This document shows positions 1 through 64,000 of a stretch of DNA of 64,000 nt, one piece after another. A program made the translations under genes and the position numbers. The stretch is from assembly GCA_964652995.1 (NCBI GenBank), contig CAZZCR010000004.1, positions 85,954 through 149,953 on the forward strand, read 5' to 3'. Below the pieces are notes generated by a model. That model was given only the letters and a program-made list of their open reading frames with translations. It had not been told where the DNA came from and searched no databases. How positions within the stretch are numbered: position 1 is the first letter of the stretch; each line of letters begins with the position of its first letter. This DNA comes from an uncultured Flavipsychrobacter sp. GTDB lineage: Bacteria; Bacteroidota; Bacteroidia; Chitinophagales; Chitinophagaceae.

Positions 1-368
1 CGGAAGGCACGTTAAAAGAGATACCGCAGGCTGCCATAACAACGAGCGAACTGAGACATGCGCCTAAGTTGTTTAAAGAAGACATGGCAATTGACTGGAC
101 GAGAAGTTGCCACGAGATCAACAATTTTGTCCGCGGCCTATCGCCCTACCCTACCGCCTTTTCGCGTCTTGGCGATAAAACGATGCGGGTCTATGCTGTG
201 AAAATTGAACCGGGAGAGACCACAAAGAGCCCCGGAACGTACGAAACAGACCACAGCACCTATCTGCGGTTTGCCGCGAAAGACGGCTGGGTCTATATCC
301 TGGATCTGCAACTGGAGGGAAAGAAAAGAATGCCGGTTGTTGACTTCCTTAGGGGATTCAGGGGATAA
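1..368 (+). CDS. fmt: methionyl-tRNA formyltransferase, C-terminal part (5' end lies outside the window)
   Basis: The frame is open from the window edge (from nt 3: EGTLKEIPQAAITTSELRHAPKLFKEDMAIDW...). Stop TAA is at 366-368. The AP-K-x-x-KED-x-x-IDW linker and following C-terminal domain are typical of Fmt. Confidence 0.85.
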   Translation, partial: EGTLKEIPQAAITTSELRHAPKLFKEDMAIDWTRSCHEINNFVRGLSPYPTAFSRLGDKTMRVYAVKIEPGETTKSPGTYETDHSTYLRFAAKDGWVYILDLQLEGKKRMPVVDFLRGFRG

Positions 369-448
369 CAGGTAAAATATACACTGACACCTAATGCATT
401 AAAATTCAATGAAATAACCGTAGTTTTATCTACAAACAAAATGCACAT

Positions 449-913
449 ATGAAAAATACCACCAAGTTACTCATCGTTCTGCTTGCAACTGCCAGTCTCG
501 CTGCAACCAGTTGCAAGAAGAAAAAAGATGACTCCGTTAAGGCAAGGATCAGCGGAAAATGGAAGCTGATGCAGACCGGCATGGACGCCAACAACAACAG
601 CGTAATGGAGCCATCAGAGGTTGTAACGATACCTGATACGCTTGCAATGTTTACAACATACCAGTCGGATGGAACCGGATCATTGTCTATTGAGTTCATG
701 GGCGCATCCATATCATCCGGTTTTACATGGTCTTTGCTGAACAACGATGCGGACGTGAATATTAAAGCAAGCGGAAGTGCTAATCCGATTTTCCAGGTGA
801 CAGAAGGTACGTTCCATATCCATTCGCTGACGTCGGCAGACCTTATTACACGGGATTCCGTGACTGTAGATTCAGTCTCCGGATACTCATGGAACGTGTT
901 TAAGAAACAATAA
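449..913 (+). CDS. small lipoprotein of unknown function
   Basis: N-terminal signal peptide with lipobox (LLATASLAATSC, then KKKKDD). 154 aa. Followed by a hairpin terminator. No family recognised. Confidence 0.6.
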   Translation: MKNTTKLLIVLLATASLAATSCKKKKDDSVKARISGKWKLMQTGMDANNNSVMEPSEVVTIPDTLAMFTTYQSDGTGSLSIEFMGASISSGFTWSLLNNDADVNIKASGSANPIFQVTEGTFHIHSLTSADLITRDSVTVDSVSGYSWNVFKKQ

Positions 914-933
914 GGCGACAATTCAATCATTTG

Positions 934-966
934 GTAGTTGCTGCGAGAAGCGGCAACTACTTTTTA
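934..966 (+). terminator. rho-independent terminator after the lipoprotein gene
   Basis: Stem gtagttgc (934-941) pairs with gcaactac (953-960), followed by TTTTT (961-965). Confidence 0.6.
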
Positions 967-987
967 TTTAGACGCTCCCCCAATAAT

Positions 988-1632
988 ATGACAGTCAATG
1001 AGCTTTTCGCGGACAAGACACTAAGGCCAAAGGAAAGGACAGAAAAGCTATGTCAGCTTCTGGATACCGGTGATATCAGTGTCAACGATCTGATGGCATT
1101 CGCGGATCGGGCCAAAGATGCGGAGAAAGCTACCTGCATTGAAAGTCTCGAATACATGACCAAAAAAGATGCAACGGCCATCGACGTAAAGGTACTGGAA
1201 TGGGTTGTGGCGCAGCTAACGGCGAAGGCGCCACGCATCAAATGGGAGTCGGCAAGAGTGATAGGGAATACAATTGCATTGTACCCAAAAACTGCAGAGC
1301 ACGTTATCCCGGGACTGCTAGACAATACCACTAACGACGGCACTGTGGTGAGATGGAGCGCTGCCTACGCGCTTGGTGAAATACTGAAGCTTAAATTACC
1401 GATCAACGAAACGCTGTTGCCTGCCCTCAACAGCATCATGGATCAAGAGGAAAAGAACAGTATTAAAAAGATCTATGCTGCCGCGATAAAGAAGGCTAAG
1501 CAAAATGAATCTCCCCACAGCCACTTATGGCAAATCTGCAGGCTCATGCGCGTTGATCTTACTGAGGTCCAAAAGCGTGTAGGTACCGTCATCAGACCGC
1601 TGGAACATGGGTATGAAGCGCGCCCCGAATAA
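988..1632 (+). CDS. HEAT/armadillo-like repeat protein (hypothetical)
   Basis: ATG at 988 lies downstream of the terminator at 934-966, so the ORF-track start at 931 is unlikely. The protein is helical-repeat-like (…VVRWSAAYALGEILK…). Its last ~36 codons overlap the convergent K+ channel gene. Confidence 0.5.
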   Translation: MTVNELFADKTLRPKERTEKLCQLLDTGDISVNDLMAFADRAKDAEKATCIESLEYMTKKDATAIDVKVLEWVVAQLTAKAPRIKWESARVIGNTIALYPKTAEHVIPGLLDNTTNDGTVVRWSAAYALGEILKLKLPINETLLPALNSIMDQEEKNSIKKIYAAAIKKAKQNESPHSHLWQICRLMRVDLTEVQKRVGTVIRPLEHGYEARPE

Positions 1633-2484
1633 CACCTGACCACTAAGGTAAGAAGTGCGTTGCTGCACCGTATTGGAGAAATGATCATCGAACGCACGGA
1701 CGTAAACCATTACTTCTGCTTTGGCCTCGGAAAGTGCTTTTTGATCGTAATTAAAGAGTGGACTTTCCTCGGTGATGTTGTGCACAATCGTCCAACTGGA
1801 TGCCATTGAGCTGATACGGGACATCTCAAGAGGAAGCGGATAGAATCGTGTGACCATCTTTCCGTTCTCGTCCACGTGAAGTGCTATCGTCAGTTGTGCT
1901 TCAACATCGGTCAGGTGGTTGTTTTTGTAGGTAGCCATACGCAACATGAGTGCCTTGCCGTTTTTGTATGGAGCCATCAGGGCATTACTACTGAAGAGCA
2001 GAAAAGCTCTGGGACGCGAAAACCGTCCGTAAATGAGACCGGTAACCACGGCAAATGCAAGAATTCCGATCAGAGATTCGGTTGAAGCAATAGCATTGGT
2101 AATAAGGCCGGTGGGTGCCACATGACCATAACCTACTGTGGTGAGTGTTTGGGAACTAAAGAAGAATGCTGCAAGAAGTTCATCAATTACCGATTCGGAA
2201 TGTGGGATGCCCGACAAGTTGTGAACACCGACCAAGAAGTATACACTAGCGAAGAAAACATTCGTTGCTGTGTAAAACAACATGATAGTGAGGAAAAAAT
2301 GGGAACGTTTCATTTGCAGCAACGTATGATAGAACGATATCCGCTCCCAAATGGGTAATCCGCGCTTCCTGACGTTATTGGAACCGTCAGGATTGACGAG
2401 ACGACCGCCCTCTACGCTACTATTAGTACCAAATCCGGTGTTGTCGATATTCTTAAGCCTGAATCGGTTCTGCGGCCCTACCAT
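1525..2484 (-). CDS. inward-rectifier-type potassium channel (KirBac family)
   Basis: K+ selectivity filter TTVGYG within two TM helices. N-terminal slide-helix-like region (RLVNPDGSNNVRKRG…FYHTLL) and a C-terminal beta-rich cytoplasmic domain. The start overlaps the stop of the upstream flippase-like gene by 32 nt. Confidence 0.85.
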   Translation of the reverse strand: MVGPQNRFRLKNIDNTGFGTNSSVEGGRLVNPDGSNNVRKRGLPIWERISFYHTLLQMKRSHFFLTIMLFYTATNVFFASVYFLVGVHNLSGIPHSESVIDELLAAFFFSSQTLTTVGYGHVAPTGLITNAIASTESLIGILAFAVVTGLIYGRFSRPRAFLLFSSNALMAPYKNGKALMLRMATYKNNHLTDVEAQLTIALHVDENGKMVTRFYPLPLEMSRISSMASSWTIVHNITEESPLFNYDQKALSEAKAEVMVYVRAFDDHFSNTVQQRTSYLSGQVLFGARFIPMFQRSDDGTYTLLDLSKINAHEPADLP

Positions 2485-3904
2485 AGTGCTTTTTTCGGTT
2501 TAATTCAAAAACAAACGTAATCAGAATAAGCAACACCATCCCCAAGGCACCCAATAAGAGTGTTGCCTTTCCGGTGTATTGCATTGTGCCGAGATAGTGG
2601 ATCGCAAACATAAGGGAACCGAACAAGATGAATTTAATACCCCAATTGCGCAACGGAAGCAGGTGGAGCGGCGACACATGCAAGTGACGCGCAGTAGCAA
2701 TGAGGTAGAACGCGGCTTGCAGGTAAGTTGAAATTACAAAGCTCAACGCAACACCGGGCAACCCAATCAACAAATAAAGCGGATACATGAGGGCAACCGC
2801 AAGGATAAGTTCCGCTACAGCGCCGATGTTTATAATGTGCCCTTTATGGGCTCGTTGCAACACTGTAGTGAAACTGTATGCCCGAACAGGTAGGGAGAGA
2901 ATTGACACGGCAAAAATGGGAATGGCAGGAATATACTTCTCTGACAAGACCGAGACGAACAACTCATTTCGGAAAATATAGAGAAAGAAGAATACCGGAA
3001 ATACAATGGATGACAACATTCGACCAGATTCGTTGACCAATTGCAGTGTTGCTTCTTTTTCAGGCAAACCATTACGGCCGGCGAGTTGCAACAAAACAGC
3101 ACTGCCGGCTGCACTCAACAAGATTGGAAGGAAAGGAACATTCTGAGCTCCATTGTAGTATATCGCAGAGAGTCCCGCTGTGAGGACCATAGCAACCGCA
3201 AACTTATCTACCCAAGATGAGAGCATTTGAACCACGTCGTACAGGCCGAGGTGAAGCCAAAGCGCACGAACTGCTCCGAGGTCGACAAATTCTTCCACGT
3301 ATCCATCTACATCTTTTTTCACTTCCAATAATACGGCGCAACTATATACAAACACCCGCAACATGTTCGCAACTAAAAGTAGAGAAAACAAAGCCTGCAA
3401 TGTGAGTCCCGCTTGTAGCGCCCACCAATGCACCGCACAAAAAGCAGCCGCATAGAGGAAACCAGACCATGTAAGCACCCGATATTTCCTAAAAACGATC
3501 AGTAGCGACTCAGTTATGACACCGACAGAAAAACTCAGAATAAAAAGTAGCGAAGTAAGGAAATGTACCCGGCCGAGATCAGACTGCAACCATGCAAAGA
3601 GCAACGAAAGCAAAACTGCCCAGCCAACATAAAATGCATAATGCAAGAGCCTGATCTTACTCAAAATATTAGCAAGAAAGTTCCTTGTATATGTTACAAT
3701 GACATTGTGTAATCCGAAACTAATAAGAGGATAAATGACATACAGCTGAATCCAGAACAACTGGTAGTTTCCATAATCGGCCTCGGACAAGTTGCGGGAA
3801 TACCAGACAAGCACCAGCAGGTTTGCCAACGATGGGAAAAACCGCGTGATGAATATAAAGAATGAGTTACTTACAAATACGCTATTTGCTTTGAGCAAAG
3901 GCAT
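2453..3904 (-). CDS. polysaccharide biosynthesis / MOP-superfamily flippase-like membrane protein
   Basis: 483 aa, roughly 12-14 predicted TM helices, Wzx-like layout. Sits in an operon with an acetyltransferase and a YfhO-like protein. Confidence 0.65.
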   Translation of the reverse strand: MPLLKANSVFVSNSFFIFITRFFPSLANLLVLVWYSRNLSEADYGNYQLFWIQLYVIYPLISFGLHNVIVTYTRNFLANILSKIRLLHYAFYVGWAVLLSLLFAWLQSDLGRVHFLTSLLFILSFSVGVITESLLIVFRKYRVLTWSGFLYAAAFCAVHWWALQAGLTLQALFSLLLVANMLRVFVYSCAVLLEVKKDVDGYVEEFVDLGAVRALWLHLGLYDVVQMLSSWVDKFAVAMVLTAGLSAIYYNGAQNVPFLPILLSAAGSAVLLQLAGRNGLPEKEATLQLVNESGRMLSSIVFPVFFFLYIFRNELFVSVLSEKYIPAIPIFAVSILSLPVRAYSFTTVLQRAHKGHIINIGAVAELILAVALMYPLYLLIGLPGVALSFVISTYLQAAFYLIATARHLHVSPLHLLPLRNWGIKFILFGSLMFAIHYLGTMQYTGKATLLLGALGMVLLILITFVFELNRKKHYGRAAEPIQA

Positions 3905-4415
3905 TACATTCTTCTTTGTTTAACTGCCTGATGACCCTGGCGGGATTACCAGCTATGACACAATAACCTTCACTAAAACTCTTTGTAACCACCGAACCAG
4001 CCCCAACAATTGTAAAATCGCCAAGGTGGACGGACGGTAAAATAACTGCCCCCATACCAACCCAGCAAAATCGTCCGATACGAATTGGATCGGCTACAGC
4101 ATGCATGTCATTGTTTACCAAGTCATGATTGGCTGAGATAAGTCCGACATTAGGACCCAAATTAGTATAATCTCCAATAGTAATGCCGTTGGATGCGTTT
4201 ATGTACACACCCGGAGAATCGCCCGGAAAAACTCCTTGCCCTAAAGTGATGCGACCGGGACAATGGATGGTGCTGGTATGATGAATAGCCCATTTTGTAT
4301 CTGCATTCTGTCTGAGGATCTTCCGAAAGAGGAAATCGGTGAGGTAAAAGCCTACACTCATTTCCCTCCGCATGCGGAATAAGGTCTTCAAATCGTATAC
4401 AGGTTTATCAGCCAT
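3882..4415 (-). CDS. hexapeptide-repeat (LbH) acetyltransferase
   Basis: Left-handed beta-helix hexapeptide repeats (GITIGDYTNLGPNVGLISANHD…IRIGRFCWVGMGAVILPSVHLGDFTIVGAGSVV), typical of sugar O-acetyltransferases. Confidence 0.8.
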   Translation of the reverse strand: MADKPVYDLKTLFRMRREMSVGFYLTDFLFRKILRQNADTKWAIHHTSTIHCPGRITLGQGVFPGDSPGVYINASNGITIGDYTNLGPNVGLISANHDLVNNDMHAVADPIRIGRFCWVGMGAVILPSVHLGDFTIVGAGSVVTKSFSEGYCVIAGNPARVIRQLNKEECNAFAQSK

Positions 4416-4467
4416 AGACTATCGTTACGCCCGGAGCCGAAATACCGGACATGCGCAAACACAACAA

Positions 4468-6891
4468 TTAGCTTTCCGCAGGTTTCATAAAACCTTTGTA
4501 CAGCGCACCAAGACAAAGCAACACTAACACAATGCTGCTGACAAATGCCACCTTCTGACCGGTATAGAAACTATCCGGCTTGAACCTGAACTCAATCTTA
4601 TGGTTTCCGGCAGGGACCTTGATAGCCCGCAACACATAGTTAGCACGCATGATCGGAGTCTCCCTATCATCTAAATAGGCTTTCCAGCCTTTGGGATAAT
4701 ATATGTCTGAAAACACGGCAATCCCTTCTTTGCTATTGGTGCTGGTGAACGATAATTCATCCAGTCCGTATTTATTGAGCTTTATAGACGCAGTGCTGTC
4801 TTTGCCGATAGCTGCATTGCCAACTGTTTCTTTAAAACGCGTGCGCAGCACAACTGTATTCAGCGGGCTGAACGCACCGAACGGAAGAGCGGTATCGCCT
4901 ATCTGAGGCGCATTGAGCGCATTCATCTCGTCGTCGGCAGTATTGGCCCATTTTATTTCATTCACAAACCATGCGTTACCACATGCCGTAGGATTTGGGA
5001 TAACCTGTGGTGCACCACCCTTCTGGCCAGCAATAATGTACTTCGTATTTAACATATTGAGCACCTGCCCATTGAATCCGCGACTCATTTGGCGGTCGAT
5101 CAGATCCTGATAGATCTCCATTTTTGCCGGGTGATATCCACCCACGCATTTGTGGAAATAAGCTTGAATGGCATCATTATAGGTATCGCGGGTAAGATCG
5201 AGCACACGGTAGTAAGGATCTGGATCCTTCATGATGGCCATGTCCACATCGCGAGGCTGGAAAATGGTCTCATACTCTGATGCATCCACGTAATTGGATT
5301 CGTTGAGGTAATTATTCGACATAGGCAGGAGGTCGATGACTACCAGAACCCCAAGTCCGATAAACAAAGCTGAACTCTTGATCCTGTCCTTAAGGTATGC
5401 CCATAGCATGCCTGCTGCAAGGAGTATAAAAACAGCGCTTGTGAGTCCGCTACGCATTGCAAGTGCGACCCTGTCTTCCTTAAGTAGCTTCACCATTTCG
5501 GGTTGCAGACGATCATCGCTTCCACCTGTGAAGTCGAAGAACATGCTCCCCCCTACTCCAATGAGGACACAGATGCCCGCAGTAATACCGGCAGCCAACT
5601 TGATGTTTTTCCAGGTCTGAGGATCATCGCGACGGTCGAGGATCTCTTGTACGCCCCAGATACCGAGTAATGGGAAAAGGAACTGAGGAATAACAAGCGC
5701 CATAGAAGGTGTACGGAACTTATTGAGATACGGGAGATGGTCGAACAAGAAGAAATTGATGCTCTCCATATTCTTACCCCAAGATAATACGACACAAGCA
5801 GCGCTGGCAGCAATGATCCACCATTTATGTGGTGATCGCACTGCAAAAATGCCCAGTACAAATAAGAAACAAACAATCGCTCCGAAGTAGACCGGACCAC
5901 TAAGGAACGGTTGCGGGCCCCAATACAAGGGCAACTGATCTGCACCACCACCAATTGCTTCAAGTGTTTTAGGCGCTTTTTCAGCCGCCTCGCCGCTAGA
6001 TCCTCCATACAAGTATGGGATCATAAGGCAGAAAGTCTCGCCAATGCCATTGCTCCACCGGAACGCATATTCTTTATCGAGACCACCATTTTCCTTTTTA
6101 TCGTGCCCTGATAGTTCGCTGGCACCACCCCTCATTGTCTCTTTTGCATATTCGGCGGTGGTGAGCAAAGACGGCATGCTGGGCCCGATACCGGCAGCCA
6201 TTGTAATTGCCGCAATACCAGATGAGATGAAAAACTGTTTCAGCCTTCCTTCTTTGATGGCTATGTAGAGCATAACCAACCCGAAAAAGCCAAACATGAT
6301 GAAGGAGTAATAAATAACCTGAAAGTGGTTATTGCTGAAAATGAGCGCGAAAGATAAACCTAGCACAGCGGCACCCGTCAACCATTTTTCGCGATATACA
6401 AGGTACAACCCTGCCATAGCCGCGGGCAAGTAGCCCATAGTAAGCATCTTGGTTTCATGGCCTACACTTATGATAATTGCATTGTAGGTAGAGAAAGCGT
6501 AGGCTATGGCCCCGACCATGGACAGCCATTTATTGATGTTGAGCACCCTCATGAGCAGATAGAAGCACAACATGGCAATAAAAAAGAAGTAGGCAGGCTT
6601 GCCAACAGATTGAAGAATGGTCTGGACATAACCGGTATAATTGGTATTGGCCGCACCAACATAGGTTGTGTAGGTGGGCATGCCACCAAACATGCTATTG
6701 GACCATAGGGCATCTTTGCCGGTGGTCTCATGGTAGCTTTTCGCCTCCTGTGCCATCCCTTGCCACGAAATGTTATCGTGTTGGTTCAACTTTTTACCCT
6801 GTAACTGCGGATAACAGTACAACAAAGCAAGCAGTGCAAAACCAACAATTACAAGTATGTCTTGTTTGAATTTTTTCAGATCAATCTGCAT
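4468..6891 (-). CDS. YfhO-family membrane glycosyltransferase-like protein
   Basis: About 807 aa measured from the MQIDLKKFKQD… start. Many TM helices, then a C-terminal extracytoplasmic domain and a final TM, as in the YfhO family. The ORF-track start at 6975 adds an implausible Cys/Phe-rich extension. Confidence 0.7.
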   Translation of the reverse strand: MQIDLKKFKQDILVIVGFALLALLYCYPQLQGKKLNQHDNISWQGMAQEAKSYHETTGKDALWSNSMFGGMPTYTTYVGAANTNYTGYVQTILQSVGKPAYFFFIAMLCFYLLMRVLNINKWLSMVGAIAYAFSTYNAIIISVGHETKMLTMGYLPAAMAGLYLVYREKWLTGAAVLGLSFALIFSNNHFQVIYYSFIMFGFFGLVMLYIAIKEGRLKQFFISSGIAAITMAAGIGPSMPSLLTTAEYAKETMRGGASELSGHDKKENGGLDKEYAFRWSNGIGETFCLMIPYLYGGSSGEAAEKAPKTLEAIGGGADQLPLYWGPQPFLSGPVYFGAIVCFLFVLGIFAVRSPHKWWIIAASAACVVLSWGKNMESINFFLFDHLPYLNKFRTPSMALVIPQFLFPLLGIWGVQEILDRRDDPQTWKNIKLAAGITAGICVLIGVGGSMFFDFTGGSDDRLQPEMVKLLKEDRVALAMRSGLTSAVFILLAAGMLWAYLKDRIKSSALFIGLGVLVVIDLLPMSNNYLNESNYVDASEYETIFQPRDVDMAIMKDPDPYYRVLDLTRDTYNDAIQAYFHKCVGGYHPAKMEIYQDLIDRQMSRGFNGQVLNMLNTKYIIAGQKGGAPQVIPNPTACGNAWFVNEIKWANTADDEMNALNAPQIGDTALPFGAFSPLNTVVLRTRFKETVGNAAIGKDSTASIKLNKYGLDELSFTSTNSKEGIAVFSDIYYPKGWKAYLDDRETPIMRANYVLRAIKVPAGNHKIEFRFKPDSFYTGQKVAFVSSIVLVLLCLGALYKGFMKPAES

Positions 6892-6977
6892 AAGAATGAA
6901 AATATTAATAAAACAACAACTATGTACATTTAAAAAAACAAAGATCAATCGGGCATTAAATGCACAACAAATCAAAT

Positions 6978-7020
6978 AATTATCGTTCTACAGCCAAAAA
7001 TAGACAGTAGAACGATAATT
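6978..7020. promoter_or_regulatory. 14-bp inverted repeat in the leader/promoter region of the YfhO operon
   Basis: aattatcgttctac (6978-6991) pairs with gtagaacgataatt (7007-7020), with a 15-nt spacer. Function unknown: second terminator, or operator. Confidence 0.3.
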
Positions 7021-7120
7021 TCCTAAGTTATTTTGATTGTAACGCGATGGGATTCAAACGCCGATCCCGGAGGATTATTGCATGCCGGAACATATACCGA
7101 CGGACTACCAACGATCGCCC

Positions 7121-7156
7121 GGAAAATAAAAAGGGGACTGATGCCAGCCCCCTTTT
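7121..7156 (-). terminator. rho-independent terminator of the T9SS cargo gene
   Basis: Stem aaaaggggactg / cagccccctttt (7129-7156, one mismatch). On the minus strand it is followed by a T-rich tract. It lies 20 nt after the stop. Confidence 0.5.
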
Positions 7157-7176
7157 GTAAAAGTCATCGGTAAACA

Positions 7177-8568
7177 CTAATGTGTAATAACCACTTTGCC
7201 TGAAAGCTTTTCTCCATTAGCAGCAACCGTGAACTGGTACACACCAGATGGCAATGTGGCAGTGTTGAATATAGCCTTTCCTTTCTCGACACCCTGGTAA
7301 GAACGCAAATCAACGACCTGACCAAGCAAGTTGCTGAGAGACACGGTCACATCAGCTTTTTGTCCCAAAGTGAATGGAATGGTCACCTGATCGTCGGCCG
7401 GATTGGGGTAAACTGATGCTTCCTGTATGCGAGCAATGTCCTGTACGCCTACGATCACACCACATGATGGGCACTTTATATGGAAGTCAACATATGGATA
7501 CTGGTAGGTGCTGGCACCACCACTTGATGACCAGAACCAGAGAGGAATGTACTGCCCGCCCCAGCCCAGTGAAGTATCGGGGAGGGTTTTATACATCCCG
7601 CTATTGCGGTTGGAAGCGCTGTATGTTGCATACATTGGTGTTGTTCCTGAACCTTTGAAGATGCTGTAAGGCCTGAACATATTATACTTATAGATCCCTG
7701 AAGACAAGAATGCTGTGTCATGCGGAGTGAAAGTGGGGCTACCGCTAATAAATGAGATAGTGGCACCGATAAGGTTGCCTGCCGGTACGTTCACATCTGA
7801 GAAACCAATGCGGCCCATGTAAGTACCATCAGAAAGTGTATCGCCCCAGGCAGGAGACGCACCTGTATTGTCAAGGATAATATCCTTGACAATAACGGAG
7901 GTACCCTTTGCGTGACCTGTGTTCGCGTCAAAGTGGATTCTGTAAGTGTCCATAGAGTCGGACGAACCGTAAGTGGTGAGCACAGCGGGATTACCGGTCT
8001 TCGCGAGATACACATCTGGACCTGTTGTACCGTTTCCACGGCTGCCGTCTCCGTAAACAAATGCTACGCGAATTGTGTCAACATAAGTATTAGCAACATT
8101 GAACCCGTAGATGCCAAAAAAACGAAGGGAATCAACTGTATAAGCATCGGCAGACGTAACTTTCATTTCGCCGGGATAGTAATCGAAGCGGTTGAAACCT
8201 GAGTAAGTAGGATCGGTGACTGCACCTACAGATACGAGGCGATTGTGAGACCAAGTGGGGGCTGATAAAGTGCCATATGGCATTACTGCCATGGTATCTT
8301 TCCAAAGATAGTGCGCGGCAATAGCTGCACCGTTACCGATCTCTTTTTCTGTAGTGTCGAAATTGCTGGCATAACTGTACCAACGTGGTGCAGCAGTGGT
8401 CTTTTGCTGGTGCTTTTTGTTATCGACCTCGGTCTTGATAACGTGCCGCAACGAAGACGCACTCTTTGTGCCCACCGGAATGTCATTTCCGAAAGTTTGT
8501 TGCCTTTCCTGCGCGAAGGACGTAGAAGCGATTGCGCCCGCCGCAAACAATAATAGTAGTTTTTTCAT
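7177..8568 (-). CDS. secreted protein with T9SS type-A C-terminal sorting domain, unknown function (paralog of 35353-36759)
   Basis: Signal peptide MKKLLLLFAAGAIASTSFAQ. C-terminal ~80 aa Por_Secre_tail-like domain (VYPNPADDQVTIPFTL…GVYQFTVAANGEKLSGKVVITH). Shares many blocks with the 468-aa protein at 35353-36759. Confidence 0.8.
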   Translation of the reverse strand: MKKLLLLFAAGAIASTSFAQERQQTFGNDIPVGTKSASSLRHVIKTEVDNKKHQQKTTAAPRWYSYASNFDTTEKEIGNGAAIAAHYLWKDTMAVMPYGTLSAPTWSHNRLVSVGAVTDPTYSGFNRFDYYPGEMKVTSADAYTVDSLRFFGIYGFNVANTYVDTIRVAFVYGDGSRGNGTTGPDVYLAKTGNPAVLTTYGSSDSMDTYRIHFDANTGHAKGTSVIVKDIILDNTGASPAWGDTLSDGTYMGRIGFSDVNVPAGNLIGATISFISGSPTFTPHDTAFLSSGIYKYNMFRPYSIFKGSGTTPMYATYSASNRNSGMYKTLPDTSLGWGGQYIPLWFWSSSGGASTYQYPYVDFHIKCPSCGVIVGVQDIARIQEASVYPNPADDQVTIPFTLGQKADVTVSLSNLLGQVVDLRSYQGVEKGKAIFNTATLPSGVYQFTVAANGEKLSGKVVITH

Positions 8569-8790
8569 TTTTGCTGATTTTTTATAGGGTGAAACAATGA
8601 ATGGATGAACGCTAACTTAAAGTTAAAATTCAAGAAGCAAAAACTATACCAAACAATTTGACAATCAAGGTATCAGGAGAAAAAAAATAAAATAATGTGT
8701 CGATCCCAGCCTGAAAAAGCCCGCCAAACAGGCCACAAACTGACACTGTATAGAATTGGAAGTCGAATTTTTACTTTTGGCATTTTAAAA

Positions 8791-8798
8791 TACCTTTG
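8791..8798 (+). promoter_or_regulatory. candidate Bacteroidota -7 promoter box (TAnnTTTG) for fbaB
   Basis: TACCTTTG lies 30 nt upstream of the ATG at 8829. A second match, TACTTTTG, is at 8772-8779. Confidence 0.4.
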
Positions 8799-8828
8799 CA
8801 GCCGATTACTCAAAAAAATAACCAATAT

Positions 8829-9887
8829 ATGTCACTGAACAAAATTCACGAACTATTAGGGGACAAAGCCAGCTATTATCTGGACCACACCTGCAACACC
8901 ATCAGCAAAGATTCGATCTACGTTCCGTCTGCCGACCATTTGGATACGGTTTGGACACAGTCGAACCGTAATGTGCAGACTGTAAGAAGCATCAATACGA
9001 TAATGAATCATGGTCGTCTTGCAGGAAGCGGATACGTTTCTATTCTTCCGGTGGATCAGGGTATTGAGCACAGCGGTGGTGCATCATTCGCACCAAACCC
9101 GATCTACTTTGACCCTGAGAACATTGTGAAACTTGCAGTTGAGGGCGGATGTAACGCAGTGGCATCTACCTATGGCGTACTTGGCTCTGTGGCCCGTAAG
9201 TATGCTCACAAGATCCCGTTCATTGTGAAAGTGAACCATAACGAATTCATATCTTACCCAAATAAGTTCGACCAGATCATGTTCGGCACCATTAAAGATG
9301 CATGGAACATGGGCGCTGTGGCTGTGGGAGCGACAATTTACTTTGGCAGCGACGAGAGCGCACGTCAGATAGTAGAGGTAGCGAAGGCATTTGAATATGC
9401 GCATGAGCTTGGTATGGCAACTGTTCTTTGGTGCTACCTGCGTAACGGCGGGTTCAAAAAAGACGGCGTAGACTACCACACCGCAGCTGACCTTACCGGT
9501 CAGGCAAATCATCTTGGTGTTACTATCCAGGCCGACATCATTAAACAGAAACTACCTACTAACAATGGCGGGTACAATGCAATCAACTTTGGCAAAACCA
9601 GCAAGCTGGTTTATGACAAGCTGACAACTGACCACCCAATTGACCTATGCCGCTACCAGGTAGCTAACTGCTACATGGGTCGTGTGGGTCTGATCAACTC
9701 CGGCGGTGAATCTAAAGGTGCTACCGATATGGCTGAAGCAGTAATGACCGCCGTGGTGAACAAACGCGCTGGTGGTATGGGTCTGATAAGCGGCCGTAAG
9801 GCATTCCAGAAGCCAATGAATGAAGGTGTAGCATTGTTGAATACTATTCAGGATGTTTATCTGGACAACTCGATCACGATCGCTTAA
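8829..9887 (+). CDS. fbaB: class I fructose-bisphosphate aldolase (FbaB/DhnA type)
   Basis: Near-collinear with my recollection of E. coli FbaB (…[21 protein letters not shown]…[14 protein letters not shown]…[10 protein letters not shown]). The ATG at 8829 ([11 protein letters not shown]) fits the homolog N-terminus. The track start at 8796 is a TTG inside the promoter box. Confidence 0.9.
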
Positions 9888-9907
9888 TATCGAGATATAT
9901 TATTAAT

Positions 9908-9945
9908 AAACAGAGCAGGCTTCCCACGGGAAGCCTGCTCTGTTT
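9908..9945 (+). terminator. hairpin terminator after fbaB
   Basis: 17-bp perfect stem aaacagagcaggcttcc / ggaagcctgctctgttt with a 4-nt loop. Confidence 0.6.
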
Positions 9946-10134
9946 ATGGGGAAGTAGCAAATACAAAAAAGCGTCCCGACGGAGAGACGCTTTAAAGGTT
10001 TAGGTGGTGACAAGTAAAAGGGCTGTCAGACTGAATCAATTCACTACATTGACATTTTGTTATTCCGGTAGTAGGCTGTTTTTATCTTGCTAATTCAACA
10101 GGACAAAGGAACAGCAACGCGAAAAAATAAAAAC

Positions 10135-10174
10135 AGGTAAAAATACCTGTTTTTGTAAGCAGGTATTTTTACCT
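10135..10174 (-). terminator. rho-independent terminator of the two-component operon; member of a repeated palindromic element
   Basis: 15-bp perfect stem aggtaaaaatacctg / caggtatttttacct. On the minus strand it is followed by GTTTTTATTTTTTC. It lies 19 nt after the response-regulator stop. Confidence 0.6.
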
Positions 10175-10192
10175 AGTACATGAAAATTATCT

Positions 10193-10861
10193 TTAAAATG
10201 AATCAGATTCGAAAATATTGTGTTTAAGTGCAAACAGTACGAGACCAGCCGTATTCTTGCAACCTACTTTTGCCAACAGATTATTACGATGACCGTCAAC
10301 CGTACGGGGACTAAGGTTAAGTATCTCGGCGATCTCGGCGTTTGTATTTTCGCGACAAATAAGCCTCAAAATCTGTGTTTCCCGATCTGACAATACGATT
10401 GGGATATCAGCAAAGGAGCGTACCGGACCATTTTTATGTTTGTTTATTGTCCGCATGGCTTTGATAGTTGCCTCGTTGAAATAAAAACCGGTGGTAAATG
10501 CCGATGTGACCGCGGCTTTCACTTCTTCGAAATCACAGTTTTTCACGAGATAACCGGCGACCCCGGCCTCCACCATTTTGGCAATGAACCTTTCCTGATT
10601 ATGCACCGTGAGGATAATGGATCTAATGAGGGGATAACGTTTGACAAGTATCTCAACGAGCTCAAAACCGTTCAGCTGGGGCATATTCATATCAATAAGC
10701 GCAACGTCGGGGACCTTTCCTTTCTCGAGCATGGACAGGAACTGCAAGCCGTTGTCGGCTACACCTATCATTTCAAACTCAGGACTGGCATTGAGCAGCG
10801 CGTAAAGGCCATCACGAAATAGCCTTTGATCCTCAACCAATGCAACTTTAATTTTTCCCAT
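10193..10861 (-). CDS. NarL/FixJ (LuxR)-family response regulator
   Basis: REC domain (KVALVEDQ…DVALIDMNMP…) plus a C-terminal LuxR HTH (SDRETQILRLICRENTNAEIAEILNLSPRTVDGHRNNLLAKVG). Confidence 0.9.
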   Translation of the reverse strand: MGKIKVALVEDQRLFRDGLYALLNASPEFEMIGVADNGLQFLSMLEKGKVPDVALIDMNMPQLNGFELVEILVKRYPLIRSIILTVHNQERFIAKMVEAGVAGYLVKNCDFEEVKAAVTSAFTTGFYFNEATIKAMRTINKHKNGPVRSFADIPIVLSDRETQILRLICRENTNAEIAEILNLSPRTVDGHRNNLLAKVGCKNTAGLVLFALKHNIFESDSF

Positions 10862-11681
10862 GTTTTTTATTTTTTGTTAATATGGAAGCAGGGATAGAAA
10901 TTGTGAACGAATAGCCATTACCGGGCGCCGAACTAACCTTGTAGGACGCGTTCAGTAAGCTCAACCGACTTTCAATATTGTATAAACCGATGCCATTGTT
11001 TTGCTCTTCTGACATTTGCATACCAACACCATCATCGGCATACACAAGCGTGATCTGATCGCTAAGAATGTCTGACAAAATTGTGATCTGCGAGGCGCGG
11101 GCATGTTTCAAGGTATTGGTAATGAGTTCCTGAATTACCCTGAACAAGGATAAAGCGTCGTCGAACCCCAATTGCTGTAACAAACTATTTGTACGATCGG
11201 TAACAACAATCGGCACACCGGATGACGCGGCCGTTTTATCACAGTACTCATACAAAGCTTCGTGAAACCCCCAAAGCTCTAAACCTGCCGGCGAAAGACT
11301 GTGAGATATATTTCTTACATCATTGATAATGTCGTCAATTCCAGTGCGCGCCTTCTGAGCGATATTATTGACGGTCTGACTGTCATTTCCAGCACCTATG
11401 ATGCCGGAAATGACATATCGAAGACCTGACAGTGCACCGCCCACATGGTCGTGGAGGTCCTGGCTTATCCGTTTGCGTTCGTTTTCCTGCGATTGAATTG
11501 ATGCAACGAGAAGCTTTTGTTGGTACTCAAGTTCACGTAACATCATTTCGCGGTGCTGGCGTAGGAGTTTTCTTCGGTACCTTATGAAAAAGAAGACAAT
11601 ACCAAAGGTCAGGGTAAGCACACCTACTGTAGCTATTATGACGATAACATGAATACTATCATCTATTTTTTGTACTTCCAT
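10848..11681 (-). CDS. sensor histidine kinase (HisKA_3 + HATPase_c, NarL-partner type)
   Basis: One TM helix, then an H-box (ERKRISQDLHDHVGG) and an ATPase domain with N/G boxes (…LITNTLKHA…DDGVGM…GIGLYNIESR). The ATG at 11681 is chosen as start. Overlaps the RR start by 14 nt. Confidence 0.85.
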   Translation of the reverse strand: MEVQKIDDSIHVIVIIATVGVLTLTFGIVFFFIRYRRKLLRQHREMMLRELEYQQKLLVASIQSQENERKRISQDLHDHVGGALSGLRYVISGIIGAGNDSQTVNNIAQKARTGIDDIINDVRNISHSLSPAGLELWGFHEALYEYCDKTAASSGVPIVVTDRTNSLLQQLGFDDALSLFRVIQELITNTLKHARASQITILSDILSDQITLVYADDGVGMQMSEEQNNGIGLYNIESRLSLLNASYKVSSAPGNGYSFTISIPASILTKNKKHGKN

Positions 11682-12307
11682 AGTGTTATCGCTGTAAGAA
11701 TGTAAAACACAATCAAAAGCGTTCCATGCAATGGCCACATGATCAAACCCAAGACACTTCTACCGGGCACAATATTACAGACAGCAAACCACAAAAAGGA
11801 ACCACTGAAATATATCATTATTCCTGTATTTGCATATGCAAGCACCACACTCTTGTTCTTGTCTCCACCTATACTGTCGAGGTCGCGCATGAACAGCAGA
11901 ATTGCCAAAATCACCATCAATAACGCTTCAATTGACTTTGTATAAGTGCAGAAGGTGAATATATCTTGAAAAAAAAGCACATTCAACACACAAATAGAAA
12001 AGAAAGTAGGTATGAGCCAATTAATAACCCTTGACATCTTTTTATCAGCAAAAACTGCCCGATAAAAAACAGCAAGAATTGCAAATTCAATAAAAGTATA
12101 GGTATGCATTACCGGCATATTGTTGATTCCATTGTACGCAAGTACTGAATTTATGCCATTTGCTACAAAGTCTATGAGTAGAAACCAACTCAATATCTTA
12201 AGCTCCTGCGGAAACACAGAATACCTTGTCACCGCCGGAATGAACGGGATAACGACAGAGGCCGGAACGACCACACCCAAATAGAACAGGGGCCAATCTT
12301 TTATCAA
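11663..12307 (-). CDS. polytopic membrane protein (about 6-7 TM), probable sensor module of the adjacent kinase
   Basis: 214 aa and almost entirely hydrophobic helices. The stop TAG overlaps the HK ATG region by 19 nt at an A6 run. Confidence 0.6.
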   Translation of the reverse strand: MIKDWPLFYLGVVVPASVVIPFIPAVTRYSVFPQELKILSWFLLIDFVANGINSVLAYNGINNMPVMHTYTFIEFAILAVFYRAVFADKKMSRVINWLIPTFFSICVLNVLFFQDIFTFCTYTKSIEALLMVILAILLFMRDLDSIGGDKNKSVVLAYANTGIMIYFSGSFLWFAVCNIVPGRSVLGLIMWPLHGTLLIVFYILTAITLWKYKK

Positions 12308-12329
12308 ACTTTACAGAAAGTTTTTATAA

Positions 12330-12689
12330 CTATTGCGTAGAATTTAAAGCATTACTTTGGCCACAAAGGGTTGGACATGGGGCACTAGAATCAAACACCA
12401 GACTATTGCTGTTGCTATCTTCGAGAACGTCATTTCCGTTTGCGTCGACAGCAACCCAATACACATGCAAAGTACCATCCTCACGCATACCCATGTAAGC
12501 CCTGAAGCCGTTTACAGCGTATTGAATGGTGTTGGAAATGTCGCCTATCGGGATAAAAAAGGCGTTAATAAGGTAGTTGGGGTCCTGAGTGACACCTGAA
12601 ATGAAAGTGCGCCAGGCGGTAGTGTCGGCGGCGGCGGTTGCTACGGGAACGGGATAGGTCGTGCTGAAATTGTTGTTTTCGTTACTCAT
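12330..12689 (-). CDS. hypothetical protein, first gene of the TCS operon
   Basis: 119-aa ORF lying 22 nt upstream of the membrane-sensor gene on the same strand. No signal peptide and no recognisable family. Has a C-terminal CPTLC motif. Confidence 0.45.
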   Translation of the reverse strand: MSNENNNFSTTYPVPVATAAADTTAWRTFISGVTQDPNYLINAFFIPIGDISNTIQYAVNGFRAYMGMREDGTLHVYWVAVDANGNDVLEDSNSNSLVFDSSAPCPTLCGQSNALNSTQ

Positions 12690-12806
12690 TTTGTTTGTTT
12701 TTTATGGTTAATTAAAGGATAGTATGGTAACGAATTGTTACCGGCATAAAAATAGCAAAATTCCAATGCAAGTCCTATTAAGTTAGAATGATTAATTGGA
12801 CGCGCC

Positions 12807-12814
12807 TATCTTTG
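12807..12814 (+). promoter_or_regulatory. candidate -7 promoter box (TAnnTTTG) for purB
   Basis: TATCTTTG ends 4 nt before the purB ATG at 12819. This implies a leaderless or nearly leaderless transcript. Confidence 0.4.
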
Positions 12815-12818
12815 CACC

Positions 12819-14168
12819 ATGGAATTGAACTCACTAACAGCGATCAGCCCGATAGACGGCAGATACAGGGCGCAAGTTGCGGTCTTTGCACCTTACTTTT
12901 CTGAATTCGGCCTTATCAGGTACCGCGTTCGGGTGGAAGTTGAATACTTTCTTTTTCTTGCTGAAAAAAAGGTGATCAAATTACCGGCAAAAGTGAAACC
13001 GGCTAAACTGAGGACGATCTATGAGCAATTCAGCGAAGAAGATGCGTTGAAGATCAAGAACATAGAAAAAACTACAAATCACGATGTTAAGGCGGTTGAG
13101 TATTTTCTGAAGGAGAAACTTGAAGCAATGGGTGCAGGCGACAGTCTGGAGTGGGTACATTTCGGGCTGACGTCGCAAGACATTAACAATACAGCAGTGC
13201 CGCTATCGTGGAAAGAAGCACTTGAAGAAGAATATCTGCCATTATTGCTCAACACCCACCTACACCTGTACCACCTTGCACAGGAGTGGAAAGGAATACC
13301 GATGCTGGCACGCACTCACGGCCAACCGGCATCACCTACAACACTTGGGAAAGAATGGATGGTATTTGTGGAGCGCCTGGAGGGGCAGATAGACCAATTG
13401 CTGAACATACCGTTCGCAGCGAAGTTTGGCGGTGCGACCGGAAACTTCAACGCGCATAAAGTGGCATTCCCAACAACGGACTGGGTGAAATTCGGGAACG
13501 ACTTTGTTGAGAAAAAGTTGGGTCTGGACCGTATGCAATACACTACGCAGATAGAACACTATGACAGTTTTGCTGCTCAGTTTGATGCACTGAAGCGCAT
13601 CAATACTATTCTGATAGATCTGTGCCGCGATGTATGGCAATACATCAGCATGGAGTACTTCAAGCAAAAAGTGAAGACAGGCGAAGTGGGTAGCAGTGCC
13701 ATGCCGCACAAGGTAAATCCGATTGACTTTGAAAATGCAGAGGGCAATCTGGGAATTGCTAACGCATTTTTTGAACACCTGAGCGCCAAATTGCCGATCA
13801 GCAGGTTGCAGCGCGACCTAACCGACAGCACCGTTCTACGCAATGTAGGTGTTCCACTTTCGCATAGCTTCCTTGCGTTAAAATCGCTTGAAAAGGGACT
13901 CAACAAATTGTTGCTGAACAAAGAAAAGATGCAAGAAGATCTGGAAAAGAACTGGGCGGTTGTAGCAGAGGCTATACAGACTGTACTGCGCAGAGAAAAT
14001 TACCCACAGCCATATGAGGCACTTAAAGCGCTGACAAGGGGCAAATCGAGCATTACCAAAAAAGACATTCACGAGTTTATAGATACACTGAAAGTAACTG
14101 CGAAAGTTAAAAAAGAATTGAAAGCGATCACTCCGCACAACTATACGGGGGTTGAATTTGACTACTAA
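12819..14168 (+). CDS. purB: adenylosuccinate lyase
   Basis: N-terminus LTAISPIDGRYR, fumarate-lyase signature SSAMPHKVNP, and 449 aa length fit the E. coli-type PurB. Confidence 0.95.
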   Translation: MELNSLTAISPIDGRYRAQVAVFAPYFSEFGLIRYRVRVEVEYFLFLAEKKVIKLPAKVKPAKLRTIYEQFSEEDALKIKNIEKTTNHDVKAVEYFLKEKLEAMGAGDSLEWVHFGLTSQDINNTAVPLSWKEALEEEYLPLLLNTHLHLYHLAQEWKGIPMLARTHGQPASPTTLGKEWMVFVERLEGQIDQLLNIPFAAKFGGATGNFNAHKVAFPTTDWVKFGNDFVEKKLGLDRMQYTTQIEHYDSFAAQFDALKRINTILIDLCRDVWQYISMEYFKQKVKTGEVGSSAMPHKVNPIDFENAEGNLGIANAFFEHLSAKLPISRLQRDLTDSTVLRNVGVPLSHSFLALKSLEKGLNKLLLNKEKMQEDLEKNWAVVAEAIQTVLRRENYPQPYEALKALTRGKSSITKKDIHEFIDTLKVTAKVKKELKAITPHNYTGVEFDY

Positions 14169-14172
14169 GGAA

Positions 14173-15120
14173 ATGGACATACGCGCTGCTTACATTGAGG
14201 CGATCAAAAACATGACCAACGACAGAACGGGAGCTCAAAAGGCTCCCGTTACTGATGTTGTGATAAATGTATATGGAAAGCCATACAATACTGCAGTAAC
14301 GCTGTATAGCCTTTTGAAAGAGAGCGGCCAATGGATAGACAAGATCTATTTCGTTGAAGAACGGAAACAACCACATGGTGCTGAATTTGCTTTCATAAAA
14401 GAGGCGTTCGGAGATAAATTGTCTTGTTATACCCCAAAGTTATGGCTATGGGTGCGCCCGTTCCGGAGTAGGTGGGTATTTAAGTGGCCGGCCTTTCGTA
14501 AATCTGTCCGGTATCAGTGGGGATGGGAACAGACGAACAAAGACTTTCTTTTCATTACGCACAACGATGTATTGTATAGGAAAGACCTGGTGGGTGAAAT
14601 GCTACGAATGGCAGGCGACAATATAGGTATCGGACCGGTGGGGCAATGCTGGAACTGTTCTGCCCATTTTGCCGGCCGATGTACACCTGACACATACACT
14701 AATTACCGTCCAAACTATGCCGACCTCAAGGCGCTGATGAAGCAGTACCCGGGGAGTAGAGAAAAGGACTATGGTGACGTGCCGACAAAAAACAAACCCT
14801 GGCCGTTGCCGGAATGCAGACTAAATGAATGGACTGCATTGATAAACATGAAAATAGCCAGAAATGTGACAATGCCCTTGGGCAAAGCTGTTCCATTCGG
14901 CGCGTTCTTCGGTCTGGACATTGGGACCAGGTGGTTTAATGATGTGCTGAATATGGGGTATTCTGTAAAAAATTTCGACATCACCGGGCTAGCCGACCAT
15001 GCATGGGCCGGAAGTGTGAGGAGCGGACACGCAGCACTGCTAAAAGAAGAGGAATATCACTTTTCTGAGAAGACTGCCAAAGAATACCTGGAAGCAGAAC
15101 TTGCACAAAAAGGACTCTGA
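14173..15120 (+). CDS. hypothetical protein, possibly GT-A-fold glycosyltransferase-like
   Basis: The ORF follows purB. The TTG-extended frame overlaps the purB end, and the ATG at 14173 is preferred. N-terminal VVINVYGKPYNTAVTLYSLL and a later ITHNDV resemble GT2 Rossmann/DxD segments. The assignment is weak. Confidence 0.45.
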   Translation: MDIRAAYIEAIKNMTNDRTGAQKAPVTDVVINVYGKPYNTAVTLYSLLKESGQWIDKIYFVEERKQPHGAEFAFIKEAFGDKLSCYTPKLWLWVRPFRSRWVFKWPAFRKSVRYQWGWEQTNKDFLFITHNDVLYRKDLVGEMLRMAGDNIGIGPVGQCWNCSAHFAGRCTPDTYTNYRPNYADLKALMKQYPGSREKDYGDVPTKNKPWPLPECRLNEWTALINMKIARNVTMPLGKAVPFGAFFGLDIGTRWFNDVLNMGYSVKNFDITGLADHAWAGSVRSGHAALLKEEEYHFSEKTAKEYLEAELAQKGL

Positions 15121-15121
15121 T

Positions 15122-16555
15122 CTATTCGAAGCGATAACAACCGATATCAGCCTTGCCGTCGCGCGATTTCCCTTCAATATCTATAAGTGGTAAATAGGCT
15201 GCATTTCCCTTGCCAACTGCCGGAGAGCCTTCTTTCAACCTGTAATCTCCTTTATCTTTCTCCTTGAACAAGGGATCTTCGTTATAAATACAATCTATGA
15301 AGTTGACAAAAGGCTCACGCACCTTACCCATTCGGAGGAGGCAATGATCTACGACCAGATTGGCCGCAGCTTCGGGTACTGAGCTGAATACGACTTCACT
15401 ATCGAGCGAACCATAAACAATACAATTGCGGAAGGCCGCATTGAGGTCGCCATAGTAGATGGTGTTCTGGTCTGGTTTGTAATAATTGAGCACTGCAAGT
15501 GTGCCCTGATTTGAATGCGAAAGCCCTGTGCCGCCGTAATTGGCAAATGTGCAATTTGTAAACGTGTCGCGCCCACCCTGAATGACAGCAAGCGCATAAC
15601 CACCTGTTGAATGGAAGAGACAATTCGTTGCCGCAATGGTGCCTTGCCTGCTGTAAATGCCGGTACCGATAGAGTTTTTCAGCACGCAATTTTCCATACG
15701 CAGCTGAGGCAAGCTGCCCGATGCATTTGAATCGATGTGGACCCAAATGGCAGCAGGATTGCCCAATGCGCCATTGCCCCCATTTTCTATACGTGTGTAC
15801 CTAAGCCTGCTACCGTTGCTGTAGGAGTGGAAATAGATACCACCCCACTCTCCGGGATACCCCTCGTACCCGAAATAGCGCCGGTCGAGACGATCGCCCT
15901 GAAAAATGACGGAGTCTTTTGCCGTGCCGTTTGCCAGAAGGCGACCAAAGACCACAAGACCTGAGTTCTGGTGCATGTAAATCCTACATCCAGGATTAAG
16001 GGTGAGCGTTACTCCCTGAGCAACCGCCGCACTATTTATAATGACGTATGGCAGCGTGGTGTCCCATACAGAATTGACAGAAATGACGCTGTCCTGTATA
16101 TACCAGGCATTCTGGCCATAGGCCGTGAACGGGACGTAAAACTGTTTACCATTGAGTGTTGCCACAAGTGAATCGGTCACAAGAAACGGTGTGCGTTCAT
16201 CATTTGGATCGATGTTCACGGTTGCGAATACATATACGCTATCGCGGGGTGCAATACGAATATCAGTAACATTATTTCCCTGAAAACCGTCAACATTCAA
16301 CTTAAAGTAAGAATTGGCATTAAGCATCCTCACAGAGCTGAGTACAATCTCCTGATTCTGCGGATTGAATATGAGTATCCCGGTAGTAAAGCTTCCGGCT
16401 GAGGTAAAAACAGTGTCGAACTTCAGCGTATCATCCGAGAAACGCAAGTCGCCGCCAACCGTGAGTATCTTCTTTTCTTTCCGACAGGCTGGTGCCATGA
16501 GAATCGCGATGGCAGCAACAAACAAAAGAGATAGAAGCGGTAATTTAGCGCGCAT
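15122..16555 (-). CDS. lipoprotein with right-handed parallel beta-helix (pectin-lyase-fold) repeats
   Basis: Lipobox (AILMAPAC). Repeated N-C-x-F/L…G-G turns (NCVLKNSIGTGIY…NCLFHSTGGYA…NCTFANYGGTG…NCIVYGS) are typical of beta-helix repeats. Confidence 0.7.
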   Translation of the reverse strand: MRAKLPLLSLLFVAAIAILMAPACRKEKKILTVGGDLRFSDDTLKFDTVFTSAGSFTTGILIFNPQNQEIVLSSVRMLNANSYFKLNVDGFQGNNVTDIRIAPRDSVYVFATVNIDPNDERTPFLVTDSLVATLNGKQFYVPFTAYGQNAWYIQDSVISVNSVWDTTLPYVIINSAAVAQGVTLTLNPGCRIYMHQNSGLVVFGRLLANGTAKDSVIFQGDRLDRRYFGYEGYPGEWGGIYFHSYSNGSRLRYTRIENGGNGALGNPAAIWVHIDSNASGSLPQLRMENCVLKNSIGTGIYSRQGTIAATNCLFHSTGGYALAVIQGGRDTFTNCTFANYGGTGLSHSNQGTLAVLNYYKPDQNTIYYGDLNAAFRNCIVYGSLDSEVVFSSVPEAAANLVVDHCLLRMGKVREPFVNFIDCIYNEDPLFKEKDKGDYRLKEGSPAVGKGNAAYLPLIDIEGKSRDGKADIGCYRFE

Positions 16556-16668
16556 CGGCCAGGGAATGAATGATAGAAATAAAACCGAAACTTAAACGAA
16601 AAAAGCTACTAAAAAATTGCATCAATCCTAAGAGTAAGAGACGCAGCCTTCACGTATTTTTTCACTTC

Positions 16669-16917
16669 TTAGTATAACTTACAGGTCTCAGTAAGAGTTA
16701 TTCCGTCTTGTTCTTTGGTAAAAGAAGCCTCTTTGCAAACGGACTCTGCACCTTTCTTATTATTGTACACTTCGTACTCGTTGTAGGTACTATCGGGCAT
16801 TCCGGGTGCTCCTGAGTACTTAACCAAGCAGCGACAAGTGTATTTCTTAACACAAGAAGATACAGAGAGAACACTCAGAACAGCAACAAAAAGCAAAACA
16901 GTGGAACGGAGTTTCAT
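16669..16917 (-). CDS. small Cys-rich lipoprotein (hypothetical)
   Basis: 82 aa. Signal peptide plus lipobox (LSVSSC), and four further Cys in the mature part. Confidence 0.5.
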   Translation of the reverse strand: MKLRSTVLLFVAVLSVLSVSSCVKKYTCRCLVKYSGAPGMPDSTYNEYEVYNNKKGAESVCKEASFTKEQDGITLTETCKLY

Positions 16918-17038
16918 GCAAAAAACAACTTATTTAGGGTGAAGTTAGGTAGGGAACGCCATAATTCAAAATTTCATGCAGATATCGTAGGTAAAGGCAA
17001 AAGCATACCCCAAAATGGAAGAAATTCAACGCCCAGCG

Positions 17039-18988
17039 TTACCTGCCCAGAAACCTGAGATTATTGAGTAGAAGGTTGACATCTGTGCCGGGTGAATACT
17101 GGCGGGCGTATATAAGATCGATATTGTATTTTACTTCATCGCCGGGCTCATAGCCGGGTATGATATTGCATGGCACTATTACCCCCTTTCGTAAAGGTGG
17201 AAGCCCGGCTAACTTTTCGGGGACAGAAACATACCCGACCCAAGTGAGCCTACCGAACAAAACGTTGAAACAATTACCAATAAATGTACCGGGAGCCTTA
17301 ACAATAAAGGCCATCAGCGGAACTAACGCCAGAAACACGACCGAAGCCGCAATATCAATCATACGTTTGTTGCGCATTTGCGCAAACGACGACAGGTTAA
17401 ATCTCCTATCGAGCGTGTACAGGTCGCCGGATGTGGCGCTGGAATTGCTGCCTACAAAACTCTCGCCACCCGGCAGATGTATCTTGTATTCGTACCTGTC
17501 GCCACATTCCTGCATCTTGGCAAAGACCTCGGTATAGGTAAGCCCGTTGATACAGAAAATCACCTCATTGACGTTGGTGACATATAGCAAGGGTTTCATT
17601 TCTGAAATGGCCCCGAGGGCGGAACCGGCAGTTGGCCCGGGATCAATACGACCTGCCAATTCAGGCGCATAATTGACCTGCCGCAACACATCGGCTGTTT
17701 GCCTGAACGCTTTTTCATCGGCCACGATCACCGCTTTATGAGGAAGGGCATCGTATGGAACAAACTTCAGAACACCCATTCTATACAACAACTCGTGCAA
17801 GCCAATGAGCATTGCTGTGCCTGCCATGCCACTGAATATGATGATGGCACGCGAGTAACGGTATTCGGGCGGAAGAAGGCCGTAGTATGCCAAAATGATA
17901 ATAGTTCCCAACAACATTCCCCGGGCCACCTTCAACGCACGATAGGGTTGATCGTAGGCACCATTGAAGTATAATGATAGCAGCCACAGAATAATGTAAG
18001 CAGGAAAGGTAGCGTACACCATTTCGGTACTGATTGTAGCGACGTTCTTCACTTCATTTACCCAAAACTCCTTGATACCAAAAAGCGTAAGCAACATGAT
18101 GAGCGCATCAAACAATGGCATGTGCAGCACCTTAAGGGCACGCTTAACAGTGCCGAGGATGGCGCGCAGGACAATACCCGCATTTATGAATAAGATAAAG
18201 AGCCCTGCCTGATTTTTTGTGTAGTGCTTTTTGACAAATGTGACCAAAGCCTCGTTGAAAATGCGCACGTAGGATAGTGTCATCTTGCGGGTGCTCTCAC
18301 CTTTGTAATGAATGAGGTCCACCTCGGGATAATAGATGTTCTTGTATCCGGCTTTCTGAATGCGGTAAGATAGATCCACATCCTCGCAATACATAAAATA
18401 ATCTTCGTCAAACGGTCCGCCCGACTTTTCCATGGCCTCCTTACGTACCAACATGCAGCAGCCCGACAGTACATCAACCTCAGCTGTTTCGCGCTCAGCT
18501 ACGTGCACCGCATAATACTTATTAATATAGGCCGACCGTGAAAAAATCTTATTCAGACCAGTGGTCTTGAAAATCGCCACTGATAAAGACGGGAAAGACT
18601 TCTTGGAGTCGGGCGCAAATTGCCCTTTGCCATCTATGAGCCTGGGGCCGAGTGCACCCGCTTCGGGGTGTTGGTCCATATAAGCTATGGTGGTCTGCAG
18701 AAACCCCTCCGGCATCACGGTATCAGGATTGAGGAACAGTATATACTCTCCTTTCGCTACCGCAACTGCCTGATTGTTGGCCCGTGAAAAGCCGACATTC
18801 TCCTTGTTATCTATGAGTGTAACGGAGGGGAAGCGTTGTCGGACAAAATCGCAACTACCGTCGGAGGAATTGTTGTCAACAACAATTACCTCTGCATCTA
18901 GCCCCTGTGCCGCACGCAGCACAGAATGAACGCACACCTCGAGGAAGTACTTTACGTTATAATTGACGATAATGACCGAAACCTTCAT
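17039..18988 (-). CDS. family-2 glycosyltransferase fused to a polytopic membrane region and a sugar-transferase-like C-terminus
   Basis: N-terminal GT2 (KVSVIIVNYNVKYFL…VVDNNSSDGS…EDVDLSYR). The central region has about 5 TM helices. The C-terminal ~120 aa (MIDIAASVVFLALVPLMAF…LTWVGY) resembles the start of bacterial sugar-transferase domains. Confidence 0.75.
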   Translation of the reverse strand: MKVSVIIVNYNVKYFLEVCVHSVLRAAQGLDAEVIVVDNNSSDGSCDFVRQRFPSVTLIDNKENVGFSRANNQAVAVAKGEYILFLNPDTVMPEGFLQTTIAYMDQHPEAGALGPRLIDGKGQFAPDSKKSFPSLSVAIFKTTGLNKIFSRSAYINKYYAVHVAERETAEVDVLSGCCMLVRKEAMEKSGGPFDEDYFMYCEDVDLSYRIQKAGYKNIYYPEVDLIHYKGESTRKMTLSYVRIFNEALVTFVKKHYTKNQAGLFILFINAGIVLRAILGTVKRALKVLHMPLFDALIMLLTLFGIKEFWVNEVKNVATISTEMVYATFPAYIILWLLSLYFNGAYDQPYRALKVARGMLLGTIIILAYYGLLPPEYRYSRAIIIFSGMAGTAMLIGLHELLYRMGVLKFVPYDALPHKAVIVADEKAFRQTADVLRQVNYAPELAGRIDPGPTAGSALGAISEMKPLLYVTNVNEVIFCINGLTYTEVFAKMQECGDRYEYKIHLPGGESFVGSNSSATSGDLYTLDRRFNLSSFAQMRNKRMIDIAASVVFLALVPLMAFIVKAPGTFIGNCFNVLFGRLTWVGYVSVPEKLAGLPPLRKGVIVPCNIIPGYEPGDEVKYNIDLIYARQYSPGTDVNLLLNNLRFLGR

Positions 18989-19197
18989 GATCTGAACCGG
19001 AAGTGCAATGATGAACTATTACAATTTCCGCGCCACCTTTTATTTTACTGCAAATAACGGAAAACGAACCAATAGATTGTAATGCAGCTAAGAATAACCA
19101 AGAAAAGAGTGATCAAAGGAAACTATCTTTAAACATTAAATATAATCTATATACATTTCACTGCCAGGAACTCAAGGCAATTATCTATTTTTAAGGC

Positions 19198-20196
19198 ATG
19201 AATAAATTCCTGCGCTTTACCATAATGCTTGTGCTTATCACAGCCGCCGGTGTACTGATACTTGCTTTTCTTGAACCACATGATGTAACGGTAACCCGTT
19301 CGGTGACCATAAGATCGAACAGGGAAACAACGTTTGCACAAATAAAGAATCTTACCAACTGGCAACACTGGAGTACCCTGCTTGAGAACGACACATCGTT
19401 GAAAATAACCTACACCGGAAATGCGGGTGAAGCAGGCAGTACGTTGGAATGGAAAGGGGACCATGGAATAACTGGTGAAGGCATTATTAAAAATACGGGG
19501 ATTGAAAAGACCAAAATGAATTACTCTTTTTCGGTTACGAAGCCCGGCACAATGGAAGCTGACGGTGTGTTTTCAGTAACAGACACCGGCGAAATGGTGA
19601 AGGTAACATGGACGTTTCATAAGCATTTTCCGTTCCCGGCAAACGCAGCGCTTATAGTTTTTGACCTGGACAGATACATGGGGGGCGACATGATGCACAG
19701 TCTGACGAAGCTGAAGGAATATGTTGAAAGAGATGCAGAACCGGCCGTTGAGATAGAAGAGGTGCAATATCCTGGCGGCATACTCGCGGGTATACGAGAT
19801 ACACTTACATGGGATGATATGGAAACCTTCTTTGGTGATACCTACAGCCTTTTTGTAAAAACACCTTCAAGCAAGCTAAAGGGTTCGCCCATAGGGATGT
19901 TCTATGATTGGGATACGATAAGAAGGAAGGCTGACGTATTTGCGGGATATCCTGTTACCGAAACCGACATACCCGTGAATGGGATAATATTTTCCGAGTT
20001 GCCACAAACCAGGGCATTTAAAGCAGTGCACAAGGGGAGCTATGAAAGCGCCAAAAAGATCCACAAATTATTGGATGAACATGTGGCAAAAAAGGGACTC
20101 AGCAGATGGTTAACAATAGAAGAATATGTAGTTTACCCCGGCAACGAACGTGACGCCAGTAAATGGCAGACAAATATCTACGTGCTGGTACAATAA
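19198..20196 (+). CDS. membrane-anchored SRPBCC-like plus GyrI-like (small-molecule-binding) two-domain protein
   Basis: N-terminal TM anchor, a polyketide-cyclase/SRPBCC-like first half, and a GyrI/AraC-effector-binding-like second half (…FKAVHKGSYESAKKIHKLLDEHV…EEYVVYPGNE). Confidence 0.6.
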   Translation: MNKFLRFTIMLVLITAAGVLILAFLEPHDVTVTRSVTIRSNRETTFAQIKNLTNWQHWSTLLENDTSLKITYTGNAGEAGSTLEWKGDHGITGEGIIKNTGIEKTKMNYSFSVTKPGTMEADGVFSVTDTGEMVKVTWTFHKHFPFPANAALIVFDLDRYMGGDMMHSLTKLKEYVERDAEPAVEIEEVQYPGGILAGIRDTLTWDDMETFFGDTYSLFVKTPSSKLKGSPIGMFYDWDTIRRKADVFAGYPVTETDIPVNGIIFSELPQTRAFKAVHKGSYESAKKIHKLLDEHVAKKGLSRWLTIEEYVVYPGNERDASKWQTNIYVLVQ

Positions 20197-20235
20197 AAAA
20201 ATGTGGGGAGGCAAATTGCCTCCCCACATTTTTTA
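20195..20235. terminator. bidirectional rho-independent terminator between convergent genes
   Basis: Stem atgtggggaggc / gcctccccacat, flanked by an A-run upstream and a T-run downstream. Confidence 0.65.
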
Positions 20236-20298
20236 TAAGACATAGTCAGTAATTAAATTACGATCACACAACCGGAATCTCTGTGACAATCAACACTA

Positions 20299-21405
20299 CT
20301 AAGGAGTTTCCTTTGGATAGTCGAGGTAACTCCACTTGTTCACTACCACTCCATCTTTCAGGAGCATGAGCCCGGGATTGGTACGCATGACTGTTTTGTT
20401 GACAGTACCATCTATTGTGAAGAACGGAATATCTTTCATATTCCAAGCCTCCTGGTATACTTTGCATATATCGCGACCGGCTGAACAGGCCACGTAGAAA
20501 GGTATACCCTTTGCCTTTGCCTTGTCCATCAACGCACGAAGCACATCCAAATTATCTTTACGAGCGACATCCGGTTGACGAAGGAACCAAATATACACAT
20601 AACCTTTGGCGGTAAGTATTGCCTGCGTTTGATCGACATTGTCTGAATCGGTAAGGGCAAAATCGTGTATCTCGGAAAGACCTGTTGCCGGTGCTATTTC
20701 AACAGACTTGCTTGAAACGAATTTCCAGCTTGGATCCTTCCAGGGATAATTCTCTGAGTTAAATTCCTGTTTTACACCGTTCTTTTCATACACGAAGGTG
20801 GTTGCGAATACCGCTTCTTTCGCATCAGGAGCCGGCTGCATTTTTTCCCAAATATTGTTTCCAACTTTGTATGGAAGACAATCGTGATAAGGAAGATGAT
20901 GAAGCACCCACCACTGAGCACCGAAAACAAAAACTGCACCCAGTGCCACGATTGTGGCATTGATAGCTCCTTTATTAAAGATAGGGAACACCCTGTAACG
21001 GAATATAAACAAGATGAGGACGGCAGCTGTTAACGCGACATCTTTATAGAACGTAGCGGTATTCGATATTTTGATACAATCGCCGAAACAACCGCACTCC
21101 TTGATCTTGCCTGAATACAAGGCGTAACCCGTGAGGAACGTGAAGAAGATGTTGAGCAACAATAACAACGTTACATATAACCGGAAATAGTTTCCGACAA
21201 TCATGGCAAGGCCGGAAATAACTTCGAATCCGATCATCAGTATTGAGAGACCCAAGCTATAGTCGATCATAAAGGTCATGCCCCATACTTCAAAAAACTC
21301 ATTCATCTTGTAGGTAAGTCCGAGCGGATCGTTCGCTTTAACAAGACCGGAGAAAATGAACAGCAGGCCAACAGCCACCCGTAAAATCCAGAGAATAATC
21401 TTCAT
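20299..21405 (-). CDS. DoxX/MauE-type membrane domain fused to a thioredoxin-fold-like extracytoplasmic domain
   Basis: N-terminal 4-5 TM helices with an ECGCFGDC motif (MauE/DoxX-like). The C-terminal ~180 aa is soluble. Confidence 0.6.
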   Translation of the reverse strand: MKIILWILRVAVGLLFIFSGLVKANDPLGLTYKMNEFFEVWGMTFMIDYSLGLSILMIGFEVISGLAMIVGNYFRLYVTLLLLLNIFFTFLTGYALYSGKIKECGCFGDCIKISNTATFYKDVALTAAVLILFIFRYRVFPIFNKGAINATIVALGAVFVFGAQWWVLHHLPYHDCLPYKVGNNIWEKMQPAPDAKEAVFATTFVYEKNGVKQEFNSENYPWKDPSWKFVSSKSVEIAPATGLSEIHDFALTDSDNVDQTQAILTAKGYVYIWFLRQPDVARKDNLDVLRALMDKAKAKGIPFYVACSAGRDICKVYQEAWNMKDIPFFTIDGTVNKTVMRTNPGLMLLKDGVVVNKWSYLDYPKETP

Positions 21406-21594
21406 GTTGTGTTGTTAATGATTGAATAGGTAAAACAAATTATTTTTTTAAATAAAGTGCAATAATAACTAATTTTTTAACTTAAAGAAAACTTGAGCTT
21501 GTCATTTCCTTTTCATATTCTTGTCAAACATACAGCATAGGGTCTAATTGACAAAAATGTTGATACACACAATTACCACACTAAAGTAAAAATT

Positions 21595-22419
21595 TTGAAA
21601 AAAATAACATTCCATAATAAGACATTAGATCTGGCAACTCCCGTTGTAATGGGCATACTGAACGCTACGCCAAACAGTTTCTACAATAAAGGGAAGATGT
21701 CGGACACGGACAGTCTGTTAGCACTGGCAGAACGAATGCTAAAAGACGGAGCAGAAATCCTGGACATCGGCGGCGCCAGCAGCAAACCCGGAGAACCCCT
21801 AATTGACCCGGAGACTGAAAAAAGCAGGATCCTCCCTGTAATCGAAGCAGTACGAAAGCAATTCCCAGAAACATGGATATCAGTTGACACCTATAACTCA
21901 CCAGTAGCAAAAGCAGCAATTGAAGCAGGGGCTGATATAATTAACGATATCAGTGCCGGCATAATAGACGATGAAATGCTGAGCGTAGTTGCAGCCCTGA
22001 ACGCACCCTACATAGCAATGCACATTCAAGGCACACCCGAAAACATGCAAATATCGCCGGCATATGAGAATGTGGTTGCGGAGGTGCTGCGACAACTGCG
22101 CCATGCGATACAGCGATGCGAATTGGCAGGTATCAACCAGATAATTATTGATCCCGGCTTTGGTTTCGGGAAAACAGTAGCCCACAATTTTGAACTATTG
22201 AGCATGCTGGGAACCTTCAAACTTACAGGCAAACCGATCCTTGCAGGCCTTTCAAGGAAGTCAATGATATGTAAGCCGCTGAAAATATCTCCTGAAAACG
22301 CATTGAACGGAACTACCGCACTCAATATGGCTGCGCTAATGAACGGCGCTGACATACTGAGGGTACACGATGTGAAAGAGGCGGTAGAAACCGTACTGCT
22401 ATATCAATTATTGAATTAA
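21595..22419 (+). CDS. folP: dihydropteroate synthase
   Basis: VMGILNATPNSFYNKG, DIGGASSKPG and the C-terminal ILRVHDV motif. Starts with TTG. Confidence 0.9.
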   Translation: MKKITFHNKTLDLATPVVMGILNATPNSFYNKGKMSDTDSLLALAERMLKDGAEILDIGGASSKPGEPLIDPETEKSRILPVIEAVRKQFPETWISVDTYNSPVAKAAIEAGADIINDISAGIIDDEMLSVVAALNAPYIAMHIQGTPENMQISPAYENVVAEVLRQLRHAIQRCELAGINQIIIDPGFGFGKTVAHNFELLSMLGTFKLTGKPILAGLSRKSMICKPLKISPENALNGTTALNMAALMNGADILRVHDVKEAVETVLLYQLLN

Positions 22420-22427
22420 CGGGTTGG

Positions 22428-23684
22428 TCATGCGCCGGCCTTCTCCGTCCAGATGCCGCACAAATGAACCAGTGTTTCCACCGCTTTTTCCATATCCTGT
22501 ACGCTCACGTATTCCTGACGGGAATGAATACCCATCTCACCGGTGAAGATGTTCGGGCACGGAAGCCCCATGAACGAAAGACGTGACCCATCGGTACCGC
22601 CTCTTATGCTCATACGCTGAACGTCTATGCCGGCACGTCTCATTGCCTCTTCGGCATAGTCCATGACATGAGGACAACCATCCAGGATCTCTTTCATGTT
22701 GCGGTATTGCTCTTTTACAACGAAATTCATTGTCGAGCCCGGGAATTCAGAAATGGCGAGTTGAGCCAATTCTCTCAAACGGGCTTCGTGGTCTGCAAGT
22801 CTGGCGGTATCAAAGTCACGAACAATAAACTGTACCGTCGCTTTCTCAAGCCCACCATCAATAGCTACCGGATGAACAAAACCCTCCATTCCCTCTGTGA
22901 CCTCAGGGCACCACTGATCGCGAGGCAACATATCAACAAAAGCTGATGCAACCTTAATGGCATGAACCATTTTACCTTTTGCGTATCCGGGATGAGCGCT
23001 AACGCCGTAGAATGTTACGGTTGCAGAGTCGGCAGAGAATGTCTCCCCTTCCAGATGACCACGCTCACCACCATCAAGTGTGTATCCAAAATGGGCACCC
23101 AACTTCTGCATGTCCACCGCGGCTACTCCCCTACCCACTTCTTCATCGGGGGTGAATAATATCCTGATCTTTCCATGCTCAACTTCAGGATGGGTGATGA
23201 GATATGCGGCGAGGTCCATAATGATGGCAACGCCGGCCTTATCGTCGGCGCCGAGCAGTGTTGTACCGGAAGCGGTTATAATGTCGTCACCAATGCGCTG
23301 GAGAAGATATGGATGGTCCTTTGTGGACAAAACCAGTGTAGCGTCATCGGGGTAAGAGATATCAGAACCGTCGTAAGCCGAGTGCAACCTTGGCTTTACA
23401 CCTGTTCCGCTACAATCAGGTGCGGTATCCACGTGAGAACAAAAACAAAGAACTGGCACATCCTTAGTTGTCGTGGCAGGAATAGTTGCATAAACGTAGC
23501 CATGCTCATCGAGCTCAGCATCCACCACACCTATCGCATGCAACTCTTCTACCAGTATGCGACTGAGGTCTTTCTGCTTGTCAGTTGACGGCTGCGATGG
23601 CGATGTAGGATCGCTTTGTGTATCTACCTGTACATATCGCATGAATCTGCCTGCTACTGAATGCTCGTAATTATGAAGTGCCAT
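22428..23684 (-). CDS. pepT: peptidase T (M20B tripeptidase)
   Basis: RFMRYVQVDTQSD… N-terminus, HVDTAPD metal-binding motif, and ~418 aa from the ATG at 23684. The track start at 23750 overlaps the divergent neighbour. Confidence 0.9.
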   Translation of the reverse strand: MALHNYEHSVAGRFMRYVQVDTQSDPTSPSQPSTDKQKDLSRILVEELHAIGVVDAELDEHGYVYATIPATTTKDVPVLCFCSHVDTAPDCSGTGVKPRLHSAYDGSDISYPDDATLVLSTKDHPYLLQRIGDDIITASGTTLLGADDKAGVAIIMDLAAYLITHPEVEHGKIRILFTPDEEVGRGVAAVDMQKLGAHFGYTLDGGERGHLEGETFSADSATVTFYGVSAHPGYAKGKMVHAIKVASAFVDMLPRDQWCPEVTEGMEGFVHPVAIDGGLEKATVQFIVRDFDTARLADHEARLRELAQLAISEFPGSTMNFVVKEQYRNMKEILDGCPHVMDYAEEAMRRAGIDVQRMSIRGGTDGSRLSFMGLPCPNIFTGEMGIHSRQEYVSVQDMEKAVETLVHLCGIWTEKAGA

Positions 23685-23727
23685 TGTTCTATTTTTGTCG
23701 CCCAAAAGTAAGTATCTTGTAGTTTGT

Positions 23728-24321
23728 ATGGAAGGATTTGTATTGAGCAAGGTGGATATTTCTCAGATAGTGACGGTAAGCTTCACGTTGTTTGCCGTTA
23801 TAGACATGCTCGGTTCAATCCCCATCATCATCAGTATCAAGAAAAAAGCCGGCGACATTAACGCCATGCAAGCAACCCTGGTTTCCGGAGGACTAATGTT
23901 GCTATTCTTTCTTGTTGGCGAGCAGATGCTGCAATTCATGGGGTTAGATATCAGATCCTTTGCCATTGCGGGCTCAATTGTGATCTTTATCTTGGGACTG
24001 GAAATGGTATTGGGATTAGAGTTTTTCAAACCTGAGCAGGATGCAAAAGCGAGCACAGTAGTGCCGATCGCATTTCCGCTTATTGCAGGATCAGGCACTT
24101 TGACTACCGTAATGTCGTTAAAAGCGGCCTACAATTCATACAATATCCTGATCGCCATCTTCATCAATCTCATAATTATCTATGTCACGCTTCGCTCAGT
24201 TAACTTATTGGAGCGACTTCTCGGACCATCGGGAATATTAGTGGTGCGTAAATTCTTTGGAGTGATCCTGCTTGCAATCGCAGTAAAGATATTTATGTCA
24301 AATACCGGACTAATGAAATAA
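23728..24321 (+). CDS. MarC-family (UPF0056) integral membrane protein
   Basis: Six TM helices. Family-typical motifs FAVIDMLGSIPI and PIAFPLIAGSGT. Confidence 0.8.
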   Translation: MEGFVLSKVDISQIVTVSFTLFAVIDMLGSIPIIISIKKKAGDINAMQATLVSGGLMLLFFLVGEQMLQFMGLDIRSFAIAGSIVIFILGLEMVLGLEFFKPEQDAKASTVVPIAFPLIAGSGTLTTVMSLKAAYNSYNILIAIFINLIIIYVTLRSVNLLERLLGPSGILVVRKFFGVILLAIAVKIFMSNTGLMK

Positions 24322-24371
24322 CCCGGCGCACGGCACCAACAAAAGAGAAATGCCAGCCACCCGCAACCGAA

Positions 24372-24752
24372 TCAGTTGTTAAACCTTTTGAAGAAGAATA
24401 ATAAATAAAAACTGAAGATGCCGTCTATGAGGAATATGCCACTCATATACACATCGCGGAGGTAAACGTTCTTTACTGCGAGAAAAATGATGGCATTTGT
24501 CAGAGTCAAACCCATGTATGTAAGGGCTCCCCACTTTCTGAGATCACAGGCCGCTATCCATGAAACGGCGTAACCGGCCATCCACAACAATTGTATCCAT
24601 TCAATGCCGAAGGGGAGCCGAGCGCACTGCACTACAGTCCATAGCAGCCATAACAAGTGAGCAATGCCAACATAGGGCATGATCATAGGCGGCTTGCGCG
24701 CTACATCTGCAACAAAAGTCTTGAGATCTCTCATAAAATATATCACGGTCAC
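24372..24752 (-). CDS. hypothetical 4-TM membrane protein
   Basis: 126-aa hydrophobic ORF. No family recognised. Confidence 0.45.
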   Translation of the reverse strand: MTVIYFMRDLKTFVADVARKPPMIMPYVGIAHLLWLLWTVVQCARLPFGIEWIQLLWMAGYAVSWIAACDLRKWGALTYMGLTLTNAIIFLAVKNVYLRDVYMSGIFLIDGIFSFYLLFFFKRFNN

Positions 24753-24795
24753 TTGCCACGTTACAATGTTAGCATGCGACCGTGAAAATTGTAAG

Positions 24796-26163
24796 CTAGC
24801 CTTTTGAGAAGGCGTTAAGAATGTCGTATTTGGTCAGAATAGAATATTGACCGCTGTCGTCTCGGGTGAGAACTGCACCATTGTCTTTGTTGATGTAGCT
24901 GGTAAGCCTTTCAAGTGGTGTATCGCGACCAACAACAGGCAGTGGTTTGTCCATTACATCTGCCACTAGCATATCTCTTACATCGGCCTGCTCGATGAGC
25001 TTTTTGAATAGACTACCCTGAGAGATACTGCCTGTCATTTCAACACCCTGCATCACAGGAACGTGCTCAATGTCGTATTTCTTCATCAGATCCAACGCGT
25101 CCATGACCTTTGCACCCTGATCGATAGTAACCAATCTGCGACGTCCTAATCCATTCATCAGGTTGCCAACAGTGTCTACCTCAAGGAAGCCACGATCCAG
25201 CATCCATTCGTCGTTGTACACTTTAGCTACATAGCGGCTACCGTGGTCGTGGAATATCACAACAACAACATCGTCTTTTTTCAGTTTATCCTTCATCTGA
25301 CGAAGTCCGGCGATAACAGAACCGGCAGAGTACCCAACGAAAATCCCTTCTTCGCGTGTGATACGGCGTGCCATCACAGCGCCATCCTTGTCTGTTACTT
25401 TCTCGAAATGGTCTATTGCGTTACGGTCGTAGTTCTCAGGGAGGAAATCCTCACCAAAACCCTCTGATATGTATGGGTGAACTTCGCCCATATCTAATTC
25501 ACCTGTATCGAACCATTTCTTTAGCAAGCTACCGTATGTATCTATAGCCCAAACCTGTACGTTTGGATTCTTCTCTTTGAGGAACTTTCCTGTACCAACC
25601 ACAGTACCGCCGGTACCCGACGCCACTACCAGGTGCGTTACTTTACCTTCAGTCTGCTCCCATATCTCAGGACCTGTCTGTTCGTAATGCGCGAGCCTGT
25701 TGGCAAGATTATCGTACTGATTCACGTACCAGCTATTTGGGATCTCCGTCTGCAAACGACGGGCCACCTGATAATAACTGCGTGGGTCTTCCGGGTCAAC
25801 ATTTGTAGGGCATACGATCACCTCAGCGCCATGAGCTTTCAGAATATCTACCTTTTCTTTGCTCTGCTTGTCGGTTGTTGCAAATATGCACTTATAGCCC
25901 TTTATGATAGCAGCAAGTGCCAGACCCATTCCCGTGTTACCACTTGTGCCTTCAATGATGGTGCCGCCGGGTTTGATCTTACCTTCTTTTTCAGCCACCT
26001 CCAACATTTTCAGTGCCATGCGGTCTTTGATACTATTGCCAGGATTGAAAGTCTCCACTTTGGCATATACTGTGCATGGAAGATCGGCTACCACCCGGTT
26101 CAGTCGAACGAGCGGAGTGTTGCCTATGGTCTGTAAGATATTGTCGTAAACTCTTGCTGGCAT
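24796..26163 (-). CDS. cystathionine beta-synthase-like PLP enzyme with C-terminal CBS pair
   Basis: CysK/CBS-fold N-terminal domain with a PLP-lysine motif (NPGNSIKDR) and a GTSGNTG loop. The C-terminal ~130 aa form tandem CBS domains. Confidence 0.85.
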   Translation of the reverse strand: MPARVYDNILQTIGNTPLVRLNRVVADLPCTVYAKVETFNPGNSIKDRMALKMLEVAEKEGKIKPGGTIIEGTSGNTGMGLALAAIIKGYKCIFATTDKQSKEKVDILKAHGAEVIVCPTNVDPEDPRSYYQVARRLQTEIPNSWYVNQYDNLANRLAHYEQTGPEIWEQTEGKVTHLVVASGTGGTVVGTGKFLKEKNPNVQVWAIDTYGSLLKKWFDTGELDMGEVHPYISEGFGEDFLPENYDRNAIDHFEKVTDKDGAVMARRITREEGIFVGYSAGSVIAGLRQMKDKLKKDDVVVVIFHDHGSRYVAKVYNDEWMLDRGFLEVDTVGNLMNGLGRRRLVTIDQGAKVMDALDLMKKYDIEHVPVMQGVEMTGSISQGSLFKKLIEQADVRDMLVADVMDKPLPVVGRDTPLERLTSYINKDNGAVLTRDDSGQYSILTKYDILNAFSKG

Positions 26164-26326
26164 CTTGTTATTTTTTATTTCGAATGGCGAAGGTAAGAAT
26201 TTGGGCCGGGAAAGTGGAAACGTAACGAATCAGACAGCATTCCGGACCATTTTACCCAAAAATTAAATACAATAAGTTAACTGAATAGAAGGAAATCCTG
26301 CGAAAAGCCATTGGCAAAAATTCCTT

Positions 26327-26334
26327 TATCTTTG
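26327..26334 (+). promoter_or_regulatory. candidate -7 promoter box (TAnnTTTG) for the arginase-family gene
   Basis: TATCTTTG ends 6 nt before the ATG at 26341. This argues against the upstream track start at 26311. Confidence 0.4.
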
Positions 26335-26340
26335 ATTGTC

Positions 26341-27288
26341 ATGCGCAATATCAAAATACTTGAAGTAAGGTCAGAGATAGGAGCCGGTACACGTGGTGCC
26401 AGTCTGGGAGTGGACGCGATCAAGATCGCCGCACTTGACTTTATGAGTAACCTATTCGTGAACTTCCCCTCAGAGATAATTGAAACAGAAAATCGTCTGC
26501 TTTATGAACCTGTAGCGTCACCTTATGCAAAGCGAATACAGGGAATAAACACCATGTATGAGCGTGTGTCGAAAGCGGTGCATGACACTGTAAAATCGGG
26601 TCTGTTCCCGTTGGTACTTGCAGGCGACCACAGTACTGCAGGCGCTACTATTGCAGGTCTAAAAATGGCGAAACCCAAACGTCGTCTGGGCGTGGTTTGG
26701 ATAGATGCACATGCCGACCTCCACTCTCCGTACACTACCCCATCCGGCAATATGCATGGTATGCCTCTGGCAGTGTCTCTTGCTGACGACAATCTGGAAA
26801 GCCAGATGCACACCCCTGACCCACAAACGGTGGAGATGTGGAATAAACTGAAAAACCTGGGAAAAATTGAACCGAAAATTCTCCCTGAAGATATTGTTTT
26901 CATTGCGTTGCGCGACTTCGAAAAAGAAGAAGAAGCCATTATACGCAAAGGAAATATTAAGGTGATACCCGTTGCAGAAATAAGGAGAAAAGGCGTCGAA
27001 AATGTGGTTCGACAAACTTTTTTGCACCTATCCAACTGCGACGACATCTATGTATCGTTTGACGTTGATAGCCTTGACAGCTCCATTTCGCGAGGCACAG
27101 GAACACCTGTAAGCAACGGGCTGAAGGAAAGAGAAGCTGAGGATCTGCTCGCTTCATTCATGCAACACCATAAGATCTGCTGCTTTGAGGTGGCCGAGGT
27201 GAACCCAACACTTGACAAAGAGAATATGATGGCGGAGATCGCGTTCAATATTCTTCAGCGAAGCGTGAACATCCTGCTGCTCAACTAA
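26341..27288 (+). CDS. arginase-family (ureohydrolase) enzyme: arginase or formiminoglutamase
   Basis: Mn-binding motifs LAGDHSTAG, WIDAHADLH and SFDVDSLD. Confidence 0.85.
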   Translation: MRNIKILEVRSEIGAGTRGASLGVDAIKIAALDFMSNLFVNFPSEIIETENRLLYEPVASPYAKRIQGINTMYERVSKAVHDTVKSGLFPLVLAGDHSTAGATIAGLKMAKPKRRLGVVWIDAHADLHSPYTTPSGNMHGMPLAVSLADDNLESQMHTPDPQTVEMWNKLKNLGKIEPKILPEDIVFIALRDFEKEEEAIIRKGNIKVIPVAEIRRKGVENVVRQTFLHLSNCDDIYVSFDVDSLDSSISRGTGTPVSNGLKEREAEDLLASFMQHHKICCFEVAEVNPTLDKENMMAEIAFNILQRSVNILLLN

Positions 27289-27294
27289 CGTCCG

Positions 27295-28068
27295 CTATTT
27301 CTTTAGAAATCTGTTCATTTCGTCTTTCGACTCTTTGAGAGAGAGCTTGGCAATAACGTCTGAGAAAAATTCTTTGTCGGCAGTATTTTTGTATGCCCAT
27401 TTTGCAAAATCGACCTTGGTTGATTCAAAAAGGAAACAATCCATCAGCACGCAAACCTGAATTGTACTAAATGTTGCCCCTGCAAGTTCAGATCGAATTA
27501 GATTGAACTTCTCGGTGTCGGTTTTCTTGTTTGTCACTTTGCTTTTTATTGCCTGGACTTTATCGTCTGTAAGACTACCGGTAGGAACCGGAGAGGCCGC
27601 CGCATCGTTTTGGGGTTTTTCCGCAGGCTTGTCGGCAGTAGCAAGATTGGCTTTTACATCCTGTTCCGATTCAGGATAACCTTCATTGTAACGGCTGTCA
27701 GACTCACCAGGTCCATCACCTCTTGCGGCGTCTCCAAACGGCACCTCGCGTATCCTTGCGGCGCGAATGTAGGGGTCATAGGTCAGGTAAGTAACCATTT
27801 TGTAATCCGTGTTGACCCAGCCAGTGTAGACCAGATTATTGAACGAACGCCCCCACCTATCATAAGTCATTCGGTAGATCTTCACTTTATGGCGCCCCGG
27901 AGGCAAGTCGCCCACGGTTACAGATGTTCCGCGTCGATCGAAGTATCTCCCATTTACCGACACATTAAAGCGTCCGTTATCGGCCAACCTGATCTTCAAT
28001 CGGGACTGTGCGTAAACGTTTCCGATCAGGAAGAACAAGAATGCGGCATAAAAAATAAGATACTTCAT
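27295..28068 (-). CDS. secreted protein, probably with a DUF4476-type C-terminal domain
   Basis: Signal peptide (FLIGNVYAQ). A low-complexity acidic linker, then a C-terminal ~90-aa helical domain (…FESTKVDFAKWAYKNTADKEFF…). The family name is recalled, not verified. Confidence 0.5.
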   Translation of the reverse strand: MKYLIFYAAFLFFLIGNVYAQSRLKIRLADNGRFNVSVNGRYFDRRGTSVTVGDLPPGRHKVKIYRMTYDRWGRSFNNLVYTGWVNTDYKMVTYLTYDPYIRAARIREVPFGDAARGDGPGESDSRYNEGYPESEQDVKANLATADKPAEKPQNDAAASPVPTGSLTDDKVQAIKSKVTNKKTDTEKFNLIRSELAGATFSTIQVCVLMDCFLFESTKVDFAKWAYKNTADKEFFSDVIAKLSLKESKDEMNRFLKK

Positions 28069-28166
28069 AGACGATGGTGTTTTTAAGATTCAAAATTAGA
28101 TGAGAAGTACCAAAATGCGAGCCAAATATTCCTCAACCTATCCTGAAATTCGACTTTATAAAATAT

Positions 28167-28907
28167 TTAACGAGGGAGCATTAGTGCGCAAAGAATGCCC
28201 GCAGACACACCGGCATTGAGCGATTCAGCACCACCTTTTCGCGGGATGGTGACAAGATGCGTAGCCAAGTCAACAACTTCGGATGAGATGCCTCGTGACT
28301 CATTTCCGATTACCAAAACACCCGATGCGGGCCGCCCTACCTCATAAACATCTGACCCGCCCAACACAGCGGCATAAATCGGCAAGTTCAACGACGGCAA
28401 AAAACTTATCAGATCTCGATGATGAATGCGTACCCTCAAATGCCCCCCCATAGCACTCTGTACAACCTTTGGGTTGTACACGTCAACACAACCCGGTGAG
28501 CAGACCAGATCAGTGATCCCGAACCAATCAGCGATCCTTATAATTGTACCCATGTTACCGGGATCCTGAATACCATCGAGGGCTATACACCAAGAAATAT
28601 CATGTCCTATCGCAGGTGACTCCGGAATGACCGCCACAACAAGAACCTCCCCGGGGGTCTGCAATGAAGAAACCGACGCAATTTCAGATTCTGATGCAAC
28701 GATCAGTTCTGCTTCCGGGTGTCGACGAATGTCGTCGCGGTGGTTAGCGATCCAATTTTCTGTGGCAACAATTGTTTTCAACTGCCATGCACTCTGCAGC
28801 CATTCTAAGGCAATTTTATGCCCTTCTGCAACAAATTGCCTGTACTCATTGCGGAATTTCTGCTGTGTTAATGAGCGAATGTGCTTATTTTGCGCTTTAG
28901 AAAGCAT
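28167..28907 (-). CDS. TrmH/SpoU-family RNA 2'-O-methyltransferase
   Basis: SPOUT motifs (ALDGIQDPGNMGTIIRIADWFG…LVIGNESRGIS…IPRKGGAESLNAGVSAGI). Confidence 0.85.
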   Translation of the reverse strand: MLSKAQNKHIRSLTQQKFRNEYRQFVAEGHKIALEWLQSAWQLKTIVATENWIANHRDDIRRHPEAELIVASESEIASVSSLQTPGEVLVVAVIPESPAIGHDISWCIALDGIQDPGNMGTIIRIADWFGITDLVCSPGCVDVYNPKVVQSAMGGHLRVRIHHRDLISFLPSLNLPIYAAVLGGSDVYEVGRPASGVLVIGNESRGISSEVVDLATHLVTIPRKGGAESLNAGVSAGILCALMLPR

Positions 28908-28942
28908 ATTGTGCGAAATTAGTCAATTGTTGCGACCCGTAT

Positions 28943-31372
28943 ATGGGGAGAAGACCTAATTATAAAAAGACGGGATGGTATATGGTGCCGGCGTTGGTGG
29001 TGTTGTCCATCTTGTCGGCCTGCAGGTCTACGAAACACCTTAAAGAAAACGAGTACTTGCTCTGGAAGAACAGACTTGAACTGCGTACCGACAAAGTAAT
29101 GCTAAATAAGGGCGAGATAAAAGACAACCTTGAAAGCATAATTGCTCAAAAGCCCAACAGCAACTATCTGGATCTTTCGCCCGTGAAAGTTCCCATGAAG
29201 CTTTGGCGATACAACCGCAGGTACAAAAGACTGAGCACTCGTCCGGATTCTCTGTTACCCAAATCCGTGGAGCGACCTGTATTACTGGACACTAACACAA
29301 TAGGAAAATCGGCCCAAAACATGAAAGCATACCTATTCAATCAGGGATACTTTTATGCCAGAGTATCAGATACAGTAACATACAGGAAGAAAAAAGCGAT
29401 TGTATCATACAAGATAGACGCAGGTTCCAACTATATCATTAACAAGATCAACTACAAAGTAGATGATAGCGGCATTAAGTCGGTTATATTGAGTCATCAA
29501 AAAGGAGCGTCTATCGAGACAGGCAAAGAGTTCACCTATGGGCAACTGGAATCTGAGCGCAGCAGACTTACAGCTATTATCAACAACCATGGCTATCGCA
29601 GGTTCACGCTGGAGAATATCACGTTCAAGATCGACACCATGGAGAAGTCCATGTTCAGGGTTGCCAGTAGTCCGTTTGAGAATGCGGTAAACTTCATTGC
29701 CCAGTCGAAAAGTAACAAAAAGAGTACTATAGACATTGATGTGATCGTGAGAGAGGCAGAAGATACGTTGGCGTATAATGTCTTTTACATTAATGCAATC
29801 TCTGTTTACCCTGATGCTGCAGCTGCTTCTGTCGGCAAAAACGATACACCAAAGATCATAAAAAGACTTGGCGGCATCGAATTCAGGTACTACAGTGAAT
29901 ATGTACATCCGAAGGTTCTTTATGAACACATTTTCATGAACCCGGGAAACCTGTATTCAAAAGAGAATGAAGACAAGACGAATGCAAAACTCGGGGAACT
30001 GGGCATCTTTCAGAACATACGGGTACAACCGAGGGAGAACCGAGTAACGAGGGATAGTGTTGAATATAACGTCTTCCTCACCAAAGCCCCGAAACACGAC
30101 TTCACCACAAATTATGAGATCTCGAACGGTACTACCTATTTCTTAGGAAACTCATTGAGTTTGAATTACATGAACAAGAACTTCCTGAAAGGAGCGAACC
30201 TGCTTTCCATAGGTGCCAACGGAGGTTTGGAAACGAACTATAATGACGCTGCAGCCGGCGATATATTTAAAAGGTTCAGCCTGCTTACTATGTATTATGG
30301 TTTGAACGCCAGCATTGATTTCCCGAAATTCCTTGCACCTGTACCCAAGTCTTTATTCTCTAGAAGCAATCTACCTCACACTATCTTCAGTTTAGGTGAA
30401 AATGTAATAGACAGGGTCGATTATTTCAAACTCCTGAATACTAGTATACACTTCTCGTATAACTGGCACGAGACGGATATTAAAACATGGAGTTTTGCAC
30501 CGGCTTTCGTGAACGTGATAAGGGTACCATATATTTCACCATCGTTCCAAACCATTCTGGACTCAAACCAATACCTGAAAAACAGTTACCGAAAAACGTT
30601 TATTGAAGGTGAGAGCGTCACATATAAGATAGATAACAACGTTAAGAAACACGGAATCAATTATTCTTACCTGAGGGTATCATTTGAGGAAGCTGGAGGT
30701 ATTGTGGGCGCGGTTAACAAATTCGGGGCTGCGGTTTACGGATTTGATACTATCCCATATGCGCAGTACACTAAATTTGATTTTGACGGCAGGCACTATC
30801 TCACAGCAAAACACTCAGTTTTCGCATTCAGGTTCTACGGAGGTGTAGGTCTACCATATGGACTGTCGGAATCGCTGCCGTACATCAAACAGTATTTTGT
30901 AGGTGGTCCGTACAGCATGCGTGGATGGAGGATAAGAACACTGGGACCGGGTAGTTTCAGGGACACTTCCAACAAACTGCCGAATCTGGTTGACAGAACC
31001 GGCGATATAAAACTTGAATTGAACAGTGAATACAGGTTTCCGGTTGCTCCGTTGTTTGCAGGTGCAGTGAAATTGAATGGCGCGCTTTTTGCCGACGTTG
31101 GTAATATGTGGCTTTCGCGCGCCAACAAAGACTACCCGGGCGGAGAATTCGCTTTCAGCAAACTGGGACAGGATCTCGCAATGGACCTTGGAGTAGGCTC
31201 CCGTTTTGATATCGCATCCTTTCTCACGTTCAGGGTAGATGTAGCAGTACCGGTGAAAAAACCGTCCATTACTCAAAACAGCGGCTGGGTGTTCAGTGAA
31301 GTTGACTTCAGCAACCCGACCTGGAGGAAGGACAACGTAATATTAAATATTTCCATAGGCTACCCTTTTTGA
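28943..31372 (+). CDS. Omp85 (BamA/TamA)-family outer-membrane protein
   Basis: N-terminal lipoprotein-like signal (LSILSAC). C-terminal beta-barrel with an Omp85 motif (YFVGGPYSMRGW) and a terminal aromatic residue (…GYPF). Confidence 0.75.
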   Translation: MGRRPNYKKTGWYMVPALVVLSILSACRSTKHLKENEYLLWKNRLELRTDKVMLNKGEIKDNLESIIAQKPNSNYLDLSPVKVPMKLWRYNRRYKRLSTRPDSLLPKSVERPVLLDTNTIGKSAQNMKAYLFNQGYFYARVSDTVTYRKKKAIVSYKIDAGSNYIINKINYKVDDSGIKSVILSHQKGASIETGKEFTYGQLESERSRLTAIINNHGYRRFTLENITFKIDTMEKSMFRVASSPFENAVNFIAQSKSNKKSTIDIDVIVREAEDTLAYNVFYINAISVYPDAAAASVGKNDTPKIIKRLGGIEFRYYSEYVHPKVLYEHIFMNPGNLYSKENEDKTNAKLGELGIFQNIRVQPRENRVTRDSVEYNVFLTKAPKHDFTTNYEISNGTTYFLGNSLSLNYMNKNFLKGANLLSIGANGGLETNYNDAAAGDIFKRFSLLTMYYGLNASIDFPKFLAPVPKSLFSRSNLPHTIFSLGENVIDRVDYFKLLNTSIHFSYNWHETDIKTWSFAPAFVNVIRVPYISPSFQTILDSNQYLKNSYRKTFIEGESVTYKIDNNVKKHGINYSYLRVSFEEAGGIVGAVNKFGAAVYGFDTIPYAQYTKFDFDGRHYLTAKHSVFAFRFYGGVGLPYGLSESLPYIKQYFVGGPYSMRGWRIRTLGPGSFRDTSNKLPNLVDRTGDIKLELNSEYRFPVAPLFAGAVKLNGALFADVGNMWLSRANKDYPGGEFAFSKLGQDLAMDLGVGSRFDIASFLTFRVDVAVPVKKPSITQNSGWVFSEVDFSNPTWRKDNVILNISIGYPF

Positions 31373-31441
31373 TCTTTTGCGTGATATCCACACCGGGTGA
31401 AACGTAGCGGATGAATAATATGATTTTTATCAGCAAACGCA

Positions 31442-31449
31442 TATATTTG
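31442..31449 (+). promoter_or_regulatory. candidate -7 promoter box (TAnnTTTG) for hppA
   Basis: TATATTTG lies 35 nt upstream of the ATG at 31485. Confidence 0.4.
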
Positions 31450-31484
31450 CGGACTTTAACAAAATTTAACACACATCATTAATT

Positions 31485-33668
31485 ATGACTCTTTTCTATT
31501 TAGTACCAGCCTTCGGTGTATTGGCGCTGCTATACACCTTTATCAAAAGTGCCTGGGTATCCAAACAGGACGCGGGCAACGAGCGTATGACGGAAATTTC
31601 GAAATACATAGCGGAGGGTGCTATGGCATTTCTAAAGGCGGAATATAAGATCCTGACCTATTTCGTGATAATTGCAGGATTGCTACTTGCCTTCATGGGT
31701 TACAGCAATCCTAAGTCAAGTCCGGTTATTGCTCTGGCATTTGTTATCGGAGCATTTTTCAGTGCCCTTGCTGGTTATATAGGTATGCGAATTGCTACCA
31801 AGGCAAACGTTCGTACTGCAGAAGCAGCAAGAACCAGCCTGTCAAAAGCACTGAATGTTTCATTTGGCGGTGGTTCTGTAATGGGTCTGGGTGTTGCCGG
31901 TCTTGCTGTTTTGGGTCTTGGAAGTCTGTTCATCATTCTAAAAATGATATTCGCGCCAAATGCTGCAGTAAATTCTGAAGAAATGGAGCGCACAATTGAG
32001 GTACTCACCGGCTTCTCACTAGGTGCCGAGAGTATTGCACTTTTTGCTCGTGTAGGCGGAGGTATCTATACAAAGGCTGCTGACGTTGGCGCTGACCTTG
32101 TAGGTAAAGTTGAAGCAGGTATTCCTGAAGATGACCCACGCAATCCGGCAACTATCGCCGACAACGTAGGTGACAACGTAGGCGACGTAGCCGGTATGGG
32201 TGCTGACCTGTTCGGGTCTTACGTGGCTACTGTACTTGCTACAATGGTTCTGGGTCGTGAAACAACTTCTGCCGGCGACAATTTCGGCGGAATGGCACCG
32301 ATACTCCTGCCAATGATGATAGCAGGCGTAGGTATCGTCCTTTCAATCATAGGCACATTGTTTGTACGCATCTCTGACAATGTGGGCAATAGTACTGCAG
32401 CAGTGCAAAAAGCGCTGAACCTGGGTAACTGGGGATCGATTGTACTAACCGCGATAGCGTGTTACTTCCTCGTAAACAACATCCTTCCTGCAAACATGAA
32501 TCTGCGTGGCCATGAATTCACAAGCAATGGTGTTTTCGGTGCAATTATCGTAGGTCTGGTAGTTGGTACATTAATGAGTATGATCACCGAGTATTATACT
32601 GCAATGGGCAAGCGTCCTGTACTTAGCATAATCAGGCAGTCTTCAACCGGTCATGCAACGAATATCATCGGCGGTCTGGCAGTGGGTATGGAGTCAACAA
32701 CACTCCCAATACTGGTGCTGGCAGGTGGCATATGGGGTTCTTACCAATGTGCCGGCCTTTACGGTGTGGCCATTGCAGCAGCGGGCATGATGGCAACAAC
32801 AGCGATGCAGTTGGCGATAGACGCATTTGGACCAATAGCAGACAACGCAGGCGGAATAGCCGAAATGAGCGAACTGCCAAAAGAAGTACGTGAAAAAACA
32901 GACATACTTGACGCAGTGGGTAACACGACAGCGGCTACCGGTAAAGGTTTCGCAATCGCGTCTGCGGCGCTTACCGCATTGGCGCTGTTCGCAGCCTTCG
33001 TGGGCGTGGCACACATAGATGGCATTGACATTTACAAAGCAGACGTGCTGGCTTGCCTGTTTGTTGGAGGCATGATACCATTTATTTTTTCCTCACTTGC
33101 GATACGCGCCGTGGGTGAAGCAGCAATGAGTATGGTGGAAGAAGTTCGCCGCCAGTTCCGTACCATTCCGGGGATCATGGAAGGCACCGGCAAACCTGAA
33201 TACGATAAATGTGTTGCTATCTCTACAGAAGCATCTATCCGCAAAATGGTATTACCAGGTGCTATTACGATCTTGTCTCCATTGGTGATAGGGTTTCTTA
33301 TGGGCCCTGAAGCCCTTGGCGGTTTCCTGGCGGGTGCTACGGTAAGCGGCGTGCTGATGGGTATGTTCCAGAACAACGCCGGTGGCGCATGGGACAACGC
33401 TAAAAAGTCTTTCGAAAAAGGTGTTGAGATAAACGGCGAGATCTACTACAAAAAGTCTGAGCCCCATAAGGCGTCCGTAACAGGTGACACGGTGGGCGAT
33501 CCGTTCAAAGATACTTCAGGTCCGTCTATGAATATCCTCATCAAGTTGATGTCTATTGTCGCACTGGTTATCGCTCCTACAATTGCTAATGTTTCTAAAC
33601 CAGCGGCAACACTGAAGGAAACAGCTAAAGAAGTAAAAATCGTTACAACAACTAACGAGACCAAGTAA
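31485..33668 (+). CDS. hppA: membrane-bound ion-translocating pyrophosphatase, K+-dependent subtype
   Basis: 16-TM M-PPase with motifs [21 protein letters not shown] and [13 protein letters not shown]. It has Ala, not Lys, at the K+-dependence determinant. Confidence 0.95.
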
Positions 33669-33685
33669 CTAATACACCTCATAAT

Positions 33686-33727
33686 ACGAAGAGCCCGCGA
33701 ATAGATTCGCGGGCTCTTCGTATTTTA
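33686..33727 (+). terminator. rho-independent terminator of hppA
   Basis: 17-bp perfect stem acgaagagcccgcgaat / attcgcgggctcttcgt, followed by ATTTT. Confidence 0.7.
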
Positions 33728-33777
33728 CAAACAAATTAAACAATGTCAGATAATATTGTTTATTGATATTTAATTCG

Positions 33778-33785
33778 TAAGTTTG
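33778..33785 (+). promoter_or_regulatory. candidate -7 promoter box for the DEAD-box helicase gene (long 5' UTR)
   Basis: TAAGTTTG lies ~120 nt upstream of the ATG at 33909. Confidence 0.35.
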
Positions 33786-33908
33786 CATTGAAACACATTA
33801 GTTTCATCCTTTCAGTGCCAGAGCGATTCTTACAACTGGCAGTTCTTCTCCCGTCATTCCGGAGTTTGTTATAGCACTTACAGGACATTCACATAACAAC
33901 TAAATTTA

Positions 33909-35180
33909 ATGACATTTAACGAATTGAATTTGATACCCCCGATCCTGAAAGCATTGGAAACGGAGGGATACAAAAACCCAACCCCTATCCAGGAACAATC
34001 GATACCAATATTATTGCAAGGCAAAGACCTTTTAGGCTGTGCGCAAACGGGTACAGGCAAGACAGCTGCATTTGCCATTCCGATTTTACAACTACTACAT
34101 GCGGCACATGCAGAACGCAATCATAAAGCAATAAAAGTACTTGTACTTACGCCGACAAGGGAATTGGCGATACAGATAGCCGACAGCTTTGCCGCCTATG
34201 GCCGCAACCTATCGTTGAAACATACAGTAATTTTTGGTGGTGTCCCTCAGGGAGCTCAAGTACAGACGTTGCAACGAGGAGTTGATATACTGGTTGCCAC
34301 ACCCGGACGCCTACTAGACCTTATAGGGCAGAGATATATAAGTCTAAAGGATATCGGCACATTCGTTCTGGACGAAGCAGATAGGATGCTTGACATGGGA
34401 TTCATACACGACGTGAGGCGCGTAGTAGCATTGCTGCCGCAGAAACGCCAGACGCTGTTTTTTAGTGCTACGATGCCCCCTGAAATACAAAAGCTGGCTA
34501 ACAGCATTTTGGTGAATCCGGAAAAGGTAGAAGTAACACCCGTTTCCTCCACAGCAGATACCGTTACACAATCGGTATACTTTGTTGACAAGAAGGACAA
34601 GAAAAAACTTCTTGAGTACGTTCTTGAAGACAAGAAAATAGAAAGGGTACTGGTGTTCACCAGAACTAAACACGGGGCTGACAAGGTGGTAAAAGACCTG
34701 AACAAACATGGTGTAACGGCTGAGGCTATTCATGGAAACAAATCGCAGAATGCCCGTCAACGTGCGCTGAACAATTTTAAAGACGGAAAAATACGGGTAC
34801 TTGTGGCAACAGACATTGCAGCCAGGGGTATTGATGTTGACTTACTGTCGCATGTCATAAATTATGAGATCCCTGAAGTTCCGGAGACATATGTGCACCG
34901 AATAGGACGGACAGGCAGGGCCGGAGCGAGCGGTATTGCACTCTCATTCTGCGAAGAAGAAGAAAAAGCAGACTGGCGAAACATTATCAAATTGATAGGC
35001 AAGCAGGTTCCGATCGTTGACAACCACCCCTACCCTTCAGAATCGCAGGGACTGGTGCAGATTAGACCGCCTAAAAACAAAGATGTAGTGGCTCGGCCAA
35101 ACGCAATTGCCTCACGCCCGCGCGGAAATGGCTCTGGCCCCGGGAACCGGAACCGTAATTTCAGAAAAACTGAGAAATAA
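33909..35180 (+). CDS. rhlE: DEAD-box ATP-dependent RNA helicase (RhlE-like)
   Basis: Q-motif, AQTGTGKT, PTRELA, DEAD, SAT and HRIGRTGRAG motifs, plus a basic Arg/Gly/Asn-rich C-terminal tail. Confidence 0.9.
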   Translation: MTFNELNLIPPILKALETEGYKNPTPIQEQSIPILLQGKDLLGCAQTGTGKTAAFAIPILQLLHAAHAERNHKAIKVLVLTPTRELAIQIADSFAAYGRNLSLKHTVIFGGVPQGAQVQTLQRGVDILVATPGRLLDLIGQRYISLKDIGTFVLDEADRMLDMGFIHDVRRVVALLPQKRQTLFFSATMPPEIQKLANSILVNPEKVEVTPVSSTADTVTQSVYFVDKKDKKKLLEYVLEDKKIERVLVFTRTKHGADKVVKDLNKHGVTAEAIHGNKSQNARQRALNNFKDGKIRVLVATDIAARGIDVDLLSHVINYEIPEVPETYVHRIGRTGRAGASGIALSFCEEEEKADWRNIIKLIGKQVPIVDNHPYPSESQGLVQIRPPKNKDVVARPNAIASRPRGNGSGPGNRNRNFRKTEK

Positions 35181-35352
35181 TCAAATGATTAGTACCGAGT
35201 TGTAATTTCAGGCACGGTTTTTGCATCGTAATTCCATTGAAGCGTGAATGAGGCAAAATGCAGCGTTCAATTTTTCACAAAAAAGTGTTTTGAAATTCAA
35301 TTTTGTATAACTTTACAGGCAACCATTTTTTTATCACAAAAACAAACGAAAA

Positions 35353-36759
35353 ATGAAAAAGTTTTTTTTACTCTTGGCCTCGGGCTCTATCGCTCTGACG
35401 AGCGTGGCGCAGCAGCGCACAATGAACTTCGAACAGAAGGACAAAATGAAGACGTTCAAGTCGAGCGATATTCAGCGTCCACAAACTAGCGTAACTGCTA
35501 AGAAAGGAACAGCAGGCGGTGACAGGTGGTACAGCTACAACAGCTACCTGAATGACATGCTTACTGCAACTGTAACGCAAGAAGCTGGTTTCTCTTCTAT
35601 GCTGATATGGGATGATACCGTTCATCAGGTAAACTATACGTCTGGTCCGGCTAACATCAACATGCTGTCGATTGGTACTATTTTTGACCCATCGTCTGTT
35701 GGCTTCAACAATAACGATTACTATCCGGGTGCAATGGCTGTAGGTCCTACGGATGCTTACGTAGTTGACTCAATCGCTGTATTCGGTGTATACAAAGGAA
35801 ATACTGCAAAAGCATCTATCGTGGATACTATCCGTCTTGCTTTTGTAAAAGGTAACGGTGGCGCTGCGGCATCTGACGACATTTTCGGTGGTGCTCTTGG
35901 TGGCGGTGGTCACTACGGTGCTGCGACTTTCGTAAACATGCGTCACGACAGTCTTCGTAACACTGCTCATTCAGGCACAGTTGCTGTTGGAACTCCTACG
36001 CCAATGATTCAGGACATTGTTCTGGTTAACACAGGTGCATCGCCAGCTTGGGCTGACACGTCAGCTAACGGTATCTGGGGTGGTGCTATCAAACTGAATT
36101 CACCGATCAGCGTATCTGCTAACGGAATGGTAGGTATGTCTATCACTTACAAATCTGGTGAGTCTATCCCATCAGGTACAATGGTATTCAACGCTGTTAC
36201 AAACGCAGCTAACCACAACATTTTCCTCCCGATTGTTGGATATGCTTCTGACGCTGCTGGTGATGTACAGTGGGCTCCATACTATGCTGCACCAGATCCA
36301 AAAGCTGATAGCAACGTAGGTTTGTTCAAAAGGATGCCAGGAATCCTTGGATGGGCCGGACAGTATGTTCCAACTTGGGCTTGGTCTTCATCTGGAACTA
36401 CTTCAGGAGCTTCAATCCTTCAGTTCCCAGAAGTTAGCTTCCACGTAACATGTACTACTTGTGGTGTTGTTACTGCTCCTCCAACAGTTGTTGGCAATGT
36501 TGCAAACATCAGCAAAGTAAATGCATATCCTAACCCAGCAAACGACGAGCTGAACGTTCCGTTCACGCTTGATGCTACTGCTGACGTAACAGTTACACTG
36601 AGCAACATGCTTGGTCAGGTAGTTGCTACTAAGAGCATGAACAGCGTTTCTAAAGGAACCGCTACTTTCAACACAGAAAACCTGCCTGCAGGCCTTTACA
36701 ATTATGCTGTAATTGCAAATGGCAACCGCACAACGGGTCGTGTAGTTGTAGCACACTAA
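35353..36759 (+). CDS. secreted protein with T9SS type-A C-terminal sorting domain, unknown function (paralog of 7177-8568)
   Basis: Signal peptide MKKFFLLLASGSIALTSVAQ. C-terminal domain (AYPNPANDELNVPFTL…GLYNYAVIANGNRTTGRVVVAH). Blocks shared with the paralog: RWYSY, DYYPG, DAY.VDS, IR.AFV, NTGASPAW, GW.GQY.P.W.WSSSG, FH..C..CGV. Confidence 0.8.
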   Translation: MKKFFLLLASGSIALTSVAQQRTMNFEQKDKMKTFKSSDIQRPQTSVTAKKGTAGGDRWYSYNSYLNDMLTATVTQEAGFSSMLIWDDTVHQVNYTSGPANINMLSIGTIFDPSSVGFNNNDYYPGAMAVGPTDAYVVDSIAVFGVYKGNTAKASIVDTIRLAFVKGNGGAAASDDIFGGALGGGGHYGAATFVNMRHDSLRNTAHSGTVAVGTPTPMIQDIVLVNTGASPAWADTSANGIWGGAIKLNSPISVSANGMVGMSITYKSGESIPSGTMVFNAVTNAANHNIFLPIVGYASDAAGDVQWAPYYAAPDPKADSNVGLFKRMPGILGWAGQYVPTWAWSSSGTTSGASILQFPEVSFHVTCTTCGVVTAPPTVVGNVANISKVNAYPNPANDELNVPFTLDATADVTVTLSNMLGQVVATKSMNSVSKGTATFNTENLPAGLYNYAVIANGNRTTGRVVVAH

Positions 36760-36779
36760 GATCCTCTAACTGGACATAC

Positions 36780-36816
36780 AAAGAGGCAATGGTTTTTCCA
36801 TTGCCTCTTTTATTTT
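36780..36816 (+). terminator. rho-independent terminator
   Basis: Stem aaagaggcaatgg / ccattgcctcttt with a TTTTT loop, followed by TATTTT. Confidence 0.7.
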
Positions 36817-37040
36817 GGACATATACCTCCTCAAACCAACGGCTTTCCGTAATTTACCAATTCAAACGGCTACCCCAATAGCGTCATACTATTATATACC
36901 TATAGCACATGGCAAAGAATTGTATCAGGATATGCAGTTGCAAACCCGGCATCTTCGGTACTTGATTTTTTGTTTTTCAAAACAATATTCTATTATTGCA
37001 CACTCTTGCTGCGAAAATGCAGCAACTAACGAACACCTGA

Positions 37041-39380
37041 ATGGCAAAAAATCTGTTGATAGTGGAGTCTCCGGCAAAAGCCAAGACTATTGAGAAAATA
37101 CTGGGGAGTGATTTCGAGGTCAAGTCGTGCTACGGGCACATACGAGACCTCGAAAAGGAAGACATGGGCATAGACATTAAGGATGGCTATAAGCCGAAGT
37201 ATGTGGTGTCTGAAGACAAACTAAAGGTAGTTAAGGAACTAAAGTCGCTGGCAAAAAAATCGGAAGATGTTTGGTTGGCAACGGATGAGGACCGTGAAGG
37301 GGAAGCCATATCGTGGCATTTATGTGAAGTACTGGGACTTGATCCATACACAACAAAAAGGATCGTATTCCATGAGATCACTAAACCGGCTATTCAAAAG
37401 GCTGTGAAGACGCCAAGGAATGTGAACATGAATCTGGTGAACGCGCAGCAGGCACGACGAATACTTGATCGAATTGTAGGCTTCGAATTATCGCCGGTAC
37501 TATGGCGAAAAATGAGCATGCGCAATAATCTTTCAGCAGGTAGGGTGCAATCTGTGGCCGTACGTCTGATAGTGGAACGTGAAAGAGAGATCAATCAGTT
37601 CAACGCGATAAGTGCATATAAAGTAGAAGCCTATTTTGCCGCAGATGACATAAACAAGAAGAAGGTAACTTTTAAAGCAGAGGGTCCTGACAAGCTTAAG
37701 GATGCAGATAGCGCAGGGGCGTTTCTTGAAAAATGCAAGGGTGCAACTTACACCGTAAATGACATTCAGGTAAAGCCAGCAAAAAAGTCGCCGTCCGCAC
37801 CGTTCACGACTTCTACCCTTCAACAGGAAGCGAGTAGAAAACTTGGATACAGTGTATCGAAGACGATGCTATTGGCACAAAAACTCTACGAGAACGGTCA
37901 TATAACGTATATGCGTACCGACTCGGTAAACTTGTCTGAAACAGCTTTAGAAAGTGCCCGGCAAGCCATTACATCCCAGTATGGAGAAAAATACCACCAG
38001 ACACGCACGTTCAAAAATAAAAATGAGTCGGCGCAGGAGGCGCACGAAGCGATCAGGCCTACCGACATGAACATAACTACGGCGGGTGATGCAGACACTA
38101 CAAGACTTTACGAGCTGATCTGGAAAAGGACAATGGCCAGCCAGATGGCAGACGCTCAACTAGAGCGAACAATAGCAAAGATCGGTATCTCAACGGTAGC
38201 TGAAACGCAACTGACAGCAACAGGCGAGGTGCTTCGTTTTGATGGATTCCTTAAAGTATATAGCGAGGGAAAAGACGAAGAAGATGGCGAAGAAAATAAT
38301 GAAGGCATGCTGCCGCCACTTGTAACCGGCCAGCAACCTGACCTTCAGCGCATGGTGGCGACAGAACGATATACAAGACCATTGCCACGATACACGGAAG
38401 CATCGTTGGTAAAGAAACTGGAAGAGCTTGGGATCGGCCGTCCATCTACATACGCACCTACGATCAGCACCATTCAAGCAAGGGGATATGTTGAGAAAAA
38501 AGACAAAGACGGTACGAAACGAGCCTACACAGTCATTACGTTAAAAAGTGATGCCGTCTCAAAATCTTCAGAAAGTGAAAGTGTTGGTGCAGAAAAGAGT
38601 AAACTCTTCCCTACCGACCTTGGCATGGTGGTGACCGACTTCCTGAGGGAGCACTTCAAGACAGTAATGGATTATGACTTTACTGCGAGTATAGAAGCAA
38701 AATTCGACCACATTGCGGAAGGAAAGCAACAGTGGAACAAAATGCTGGATGAATTCTATCATCCGTTCCACGAAAGCGTGGAACATACTATGGAAAATGC
38801 TGGCCGTGCAAAGGGAGAACGCGAGTTGGGTGTGGACCCTGAAAGCGGTAAACCGGTAGTTGCTCGATTGGGCAGATTCGGTCCGATGGTGCAAATTGGT
38901 GTAGTGGAAAGTGAAGAAAAGCCGCGTTTTGCAAAATTAAGAACCAACCAAAGTATTGAAACAATATCACTTGAAGAGGCGCTTGAGTTGTTCAGGCTTC
39001 CAAGGAACCTGGGAATGTTTGAGGAGAGCGACGTAGTGGTGAATATAGGCCGCTTTGGCCCATATGCACAACATGCAAGCCAGTTTTATTCTCTGAAAAA
39101 GGAAATGGACCCATATACAGTGGGGCTTGATGAGGTAGCGCCGCTGATAGAAGAAAAGAGAAAAGCAAAAGCCGAGAGCGAGATCAAGATATTTGAAAAA
39201 GAAAAGATCAGGATCTTACGCGGACCGTATGGTCCCTACATCAAACAGGGATTGAGAAACTACAAGATACCGAAAGAAAAAACGGAAAAACCGGAGGACC
39301 TGACTCTGGAAGACGTGAAAGCTATCATTGAGGACGTAAAAGCGAATCCTCCGAAAAAAGTAGCCCGAAAGAAAAAATAA
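37041..39380 (+). CDS. topA: DNA topoisomerase I
   Basis: TOPRIM start (KNLLIVESPAKAKTIEK), DEDREGEAI, and the active-site region (GHITYMRTDS). Lys-rich C-terminus. 779 aa. Confidence 0.95.
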   Translation: MAKNLLIVESPAKAKTIEKILGSDFEVKSCYGHIRDLEKEDMGIDIKDGYKPKYVVSEDKLKVVKELKSLAKKSEDVWLATDEDREGEAISWHLCEVLGLDPYTTKRIVFHEITKPAIQKAVKTPRNVNMNLVNAQQARRILDRIVGFELSPVLWRKMSMRNNLSAGRVQSVAVRLIVEREREINQFNAISAYKVEAYFAADDINKKKVTFKAEGPDKLKDADSAGAFLEKCKGATYTVNDIQVKPAKKSPSAPFTTSTLQQEASRKLGYSVSKTMLLAQKLYENGHITYMRTDSVNLSETALESARQAITSQYGEKYHQTRTFKNKNESAQEAHEAIRPTDMNITTAGDADTTRLYELIWKRTMASQMADAQLERTIAKIGISTVAETQLTATGEVLRFDGFLKVYSEGKDEEDGEENNEGMLPPLVTGQQPDLQRMVATERYTRPLPRYTEASLVKKLEELGIGRPSTYAPTISTIQARGYVEKKDKDGTKRAYTVITLKSDAVSKSSESESVGAEKSKLFPTDLGMVVTDFLREHFKTVMDYDFTASIEAKFDHIAEGKQQWNKMLDEFYHPFHESVEHTMENAGRAKGERELGVDPESGKPVVARLGRFGPMVQIGVVESEEKPRFAKLRTNQSIETISLEEALELFRLPRNLGMFEESDVVVNIGRFGPYAQHASQFYSLKKEMDPYTVGLDEVAPLIEEKRKAKAESEIKIFEKEKIRILRGPYGPYIKQGLRNYKIPKEKTEKPEDLTLEDVKAIIEDVKANPPKKVARKKK

Positions 39381-39401
39381 TTTAGTTGATACTGTGTGAA
39401 T

Positions 39402-39444
39402 AATAAGCCGGTGAGATCAAACGATCTGACCGGCTTATTGTTTT
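39402..39444 (+). terminator. rho-independent terminator of topA
   Basis: Stem aataagccggt / accggcttatt with inner pairing, followed by GTTTT. Confidence 0.65.
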
Positions 39445-39477
39445 GAAGCGTAATTTCGGCAAAGACGAAAAAAGACC

Positions 39478-40362
39478 ATGTTAGCAGACAGAGAAATAGA
39501 AGCCTTGTTGGTGCTTGCCGACGACCCGGATGATGATGTTTTCAATACGGTTGCTGACCGATTAATCAACTATGGACGGGAGATCATACCCAATCTGGAG
39601 CATGTATGGGAAAGCACAGCAGATACACTGTTGCAAGAGCGAATGGAACTGCTGATACACAGAGTGTATTTTAATGACTTGCAGGAAGAATTGAAGACGT
39701 GGTCGGAAGCCAAACGACCCGACATACTGACTGGTGCAATATTGGTTGCAAAGTACCACTACCCCGATCTCAATGTACCTGCTATTCTCCATCAATTCGA
39801 TCAGATACGAAGGAACGTTTGGCTCGAGCTTAATAATTACCAGACACCACTGGAACAGATAAATGTAATAAACAGCATTCTTTACAATTACTACAAAATG
39901 GAAGGGCATGAGCTTACTGAACGGAACGCTCAGCACTTCTTTATTAATAATGTCCTTGAAAGCAAAAAAGGGAATCCCATCTCATTGGGGGTTCTATACC
40001 TTGCGCTGTGCGATGTGCTGGACGTTCCTGTCTTTGCTGTCGACATCCCAAGACAGTTCATTCTGGCCTATTTCGATACCCTTCACAGTTTTTTCAGCAA
40101 TGATCCGTTGGGTGTTGAGCAAATTCAATTTTATATAGACCCTTTGGGCGGAATGGCCTACACGCAGAAGGACATCGACATGTACCTGCGAAAAATCAAT
40201 GCGACTGATACAGAGCAATACTTTGTACGATTAGCAAATAAGGTTGTGATACAAAAAATGCTGGAGGAACTACGTCAATGCTACCGTTATCAGCATCAGG
40301 AAAGTAAAGCTGATGAAATTGGGCAGCTGCTGGCAATACTTGCAGAAAAGACTGCCGGTTAG
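39478..40362 (+). CDS. SirB1/YchA-like transglutaminase-like plus TPR-like protein
   Basis: Central segment KGNPISLGVLYLALCDVLDVPVFAVDIPRQFILAYF resembles the UPF0162/SirB1 family core. Confidence 0.6.
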   Translation: MLADREIEALLVLADDPDDDVFNTVADRLINYGREIIPNLEHVWESTADTLLQERMELLIHRVYFNDLQEELKTWSEAKRPDILTGAILVAKYHYPDLNVPAILHQFDQIRRNVWLELNNYQTPLEQINVINSILYNYYKMEGHELTERNAQHFFINNVLESKKGNPISLGVLYLALCDVLDVPVFAVDIPRQFILAYFDTLHSFFSNDPLGVEQIQFYIDPLGGMAYTQKDIDMYLRKINATDTEQYFVRLANKVVIQKMLEELRQCYRYQHQESKADEIGQLLAILAEKTAG

Positions 40363-40396
40363 ATAACAATGAGTCTCACCATTTTTACCAGAAAAT

Positions 40397-40431
40397 AAAA
40401 AGGTCCCCTGAACTAATTCAAGGGACCTTTT
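40397..40431. terminator. bidirectional hairpin terminator between convergent genes
   Basis: Stem aaaaggtccc / gggacctttt with A/T flanks. Confidence 0.6.
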
Positions 40432-40453
40432 AAATTATTGCGCACAGGAAGGA

Positions 40454-43400
40454 CTATCGTTGGAGCACCAAACGCGAAATATGCTCTGATCCATCGCTGG
40501 CATTAAAGACACACAGATAAATACCTGACGTAACGCCTTGGTCAACGTAAAATACATTCAAACCAGACCCCATATACTGACTTGCAACAACTTTACCATC
40601 TAAGCCGATAACATTGAACATACCGGCAACTGACGTGCTGACATTGAGCAATCCTGTTGTTGGATTCGGGAAGACGTTGAAAACACCATCATTTGACGAT
40701 TCTCTGATGACTGCTGGTTTGGGTACGGTAACCGACATCCCCGACGTAGCAAAACAACCTGTGGAAGGCACCCTGTAAGTAATCGTGACGGAACCTGAGC
40801 TAACACCTGACACTACACCGGTTGCAGAGCCAATCGTCGCAACTGAAGGCGCACTACTTGACCACGTGCCTGTTGGTGAACTATTTGACATAGTCACAGA
40901 AGATCCGACAGCAACCGTAGACGGGCCACTGATAGCGGCAGGGGTAGCTTTCACCGTCAACGAGGATGTTTTGAAACAACCTGACCCCAAAGAATAGGTT
41001 ATCGACGCCACACCGGCACTAACCCCTGTAGCCACACCCGTTGACCCATCGATAACAGCTTTACCAGGGGTTCCTGATATCCAGGTTCCACCAGATGTAG
41101 TATTATAAAGCGCCACCGTCTGCCCCGCGCAAACACTCAAAGTACCGGTAATAGTTGCAACTGCAGCGTTCACAGTAACCCTTGTAACCGAAAAGCATCC
41201 ACCTCCCTTGTTGTAGGTTATGTTGGCAGTGCCCACCGCAACACCATTCACTACACCTGTACTGATACCCACATTTGCCTTTGTGGCTGCACTACTTGTC
41301 CAAGTTCCACCGGAAACTGAGTTTGACATACTTATAGACTGTCCGACACACACAATGCTATCTCCGACATTTGCGGGCAATGCCGCATTTATCGTCACAA
41401 CAGTTGTCCTGTAACACCCGAACGAATTTGTATAACAAATTGTTGCTGTACCAACAGATGCCGGTGTCACTATTGCTGTTGTCGAGGACGTAGATCCCAC
41501 AGAAGCAACGGAAGTATTTGAACTACTCCATGTTTGCCCTGCAGTTGTTGAGGAAAGGGAAATATTGGAACCAAAACACGTAAGCGCAGATCCTGAAATT
41601 GGCGCCGGAAGAGCATTGACGGTAATAGTGAAAGTCCGGCGGCAACCCGAGGATAGCGTATAACTAATTGTGGCGTTACCCGCGTTCACCCCAGACGCAA
41701 GGCCCGTTGCTGAACCAATCGCGACAACCGAAGGTGCACTACTGGACCATGTGCCACCTGACACAGTATTAGTCAGAGTGTCAGGAGCGCCAACACATAT
41801 CGAAGACAAGCCTGAAATAACAGAAGGCAACCCATTTACGGTCACCGATCGGGTGTTGTAACAGCCTGATGATGAAAGTGTATATGTAATAACTGCAGTA
41901 CCATCACTAACTCCGGAAACCATTCCGGAGGAGGAGCCGACAATTGCAACAGATGTGTTATTGCTGGACCACATGCCACCACCAAGTGAATTGGTAAGCG
42001 TAGTTGCGGAAGACTGACAAATCACGGCTGTGCCACCAATAGCAGGCGGAAGACCATAAACAGTGACTGTTGTAGTTTTGTAACAACCTGACCCAATAAT
42101 ATAGGTCACAATTGCAGAACCGGGAGCTATACCCGAAACCACTCCTGTAGAGCCATCAATGGCCGCAATCGAAGTGTTACTGCTACTCCAACTGCCCCCC
42201 GCAACCGGGTGACTTAAAGCTGTAGTAAAGCCAACGCACACACCGGTAGCTCCATCAATTGTAGCAGGAGTACTGTTCACTGTTACATTATATGTACTAA
42301 AACATGTAGGCCCTGTGCGATATGTAATTACCGCCACCCCTGCAACGGCGCCCGTAACGATTCCTGTAGCACTTCCAATTGCTGCTATTGCAGGAGAACC
42401 ACTGGACCAAGTACCACCGCCCGTAGAAACACTGAGCGTGCTGCTGCTACCAATACAAAATACCGAACTACCGCTAATGGATCCCGGACCGGCATTAACA
42501 GTGACAGTAGCCAACCGGGTACAACCCGTAACGGTGTAACTGATGTCGGAAGTGCCCGACGCAATCCCAGTCACTGTGGTTGTATTTGAGACCGATGTAC
42601 CTGTAGTTGCCACAGAGGAAACAGAACTACTCCACGTACCACCGGCGGTAGCTGAGTTTAGGGTGGTTGAATTACCCTCGCAAACTGTGAGTGTACCCGA
42701 AATAGCCGATGGCATAGTACCGACAGTTACCACGGCAACGCTTCGGCAACCTGTCCCGAGAACATATGAAATAGTGACCGTTCCCGCGCTGACACCTGCT
42801 ACGACACCGCTGACCGTATCGACAGTTGCACGACCTACATTGCCTGAGAGCCATGTACCGCCTGCGGTAGCACTGGAAAGACTCAGGGTATTGCCGACAC
42901 AAACTGCGGCGCCACCTGAAATGGCTGCCGGCAGTGGATTAACTGTAACGTCAGCTATGCGGTAACAACCATTCAATGCAGTATAGGTAATGATTGCATT
43001 TCCTGTCGAAACACCATAGGTAGCACCACTGATCGCATTGACTATTGAAACACTATCTGCAGAACTCTCCCATGCACCACCCGATGGGCTGCTACTGAGT
43101 GTAGTATTCGACCCCACGCAAATTGACAATGAACCAGTGATGGGCGAAGGAAGTGACTTAACTGTAAATGAGGTAGTCTTGAAACACGTAGCTGACACAT
43201 TGTACGTGATCACTGCGGTGCCTGCTGCAATACCCGTAACCACTCCGGTGGAACCGTCTATTGTGGCTATTGCTGTATTGCTGCTTGCCCATGTGCCGCC
43301 GGAAGAAGGATGACTCAATGTAGATGTAGCACCTACGCAAGCATTAGTAGTACCAGATATTGCTGCAGGAGCAGCATTCACAGTTACCTCAGTCACACTG

Positions 43401-46400
43401 AAACAGCCCGGACCTGCAACCCGATAGGTAACATTGACCGTACCTGCACCCACACCGTTGACAATACCGGATGAACTACCAACGGTAGCTATTGAAGAAC
43501 TACTAGAGCTCCATGTGCCACCGGACGTTGAATTCGATAAAGTAGCAGAACCGCCCACGCATAACTCAAAAGCACCCGTGCTGGCAGAAGGTGCAGCGTT
43601 GACAGTTATTACAGCAGTACGTCGACAACCGGAAGCAAGCGAATATGTTATGGTAGAAGTTCCAGGCGCAATTGCCGTAATCACACCGGTAGACCCAATG
43701 GTAGCGACAGACGTGTTGCTGCTACTCCACGTACCACCCGATGTGGCAGAAGTGACGGTAACGTACCCACCAGGACAAAGGCTGATGATACCAGAAATTG
43801 ACGCAGGCAATGGGCCGGCAGTGATAACTGTCCCCCTGCCACAACCTGTAGGCATAGTATAACTAATGGTACTGGTACCGCCGGCAACACCGGAAACCAA
43901 CCCGTTAGACGAGCCGATAGTCACTACACCGGAATTTGACGACGACCAAACGCCACCCGCAGGTGAACTAAGGAAAGTAGCCGTATCGCCGGCGCAGAGA
44001 AATGACGGACCAGATGGAGTGGATGGGGAAGCATGTACCGTATGCGTGCGCGTTGTGAAACAGCCGGAATAAGCGGTGTAGGTGATAGTGGTAGTTCCTA
44101 CAGAATTACCGGAAACTACGCCGGAGCCTGTTCCTATAGTAGCAACAGCCGTATTACTGCTGCTCCATGTACCGGAACCAACACTCGTATTAGTCAACCC
44201 TGATGTAAATCCTTCACATGTGTAGGCCAGCCCGGTAATTGGTAAAGGTAGCGGATACACAAAGGCAGTCTTCGTCTGAACAAAACCACCTCCAAGATTG
44301 TAGGTAATGGTACAAGTACCCGGTGATATACCGGTAACTAAACCGGTTGACGAACCAACAGATGCCCTCGCAGGATTACTACTGGTCCATGTACCGCCTG
44401 AAATGGGATGCGTTAATGCAATCGGAGCATCTCCGATACAAAAAGAGGGATTACCGGCAATAGGCCCCATCGTTGAATTAACGGTAATAACTGAAAAAGC
44501 GGTATCAACACATCCGTTTGTGTCAACAACGGAGAGACTGGCGGTGTAGGTACCGGCAGCAGAATATGAGCGAGCGGACGATGAAAGCGTAGATGTGCCG
44601 CCGTCGCCAAACACCCAAATATATCCTGACACGCCTAAGGTACTGCTGCTGTAACTTACAGGCAAACCCACAACCGAGGGGTTAGGAGAAAGAGCCATTA
44701 CCGCTACCGGGCTATTATTAACAACCACTACTGTCGTGTTAGTGCCGGTAAAAGAGCAACCATTCGCATCCGTTAACGCCAACGTATACACTCCGGCAGA
44801 CGAAGCAGTCACAGAAGGAACAGAGGGGTTCTGAACAGTGGATGTAAATGAAGAAGGCCCAGACCATGAGAACGAATAAGGTGACGTGCCCCCTGAGACG
44901 GACGAGCTTAGAGATAGCGTAGCACCGGTGCAAACAGGCCCGCTATTTCCGATAGAAGAAATTGTCAATTGTGATGGTACTGTGATCGTAACCACTTTGT
45001 TAAGACTACAACTGCTTGCATCCGCTACAGTACATGTGTAAGTACCAGCAGAAAGCCCGGTTGCCGAAGCAAGTGAACCACCTGATGGAGCCCAAGAATA
45101 ACTTAATGTTCCCGTACCTCCCGACGCCGACACAGTAGCCGATCCGTTAGTTAACCCAAAACAAGTGATATTAGTGCCGGTAATTGTAGCAGACAGCCCT
45201 GTAGGTTGGGTTACAGTAGCGGTAACACTGCCTGTACATCCGGATGCATCCGTAACCACACATGAGTATGAACCCGCAGAAAGGCCTGTCCGATCTTGTG
45301 TTGTGACACCACCTCCCCAATTGTAGGTATAGCCAGGTGTACCGCCTGACGGGGTCAAGTCGATTGCACCATTAGTACCGCCGGCACAGCTGACGTTGGT
45401 AACAGCAGTAGTACCGCCAACAGGCGTAGAAGGTTGCCCAACCGTGGCGTTGACAGTCGTAGTACAACTGTTGGCATCCGTTACAACGCACGTATATGCC
45501 CCTGCGGCAAGCCCAGTTCTGTCCTGAGTGGTAATACCACCGCCCCAATTGTAGGTATACCCAGGTGTTCCTCCACTTGGAGTGAGATCGATAGCTCCAT
45601 TTGTTCCCGAAAAACAACTAACATTGGTGACGGATGTAGTCCCACTCAGGGCTGACGGCTGGGTTACTGTAGCCGTAACAGTGGCAGTACATCCGTTGAT
45701 ATCTGTAACAATACAGGAATAAGACCCTGCTGAAAGACCAGTACGATCTTCTGTAACAATGCCGCCCCCCCAGTTAAATGTATAAGAAGGTGTTCCTCCT
45801 GAAGGTGTAAGATTGATAGCACCTGTTGCCCCTCCATTGCACGCAACGTTTGTAACTGATGTACTTCCACCCACCACCGAAGATGGTTGTGTTACGGTCG
45901 ATGAAACAGTGGCAGTACATCCGTTATTGTCGGTAACCACGCACGAATACGCACCGGCAACTAATCCGGTTCTATCCTCAGTTGTTACACCGCCTCCCCA
46001 ATTGAAAGTATAAGGGGACACTCCACCCGTTGGTGTAAGGTTTATCGCGCCGTTACTACCGCCCTGGCAGCTGACATTGGTAACAACAGTACTGCCACCA
46101 ACCGGACTGGAAGGCTGGGTTACAGTAACTGTCTTGGTCAAAACAGCGGAAAGGGCGTCAGTTACAGTACAAGTGTACGTACCGGCGACGAGGCCAGTAG
46201 CTGAGGCTGCCGAACCACCTGAAGGGCTCCACGAATATGTATATGGAGACTGGCCACCTGACACGGAAACCGTAGCCGTACCATTCGATCCTCCATTGCA
46301 ACTGACATTAGTTTGCGAAGTAGATGCCGAAAGCGCTGCGGAAGAAACCGTAACGGTGAAAGCAACCGGAGTACCTGTGCAGCTTGCATTGGAGGGGGTA

Positions 46401-48613
46401 AGCGTTGCAGAATAAACTGCCACGGGCGCCCCGGCCGGAACTGCGATAGTAATTGGAGAGGAAGACAGGGTAACAGCGGACACATTAGAAAAGCCGGAAA
46501 TTATTGCCGCGCTACTGAAAGTAATACTATAAAGAGTTGGACTCCCTGTAGTAGCAGTAAATGGTAATGATGCGCTTGTTGTGCCCGATGAAACTGACGG
46601 GCTTCCTCCGAGCGAAATTGTAACAGCCGCCGGTTGTGTTATAGTAACGGACTGGGTCTTCGTACAAGAATTAGCATCTGTAACGGTACAGGTATATGTT
46701 CCGGCAGTTCGACCGGAAATAGAAGTTGTTGTACCTCCCGAAGGAGTCCACGAATAAGTAAAGCCAGACGCACCACCTGATGCAGTGATGGTAGCAGCTC
46801 CGTTTGAACCACCATTGCAAGTTACGTTCGTGACAGACGAAACCGAAGTGGAAATGGCTGACGGTTGGGTAATGGTAACAGCCTGTGCTTTGGTACAACT
46901 GTTTGCATCTGTGACGGTACAGGTGTAGCTCCCTGCCAAAAGGGAAGATGCCGATGCCGCGGTTCCACCGGATGGAGCCCATGAATAGGATAAACTACCT
47001 GTTCCGCCGCTTGCGGAAATAGTTGCTGAACCGGTGGAGCCTCCATTACACGCAACATTGGTAACAGAAGAAACACTGGAAGAAATAGCCGATGGTTGGG
47101 TAATAGTAACAGCCTGAGTCTTTGTGCACGAGTTGCCATCAGTAACGGTACAAGTATAAATGCCGGCACTTCTTCCCGTGATAGTTGCAGTGCTACCTCC
47201 TGAAGGAGCCCATGAATAAGCCAATGTGCCGGTGCCACCCGATGCAGAAATAGTGGCGGCACCGTTGGAACCACCGTTACAACTCACATTTGTCACCGAG
47301 GAAACAGAGGTTGAGATCGCAGCCGGCTGGGTTATAGTCACAGATTGCTGTTTGGTACAGCTGTTAGCATCCGTTACCGTGCAAGTATAGGTACCCGCAG
47401 TCAGTCCGGTTGCAGAAGCTCCAGTTCCGCCGGAAGGCGACCATGCATAAGTTAAACCGCCTGTTCCACCGGAAGCGGAAATTGTAGCGGCTCCATTAGC
47501 TCCCCCATTGCAAGCGACATTTGTTAAAGAAGAAACCGACGTGGAAATGGCTGATGGCTGTGTGATGGTAACTGACACTGTCGCTGTACCCGAAGCCGCA
47601 TCGGAAACTGTACATGTATACGTGCCGGCTGAAAGACCTGAAGCAACTGATGACGACCCGCCAGAAGGGACCCATGAATAGGTGTAAGGAGTAGTACCAC
47701 CGGTTGGAGTCACTGTTGCAGTACCATTGGTTCCGCCAAAGCAACTAACATTTGTCTGACCACCCAACGCTGCAGTCAGCACGGAACCTATTGTAAAATT
47801 TCCTGCAGACCCGGTGACAACCATCGGACTAGATGATGGTGATGTAGTTGTGGTCCAGTTTGCTGTATTCAGAATAGCGGCGCGCATCGCGGCTACTGTA
47901 GAAAACGTACGGCTACCGGAATATACACCTCCGTTTTTCCCGGCAAAAAACAGATTATAGGATGACAGATCTCCGGGCAGATAACTTAGATTGTTGGTTG
48001 GCGAGCCTGAACTGAGCCAATTAGTGTACCCGGAAGTTAGTCCCTGAAATCCGATCATTGATATAGGAGACCCGTTAAATGTTGCGGGACTGGTACCGGA
48101 AGAGAAATTGGTTGAAGAATTTTCTGAAGAAGACGATGCCGAATAGATAAACATCTTGCTGGCCGATGTATTATTATTATACCCTCCGTTATTAAAGGGT
48201 CCACATCCGCAGGTAGTGCTTAGATTTGATGCCGTACCCACATCACACGAAACGGATACTGAAGGCGTGAATGTAAACGTAATCACAGTTCCTATAGGCA
48301 ATGTAGTACCCGTAGTGTTTTCCCATTTGGTAATACCGGTGGAAACAATAAAGGAATTGTTTGTTGCATTTGCATTTGAAGTGCTGTAAAACGAAGTGTT
48401 CGACATTTTAAAAAAAGTTCCGGGAGCCGCAGCCTTGGCCAACACGAACTGGTAGTACTTGACCGAACCCGTCACTACCGAGTTATAGCCGGTACAAAGC
48501 ACATCACCATAAGTAAGTGTTGTTTGGGCATTTGCCGTGATGGCGGAAAAAAGCACAATAAAATGTACCAGAAGGGGCATTAAGCCTACGCGGAGTTTTG
48601 AGACCATGATCAT
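40454..48613 (-). CDS. giant (about 2.7k aa) T9SS-secreted surface/adhesin-like protein with SprB-type, PKD and Big_2-like repeats
   Basis: Single 8.2-kb ORF. Signal peptide (…LFSAITANAQ), an N-terminal ~285-aa unique domain, 11 SprB-type repeats, one PKD-like domain (…GYIWVFGDGGT…), 17 Big_2-like repeats, and a T9SS C-terminal domain (FNVFPNPTTGLLNV…LVLQR). Start could be ATG 48613, ATG 48607 or TTG 48631. Confidence 0.9.
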   Translation of the reverse strand: MIMVSKLRVGLMPLLVHFIVLFSAITANAQTTLTYGDVLCTGYNSVVTGSVKYYQFVLAKAAAPGTFFKMSNTSFYSTSNANATNNSFIVSTGITKWENTTGTTLPIGTVITFTFTPSVSVSCDVGTASNLSTTCGCGPFNNGGYNNNTSASKMFIYSASSSSENSSTNFSSGTSPATFNGSPISMIGFQGLTSGYTNWLSSGSPTNNLSYLPGDLSSYNLFFAGKNGGVYSGSRTFSTVAAMRAAILNTANWTTTTSPSSSPMVVTGSAGNFTIGSVLTAALGGQTNVSCFGGTNGTATVTPTGGTTPYTYSWVPSGGSSSVASGLSAGTYTCTVSDAASGTATVSVTITQPSAISTSVSSLTNVACNGGANGAATISASGGTGGLTYAWSPSGGTGASATGLTAGTYTCTVTDANSCTKQQSVTITQPAAISTSVSSVTNVSCNGGSNGAATISASGGTGTLAYSWAPSGGSTATITGRSAGIYTCTVTDGNSCTKTQAVTITQPSAISSSVSSVTNVACNGGSTGSATISASGGTGSLSYSWAPSGGTAASASSLLAGSYTCTVTDANSCTKAQAVTITQPSAISTSVSSVTNVTCNGGSNGAATITASGGASGFTYSWTPSGGTTTSISGRTAGTYTCTVTDANSCTKTQSVTITQPAAVTISLGGSPSVSSGTTSASLPFTATTGSPTLYSITFSSAAIISGFSNVSAVTLSSSPITIAVPAGAPVAVYSATLTPSNASCTGTPVAFTVTVSSAALSASTSQTNVSCNGGSNGTATVSVSGGQSPYTYSWSPSGGSAASATGLVAGTYTCTVTDALSAVLTKTVTVTQPSSPVGGSTVVTNVSCQGGSNGAINLTPTGGVSPYTFNWGGGVTTEDRTGLVAGAYSCVVTDNNGCTATVSSTVTQPSSVVGGSTSVTNVACNGGATGAINLTPSGGTPSYTFNWGGGIVTEDRTGLSAGSYSCIVTDINGCTATVTATVTQPSALSGTTSVTNVSCFSGTNGAIDLTPSGGTPGYTYNWGGGITTQDRTGLAAGAYTCVVTDANSCTTTVNATVGQPSTPVGGTTAVTNVSCAGGTNGAIDLTPSGGTPGYTYNWGGGVTTQDRTGLSAGSYSCVVTDASGCTGSVTATVTQPTGLSATITGTNITCFGLTNGSATVSASGGTGTLSYSWAPSGGSLASATGLSAGTYTCTVADASSCSLNKVVTITVPSQLTISSIGNSGPVCTGATLSLSSSVSGGTSPYSFSWSGPSSFTSTVQNPSVPSVTASSAGVYTLALTDANGCSFTGTNTTVVVVNNSPVAVMALSPNPSVVGLPVSYSSSTLGVSGYIWVFGDGGTSTLSSSARSYSAAGTYTASLSVVDTNGCVDTAFSVITVNSTMGPIAGNPSFCIGDAPIALTHPISGGTWTSSNPARASVGSSTGLVTGISPGTCTITYNLGGGFVQTKTAFVYPLPLPITGLAYTCEGFTSGLTNTSVGSGTWSSSNTAVATIGTGSGVVSGNSVGTTTITYTAYSGCFTTRTHTVHASPSTPSGPSFLCAGDTATFLSSPAGGVWSSSNSGVVTIGSSNGLVSGVAGGTSTISYTMPTGCGRGTVITAGPLPASISGIISLCPGGYVTVTSATSGGTWSSSNTSVATIGSTGVITAIAPGTSTITYSLASGCRRTAVITVNAAPSASTGAFELCVGGSATLSNSTSGGTWSSSSSSIATVGSSSGIVNGVGAGTVNVTYRVAGPGCFSVTEVTVNAAPAAISGTTNACVGATSTLSHPSSGGTWASSNTAIATIDGSTGVVTGIAAGTAVITYNVSATCFKTTSFTVKSLPSPITGSLSICVGSNTTLSSSPSGGAWESSADSVSIVNAISGATYGVSTGNAIITYTALNGCYRIADVTVNPLPAAISGGAAVCVGNTLSLSSATAGGTWLSGNVGRATVDTVSGVVAGVSAGTVTISYVLGTGCRSVAVVTVGTMPSAISGTLTVCEGNSTTLNSATAGGTWSSSVSSVATTGTSVSNTTTVTGIASGTSDISYTVTGCTRLATVTVNAGPGSISGSSVFCIGSSSTLSVSTGGGTWSSGSPAIAAIGSATGIVTGAVAGVAVITYRTGPTCFSTYNVTVNSTPATIDGATGVCVGFTTALSHPVAGGSWSSSNTSIAAIDGSTGVVSGIAPGSAIVTYIIGSGCYKTTTVTVYGLPPAIGGTAVICQSSATTLTNSLGGGMWSSNNTSVAIVGSSSGMVSGVSDGTAVITYTLSSSGCYNTRSVTVNGLPSVISGLSSICVGAPDTLTNTVSGGTWSSSAPSVVAIGSATGLASGVNAGNATISYTLSSGCRRTFTITVNALPAPISGSALTCFGSNISLSSTTAGQTWSSSNTSVASVGSTSSTTAIVTPASVGTATICYTNSFGCYRTTVVTINAALPANVGDSIVCVGQSISMSNSVSGGTWTSSAATKANVGISTGVVNGVAVGTANITYNKGGGCFSVTRVTVNAAVATITGTLSVCAGQTVALYNTTSGGTWISGTPGKAVIDGSTGVATGVSAGVASITYSLGSGCFKTSSLTVKATPAAISGPSTVAVGSSVTMSNSSPTGTWSSSAPSVATIGSATGVVSGVSSGSVTITYRVPSTGCFATSGMSVTVPKPAVIRESSNDGVFNVFPNPTTGLLNVSTSVAGMFNVIGLDGKVVASQYMGSGLNVFYVDQGVTSGIYLCVFNASDGSEHISRLVLQR
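40725..44470 (-). repeat. 17 tandem ~72-aa Big_2-like Ig repeats (coding)
   Basis: Recurrent pattern C.G….L…..GG.W.SSN…A.V….G.V.G…GT..I.Y….GC…..VTV...P, counted 17 times in the translation. Confidence 0.75.
44990..47780 (-). repeat. 11 tandem ~76-aa SprB-type repeats (coding), in blocks of 5 and 6 split by a ~106-aa spacer domain
   Basis: Recurrent pattern TNV.C.GG.NG.A.…GG..PY.Y.W.P…………GL.AG.Y.C.VTD.N.C. The last five repeats use the variant F/YNWGGG..T.DRTGL. Confidence 0.75.
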
Positions 48614-48750
48614 ATGAGTTTTCGTTTTCAATTTTTGCCTTAAATCACACCATATAAAAGTGTGAACAAACAGTGATTCCTATTTATAATCCACTTAGAA
48701 ACAGGACATAGTTTGGAACAGCAACATTATTTAATCGACCGTAGTTACGA

Positions 48751-48794
48751 TCAGGTAAAAACACCTGTTTTCAAAAACAGGTGTTTTTACCTGA
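48751..48794. promoter_or_regulatory. perfect 44-bp palindrome in the divergent control region (candidate operator)
   Basis: tcaggtaaaaacacctgtttt-ca-aaaacaggtgtttttacctga, with 21-bp arms. Each arm contains its own CAGGT-N6-ACCTG mini-palindrome. It ends 22 bp upstream of the TAAGTTTG box at 48816. Confidence 0.5.
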
Positions 48795-48815
48795 TATGAT
48801 AAGTTCATTGAGGAA

Positions 48816-48823
48816 TAAGTTTG
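48816..48823 (+). promoter_or_regulatory. candidate -7 promoter box (TAnnTTTG) for the tail-collar triplet
   Basis: TAAGTTTG lies 37 nt upstream of the ATG at 48861. Confidence 0.45.
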
Positions 48824-48860
48824 TACGAACAATTTTTCTCACCATCAAATACACAAAACA

Positions 48861-49388
48861 ATGGAGGTATTCTTAGGATCAATTCTACCAATGGCATTCC
48901 CGTTCGCCCCCCGCGGATGGGCCTCATGTGAGGGACAAACAATGCAAATAGCGCAGAACACTGCACTATTCTCCCTACTGGGGACAAAATATGGCGGCAA
49001 TGGGCAAACCACCTTCTGCCTGCCAGACCTGAGAGGTCGAATGGTAATCGGGCAGGGGCAGGGACCCGGACTCCCCTCTTATCAGGTAGGGCAGTCCGGT
49101 GGCTCCTCACAAGCAACACTAACTGTGAATCAGCTCCCTGCGCACACACATCAGGTTGTGGCTAAAGCGAACTCATTCGGCGCAACTACCGGCGACCCTG
49201 CGAACGCATTCTTTGGTGGTGGCGGTCCGACTATCTACGACACTGCATGGGACAACACAAGCACAATGAACCCTGCATGCATGACGGCATCACCGACCGG
49301 TGGCAGTCAGCCGTTTTCAATTCTTAACCCCTATGTGGCCATGTACTACAACATTGCTACACAGGGCATTTTTCCTTCACGCAACTAA
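48861..49388 (+). CDS. phage-tail-collar-domain protein (MdpB-like), paralog 1 of 3
   Basis: MEVFLGSILPMAFPFAPRGWASCEGQ…ALFSLLGTKYGG…FCLPDLRGRMVIGQGQG…LPAHTH…NPYVAMYYNIATQGIFPSRN is the classic Collar-domain layout. No signal peptide. Confidence 0.85.
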   Translation: MEVFLGSILPMAFPFAPRGWASCEGQTMQIAQNTALFSLLGTKYGGNGQTTFCLPDLRGRMVIGQGQGPGLPSYQVGQSGGSSQATLTVNQLPAHTHQVVAKANSFGATTGDPANAFFGGGGPTIYDTAWDNTSTMNPACMTASPTGGSQPFSILNPYVAMYYNIATQGIFPSRN

Positions 49389-49403
49389 AAAAAACACAAA
49401 ATC

Positions 49404-49928
49404 ATGGAAGCATATATAGGAACGATCATGCCAGTTGCATTTCCTTTCGCTCCACGCGGATGGACATCATGCCAAGGCCAACTACTTGCGATAAATCAAA
49501 ACCAGGCACTCTTTTCGCTCATCGGCACAACATACGGCGGGGATGGTATCCAAACATTTGCCCTACCCGACCTGCGCGGCAGGGTGATAGTGGGTCAGGG
49601 GCAATCTACTACCGGACACTACTACACGATGGGCGAGAAAAGTGGGCAGTACCAAACTACCTTACTCACAACACAGATACCAGCCCACACACACGCCATC
49701 AGCGTAAAATGCAATGCAATGGCTGCGTCAACGGGCGATCCAAACAATGCCTATTTTGGAGGAGGAGGACCGGTAACATATGACGCAACCCAGGACAACA
49801 CGCTAATGAATCCCGGCACGGTTGTAACCGGCACGGCAGGATCTGCCGTCCCTGTTCCGCTAACCAATCCGATCTTGCCAATGTATTATTGCATCAATAC
49901 AACCGGACTATTCCCATCAAGAAACTGA
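49404..49928 (+). CDS. phage-tail-collar-domain protein (MdpB-like), paralog 2 of 3
   Basis: Same architecture and length (174 aa). Lies 15 nt after paralog 1. Confidence 0.85.
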   Translation: MEAYIGTIMPVAFPFAPRGWTSCQGQLLAINQNQALFSLIGTTYGGDGIQTFALPDLRGRVIVGQGQSTTGHYYTMGEKSGQYQTTLLTTQIPAHTHAISVKCNAMAASTGDPNNAYFGGGGPVTYDATQDNTLMNPGTVVTGTAGSAVPVPLTNPILPMYYCINTTGLFPSRN

Positions 49929-49957
49929 TCTCATAACAATAAAAAACAGACAAAAAA

Positions 49958-50482
49958 ATGGAAGCATATATAGGATCAATTATCCCAATGGCTATAAGCT
50001 ATGCACCGGTTGGATGGATGTCGTGCGAGGGGCAACAACTTCCAATTGGAAACTACTCCGCACTTTTTGCACTGGTAGGAACCTACTATGGAGGTGATGG
50101 TGTCAGCACATTCTGCCTGCCAGACCTACGCGGAAGAGCGATTATCGGTCAGGGACAAGGCCCCGGACTGCCTGACTACACGGTTGGCGAGGCTCAGGGG
50201 AATACTACCATAACGCTAACAACAAGTCAGCTACCACCACATACTCACCAGATAAATGTTCATGCAAATTCGTTTTCTTCATCGACAAACAACCCTGCAA
50301 ACGCATTTTTTGGCGGAGGAAGCACAGCGATCTACGATGCTGCCGGCGATGGCACCAATATGAATATGCAATGTATTACTGCTGCACCGACAGGAAACAA
50401 TCAGCCGGTAAACATACAAAATCCATACCTCGCTATGTATTACAACATCTGTATTGAAGGGATATTTCCTGCAAGAAACTAA
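49958..50482 (+). CDS. phage-tail-collar-domain protein (MdpB-like), paralog 3 of 3
   Basis: Same architecture (174 aa). Lies 29 nt after paralog 2. Closest in sequence to paralog 1. Confidence 0.85.
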   Translation: MEAYIGSIIPMAISYAPVGWMSCEGQQLPIGNYSALFALVGTYYGGDGVSTFCLPDLRGRAIIGQGQGPGLPDYTVGEAQGNTTITLTTSQLPPHTHQINVHANSFSSSTNNPANAFFGGGSTAIYDAAGDGTNMNMQCITAAPTGNNQPVNIQNPYLAMYYNICIEGIFPARN

Positions 50483-50501
50483 TCGTGAAAACAAATAAAA
50501 A

Positions 50502-50536
50502 GGGGCTGTTCCTATAATCAGGAACGGCTCTTTTTT
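50502..50536 (+). terminator. rho-independent terminator (possibly partial) after the tail-collar triplet
   Basis: Stem gctgttcc / ggaacggc (one G-U pair) with an 8-nt loop, followed by TCTTTTTT. Confidence 0.5.
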
Positions 50537-50562
50537 GAAGCACACTATTCAAAAAGAAATAA

Positions 50563-51714
50563 ATGAAACAGATTGGCATTCTACTTCCGAGATCCGGAGT
50601 ATTTCCTACGATGACTTTCGACCTCGTAGACGGGTTCAAAAACGCTTTGAACGAGTCAGGTGCAAACAACTATGAACTTAAAACAGCCGGCATCGGGCAT
50701 GGTGGAAATAACAAAGAGATCTACACTGCAGTTGAGCAACTCATACTAAACGGTGCTTCAATAATTGTTGGATACTTCAACCCCTCAACAGTAACAATAC
50801 TGGAGCCTCTCATGAAGGCATCGAACACGCTGATGATATCATTGGATGCAGGATACCATTTGCCACCGTCCGTACAACAGCCACAAAACACATTTACAGT
50901 ATCACTACACGGAACACTTGCAGCACGCATAACTCCCTTGATAGCTGCAAAGCGTGGGGCAGAAAAGTTCGCATTCACCTGTTCATTCTATGACGCAGGA
51001 TATAGGATACCGTTTGGGCTATTTAACGGGTTGGATGAAAACAATTGTCAGATCGTTTTCAACCACACAACAAAGCTTAAAAGCAGCGAATTCACGATCG
51101 AGCCTCTGATTTCGTTTATCACAAATAACACAGATACAGCGATCTTCTCTGCCACATGTGCCGATATGACAAAAGACCTGTTTGAAGCTGCGGCTGTAAG
51201 CTCAGCATTCACAGATGTACCATGGTTTGCCAGCTCATTCACCGCTGAGGAAACCTGGCTTTCGCAGATGACGTTTCCGAATGCCACGATATCTGCAATA
51301 GTACCCTGGGGGCGACAACTAAACAACCCTGAGAATGATACCTTCGCAACCAAAATGACCGAAAAAAACAGAACACCAAACTTATTTTCCCTGTTGGGCT
51401 GGGAGGCAGGACTGATAGTAGCGGAAGCATTGAAACACGCGAACGTATCAGCGCAGATCGCCGCCTTAAAAACAAGTTCATTCTCAACACCCAGAGGAAC
51501 GCTTCACTTTGACCCAAACACGTTGGAAGCAATAACACCATTATATCAGGGGACAATTGTTCGCAACGAAGACAATGGCACCTGTCGTTTGGCTATTGGA
51601 GAGGCAATACCTGAAAATATTATAAAAATGAACTACAGTAAATTGAGAACAGAATCGGCACTACTAGAGAACGGAAACACTTCGTGGTTCAACTGTTATG
51701 GGTGTCTCGATTAA
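50563..51714 (+). CDS. type-I periplasmic-binding-protein-fold (LivJ/AmiC-like) protein lacking a signal peptide
   Basis: Starts directly with the PBP beta-strand (MKQIGILLPRSGVF…) and continues …IIVGYFNPSTV… …LLGWEAGLIVAEALK… …PRGTLHFDPNT…, the Leu/Ile/Val-binding/AmiC pattern. No N-terminal hydrophobic segment. C-terminal CYGC. Confidence 0.65.
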   Translation: MKQIGILLPRSGVFPTMTFDLVDGFKNALNESGANNYELKTAGIGHGGNNKEIYTAVEQLILNGASIIVGYFNPSTVTILEPLMKASNTLMISLDAGYHLPPSVQQPQNTFTVSLHGTLAARITPLIAAKRGAEKFAFTCSFYDAGYRIPFGLFNGLDENNCQIVFNHTTKLKSSEFTIEPLISFITNNTDTAIFSATCADMTKDLFEAAAVSSAFTDVPWFASSFTAEETWLSQMTFPNATISAIVPWGRQLNNPENDTFATKMTEKNRTPNLFSLLGWEAGLIVAEALKHANVSAQIAALKTSSFSTPRGTLHFDPNTLEAITPLYQGTIVRNEDNGTCRLAIGEAIPENIIKMNYSKLRTESALLENGNTSWFNCYGCLD

Positions 51715-51746
51715 ACAACCATAGACAAAGACACTAAAAACAAGAA

Positions 51747-52682
51747 ATGAGGATCGGTATTCTTTGCAGCAACCTTATTGCAATCCCAACTGTGCAATTG
51801 CTTATGAAACATCATGAGGTGGTGGGGATAGGTGTACCCGAAAAGGGAATAAAAATACGACACATACTTGAAAATGTTACTAATGGTAGCGGCGTCGAAG
51901 TAACAAGGATGTCGAGGGGGAATATCAAAAACCAAATGATAGAATGGATCAATATTATTCAACCGGAAATTGTGTTGGTTGCGACATTTCCGTTCAGGAT
52001 ATCGGAGGAAGTGTTGTCATTGCCCGCATATGGATTCTTAAATCTACACTTTGGCCTCTTGCCTGAAATGCGTGGTCCGGACCCAGTGTTCGAAAGCATC
52101 AGGCAACAAAAGAACAAAGCCGGAGCTACCATTCACGTGATGGACGGATCGTTTGACACCGGGCCAATTGTAAAAAGAGAAGAATTCCCACTACCTGCTC
52201 ACTTTACTTACGGAATGCTATCAGCGAAACTCGCCCATACAGGAGCCGACATGGCACTGACAACATTAACTCAGATCCAAGCCCAACAAAACATAGCTTC
52301 AATCGCACAGAATGAAACCATGAGTTGTTACTACCCTGCATTAAGTCCGCAACAACTTACCATCGACTGGAACACGATGAGTTCACGGGAGATCATTGCA
52401 CTTATTAATTCAATGAACCCTATAAGCAGGTCTTGCACACCAACATCTGTGAACGGATGGAACCTGGGAATATGCTATGCTACCCTTGTGAACCTTTCAG
52501 GCGACACTACCCGCTACAGACCCGGACAGGTGATCACAGTTGACGCACAAAACGGACTATTGATATTTACCAAAGACAATCTTGCGTTAAAAGCAGAAAC
52601 TATCCACATCGAAGAAGGGTACTTCCCTGGTTATACATTAGCAGCCTTCGGAGTACTGCCCGGCATGATATTCGGGACATAA
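51747..52682 (+). CDS. Fmt-like formyltransferase paralog (Formyl_trans_N + C-like domains)
   Basis: 311 aa, the same size as Fmt. Catalytic motif LNLHFGLLPEMRGPDP (N-x-H…LLP..RG) and the Asp segment HVMDGSFDTGPIV are present. The C-terminal part parallels the Fmt C-domain (LTIDWNTMSSREIIALINSMNP). The Fmt tRNA-contact loop (basic RPxGRG-type insert) is not evident. Confidence 0.75.
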   Translation: MRIGILCSNLIAIPTVQLLMKHHEVVGIGVPEKGIKIRHILENVTNGSGVEVTRMSRGNIKNQMIEWINIIQPEIVLVATFPFRISEEVLSLPAYGFLNLHFGLLPEMRGPDPVFESIRQQKNKAGATIHVMDGSFDTGPIVKREEFPLPAHFTYGMLSAKLAHTGADMALTTLTQIQAQQNIASIAQNETMSCYYPALSPQQLTIDWNTMSSREIIALINSMNPISRSCTPTSVNGWNLGICYATLVNLSGDTTRYRPGQVITVDAQNGLLIFTKDNLALKAETIHIEEGYFPGYTLAAFGVLPGMIFGT

Positions 52683-52690
52683 CACAGGCG

Positions 52691-53743
52691 TCAACCCAAT
52701 GCTGTAAGCGACAACAACCGGTCCTTTATGATGTATAGGGGCGACGCAATAGCATTCACATATTGAAAATTCCCGTCCCTATCATTTTTTATTGATAGCT
52801 GAATTCCACTTGCCTCGCTTTGAATGGCATTGGCTACATACCTTCCCTTTGCCCTATCGTAAAAGAAATATGGCGATCCTGAAGAACCAAAACGGAAGTA
52901 CCCCTTAATAAGGTATCTATACCCTTCAAAACGATAATTCCCGCCTATATCATCGGGGAATATCCCAAAATGATCGAGCATTCCTTCAATCTTGGCAGTA
53001 TTTAACAAACGCCCTGCCGGCCCGCTGGGTGAACTCTGCAAACAGTAAAGTGGCTGTTCATCATCCTCAATGAAATCAAAGTTAAGGTCAGCTACCGGTA
53101 TCCTGTCTATTATTTCAGCCGGGACACCGACAATACGGTACAATGCGATATCTTCCTGATAGAACGCTTCAACAAGCTCTACCGGCACAAGAAATGTATG
53201 CTTTCCGGCGTCGCCATCAAATAGGCGCATAGACGGATCGAACAACTGACTTAGGTTGATGTCGCCATAGAAATCCTGTCCGCGAAACTGGAAAATGAGA
53301 TGTGGCGTGCATATCTTTTTCTCAGAAAGAGTGACCCAACGAGTATCAAAACGCTTTTGTTTCAATATTGCAGCAATATTCTGCAAAGCACTAGGGTCAT
53401 TAGTAGCCAAGTATTTCTTCTGCGTATACTCATCTGTTTCGTAATGCTGCTCCATGAAACGACTCTGTGACCCATCAAGGATAGAGAATATCTCCTGACG
53501 GTACCTTGCGATATCGATGGAGCGAAAGTACCCTTGCTGTAGCCTCAGATTATGGGCAACACTCAGAAAATACCCCTTACCGATATGAAATGCGGAAATG
53601 TTGTTTTCAAATATCCTTCTGTTGGGCTCATCAGCATTATAAACCCACATAATTCGATGCAAGGGAGAACTGAGTTCGTCAATTAGCTGGCGTTTATCGG
53701 CTTTAACAGAATCGGCATCGTTGGTGTCAAATTGCAGGAACAT
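52691..53743 (-). CDS. signal-peptide-less trypsin/chymotrypsin-fold serine protease-like protein
   Basis: Candidate catalytic triad in canonical order: His64 (FLSVAHNL), Asp198 (EDIALYRI), Ser288 (FGSSGSP). The N-terminus is acidic and hydrophilic. His-to-Asp spacing is ~134 aa. Confidence 0.6.
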   Translation of the reverse strand: MFLQFDTNDADSVKADKRQLIDELSSPLHRIMWVYNADEPNRRIFENNISAFHIGKGYFLSVAHNLRLQQGYFRSIDIARYRQEIFSILDGSQSRFMEQHYETDEYTQKKYLATNDPSALQNIAAILKQKRFDTRWVTLSEKKICTPHLIFQFRGQDFYGDINLSQLFDPSMRLFDGDAGKHTFLVPVELVEAFYQEDIALYRIVGVPAEIIDRIPVADLNFDFIEDDEQPLYCLQSSPSGPAGRLLNTAKIEGMLDHFGIFPDDIGGNYRFEGYRYLIKGYFRFGSSGSPYFFYDRAKGRYVANAIQSEASGIQLSIKNDRDGNFQYVNAIASPLYIIKDRLLSLTALG

Positions 53744-53839
53744 CAGAAAAGCGTTGTTTGGTTTATACTCCTTCGTAAATATACCAATAAATAGCCGGTA
53801 TGCACAAAAGGTGATGGTAGGTAATTACCATTGAGAACG

Positions 53840-53847
53840 TACATTTG
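53840..53847 (+). promoter_or_regulatory. candidate -7 promoter box (TAnnTTTG) for ruvX
   Basis: TACATTTG lies 20 nt upstream of the GTG at 53868. Confidence 0.4.
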
Positions 53848-53867
53848 TCATAAATATAAGAGTCTTC

Positions 53868-54281
53868 GTGGGACGAGTAATTGCGCTGGATATTGGAAAA
53901 AAACGAACTGGAATAGCAGTTACCGACCCCCTGCAGATCATTGCGACAGCACTGGCAACTGTAGAGACCGGAGAGTTGATAGGCTACCTGAAGAAGTACA
54001 TTCAGAACGAACCGGTTGATAAGGTGGTGGTTGGGTACCCACTAAACTTTGACGACTCACCTACTGATGCAACACCAATTGTTGAGAAGTTCATCACAAA
54101 ATTTGGCAATGTATTTCCGGATATGCCGGTCATCAAAACCGATGAAAGAATGACATCTAAAATGGCATCTGCTGAGATCGCCGGAATGGGGCTTAAAAAG
54201 AAAGAACGAGAAAAGAAAGAACTGATTGATGCTGTTGCCGCGGTAATTATGCTGCAGGAGTATCTGGAAAATTCAATTTAA
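53868..54281 (+). CDS. ruvX: Holliday-junction resolvase-like nuclease YqgF/RuvX
   Basis: N-terminus GRVIALDIGKKRTGIAVTD, 137 aa, typical YqgF. Starts with GTG. Confidence 0.9.
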   Translation: MGRVIALDIGKKRTGIAVTDPLQIIATALATVETGELIGYLKKYIQNEPVDKVVVGYPLNFDDSPTDATPIVEKFITKFGNVFPDMPVIKTDERMTSKMASAEIAGMGLKKKEREKKELIDAVAAVIMLQEYLENSI

Positions 54282-54330
54282 ACCAGGAGTATACACTTCA
54301 TTAATTTGTAAACAGACAACAATCCAGACA

Positions 54331-55578
54331 TTGTTACTTTACAATCTCTTCCTGCTTCTTTACCGATCTGCTATCGGGCTATCTGCTACTTACAACGAGA
54401 AAGCTCGTTTATGGATTGCAGGTAGAAAAAACTGGCGATCGCGCTATAGCGAACAAATATCGCAGGGTAAGAAGAGAATATGGATCCACTGTGCATCGCT
54501 TGGCGAGTTTGAACAAGGACGGCCGCTTATAGAATTGATGAAAAAAAAGTGGCCTGACCACAGAATTCTACTTACATTCTTTTCTCCATCGGGATTCGAA
54601 ACATGTAAAAATTTCAAGGGAGCCGACGAGATAGTTTACCTACCACTAGACGGACGTGCCAATGCAACGGCCTTCTTAGATATTGCTAAGCCGTCTATGG
54701 CTATATTTATCAAGTATGAATTCTGGCATTATTTCCTGCATGAACTTAATAGCCGAAACATCCCTATCCTGTTGACTTCAGCAACCTTCAGAAAAGAACA
54801 GATATTCTTCAAATGGTACGGTGGGTTCTTCAGAAAAATGCTGAATTATTTTACTCAAATCCATGTGCAGGATAAAGCTTCGGTTGATCTACTGGCGACA
54901 ATTGGCATTACTGAAAATGTTCAGATCACCGGCGACACCCGATACGACCGAGTAACGGCTATCTCTTCAGGCTTACGCCCCATTGCTCAAGCCGAAAAAT
55001 TCAAAGGCAACGAGAAAGTACTTGTATGTGGCAGTACATGGCCTACCGATGAGGCAATAATTACCAAAAGCATTGGTGCGCTTCCGCCGGATTGGAAAAT
55101 AATAATTGCACCGCACGAGATAGACGAGAAACATATATTACAGATCGAATCTACTTTTGGTGGTGCCGCGACGAGATTCTCGAGACTTGAAGCAGATATT
55201 GACAACTATAATAAACGCATCCTCATTATTGACAACATTGGTATGCTATCCAGCCTGTATGCCTACGGAGACATTGCATACGTTGGTGGAGGATTCCAAA
55301 AGGGAGGCATACATAACACGCTCGAGCCGGCAATTTTTGGACTGCCCGTAATCATAGGACCAGTATATAGAAAATTTGTTGAAGCCGTAGAATTGGTAAA
55401 CAGAAAGGCGGCATTTGTGGCCAAAGATGAAGTTGATCTCAAAAATCTTCTATCAGTGTTAGCTACCAATATCGAACAGAGAGACATGGTGAAGGGCGAT
55501 CTAACACAGTTCATGGCAGAAAAAACCGGTGCCGCCGACCGCATAATTACCCAAATAGAAGCAAGCAAGTTATTATAA
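54331..55578 (+). CDS. waaA: 3-deoxy-D-manno-octulosonic-acid (Kdo) transferase
   Basis: N-terminal membrane anchor, then WIHCASLGEFEQGRPLIE and the C-terminal GGF..GGHN.LEP motif. Starts with TTG. Confidence 0.9.
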   Translation: MLLYNLFLLLYRSAIGLSATYNEKARLWIAGRKNWRSRYSEQISQGKKRIWIHCASLGEFEQGRPLIELMKKKWPDHRILLTFFSPSGFETCKNFKGADEIVYLPLDGRANATAFLDIAKPSMAIFIKYEFWHYFLHELNSRNIPILLTSATFRKEQIFFKWYGGFFRKMLNYFTQIHVQDKASVDLLATIGITENVQITGDTRYDRVTAISSGLRPIAQAEKFKGNEKVLVCGSTWPTDEAIITKSIGALPPDWKIIIAPHEIDEKHILQIESTFGGAATRFSRLEADIDNYNKRILIIDNIGMLSSLYAYGDIAYVGGGFQKGGIHNTLEPAIFGLPVIIGPVYRKFVEAVELVNRKAAFVAKDEVDLKNLLSVLATNIEQRDMVKGDLTQFMAEKTGAADRIITQIEASKLL

Positions 55579-56075
55579 ACCCGGGATCAAGTTGGTGGAT
55601 CGGTAACATCATGAATCAAGGGTGGTGTTGACGAATGCTTTGTACCAGGAACCAAAAGACATACTGCACAATCTCTCTCAAGCACGCAATTTTTTATTTC
55701 TGCGCAGTCCGCGGTGTTTTTATTGATTATCAATGTGTATGTGGGAAGTTTTGCTTCCCACAGCTTCCCAAAACTGCGCAAAACCTGCGCAGTACTTCCC
55801 ACAGCGAGAAGTAAAAAAAATCACCATACATGCTTATTACCCTCATTTCCTGCAACATCGATACAAGTTACAACCGGGATAACAACGAGGCAAAAAGAAA
55901 ATCTATGATAGTGCGTTTTATGTAGTGTGGTAGAAACCTCTCCCTAGCCCTCTCCGAGGGTGGTATGAGATCGAATGAGTGCTGTGGGGTATGTCCCCTT
56001 TGCTGAAAAAGCTCTGGCTGGTATGACCCGCCTCCCGTACCAGTAGGGTCCAAGACTTACACCATAACCCAGAAT

Positions 56076-57500
56076 CTAACATTCACTGAGGCCAAGCGGC
56101 ACCTGCACCGCCAATCCACCTTCCGCTGTCTCTTTATACTTGTGGTTCATGTCTAACGCCGTTTCATACATGGTATTCACTACATCGTCCAAAGTGATCC
56201 TTGCCTTTTGAGGATTGCCTTGCAGTGCCAACTGAGACGCAGTTATTGCCTTTATTGCACCCATCGTATTTCGCTCGATACAGGGAACCTGCACCAAACC
56301 ACCTACAGGGTCGCAGGTAAGACCCAGGTGATGCTCCATTGCTATCTCAGCCGCCATCAGACACTGTTCAACATTACCACCCAGCGCCTCGGTAAGTGCT
56401 GCGGCGGCCATAGAAGATGAAACCCCTATCTCAGCCTGACAGCCACCCATTGCCGCCGAGAGCGTGGCACCCTTCTTGAATATACTCCCTATCTCTGAGG
56501 CGGTAAGCAGGAAATTGATGATCTTATCTTCATTATTTCCATCGCAGAATGCGATAAAATATTGCAGCACTGCCGGAACTACCCCCGCAGCACCATTCGT
56601 TGGTGCAGTAACTACCCTGCTGAAAGAAGCGTTCTCCTCATTTACTGCAAGCGCAAAACAACTGACCCAATCGAGCGTGTATTGAAAAGACGGCTTCCCA
56701 GATTGAATAATCGATAACCACTCGTCGTAATTACTGTATTTCTTACCGTCGGTAAGCTTAGCATTCAAACCGTTTGCCCTGCGAATAACGTTTAAGCCAC
56801 CTGGCAACTCCCCACCTATATGACATCCTCTGTAAATGCATTCACGCATAACCTGCCATATCTTCATGACTCCCTTTCGGGTCTCTTCCTCACTTCGCCA
56901 TGTCTTCTCATTTTCCATTACCACACCGGAGATGCTTAGCCCTGTTTTTTTGCAGGCAGCCAAAAGGTATTCGGCCTTTTCTATCGGGTACGGCAAGTGA
57001 ACAAAATTCCCGCCACTACCCTCTTCTCCCTCTTTCACTACAAACCCACCTCCTATTGAATAATAGGTTTCGGCAATCTCATCACCATCTGAAAATGAAC
57101 ACAAAAACGTCAGCGCATTCGGATGGTACTGAAGACTCTCGTTGAAGAGGAAAACCACATCTTTTGCCGGGTCAAAATCTATTGTACGTGTTCCACTAAG
57201 ATTTAGCACCTTTTCGTCACCGATCTGCTTTATTCTGGGTGTGATCAGATTTACATCAAATGTCACAGGATCCTCCCCACACAAACCCAATATAACCGCA
57301 ACATCTGTTCCGTGGCCTTTTCCCGTTTTGGCAAGCGACCCGTAAAGGAGTACTCTAACATGCGCTACTTTATCTATACCCTTCTTTTTAACACTATCAA
57401 TGAATCGCAACGCTGCTCTCCATGGACCCAGGGTGTGAGAACTACTGGGCCCTACTCCGATCTTAAATATATCAAATACAGAAATACTTTCCTTGCTCAA
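56076..57500 (-). CDS. sdaA: L-serine ammonia-lyase (Fe-S type, single chain)
   Basis: [23 protein letters not shown]-terminus. Alpha-domain motifs include GGCQAEIG. The start is uncertain: TTG at 57500 fits homolog N-termini, and the ORF-track TTG at 57545 is also possible. Confidence 0.9.
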
Positions 57501-57693
57501 ATTGATGAATGTGTATAGTGAATCGTTGATAAATACCGGTCGCAAATATAGTGCCTATCGTACACACAAAACACAACCCGACCAGAGTCACAGCAATATG
57601 ATCTGTCTATACCACATTTAAGTATCAAAAGAACAGCTCACAACACGAATGGATCATGGAAAGTTGCGGCAAAAGTCGAACTTCCATTTGACG

Positions 57694-57701
57694 TATCTTT
57701 G
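57694..57701 (+). promoter_or_regulatory. candidate -7 promoter box (TAnnTTTG) for the S41 protease gene
   Basis: TATCTTTG lies 16 nt upstream of the ATG at 57718. It sits inside the longer track ORF, which argues for the downstream start. Confidence 0.4.
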
Positions 57702-57717
57702 CACCAGTGATTTGACG

Positions 57718-59358
57718 ATGGAAGCAAACAGACGGGACGGAAACAAAGCCTGGACACCACTATTCTTTTCTTTTGTACTGATAGTCGGTATGGTGTTGGG
57801 TTTTAATATGCGTGACAGCCTTAAAAACAAGCGTGATATTGGTAATGCCTTGAGAAGAAACGACCGTATCGAAGAGATAATAGGTCTGATCAGGGAAAAA
57901 TATGTAGATACAATCAATACGAACGAATTATATGAAAATGCAGTGACCGGTCTTCTGACACCACTCGATCCGCACACTCTTTACATCCCAACAGAAGAAC
58001 TGGAGTCGGTCAATGAAGATCTGGAAGGAAGCTTCTCGGGTATCGGAATAGAATTTTCAATATTACGGGACACTCTTGAGGTAACCTCAGTAATAAAGAA
58101 CGGACCTGCTTATAAAGCCGGCATGATAGCCGGAGACCAAATACTGAAAGTTGACGACTCTCTGGTGGCAGGAAACGGTATTACGTCCGACCGCATTATG
58201 AAACTGTTGCGCGGCCAACAGAACAGTCTGGTGGACCTCACAGTGAGAAAAATATCAGACAATAAGGTGGCAGCAGTGACCATTAAACGGGATATGGTGC
58301 CAATATACAGTGTAGACGCTGCATTAATGTTAGATCAAAAGACAGGATATATTAAGATCAATCGTTTCAGTGCTACCACCTATGATGAGTTTGTGGAGGC
58401 ACTGGCTACGCTAAAAGAAAAAGGCGCATCTCAGCTGATAGTAGACCTGAGAGATAACCCCGGAGGCTATTTGGACGCAGCAACAACGATATGTGATGAA
58501 TTCATAGATGGAGATAAACTTCTTGTATACACGAACGGCCGGAAGAGCGGAAAGAACGAATATTATGCCGGCGAAAAGAGCAGCTTTGAACATGGTAAAA
58601 TAGCTATTCTGGTGGACGAAGGGTCCGCATCTGCAAGCGAAATACTGGCAGGCGCCGTACAAGACTGGGACAGAGGAATAATTGTGGGCCGCAGAACGTT
58701 TGGAAAAGGACTGGTGCAGGAACAATATGAAATGCCTGACGGTTCAGCACTCAGGTTGACTATTGCAAAATATTACACTCCGTCAGGCAGGTGTATCCAA
58801 CGCAGTTACAAGGAGGGGAAAGAAGCATACCGAGCTGATATTGAAAAGAGGTATGAAGATGGCGAACTAACCGGAAAAGAAAAAACGAAACCCGAAGACA
58901 CAACAAAGTATTACACAGCAAACCGACGACTTGTATACGGCGGTGGTGGAGTGAAACCCGATGTATATGTGGCATACGACACTAATAAATGGGCAACAGT
59001 GGCAATCGATGCGGCATACAGTGAAGAAATGAAAACAGCGATCTGGGATTATTATATTCGGAACAGATCAAAACTGAAATACAATTCCATCAGCGATTTT
59101 GTCCGTTACTTCAACGACGAGAAAAGTGTGATGAGCCGGTACATCTCTTCAATGCCGCTGGCAAACCGAAAGAATGCCGTGCAGCTGTTCGAGAAAAATA
59201 GTATCAACTATCTGAATACACAGATCAAGGCTGAATTGGCAAGGTATCTGTATCAGGACAATGGATATTATACAGTCAAATTAAAGGAAGATAATGTGGT
59301 CAACAAAGCTCTTACCACACTGAACAGCCCAATTTACGATAAGCTACTTAACCGATAG
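57718..59358 (+). CDS. ctpA: S41-family carboxy-terminal processing peptidase
   Basis: N-terminal TM anchor, a PDZ domain (GIGIEF…GPAYKAGMIAGDQILKVDD), and the catalytic region (LVDEGSASASEILAGA…GRRTFGKG). Confidence 0.9.
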   Translation: MEANRRDGNKAWTPLFFSFVLIVGMVLGFNMRDSLKNKRDIGNALRRNDRIEEIIGLIREKYVDTINTNELYENAVTGLLTPLDPHTLYIPTEELESVNEDLEGSFSGIGIEFSILRDTLEVTSVIKNGPAYKAGMIAGDQILKVDDSLVAGNGITSDRIMKLLRGQQNSLVDLTVRKISDNKVAAVTIKRDMVPIYSVDAALMLDQKTGYIKINRFSATTYDEFVEALATLKEKGASQLIVDLRDNPGGYLDAATTICDEFIDGDKLLVYTNGRKSGKNEYYAGEKSSFEHGKIAILVDEGSASASEILAGAVQDWDRGIIVGRRTFGKGLVQEQYEMPDGSALRLTIAKYYTPSGRCIQRSYKEGKEAYRADIEKRYEDGELTGKEKTKPEDTTKYYTANRRLVYGGGGVKPDVYVAYDTNKWATVAIDAAYSEEMKTAIWDYYIRNRSKLKYNSISDFVRYFNDEKSVMSRYISSMPLANRKNAVQLFEKNSINYLNTQIKAELARYLYQDNGYYTVKLKEDNVVNKALTTLNSPIYDKLLNR

Positions 59359-59806
59359 GCATAAAAGAGGGCAATGCATCCAGCCAAGTGATATTTACAA
59401 CATCAGACGCATCTGCGCAAAATACCTGATGGCCATTTGTAAGCAACCAATACCTGCAGGGCACCGACGAGTGGTAACTCAGCAGCTGAAATAGGGTTTC
59501 ATCAGTTATTGGCACATCTGGTCTTTTGCATTCCACAAGCATCCATGGCCGATGCATCCTATCATATACAACAATATCAAAACGCTTGGTCATTCCGGAG
59601 GAAATAATAGTCTTTTCAACCGCAATGAGCGCAAGAGGATATTTCATCTTCTTAATGAGCAGCTGCAGAAAATACTGTCGTACGTGTTCCTCAGGAGTGA
59701 GCACCAACCATTTTCGCCGTACAGGATCAAAAACAGTCGTTCTTCCGTCGACACTCCTGAGCTTCAATAAGACATCGCCGTAATCAACCGGTATCATAGG
59801 CGTCAA
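59348..59806 (-). CDS. stand-alone HsdR_N-like (PD-(D/E)xK fold) domain protein
   Basis: 152 aa. LTPEEHVRQ…, DIVVYD…MLVECK (D…E-x-K) is typical of 'type I restriction enzyme HsdR N-terminal domain' proteins. No helicase, methylase or specificity genes nearby. Confidence 0.7.
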   Translation of the reverse strand: MTPMIPVDYGDVLLKLRSVDGRTTVFDPVRRKWLVLTPEEHVRQYFLQLLIKKMKYPLALIAVEKTIISSGMTKRFDIVVYDRMHRPWMLVECKRPDVPITDETLFQLLSYHSSVPCRYWLLTNGHQVFCADASDVVNITWLDALPSFMPIG

Positions 59807-59826
59807 ATTTAACAGAAAAGAGGCTC

Positions 59827-59862
59827 AAATAAAGAGGCCGGTAAGAGAATCTTACCGGCCTC
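59827..59862 (-). terminator. rho-independent terminator of the right-hand giant gene
   Basis: 12-bp perfect stem gaggccggtaag / cttaccggcctc. On the minus strand it is followed by TTTATTTG. Confidence 0.65.
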
Positions 59863-59884
59863 AGGAAAACTTAACAAGAGCATA

Positions 59885-62800
59885 TTATCTGCTAATCGTT
59901 ACCGGAATGACCTTAGAACGGTCGCCGGAACGCAGATTGAGCAGGTACATTCCATTGCTCAAGGTATTGTCAACACTGATCTTTTCGTTGATGATACCGT
60001 TAACAGCCTTAACCTTGTCTGAATAGATAACCTGACCAAGCATGTTGGTGATGTCTACCTCTACCATCTCGGTAACGTCAGTGCCAAGTGAACCTTTTAC
60101 GGTGAACTGACCGTTATTCGGATTCGGAAGCACACGTGCATCCATATCGCGTACAGGAACTGACGCAACTCCAACGCTACCAACCTTGATCACAATCGAA
60201 TTGAACGAGTACTGACCGCCGCAAGGACCACTGCTCAAGATTCGGCAGGTAACCGTATCGAGATCCTGCAACAGACTTGTGATGAACGATGTAGCCGTTG
60301 CACCTGTGATCTCCTCACCATTGATGAGCCACTGCACCTCAGGTGAAGGACCTGCGTTTGTTATAACGGCAGTGAACGTAACGTTCTCACCCGGAGTGAC
60401 AGTTGTTCCGGCATCTGTAGTAATCACTATTGTTGGCGTCAATGGTAATGCTACATCCACTGTATCCTTAGCACTTACCACTGTACCGGTTGTACGGCAC
60501 TCGTAGTTGCTAGTCATCATACAGTAAATAACATCATTATCATCCGGAGCCACAGTGTAGGAAGAACCAGCACCCTGGAACACCCCGTTCTTCAACCATG
60601 AGTAGATCGGAGCGCTGCCACCATATGTTGGTACTGCTGTGTAAGTAACGCTTGCACCCAAACATATAGTACCTGTATGATCGCGACTGATAGCGACAGA
60701 AGGCGTAAACGTCGGATTAACCGTCATTGTCGCTGTATCACGTACAGAAGCTATTGAAGGACAAGCTGCAGAGCTATTCATGCTTACTTCCACCATGTCG
60801 CCATTTGAAGGCACATATGTGAACGCAGATGATGTGCTGCCAACAGGTACAGAGTTAACATACCACTGATAAGAAGGTGAAGCACCTCCGTTTGTAGCGG
60901 TAGCGGCATAAGTCACACTTGTCCCTGCACATACAGTCGAAGCAGTAGTCAAAGACACGCTAACAGCAGGCAGTACAGATGGAGTGATTGAAACCGATGC
61001 TGTACCGGACATTGCCCTGCTACAAGAAGTACTATTCGTTGCAAGTACTGTATATGTACCGGCTATCGTCTGCTCACCAAAGCTTACTGAACCGCCTGTT
61101 CCTATAACAGAAACTCCTGTTGACGCTGCGCCTCTGTACAACATGTATGTAACACCTGTCTCAGATGCAGATAAACCAACAGCAACTCCGCTACCACCTT
61201 CACAATAGCTACCACCACCGGTAATACTTGCTATTGCAGGCTGAGGATTAACGGAAACAGCAACTGTTCCTGACATTCCGATTTGGCATCCAGTAGCACT
61301 ATTCACGGCAGACACTGAGTAGACACCTGTCACCGAGTAGTTGCCGAACGAAAGTGTTCCAGTAGTGCTGGTAACTGCAGCCACTAATGATGAACCGCGA
61401 TATAGACGGTAAGAAACACCGCTCTGAGCACCGGACAGACCGATCACTGAACCGGACGTGCCTGAACAGTATCCACCACCACCGGTCACAGAATAAACTG
61501 TAGGCAACTCATTAACAGACACCAGAACAGTACCTGTCATTGTCCTTGAACAAGTGGTAGTGAGATTAGTTGCCACTACGGAGTAGTTACCTGTTGTAGC
61601 AAATGTACCGAAGTCAATTGCACTACCTGTTCCGTTAACAGGGATTCCTACTGCATTGCCATCGCGGAACAATTGGTAACTGATACCAGTTGAAGAACCA
61701 CCAAGACCAACATGAACCCCGGCTGCACCTGCGCAGTAGCTACCACCTCCCGTTAGAGAGAACGTAGAAGGCAGTGCATTGATCTGCACGTTTGCATTAC
61801 CGGCCATTGGCTTGATACAACCTGTAGCCGGGTTAATACCAACTACCGAGTAAGTACCTGCAACCGACTGAGCACCGAAGCTTATAGCAGCACCTGTACC
61901 CGACACCGGAGCGCCGACAATGGTAGCACCATTGTACAACCTATATACCATTCCCAATTCTGAACCAGACAGGGTAATAGCAACACCTGCAGAACCTGAA
62001 CATGCTGCACCACCACCGGCAACGTTAAACTGATCTGGTTGCGGATTGATAGTAACACTTGCCGAACCGGCCATATTCCTTGCACAAGAAGTGGCGTTGT
62101 TTATTGCAACAACAGAATATGTGCCTGCGGCAGTCCTTGCTCCGAAACTGATCGATGAACCTGTACCGGCAACAGGCGTACCCGAAGCAGTTGATCCATT
62201 GTACAATTGATAGCTAACGCCAGACTGTGATCCATCGAGTGACATAACGATTCCCGCGCCACCAGCACAGTAACTTGAACCACTTGCAATTACATTCTGA
62301 ACTGAAGGCAACGCATTGACACCTACTGTAGCTGTGCCTGACATATTAGAAGTACAACCGGTAAGTGCATCTGCTGCCCTCACTGTGTATGTACCGGCAT
62401 CTGTTTGGCTGCCGAATGTGATGTCTGAACCAGTACCGGCAACCGAAGAACCAACTGCTGATGAACCATTATACAAAGTGTACATAACACCAGCATCAGA
62501 ACCATCGATACCAACAGGAATACCTGTACCGCCTGCACAATAGTTACCTCCACCTGTCAAGCTATGAACAGCCGGAAGCGGATTAACTACCACTGTGCTG
62601 GTTCCGGTCATGTTTGATGAACAGCCTGTTGTGCTGTTGTTACCAACAACAGTATAGTTACCTGCATTCGGCTGCGCACCGAATGACAGCGGTGAACCTG
62701 TTCCCGCAATTGCCGCACCAACGGCAACTGAGCCGTTATACAGACGATAAGAAACACCCGCCTGAGATCCAGCCAGACCAACAGCAACACCAGAACCGCC

Positions 62801-64000
62801 TGAACAATATGCTCCACCGCCGGTCATTGCATATACATTCGGCAGTGTTGATACATTAACAGTTGCACTGCCGGTCATCGTTGCCGTACAATGTGTAGCA
62901 GAATTATCAGCAACTACTGTATAGTTACCAGTTGCAGTCTGAGGTCCGAAGCTTATCGCAGAACCGGTTCCAGAAACCGGACCACCTACCGCGGCAGAAC
63001 CGTTAAACAACTGGTAGGTTACACCGACAAAAGATGAAGAGAGACCAACTGCCACTCCTGAACCACCTGTGCAGTAATTACCACCACCGGTTACAGTGTA
63101 AGAAGCAGGGAGAGGATTCTGCATCACAGATGTCGAACCACTCATAGGTGCCGTACAACCCGTAGTTGCATGAGTTGCCAAAACAGAGTAGCTACCTGAA
63201 GCGGTGTATGAACCAAAACTAATTGCTCCACCTGAACCCGACACAGGAGCACCAACAGCAGAAGAGCCGTTATACAACCTATATGTTACACCTACAGACG
63301 AACCATCGAGTGTTATCGAAGCAGGAGTGCTACCGTTACAGTATGCACCACCACCCGATACATTGTATGCCATCGGAACGGCGTTTACTGAAACAGACGC
63401 GACACCTGTCATAGGTACAGTACATGACGTAAATGCACCCGAAGCGATAACATTATAAGAACCCGCTGCTGTCTGAGAACCGAAGTTCAGAGCAGATCCT
63501 GTACCTGCGATTGAAGTACCAACAGGGGTAGAACCATTGAACAACTGATAGTTGGTTCCAATTTGTGAACCACTCAGACCCACAACAACACCTGCGCCAC
63601 CCGTGCAGTAGCTACCACCACCTGTTACAGTATAAACAGAAGGCAGGCTATTGACAACAACATCTGCCTGATCGGACATGTTGCTGGTACAAGAGCTCAC
63701 AGCGTTAGTAGCACGCACTGTGTAAGTTCCGGCCACTGTCATGATACCAAAATCAAGGTCAGATCCGGTACCTGCAACCGGCGCACCAGCTGCAACAGAG
63801 CCACGGTATAGCTGATAGTTAACACCGCTATTTGAACCGCTAAGACCGACATGAACACCTGTAGACCCTGTACAGTAGCTGCCGCCTCCCGTAACTGCAT
63901 AAACAACAGGTGTTGTGTTAACACCAACGGTGGCAGCACCAGGCATTGCAGCAACACATCCTGTTACTGCGTCGGTAGCAACTACCGAATAAGTACCCGT
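59885..64000 (-). CDS. giant T9SS-secreted repeat protein, C-terminal part (5' end outside the window)
   Basis: The frame stays open to the window edge. Codons above the track's Met 63946 read TGTYSVVATDAVTGCVAAM…, continuing the repeat. Contents: at least 11 copies of an ~89-aa repeat, then three ~90-aa Ig-like modules (…GG.SP.Y.W..NG…, ~60185-60985), then a T9SS C-terminal domain (VLPNPNNGQFTV…VIPVTISR). Confidence 0.9.
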   Translation of the reverse strand, partial: TGTYSVVATDAVTGCVAAMPGAATVGVNTTPVVYAVTGGGSYCTGSTGVHVGLSGSNSGVNYQLYRGSVAAGAPVAGTGSDLDFGIMTVAGTYTVRATNAVSSCTSNMSDQADVVVNSLPSVYTVTGGGSYCTGGAGVVVGLSGSQIGTNYQLFNGSTPVGTSIAGTGSALNFGSQTAAGSYNVIASGAFTSCTVPMTGVASVSVNAVPMAYNVSGGGAYCNGSTPASITLDGSSVGVTYRLYNGSSAVGAPVSGSGGAISFGSYTASGSYSVLATHATTGCTAPMSGSTSVMQNPLPASYTVTGGGNYCTGGSGVAVGLSSSFVGVTYQLFNGSAAVGGPVSGTGSAISFGPQTATGNYTVVADNSATHCTATMTGSATVNVSTLPNVYAMTGGGAYCSGGSGVAVGLAGSQAGVSYRLYNGSVAVGAAIAGTGSPLSFGAQPNAGNYTVVGNNSTTGCSSNMTGTSTVVVNPLPAVHSLTGGGNYCAGGTGIPVGIDGSDAGVMYTLYNGSSAVGSSVAGTGSDITFGSQTDAGTYTVRAADALTGCTSNMSGTATVGVNALPSVQNVIASGSSYCAGGAGIVMSLDGSQSGVSYQLYNGSTASGTPVAGTGSSISFGARTAAGTYSVVAINNATSCARNMAGSASVTINPQPDQFNVAGGGAACSGSAGVAITLSGSELGMVYRLYNGATIVGAPVSGTGAAISFGAQSVAGTYSVVGINPATGCIKPMAGNANVQINALPSTFSLTGGGSYCAGAAGVHVGLGGSSTGISYQLFRDGNAVGIPVNGTGSAIDFGTFATTGNYSVVATNLTTTCSRTMTGTVLVSVNELPTVYSVTGGGGYCSGTSGSVIGLSGAQSGVSYRLYRGSSLVAAVTSTTGTLSFGNYSVTGVYSVSAVNSATGCQIGMSGTVAVSVNPQPAIASITGGGSYCEGGSGVAVGLSASETGVTYMLYRGAASTGVSVIGTGGSVSFGEQTIAGTYTVLATNSTSCSRAMSGTASVSITPSVLPAVSVSLTTASTVCAGTSVTYAATATNGGASPSYQWYVNSVPVGSTSSAFTYVPSNGDMVEVSMNSSAACPSIASVRDTATMTVNPTFTPSVAISRDHTGTICLGASVTYTAVPTYGGSAPIYSWLKNGVFQGAGSSYTVAPDDNDVIYCMMTSNYECRTTGTVVSAKDTVDVALPLTPTIVITTDAGTTVTPGENVTFTAVITNAGPSPEVQWLINGEEITGATATSFITSLLQDLDTVTCRILSSGPCGGQYSFNSIVIKVGSVGVASVPVRDMDARVLPNPNNGQFTVKGSLGTDVTEMVEVDITNMLGQVIYSDKVKAVNGIINEKISVDNTLSNGMYLLNLRSGDRSKVIPVTISR
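60985..64000 (-). repeat. at least 11 tandem ~89-aa (~267-nt) coding repeats of an unrecognised Ig-like family
   Basis: Pattern VTGGG.YC.G..GV.VGL.GS..GV.Y.LY.GS..VG..V.GTGS.I.FG.Q...G.Y.V.A.....GC...M.G...V.VN.LP, repeated head-to-tail. Confidence 0.8.

Follow-up and report, generated by a model that had tools for sequence, protein, structure and literature searches.

The window analysed here, 64,000 nt of the genome of an uncultured Flavipsychrobacter sp., raises the question of whether a group of adjoining genes of no assignable pathway forms one functional system and, if so, which genes belong to it. The original prediction joined a palindrome, three tail-collar-domain (Collar) proteins, a protein of the periplasmic-binding-protein (PBP) fold, a second enzyme resembling methionyl-tRNA formyltransferase (Fmt) and a protease-like protein, flanked by the housekeeping genes ruvX and waaA and by a giant adhesin. 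The features discussed below are collected in Table 1.

Table 1. Features of the locus, in window coordinates.
Feature	Position	Strand	Length, basis and remarks
Giant T9SS surface adhesin	40454..48631	minus	2725 aa; Pfam SprB 4.7e-91, Big_2, PKD_4, Por_Secre_tail
Adhesin type-A T9SS C-terminal sorting domain	40472..40675	minus	residues 2653-2720; PF18962 Por_Secre_tail, 29.8 bits (cut-off 27)
Adhesin type I head domain	47762..48526	minus	residues about 36-290
Palindrome	48750..48795		46 nt; 22-nt arms, perfectly matched, around a 2-nt centre
Candidate Bacteroidota -7 promoter box and Collar 5' leader	48816..48860	plus	sequence
Collar protein 1	48861..49388	plus	175 aa; PF07484 at 3.3e-27
Collar protein 2	49404..49928	plus	174 aa; PF07484 at 6.1e-28
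Collar protein 3	49958..50482	plus	174 aa; PF07484 at 2.4e-24, Gp10_C at 2.3e-5
Stem-loop followed by T-run	50496..50537	plus	-23.4 kcal/mol, z = -7.3
PBP-like protein, type I fold, cytoplasmic	50563..51714	plus	383 aa; Peripla_BP_6 at 6e-24
Fmt/ArnA-like two-domain formyltransferase	51747..52682	plus	311 aa; Formyl_trans_N at E 2e-17
Protease-like gene	52691-53743	minus	convergent, 8 nt past the stop codon of the Fmt-like gene

Comparison of gene neighbourhoods establishes the 3+2 arrangement of Collar triplet and PBP/Fmt pair as a genuine, conserved and uncharacterised unit. Among the 87 loci examined (34 in Flavobacterium, 32 in Chryseobacterium, 11 in Chitinophagaceae, plus Pedobacter and others), Collar genes lie beside the PBP-like gene in all, and the Fmt-like gene is found wherever the contig reaches far enough. 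The 84 PBP-containing loci hold 237 Collar ORFs, spread over 84/84, and 82 carry the Fmt-like gene. The order is Collar (one to three copies), PBP-like, Fmt-like and a T9SS type-A protein, and holds even for the remotest PBP homologues (28-30% identity). The block is kept together in three Bacteroidota classes while the surrounding genomic context changes; a given flanking gene family is shared by at most 17 loci. The 114 clusters of PBP-like homologues come from Bacteroidota in every case with a named source organism, and in most Flavobacteriia the PBP-like and Fmt-like genes share an overlap of 4 nt. Further, the Collar proteins and head domain of Taibaiella lutea (L038) are of the Flavobacteriia type, which implies transfer of the whole unit. 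Functional linkage among the cassette genes is thus suggested by their conserved order. The original prediction had named three outcomes that would undo it. About 85 syntenic loci exclude chance proximity of the 3+2 genes, a degraded prophage is ruled out by housekeeping flanks devoid of phage structural or integrase genes, and the locus is not recognisable as a known sugar-formylation pathway. As anticipated, ruvX and waaA are neighbours unrelated to the cassette.

The grouping as a system of six genes, protease and palindrome included, with random adjacency or prophage decay as its null alternative, is hardly credible. The protease-like gene does converge closely on the Fmt-like gene, as predicted, and this adjacency is kept in four close Flavipsychrobacter loci. 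However, no cassette locus outside Flavipsychrobacter contains the gene, its orthologues (63-72% identity) occupy unrelated neighbourhoods in Nemorincola and other Chitinophagales, and the family, which has 909 homologues, sits in neighbourhoods that lack a cassette. Judged by this distribution, the gene represents a separate Chitinophagales family unrelated to the cassette, and its membership is rejected. Searches of Pfam, NCBIfam and PDB sequences, also with a profile, returned no match to the protein. The trypsin fold assigned to it is partly upheld: His64, Asp198 and Ser288 are invariant, while the fold label itself is soft, coming from weak matches, all to chymotrypsin-fold proteases, of a mediocre model (pLDDT 62).

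The palindrome lies with the adhesin start on one side and the Collar promoter on the other. Its arms are perfect, as claimed, and its length is 46 nt instead of 44 bp. It folds at -32 kcal/mol (z = -9.6) on both strands, and none of 100 shuffled sequences gave such an arm match. It is conserved in four Flavipsychrobacter loci, and a second copy, related to it and bearing a compensatory change, is situated at about 10128-10175 between two convergent genes. On this evidence, the palindrome is a member of a small family of hairpin-forming elements and is not specific to the cassette. The promoter-like box expected downstream of it is present as the candidate -7 box TAAGTTTG (48816-48823), the sole TAnnTTTG within 48560-48900, and the candidate promoter and leader stretch is near-invariant across five related loci.

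A hairpin after the triplet, placed earlier at 50502-50536, had been taken to divide the Collar genes from the PBP/Fmt pair. The hairpin is there, with slightly wider limits (Table 1), but does not divide them: of 83 loci, 79 have an equivalent hairpin, of unrelated sequence, behind the final Collar gene, which makes it an internal operon feature. There the median folding energy is -16 kcal/mol, vs -1.9 behind the first Collar gene. The hairpin probably serves as a partial terminator or 3' stabiliser that raises the ratio of Collar to downstream products.

None of the five accessory proteins carries an export signal. The predicted Collar triplet of near-equal length is confirmed, and its members match PHROG tail and tail-fibre families (best 1.6e-22). 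Collar protein 1 resembles a phage tail-fibre tip (T4 gp12/gp37), though without a signal peptide, and Collar protein 3 matches the long tail fibre of PDB 8kec (4.5e-9) as well as T4 gp12. An HxH motif is invariant. Residues about 130-150 vary most, with identity down to 32-47% from 70-88% in the collar region. Paralogues from 63 Flavobacteriia loci sort into three clusters of 63, each holding one gene position without exception. Stable positional groups of this kind are not seen in the clade of the window itself, so that the Collar proteins may instead form three distinct homotrimers. Small Collar ORFs also occur in viral contigs, in tandem sets of 3, 6 or 9. In the virophage DSLV2, three consecutive Collar proteins co-purify 1:1:1 as a heterotrimeric, LPS-binding needle of 16 nm (PMC12724248), a precedent for the present triplet.

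The AlphaFold2 model of the PBP-like protein (pLDDT 89) places strand 1 from residue 2, leaving no room for a signal peptide, which agrees with the predicted lack of one. The nearest structural matches are binding proteins for aromatic acids and the amide sensor AmiC (ranks 9-11, TM about 0.68), a cytoplasmic member of this fold that regulates a partner protein. ABC transporter genes do not adjoin members of this family. The Fmt-like enzyme is catalytically intact, as proposed, with Asn99, His101 and Asp137 in place; of 83 family members, at least 97% keep the triad. On the TIGR00460 fmt model it scores 128.7 bits, under the 201.5-bit cut-off. The tRNA-binding lysines of Fmt are missing, and the linker reads YYPALSPQQLTIDW vs HAPKLFKEDMAIDW in the window's own Fmt, the 3' end of whose gene was correctly placed at the window start, at nt 3-365 instead of nt 1-368. 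There is also similarity to the formyltransferase domain of ArnA (NF005998, 64.9 bits; PDB ArnA, 1.6e-10), but the protein is nearer Fmt than any sugar N-formyltransferase. In a partial Mantel test, PBP and Fmt divergence correlate given Collar (r = 0.70).

The giant adhesin was considered a mere flank, a view that does not hold. A T9SS type-A surface protein is attached to the cassette in at least 81 loci, usually starting 6-36 nt past the Fmt-like gene, and 74 SprB-like genes adjoin it (68 downstream and 6 divergent). In F. johnsoniae, ABQ07054-ABQ07058 are the five accessory genes and ABQ07059 is the adhesin next to them. In the window's clade the adhesin is divergent, whereas elsewhere it mostly lies directly 3' of the Fmt-like gene. 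By synteny, the adhesin is the cassette's most consistent partner, inverted in this clade. It consists of a signal peptide, a type I head of ~250 aa, 11 SprB repeats, Ig-like domains and a type-A C-terminal sorting domain, which cassette-linked cargo carries without exception. The head has no match in Pfam, NCBIfam or PDB, and gives colinear BLAST matches to adhesin N-termini of Flavobacterium, Chryseobacterium and Taibaiella. An HMM of the head (alignment A4) matched 69 cassette loci and, in the loci examined, none of the SprB-like ORFs outside cassettes; among 1.84 billion representative proteins there were 40 matches. A minimal protein of 430 aa at one locus (L170) comprises head and sorting domain only (hhalign probability 99.8%). 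The head is not universal, as at least three unrelated head types exist. Collar type and head type switch together, type II heads going with one or two 185-aa Collar proteins. Over 60 loci, head divergence correlates with Collar given PBP and Fmt (partial Mantel r = 0.60, p = 0.001) and not with Fmt given Collar (r = 0.02). Shared ancestry and differing rates confound all these Mantel correlations, that of PBP with Fmt included; the head and the Collar tip evolve faster than any other part.

Collectively, there is about an even chance that 48861-52682 makes up one half, the accessory one, of an operon conserved in Bacteroidota whose sixth gene encodes the T9SS surface protein, here the SprB-repeat adhesin inverted to the upstream side, the whole forming an undescribed adhesin accessory system. 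The three Collar paralogues would combine in a 1:1:1 ratio to give a short needle resembling the tip of a tail fibre, by analogy with DSLV2, in which the HxH motifs form a metal site and the binding tip varies; the hairpin would let them outnumber the downstream products. The PBP-like protein would be paired with the Fmt-like one: the former may, like AmiC, bind a ligand or present it, and the latter would transfer formyl from 10-formyl-tetrahydrofolate to an amine other than Met-tRNA, most likely on a component of the cassette/adhesin system. The needle could be the functional partner of the variable N-terminal head, as binding tip, bridging lectin or cognate ligand, and the two would jointly set what the cell surface adheres to. 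Against this stands a compartment paradox: the accessory proteins are signal-less, whereas the adhesin is exported via Sec and T9SS, and contact between needle and head would require a further export route, release by lysis or a meeting before export. Further, the Fmt-like substrate could instead be a small molecule or sugar, two Chryseobacterium loci lack an adjacent adhesin, and the diversity of heads, the confounding of the Mantel signal and the positional instability of Collar paralogues in the window's own clade also weigh against it.

The paradox disappears if modification precedes export, because the enzymes share the cytoplasm with the unexported adhesin precursor. Cytoplasmic modification of adhesins is known from HMW1C acting on HMW1 and Aah/TibC on AIDA-I/TibA. 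Here, the target of the PBP/Fmt pair, joined in some lineages by 2OG oxygenases, would be the adhesin polypeptide or an amino-sugar or aminoacyl-sugar of the LPS that anchors type-A T9SS cargo, the Collar proteins being an intracellular scaffold or glycan-binding subunit. The likeness to ArnA, the constant type-A sorting domain, and the AspH-like cytoplasmic oxygenases and HExxH protein adjoining the cassette in three loci (L007, L038, L088), as well as a 2OG-FeII_Oxy_3 gene in L170, are in line with this reading. It is nevertheless unlikely: aminotransferase, dehydratase or glycosyltransferase genes do not recur near the cassette, the enzyme is closer to Fmt than to sugar N-formyltransferases, head divergence does not track it given Collar, and no reason is offered for Collar proteins that are abundant, come as three fixed paralogues and have a hypervariable tip.

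A sensory role, in which the PBP-like protein detects a small ligand as AmiC does and controls adhesin expression or activity via the Fmt-like and Collar proteins, is distinctly improbable. The structural match to AmiC, the missing signal peptide and transporter genes, and a hairpin just upstream of the PBP-like gene that might be an attenuator would suit it. However, profile searches found no DNA- or RNA-binding domain in the cassette, strict conservation of the catalytic triad indicates chemistry over signalling, and three abundant structural paralogues are unusual in regulators; unrelated hairpin sequences between lineages argue against a specific antiterminator binding site. Interference with phages, for which we see very little chance, would make the Collar proteins captured receptor-binding modules that mask the adhesin head or poison virion assembly by co-assembling with the tail-fibre subunits of incoming phages. 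SprB-type adhesins serve as phage receptors in Flavobacterium, and the phage-tail matches, the hypervariable tip, the joint shift of Collar and head types and a cytoplasmic location suited to disturbing phage assembly fit this idea. It leaves the PBP/Fmt pair without a role, though; PADLOC defence models match none of the six proteins, phage genes, integrases and typical defence-island neighbours are absent, and strict adhesin synteny with gene order fixed over family-level divergence fits a structure of the cell better than a module of an arms race.

In ~85 Bacteroidota genomes, then, this cassette, undescribed so far, is nearly always co-inherited with a large secreted surface adhesin, to which it would be accessory.

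Comparison of gene neighbourhoods shows that most of this Flavipsychrobacter locus belongs to what is, judging from sequence, a co-inherited operon encoding one to three Collar proteins, a predicted cytoplasmic PBP-fold protein, a putative Fmt-like enzyme that does not act on tRNA, and a variable-headed surface protein of the T9SS. Every feature listed in the original prediction for this stretch was found in the sequence, and the 3+2 arrangement that it proposed for a gene-neighbourhood check, namely Collar genes followed by the PBP-like and Fmt-like genes, is kept in the same order across Bacteroidota loci. The PBP-like gene marks the cassette. Its homologue clusters number only 114, and all of those with a named organism belong to Bacteroidota. 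A scan with one genome per species gave 150 relatives, and the best 80 of these 150 were distributed over Flavobacterium (34), Chryseobacterium (32), Chitinophagaceae (11) and others (3). Collar genes were present in 84 of 84 PBP-containing loci (237 ORFs) and the Fmt-like gene in 82 of the 84, the remainder being explained by contig ends. Three Collar copies occur in 74 loci, two in 9 and one in 3. F. johnsoniae, Chryseobacterium and Pedobacter all carry the Collar genes before the PBP-like gene and the Fmt-like gene after it, and the gene order is unchanged in the loci of the most divergent PBP homologues (28-30% identity). Most Flavobacteriia have a 4-nt overlap between the PBP-like gene and the Fmt-like gene.

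Features of the window discussed in the text (nucleotide positions in the window)
Feature	Position	Strand	Details
Genuine fmt, 3' end	3-365		
Second palindrome	about 10128-10175		ACAGGTAAAAATACCTGTTTTTGTAAGCAGGTATTTTTACCT
Second small T9SS cargo gene	35353-36759		468 aa; Por_Secre_tail 1.9e-12
Adhesin with SprB repeats	40454-48631	-	2725 aa
Palindrome	48750-48795		two perfect 22-nt arms, 2-nt centre
Candidate promoter box	48816-48823		TAAGTTTG
Collar1/2/3	48861-50482	+	175, 174 and 174 aa; PF07484, E about 1e-24 to 1e-28, profile positions 1-57 of 57
Hairpin with T-run	50496-50537		-23.4 kcal/mol, z = -7.3
PBP-like gene	50563-51714	+	PF13458 (Peripla_BP_6) at 6e-24
Fmt-like gene	51747-52682	+	Formyl_trans_N
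Protease-like gene	52691-53743	-	350-aa ORF converging 8 nt downstream of the Fmt-like gene

Any one flanking gene family turns up in 17 loci at most, and the cassette thus appears to move as a block through differing genomic contexts. In Taibaiella lutea (Chitinophagaceae) the Collar proteins and the adhesin head are of the Flavobacteriia type, and this block is consistent with a putative transfer of the whole operon between classes. The base composition of the window is unremarkable and gives no sign of recent transfer. The flanks are housekeeping genes (H+-pyrophosphatase, DEAD-box helicase, topoisomerase I, ruvX, waaA and serine dehydratase), and the absence of phage structural and integrase genes claimed in the original prediction holds: only the Collar genes match PHROG tail families. 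With no structural, lysis or integrase genes nearby and housekeeping genes on both sides, a prophage or tailocin remnant was rejected. Across 87 loci no phage-like family recurred. Searches of the window found no Rfam family and, with ARAGORN, no tRNA, and NCBIfam gave no match for the Collar, PBP-like and protease-like proteins or for the adhesin head domain.

The Collar proteins begin directly with the Collar domain and hence lack a signal peptide. Downstream of the collar, His95 and His97 are invariant in the alignment and form an HxH, a putative metal-binding motif shared with T4 gp12/gp37, and the proteins end in a conserved GIFPSRN strand. Their matches include phage tail-fibre families, PDB 8kec and T4 gp12. 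Across 63 Flavobacteriia loci the clusters of paralogues correspond exactly to gene position (63/63/63); in the window's clade they are more alike within one genome, and the three of one locus (L012) cluster together. Conservation is 70-88% in the collar region versus 32-47% at residues ~130-150. A precedent is found in the virophage DSLV2, in which three consecutive ~19-kDa Collar proteins co-purify 1:1:1 as 16-nm needles, whose variable patch on the head (residues 120-145) binds Synechococcus LPS (PMC12724248, J Virol 2025). The cassette trio resembles that of DSLV2 in its three consecutive genes of the same orientation, each encoding a ~19-kDa PF07484 Collar protein, in its positional orthologue groups, and in pairing a conserved collar region with a central head patch that varies (~120-150). 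Unlike DSLV2, however, the cassette sits on the chromosomes of free-living Bacteroidota, where there is no capsid or baseplate for attachment, and its Collar genes are always followed by PBP-like and Fmt-like genes and linked to a T9SS adhesin. By analogy with the virophage trio, the cassette Collar proteins may assemble into a heterotrimeric needle, for which their positional orthologue groups and the tandem sets on viral contigs described below give indirect support. A needle fused into the adhesin was rejected, as no Collar domain was found inside the adhesins.

The closest small Collar ORFs (~165-205 aa) on IMG/VR viral contigs occur in tandem sets of three, six or nine (nine in L090, six in L095 and three each in L091-L093, L096 and L100), and no PBP-like or Fmt-like gene accompanies them on those contigs. 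In a locus of the clade with type II adhesin heads that has two Collar genes (L083:8777-9931), both 185-aa paralogues share a near-identical central stretch, LNxASAKLKASSANADETAPEGNFPANAASPVYSGNG. This stretch, which corresponds to the part showing most variation in the three-gene clade, suggests gene conversion.

The PBP-like protein was modelled with a pLDDT of 89, and the model has a TM score of 0.70-0.79 to solved binding proteins, the closest folds being aromatic-acid binding proteins and the cytoplasmic sensor AmiC. Across the whole family the fold begins at residue 2, leaving no room for an export signal, in agreement with the signal-less protein that had been described in this locus. 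A substrate-binding protein of an ABC transporter (LivJ type) was rejected because the protein has no export signal and no permease or ATPase genes adjoin it; transporter genes were absent from every cassette locus examined.

The original prediction had also described the neighbouring gene as an apparently intact second copy of methionyl-tRNA formyltransferase in a window that contains the genuine fmt, and the 3' end of the latter is indeed present. Like Fmt and the N-terminal domain of ArnA, the Fmt-like protein has two domains (Formyl_trans_N and C-terminal), an SLLP-type motif and the catalytic Asn/His/Asp, and it resembles Fmt over both domains. Asn99, His101 and Asp137 align with the catalytic Asn108, His110 and Asp146 of E. 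coli Fmt, and the triad is kept in at least 97% of 83 family members, so that catalytic competence is predicted as before. Unlike Fmt, the protein scores 128.7 bits on TIGR00460, below the fmt equivalog cut-off of 201.5; its N-terminal 40 residues do not align with Fmt (profile and PDB alignments begin at residues 41-68); and it has no lysine-rich interdomain linker. The linker reads YYPALSPQQLTIDW (PALSPQQ) in the cassette protein, YAEKLSKEEARIDW in E. coli Fmt and HAPKLFKEDMAIDW in the window's own Fmt. The tRNA-binding determinants of Fmt are an insertion loop in the N-terminal domain, the region of which falls within the 40 unaligned residues, and this lysine-rich linker. Since the linker is replaced and the N-terminus does not align, Met-tRNA is an unlikely substrate for the Fmt-like protein. 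Sugar formyltransferases are more distant (E 3e-8 to 8e-4) than Fmt (2e-20). A sugar-nucleotide N-formyltransferase pathway of the ArnA, WlaRD or VioF type was rejected since no co-located pathway genes recur; aminotransferase, dehydratase and glycosyltransferase genes showed no recurrence near cassette loci.

The giant adhesin, regarded in the original prediction as a mere flank, belongs to the cassette unit. A large SprB-repeat ORF on the same strand begins 6-36 nt past the Fmt-like stop codon in 68 loci; in 6 others, the window's clade among them, the ORF is upstream and divergent. Many contigs terminate inside the adhesin gene, as its repetitive sequence would lead one to expect. Adding loci recognised by other criteria (L007, L036, L074, L015, L018, L088 and L089), a large T9SS-type surface protein adjoins at least 81 of about 86 cassettes. 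Two loci have no adjacent adhesin (L006, L068), one is ambiguous (L013) and two end prematurely (L014, L079). The window's adhesin has a signal peptide ending in ANA-Q, 11 SprB repeats (4.7e-91) and a Por_Secre_tail (PF18962) at 29.8 bits, and the F. johnsoniae adhesin combines SprB repeats with a type-A sorting domain and is annotated as a 'T9SS type A sorting domain-containing protein'. The mechanical ORF start in the window is a TTG at 48631; in-frame ATGs lie 18 and 24 nt downstream (MIMVSK...), and a start at an in-frame ATG is more plausible. The second small T9SS cargo gene is found 3.7 kb past the 3' end of the adhesin gene. In Flavobacterium only (L005:18879-19712 and 16 other loci), the cassette-linked adhesin is directly followed by a ~280-aa protein that has a signal peptide, resembles an outer-membrane beta-barrel and gives a weak TDE1717-family match.

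The first ~250 residues after the signal peptide form the type I head, for which no match in Pfam, NCBIfam or the PDB was obtained, profile search included. Its HMM matched 69 cassette loci and zero SprB-like ORFs away from the cassette, and it found 40 matches among 1.84 billion representative proteins, nearly always at residues ~20-280. In one locus (L170) a single Collar gene, the PBP-like gene and the Fmt-like gene are followed by a 430-aa protein that consists only of a signal peptide, a type I head (hhalign probability 99.8%, E 5e-29) and a sorting domain; the SprB stalk is thus dispensable. A single head type common to all cassettes was rejected. Where a Flavobacterium/Pedobacter subclade carries one or two 185-aa Collar genes, the adhesin has an unrelated type II head, and the heads of L015 and L088 differ again; none of these is homologous to type I.

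The spr operon of F. johnsoniae (sprC-sprD-sprB-sprF) offers a comparison, as it too provides a giant SprB-repeat T9SS adhesin with dedicated accessory genes. The cassette-linked adhesins differ in having type-A sorting domains, whereas the PorP/SprF shuttles serve type-B cargo, and the cassette's accessory proteins are unrelated to SprC, SprD and SprF and lack export signals. In F. johnsoniae the accessory genes of SprB are transcribed together with the adhesin (PMC12618676).

The hairpin that had been thought to separate the Collar triplet from the PBP/Fmt pair is instead an internal feature of the cassette. Downstream of the last Collar gene, 79 of 83 loci have a stable stem-loop, whose median folding energy is -16 kcal/mol versus -1.9 after the first Collar gene and whose sequences are unrelated between lineages; what is conserved is structure and position. 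By analogy with major-subunit genes in pilus operons, it would fit a partial terminator or 3' stabiliser through which the Collar proteins come to outnumber the products of the genes further down. The palindrome upstream has the perfect arms reported for it (no match in 100 shuffles; about -32 kcal/mol on either strand) and is conserved in four related Flavipsychrobacter loci, but it is not specific to the cassette. A second copy, with a compensatory C-to-T/G-to-A change, sits between convergent genes elsewhere in the window, making a cassette-specific operator unlikely and suggesting a small REP-like or bidirectional-terminator-like hairpin family in this genome. In a Taibaiella locus (L011), Collar1 is preceded by a related, shorter hairpin. 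The promoter-like box proposed downstream of the palindrome is present; a promoter motif common to the cassettes was rejected, since TAnnTTTG precedes Collar1 in just 13 of 81 loci. On the minus strand, a search of 48560-48900 showed no such box for the adhesin.

The protease-like gene, which the original prediction had placed in the same system, does not belong to the cassette. Its family has 909 homologues with 63-72% identity across Chitinophagales, and its neighbourhood varies, with an S46 peptidase in L002 and L003. Nemorincola and two other contigs carry it among unrelated genes, with no Collar, PBP-like or Fmt-like gene close by; only the closest Flavipsychrobacter genomes have it next to the cassette. 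Among 14 sequences of 62-71% identity, His64 (VAHNL), Asp198 (DIALY) and Ser288 (GSSGxP) do not vary, and they follow one another in this order in canonical motifs. Profile searches of Pfam, NCBIfam and the PDB gave nothing but a faint Peptidase_S6 match at the Ser motif. Its model is of modest quality (pLDDT 62) and its top Foldseek matches, all of them weak, are PA-clan (chymotrypsin-fold) proteases (E about 4e-4, TM 0.3-0.5). The label 'trypsin-fold protease' is plausible. The gene represents a conserved orphan Chitinophagales family without a signal peptide.

By sequence, each cassette protein falls in or near a known family (Collar, Peripla_BP_6, formyltransferases or SprB-type T9SS cargo), but the combination matches no described system, and in the literature no description of the cassette was found, the exception being the virophage precedent (PMC12724248). 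It is neither a transporter locus, since the PBP-like protein lacks a signal peptide and a permease is absent, nor Fmt, a sugar-formylation locus, a prophage or a PADLOC defence system. We regard it as a new kind of system. Our working proposal, about as likely as not, is that the Collar proteins would form a heterotrimeric needle, that the PBP/Fmt pair would transfer formyl groups to some component of the system in dependence on a ligand, and that the needle would partner with the adhesin head. A bolder reading, which we consider unlikely, is a new kind of Bacteroidota surface system in which the signal-less needle would be matured by a PBP-gated formyltransferase and would then serve as an exchangeable binding tip, or as the cognate ligand, of the T9SS adhesin head. 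Collar type and head type shift together. In partial Mantel tests over 60 loci, which shared ancestry and rate differences confound, r was 0.60 for head versus Collar given PBP and Fmt, 0.70 for PBP versus Fmt given Collar, and 0.02 for head versus Fmt given Collar. This covariation is suggestive of needle-head and PBP-Fmt pairing. The main objection is the compartment: the five accessory proteins have no export signals, while the adhesin is exported.

Three alternatives address this objection. That the adhesin, or its LPS anchor, would be modified in the cytoplasm prior to export is a rather unlikely one. Cytoplasmic enzymes that modify adhesins are known to be encoded next to them, as with HMW1C and HMW1 or Aah/TibC and AIDA-I/TibA, and the cassette shares with these pairs a tight linkage between a cytoplasmic transferase gene and a large exported adhesin. 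Unlike the cassette, however, these systems are not known to have Collar-type partners, and their enzymes are glycosyltransferases that act on the adhesin itself, whereas the chemistry here would be formyl transfer. Cytoplasmic 2OG oxygenases beside some cassettes lend this alternative some weight. In three distant lineages (L007:6384-7687, L038:6612-7909 and L088:6071-7302) an AspH-like 2OG oxygenase (PF05118) and a ~170-aa HEAGH (HExxH) protein are encoded directly upstream of the Collar genes, with an additional weakly sulfotransferase-like gene near the pair in L007; in L170 a 2OG-FeII_Oxy_3 gene follows the T9SS protein. These genes may be an optional protein-modification add-on. An AmiC-like regulatory role of the PBP-fold module is improbable. 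The module shares a type I binding-protein fold (TM 0.66-0.79) with AmiC, the cytoplasmic amide sensor of P. aeruginosa, and with the R. palustris aromatic-acid binding proteins 4evq, 4eyg and 4zpj, and like AmiC it has neither a signal peptide nor adjacent transporter genes. However, sequence identity to these proteins is just 14-18%, the partner is a formyltransferase instead of the antiterminator of AmiC, and the PBP-like family has a conserved C-terminal W-x-N-x-Y-x-C tail, which is of low confidence in the model. Interference with phages by the cassette is more improbable still; PADLOC models matched none of the six proteins of the locus at E up to 0.1.

Returning to the cassette as a unit, to our knowledge the known helpers of T9SS adhesins (SprC, SprD, SprF, PorV and PorP) are all envelope proteins. 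Strictly co-inherited cytoplasmic helpers for such an adhesin are unexpected and have no described counterpart. The cassette gives a cellular context to chromosomal 'microcystin-dependent protein / tail collar' triplets, to non-tRNA Fmt paralogues and to a rare unannotated adhesin head domain. The Collar genes are labelled 'phage tail protein' today, a label that can mislead prophage predictors. As the same operon is present in the genetically tractable F. johnsoniae UW101 (ABQ07054-ABQ07059), the hypotheses are directly testable. In soil, plant-root and fish-associated Bacteroidota, gliding, colonisation and biofilm formation are driven by T9SS adhesins. If the bolder needle reading is true, phage receptor-binding modules would have been domesticated for cell adhesion or recognition, and an unrecognised route would have to bring signal-less proteins to the Bacteroidota cell surface.
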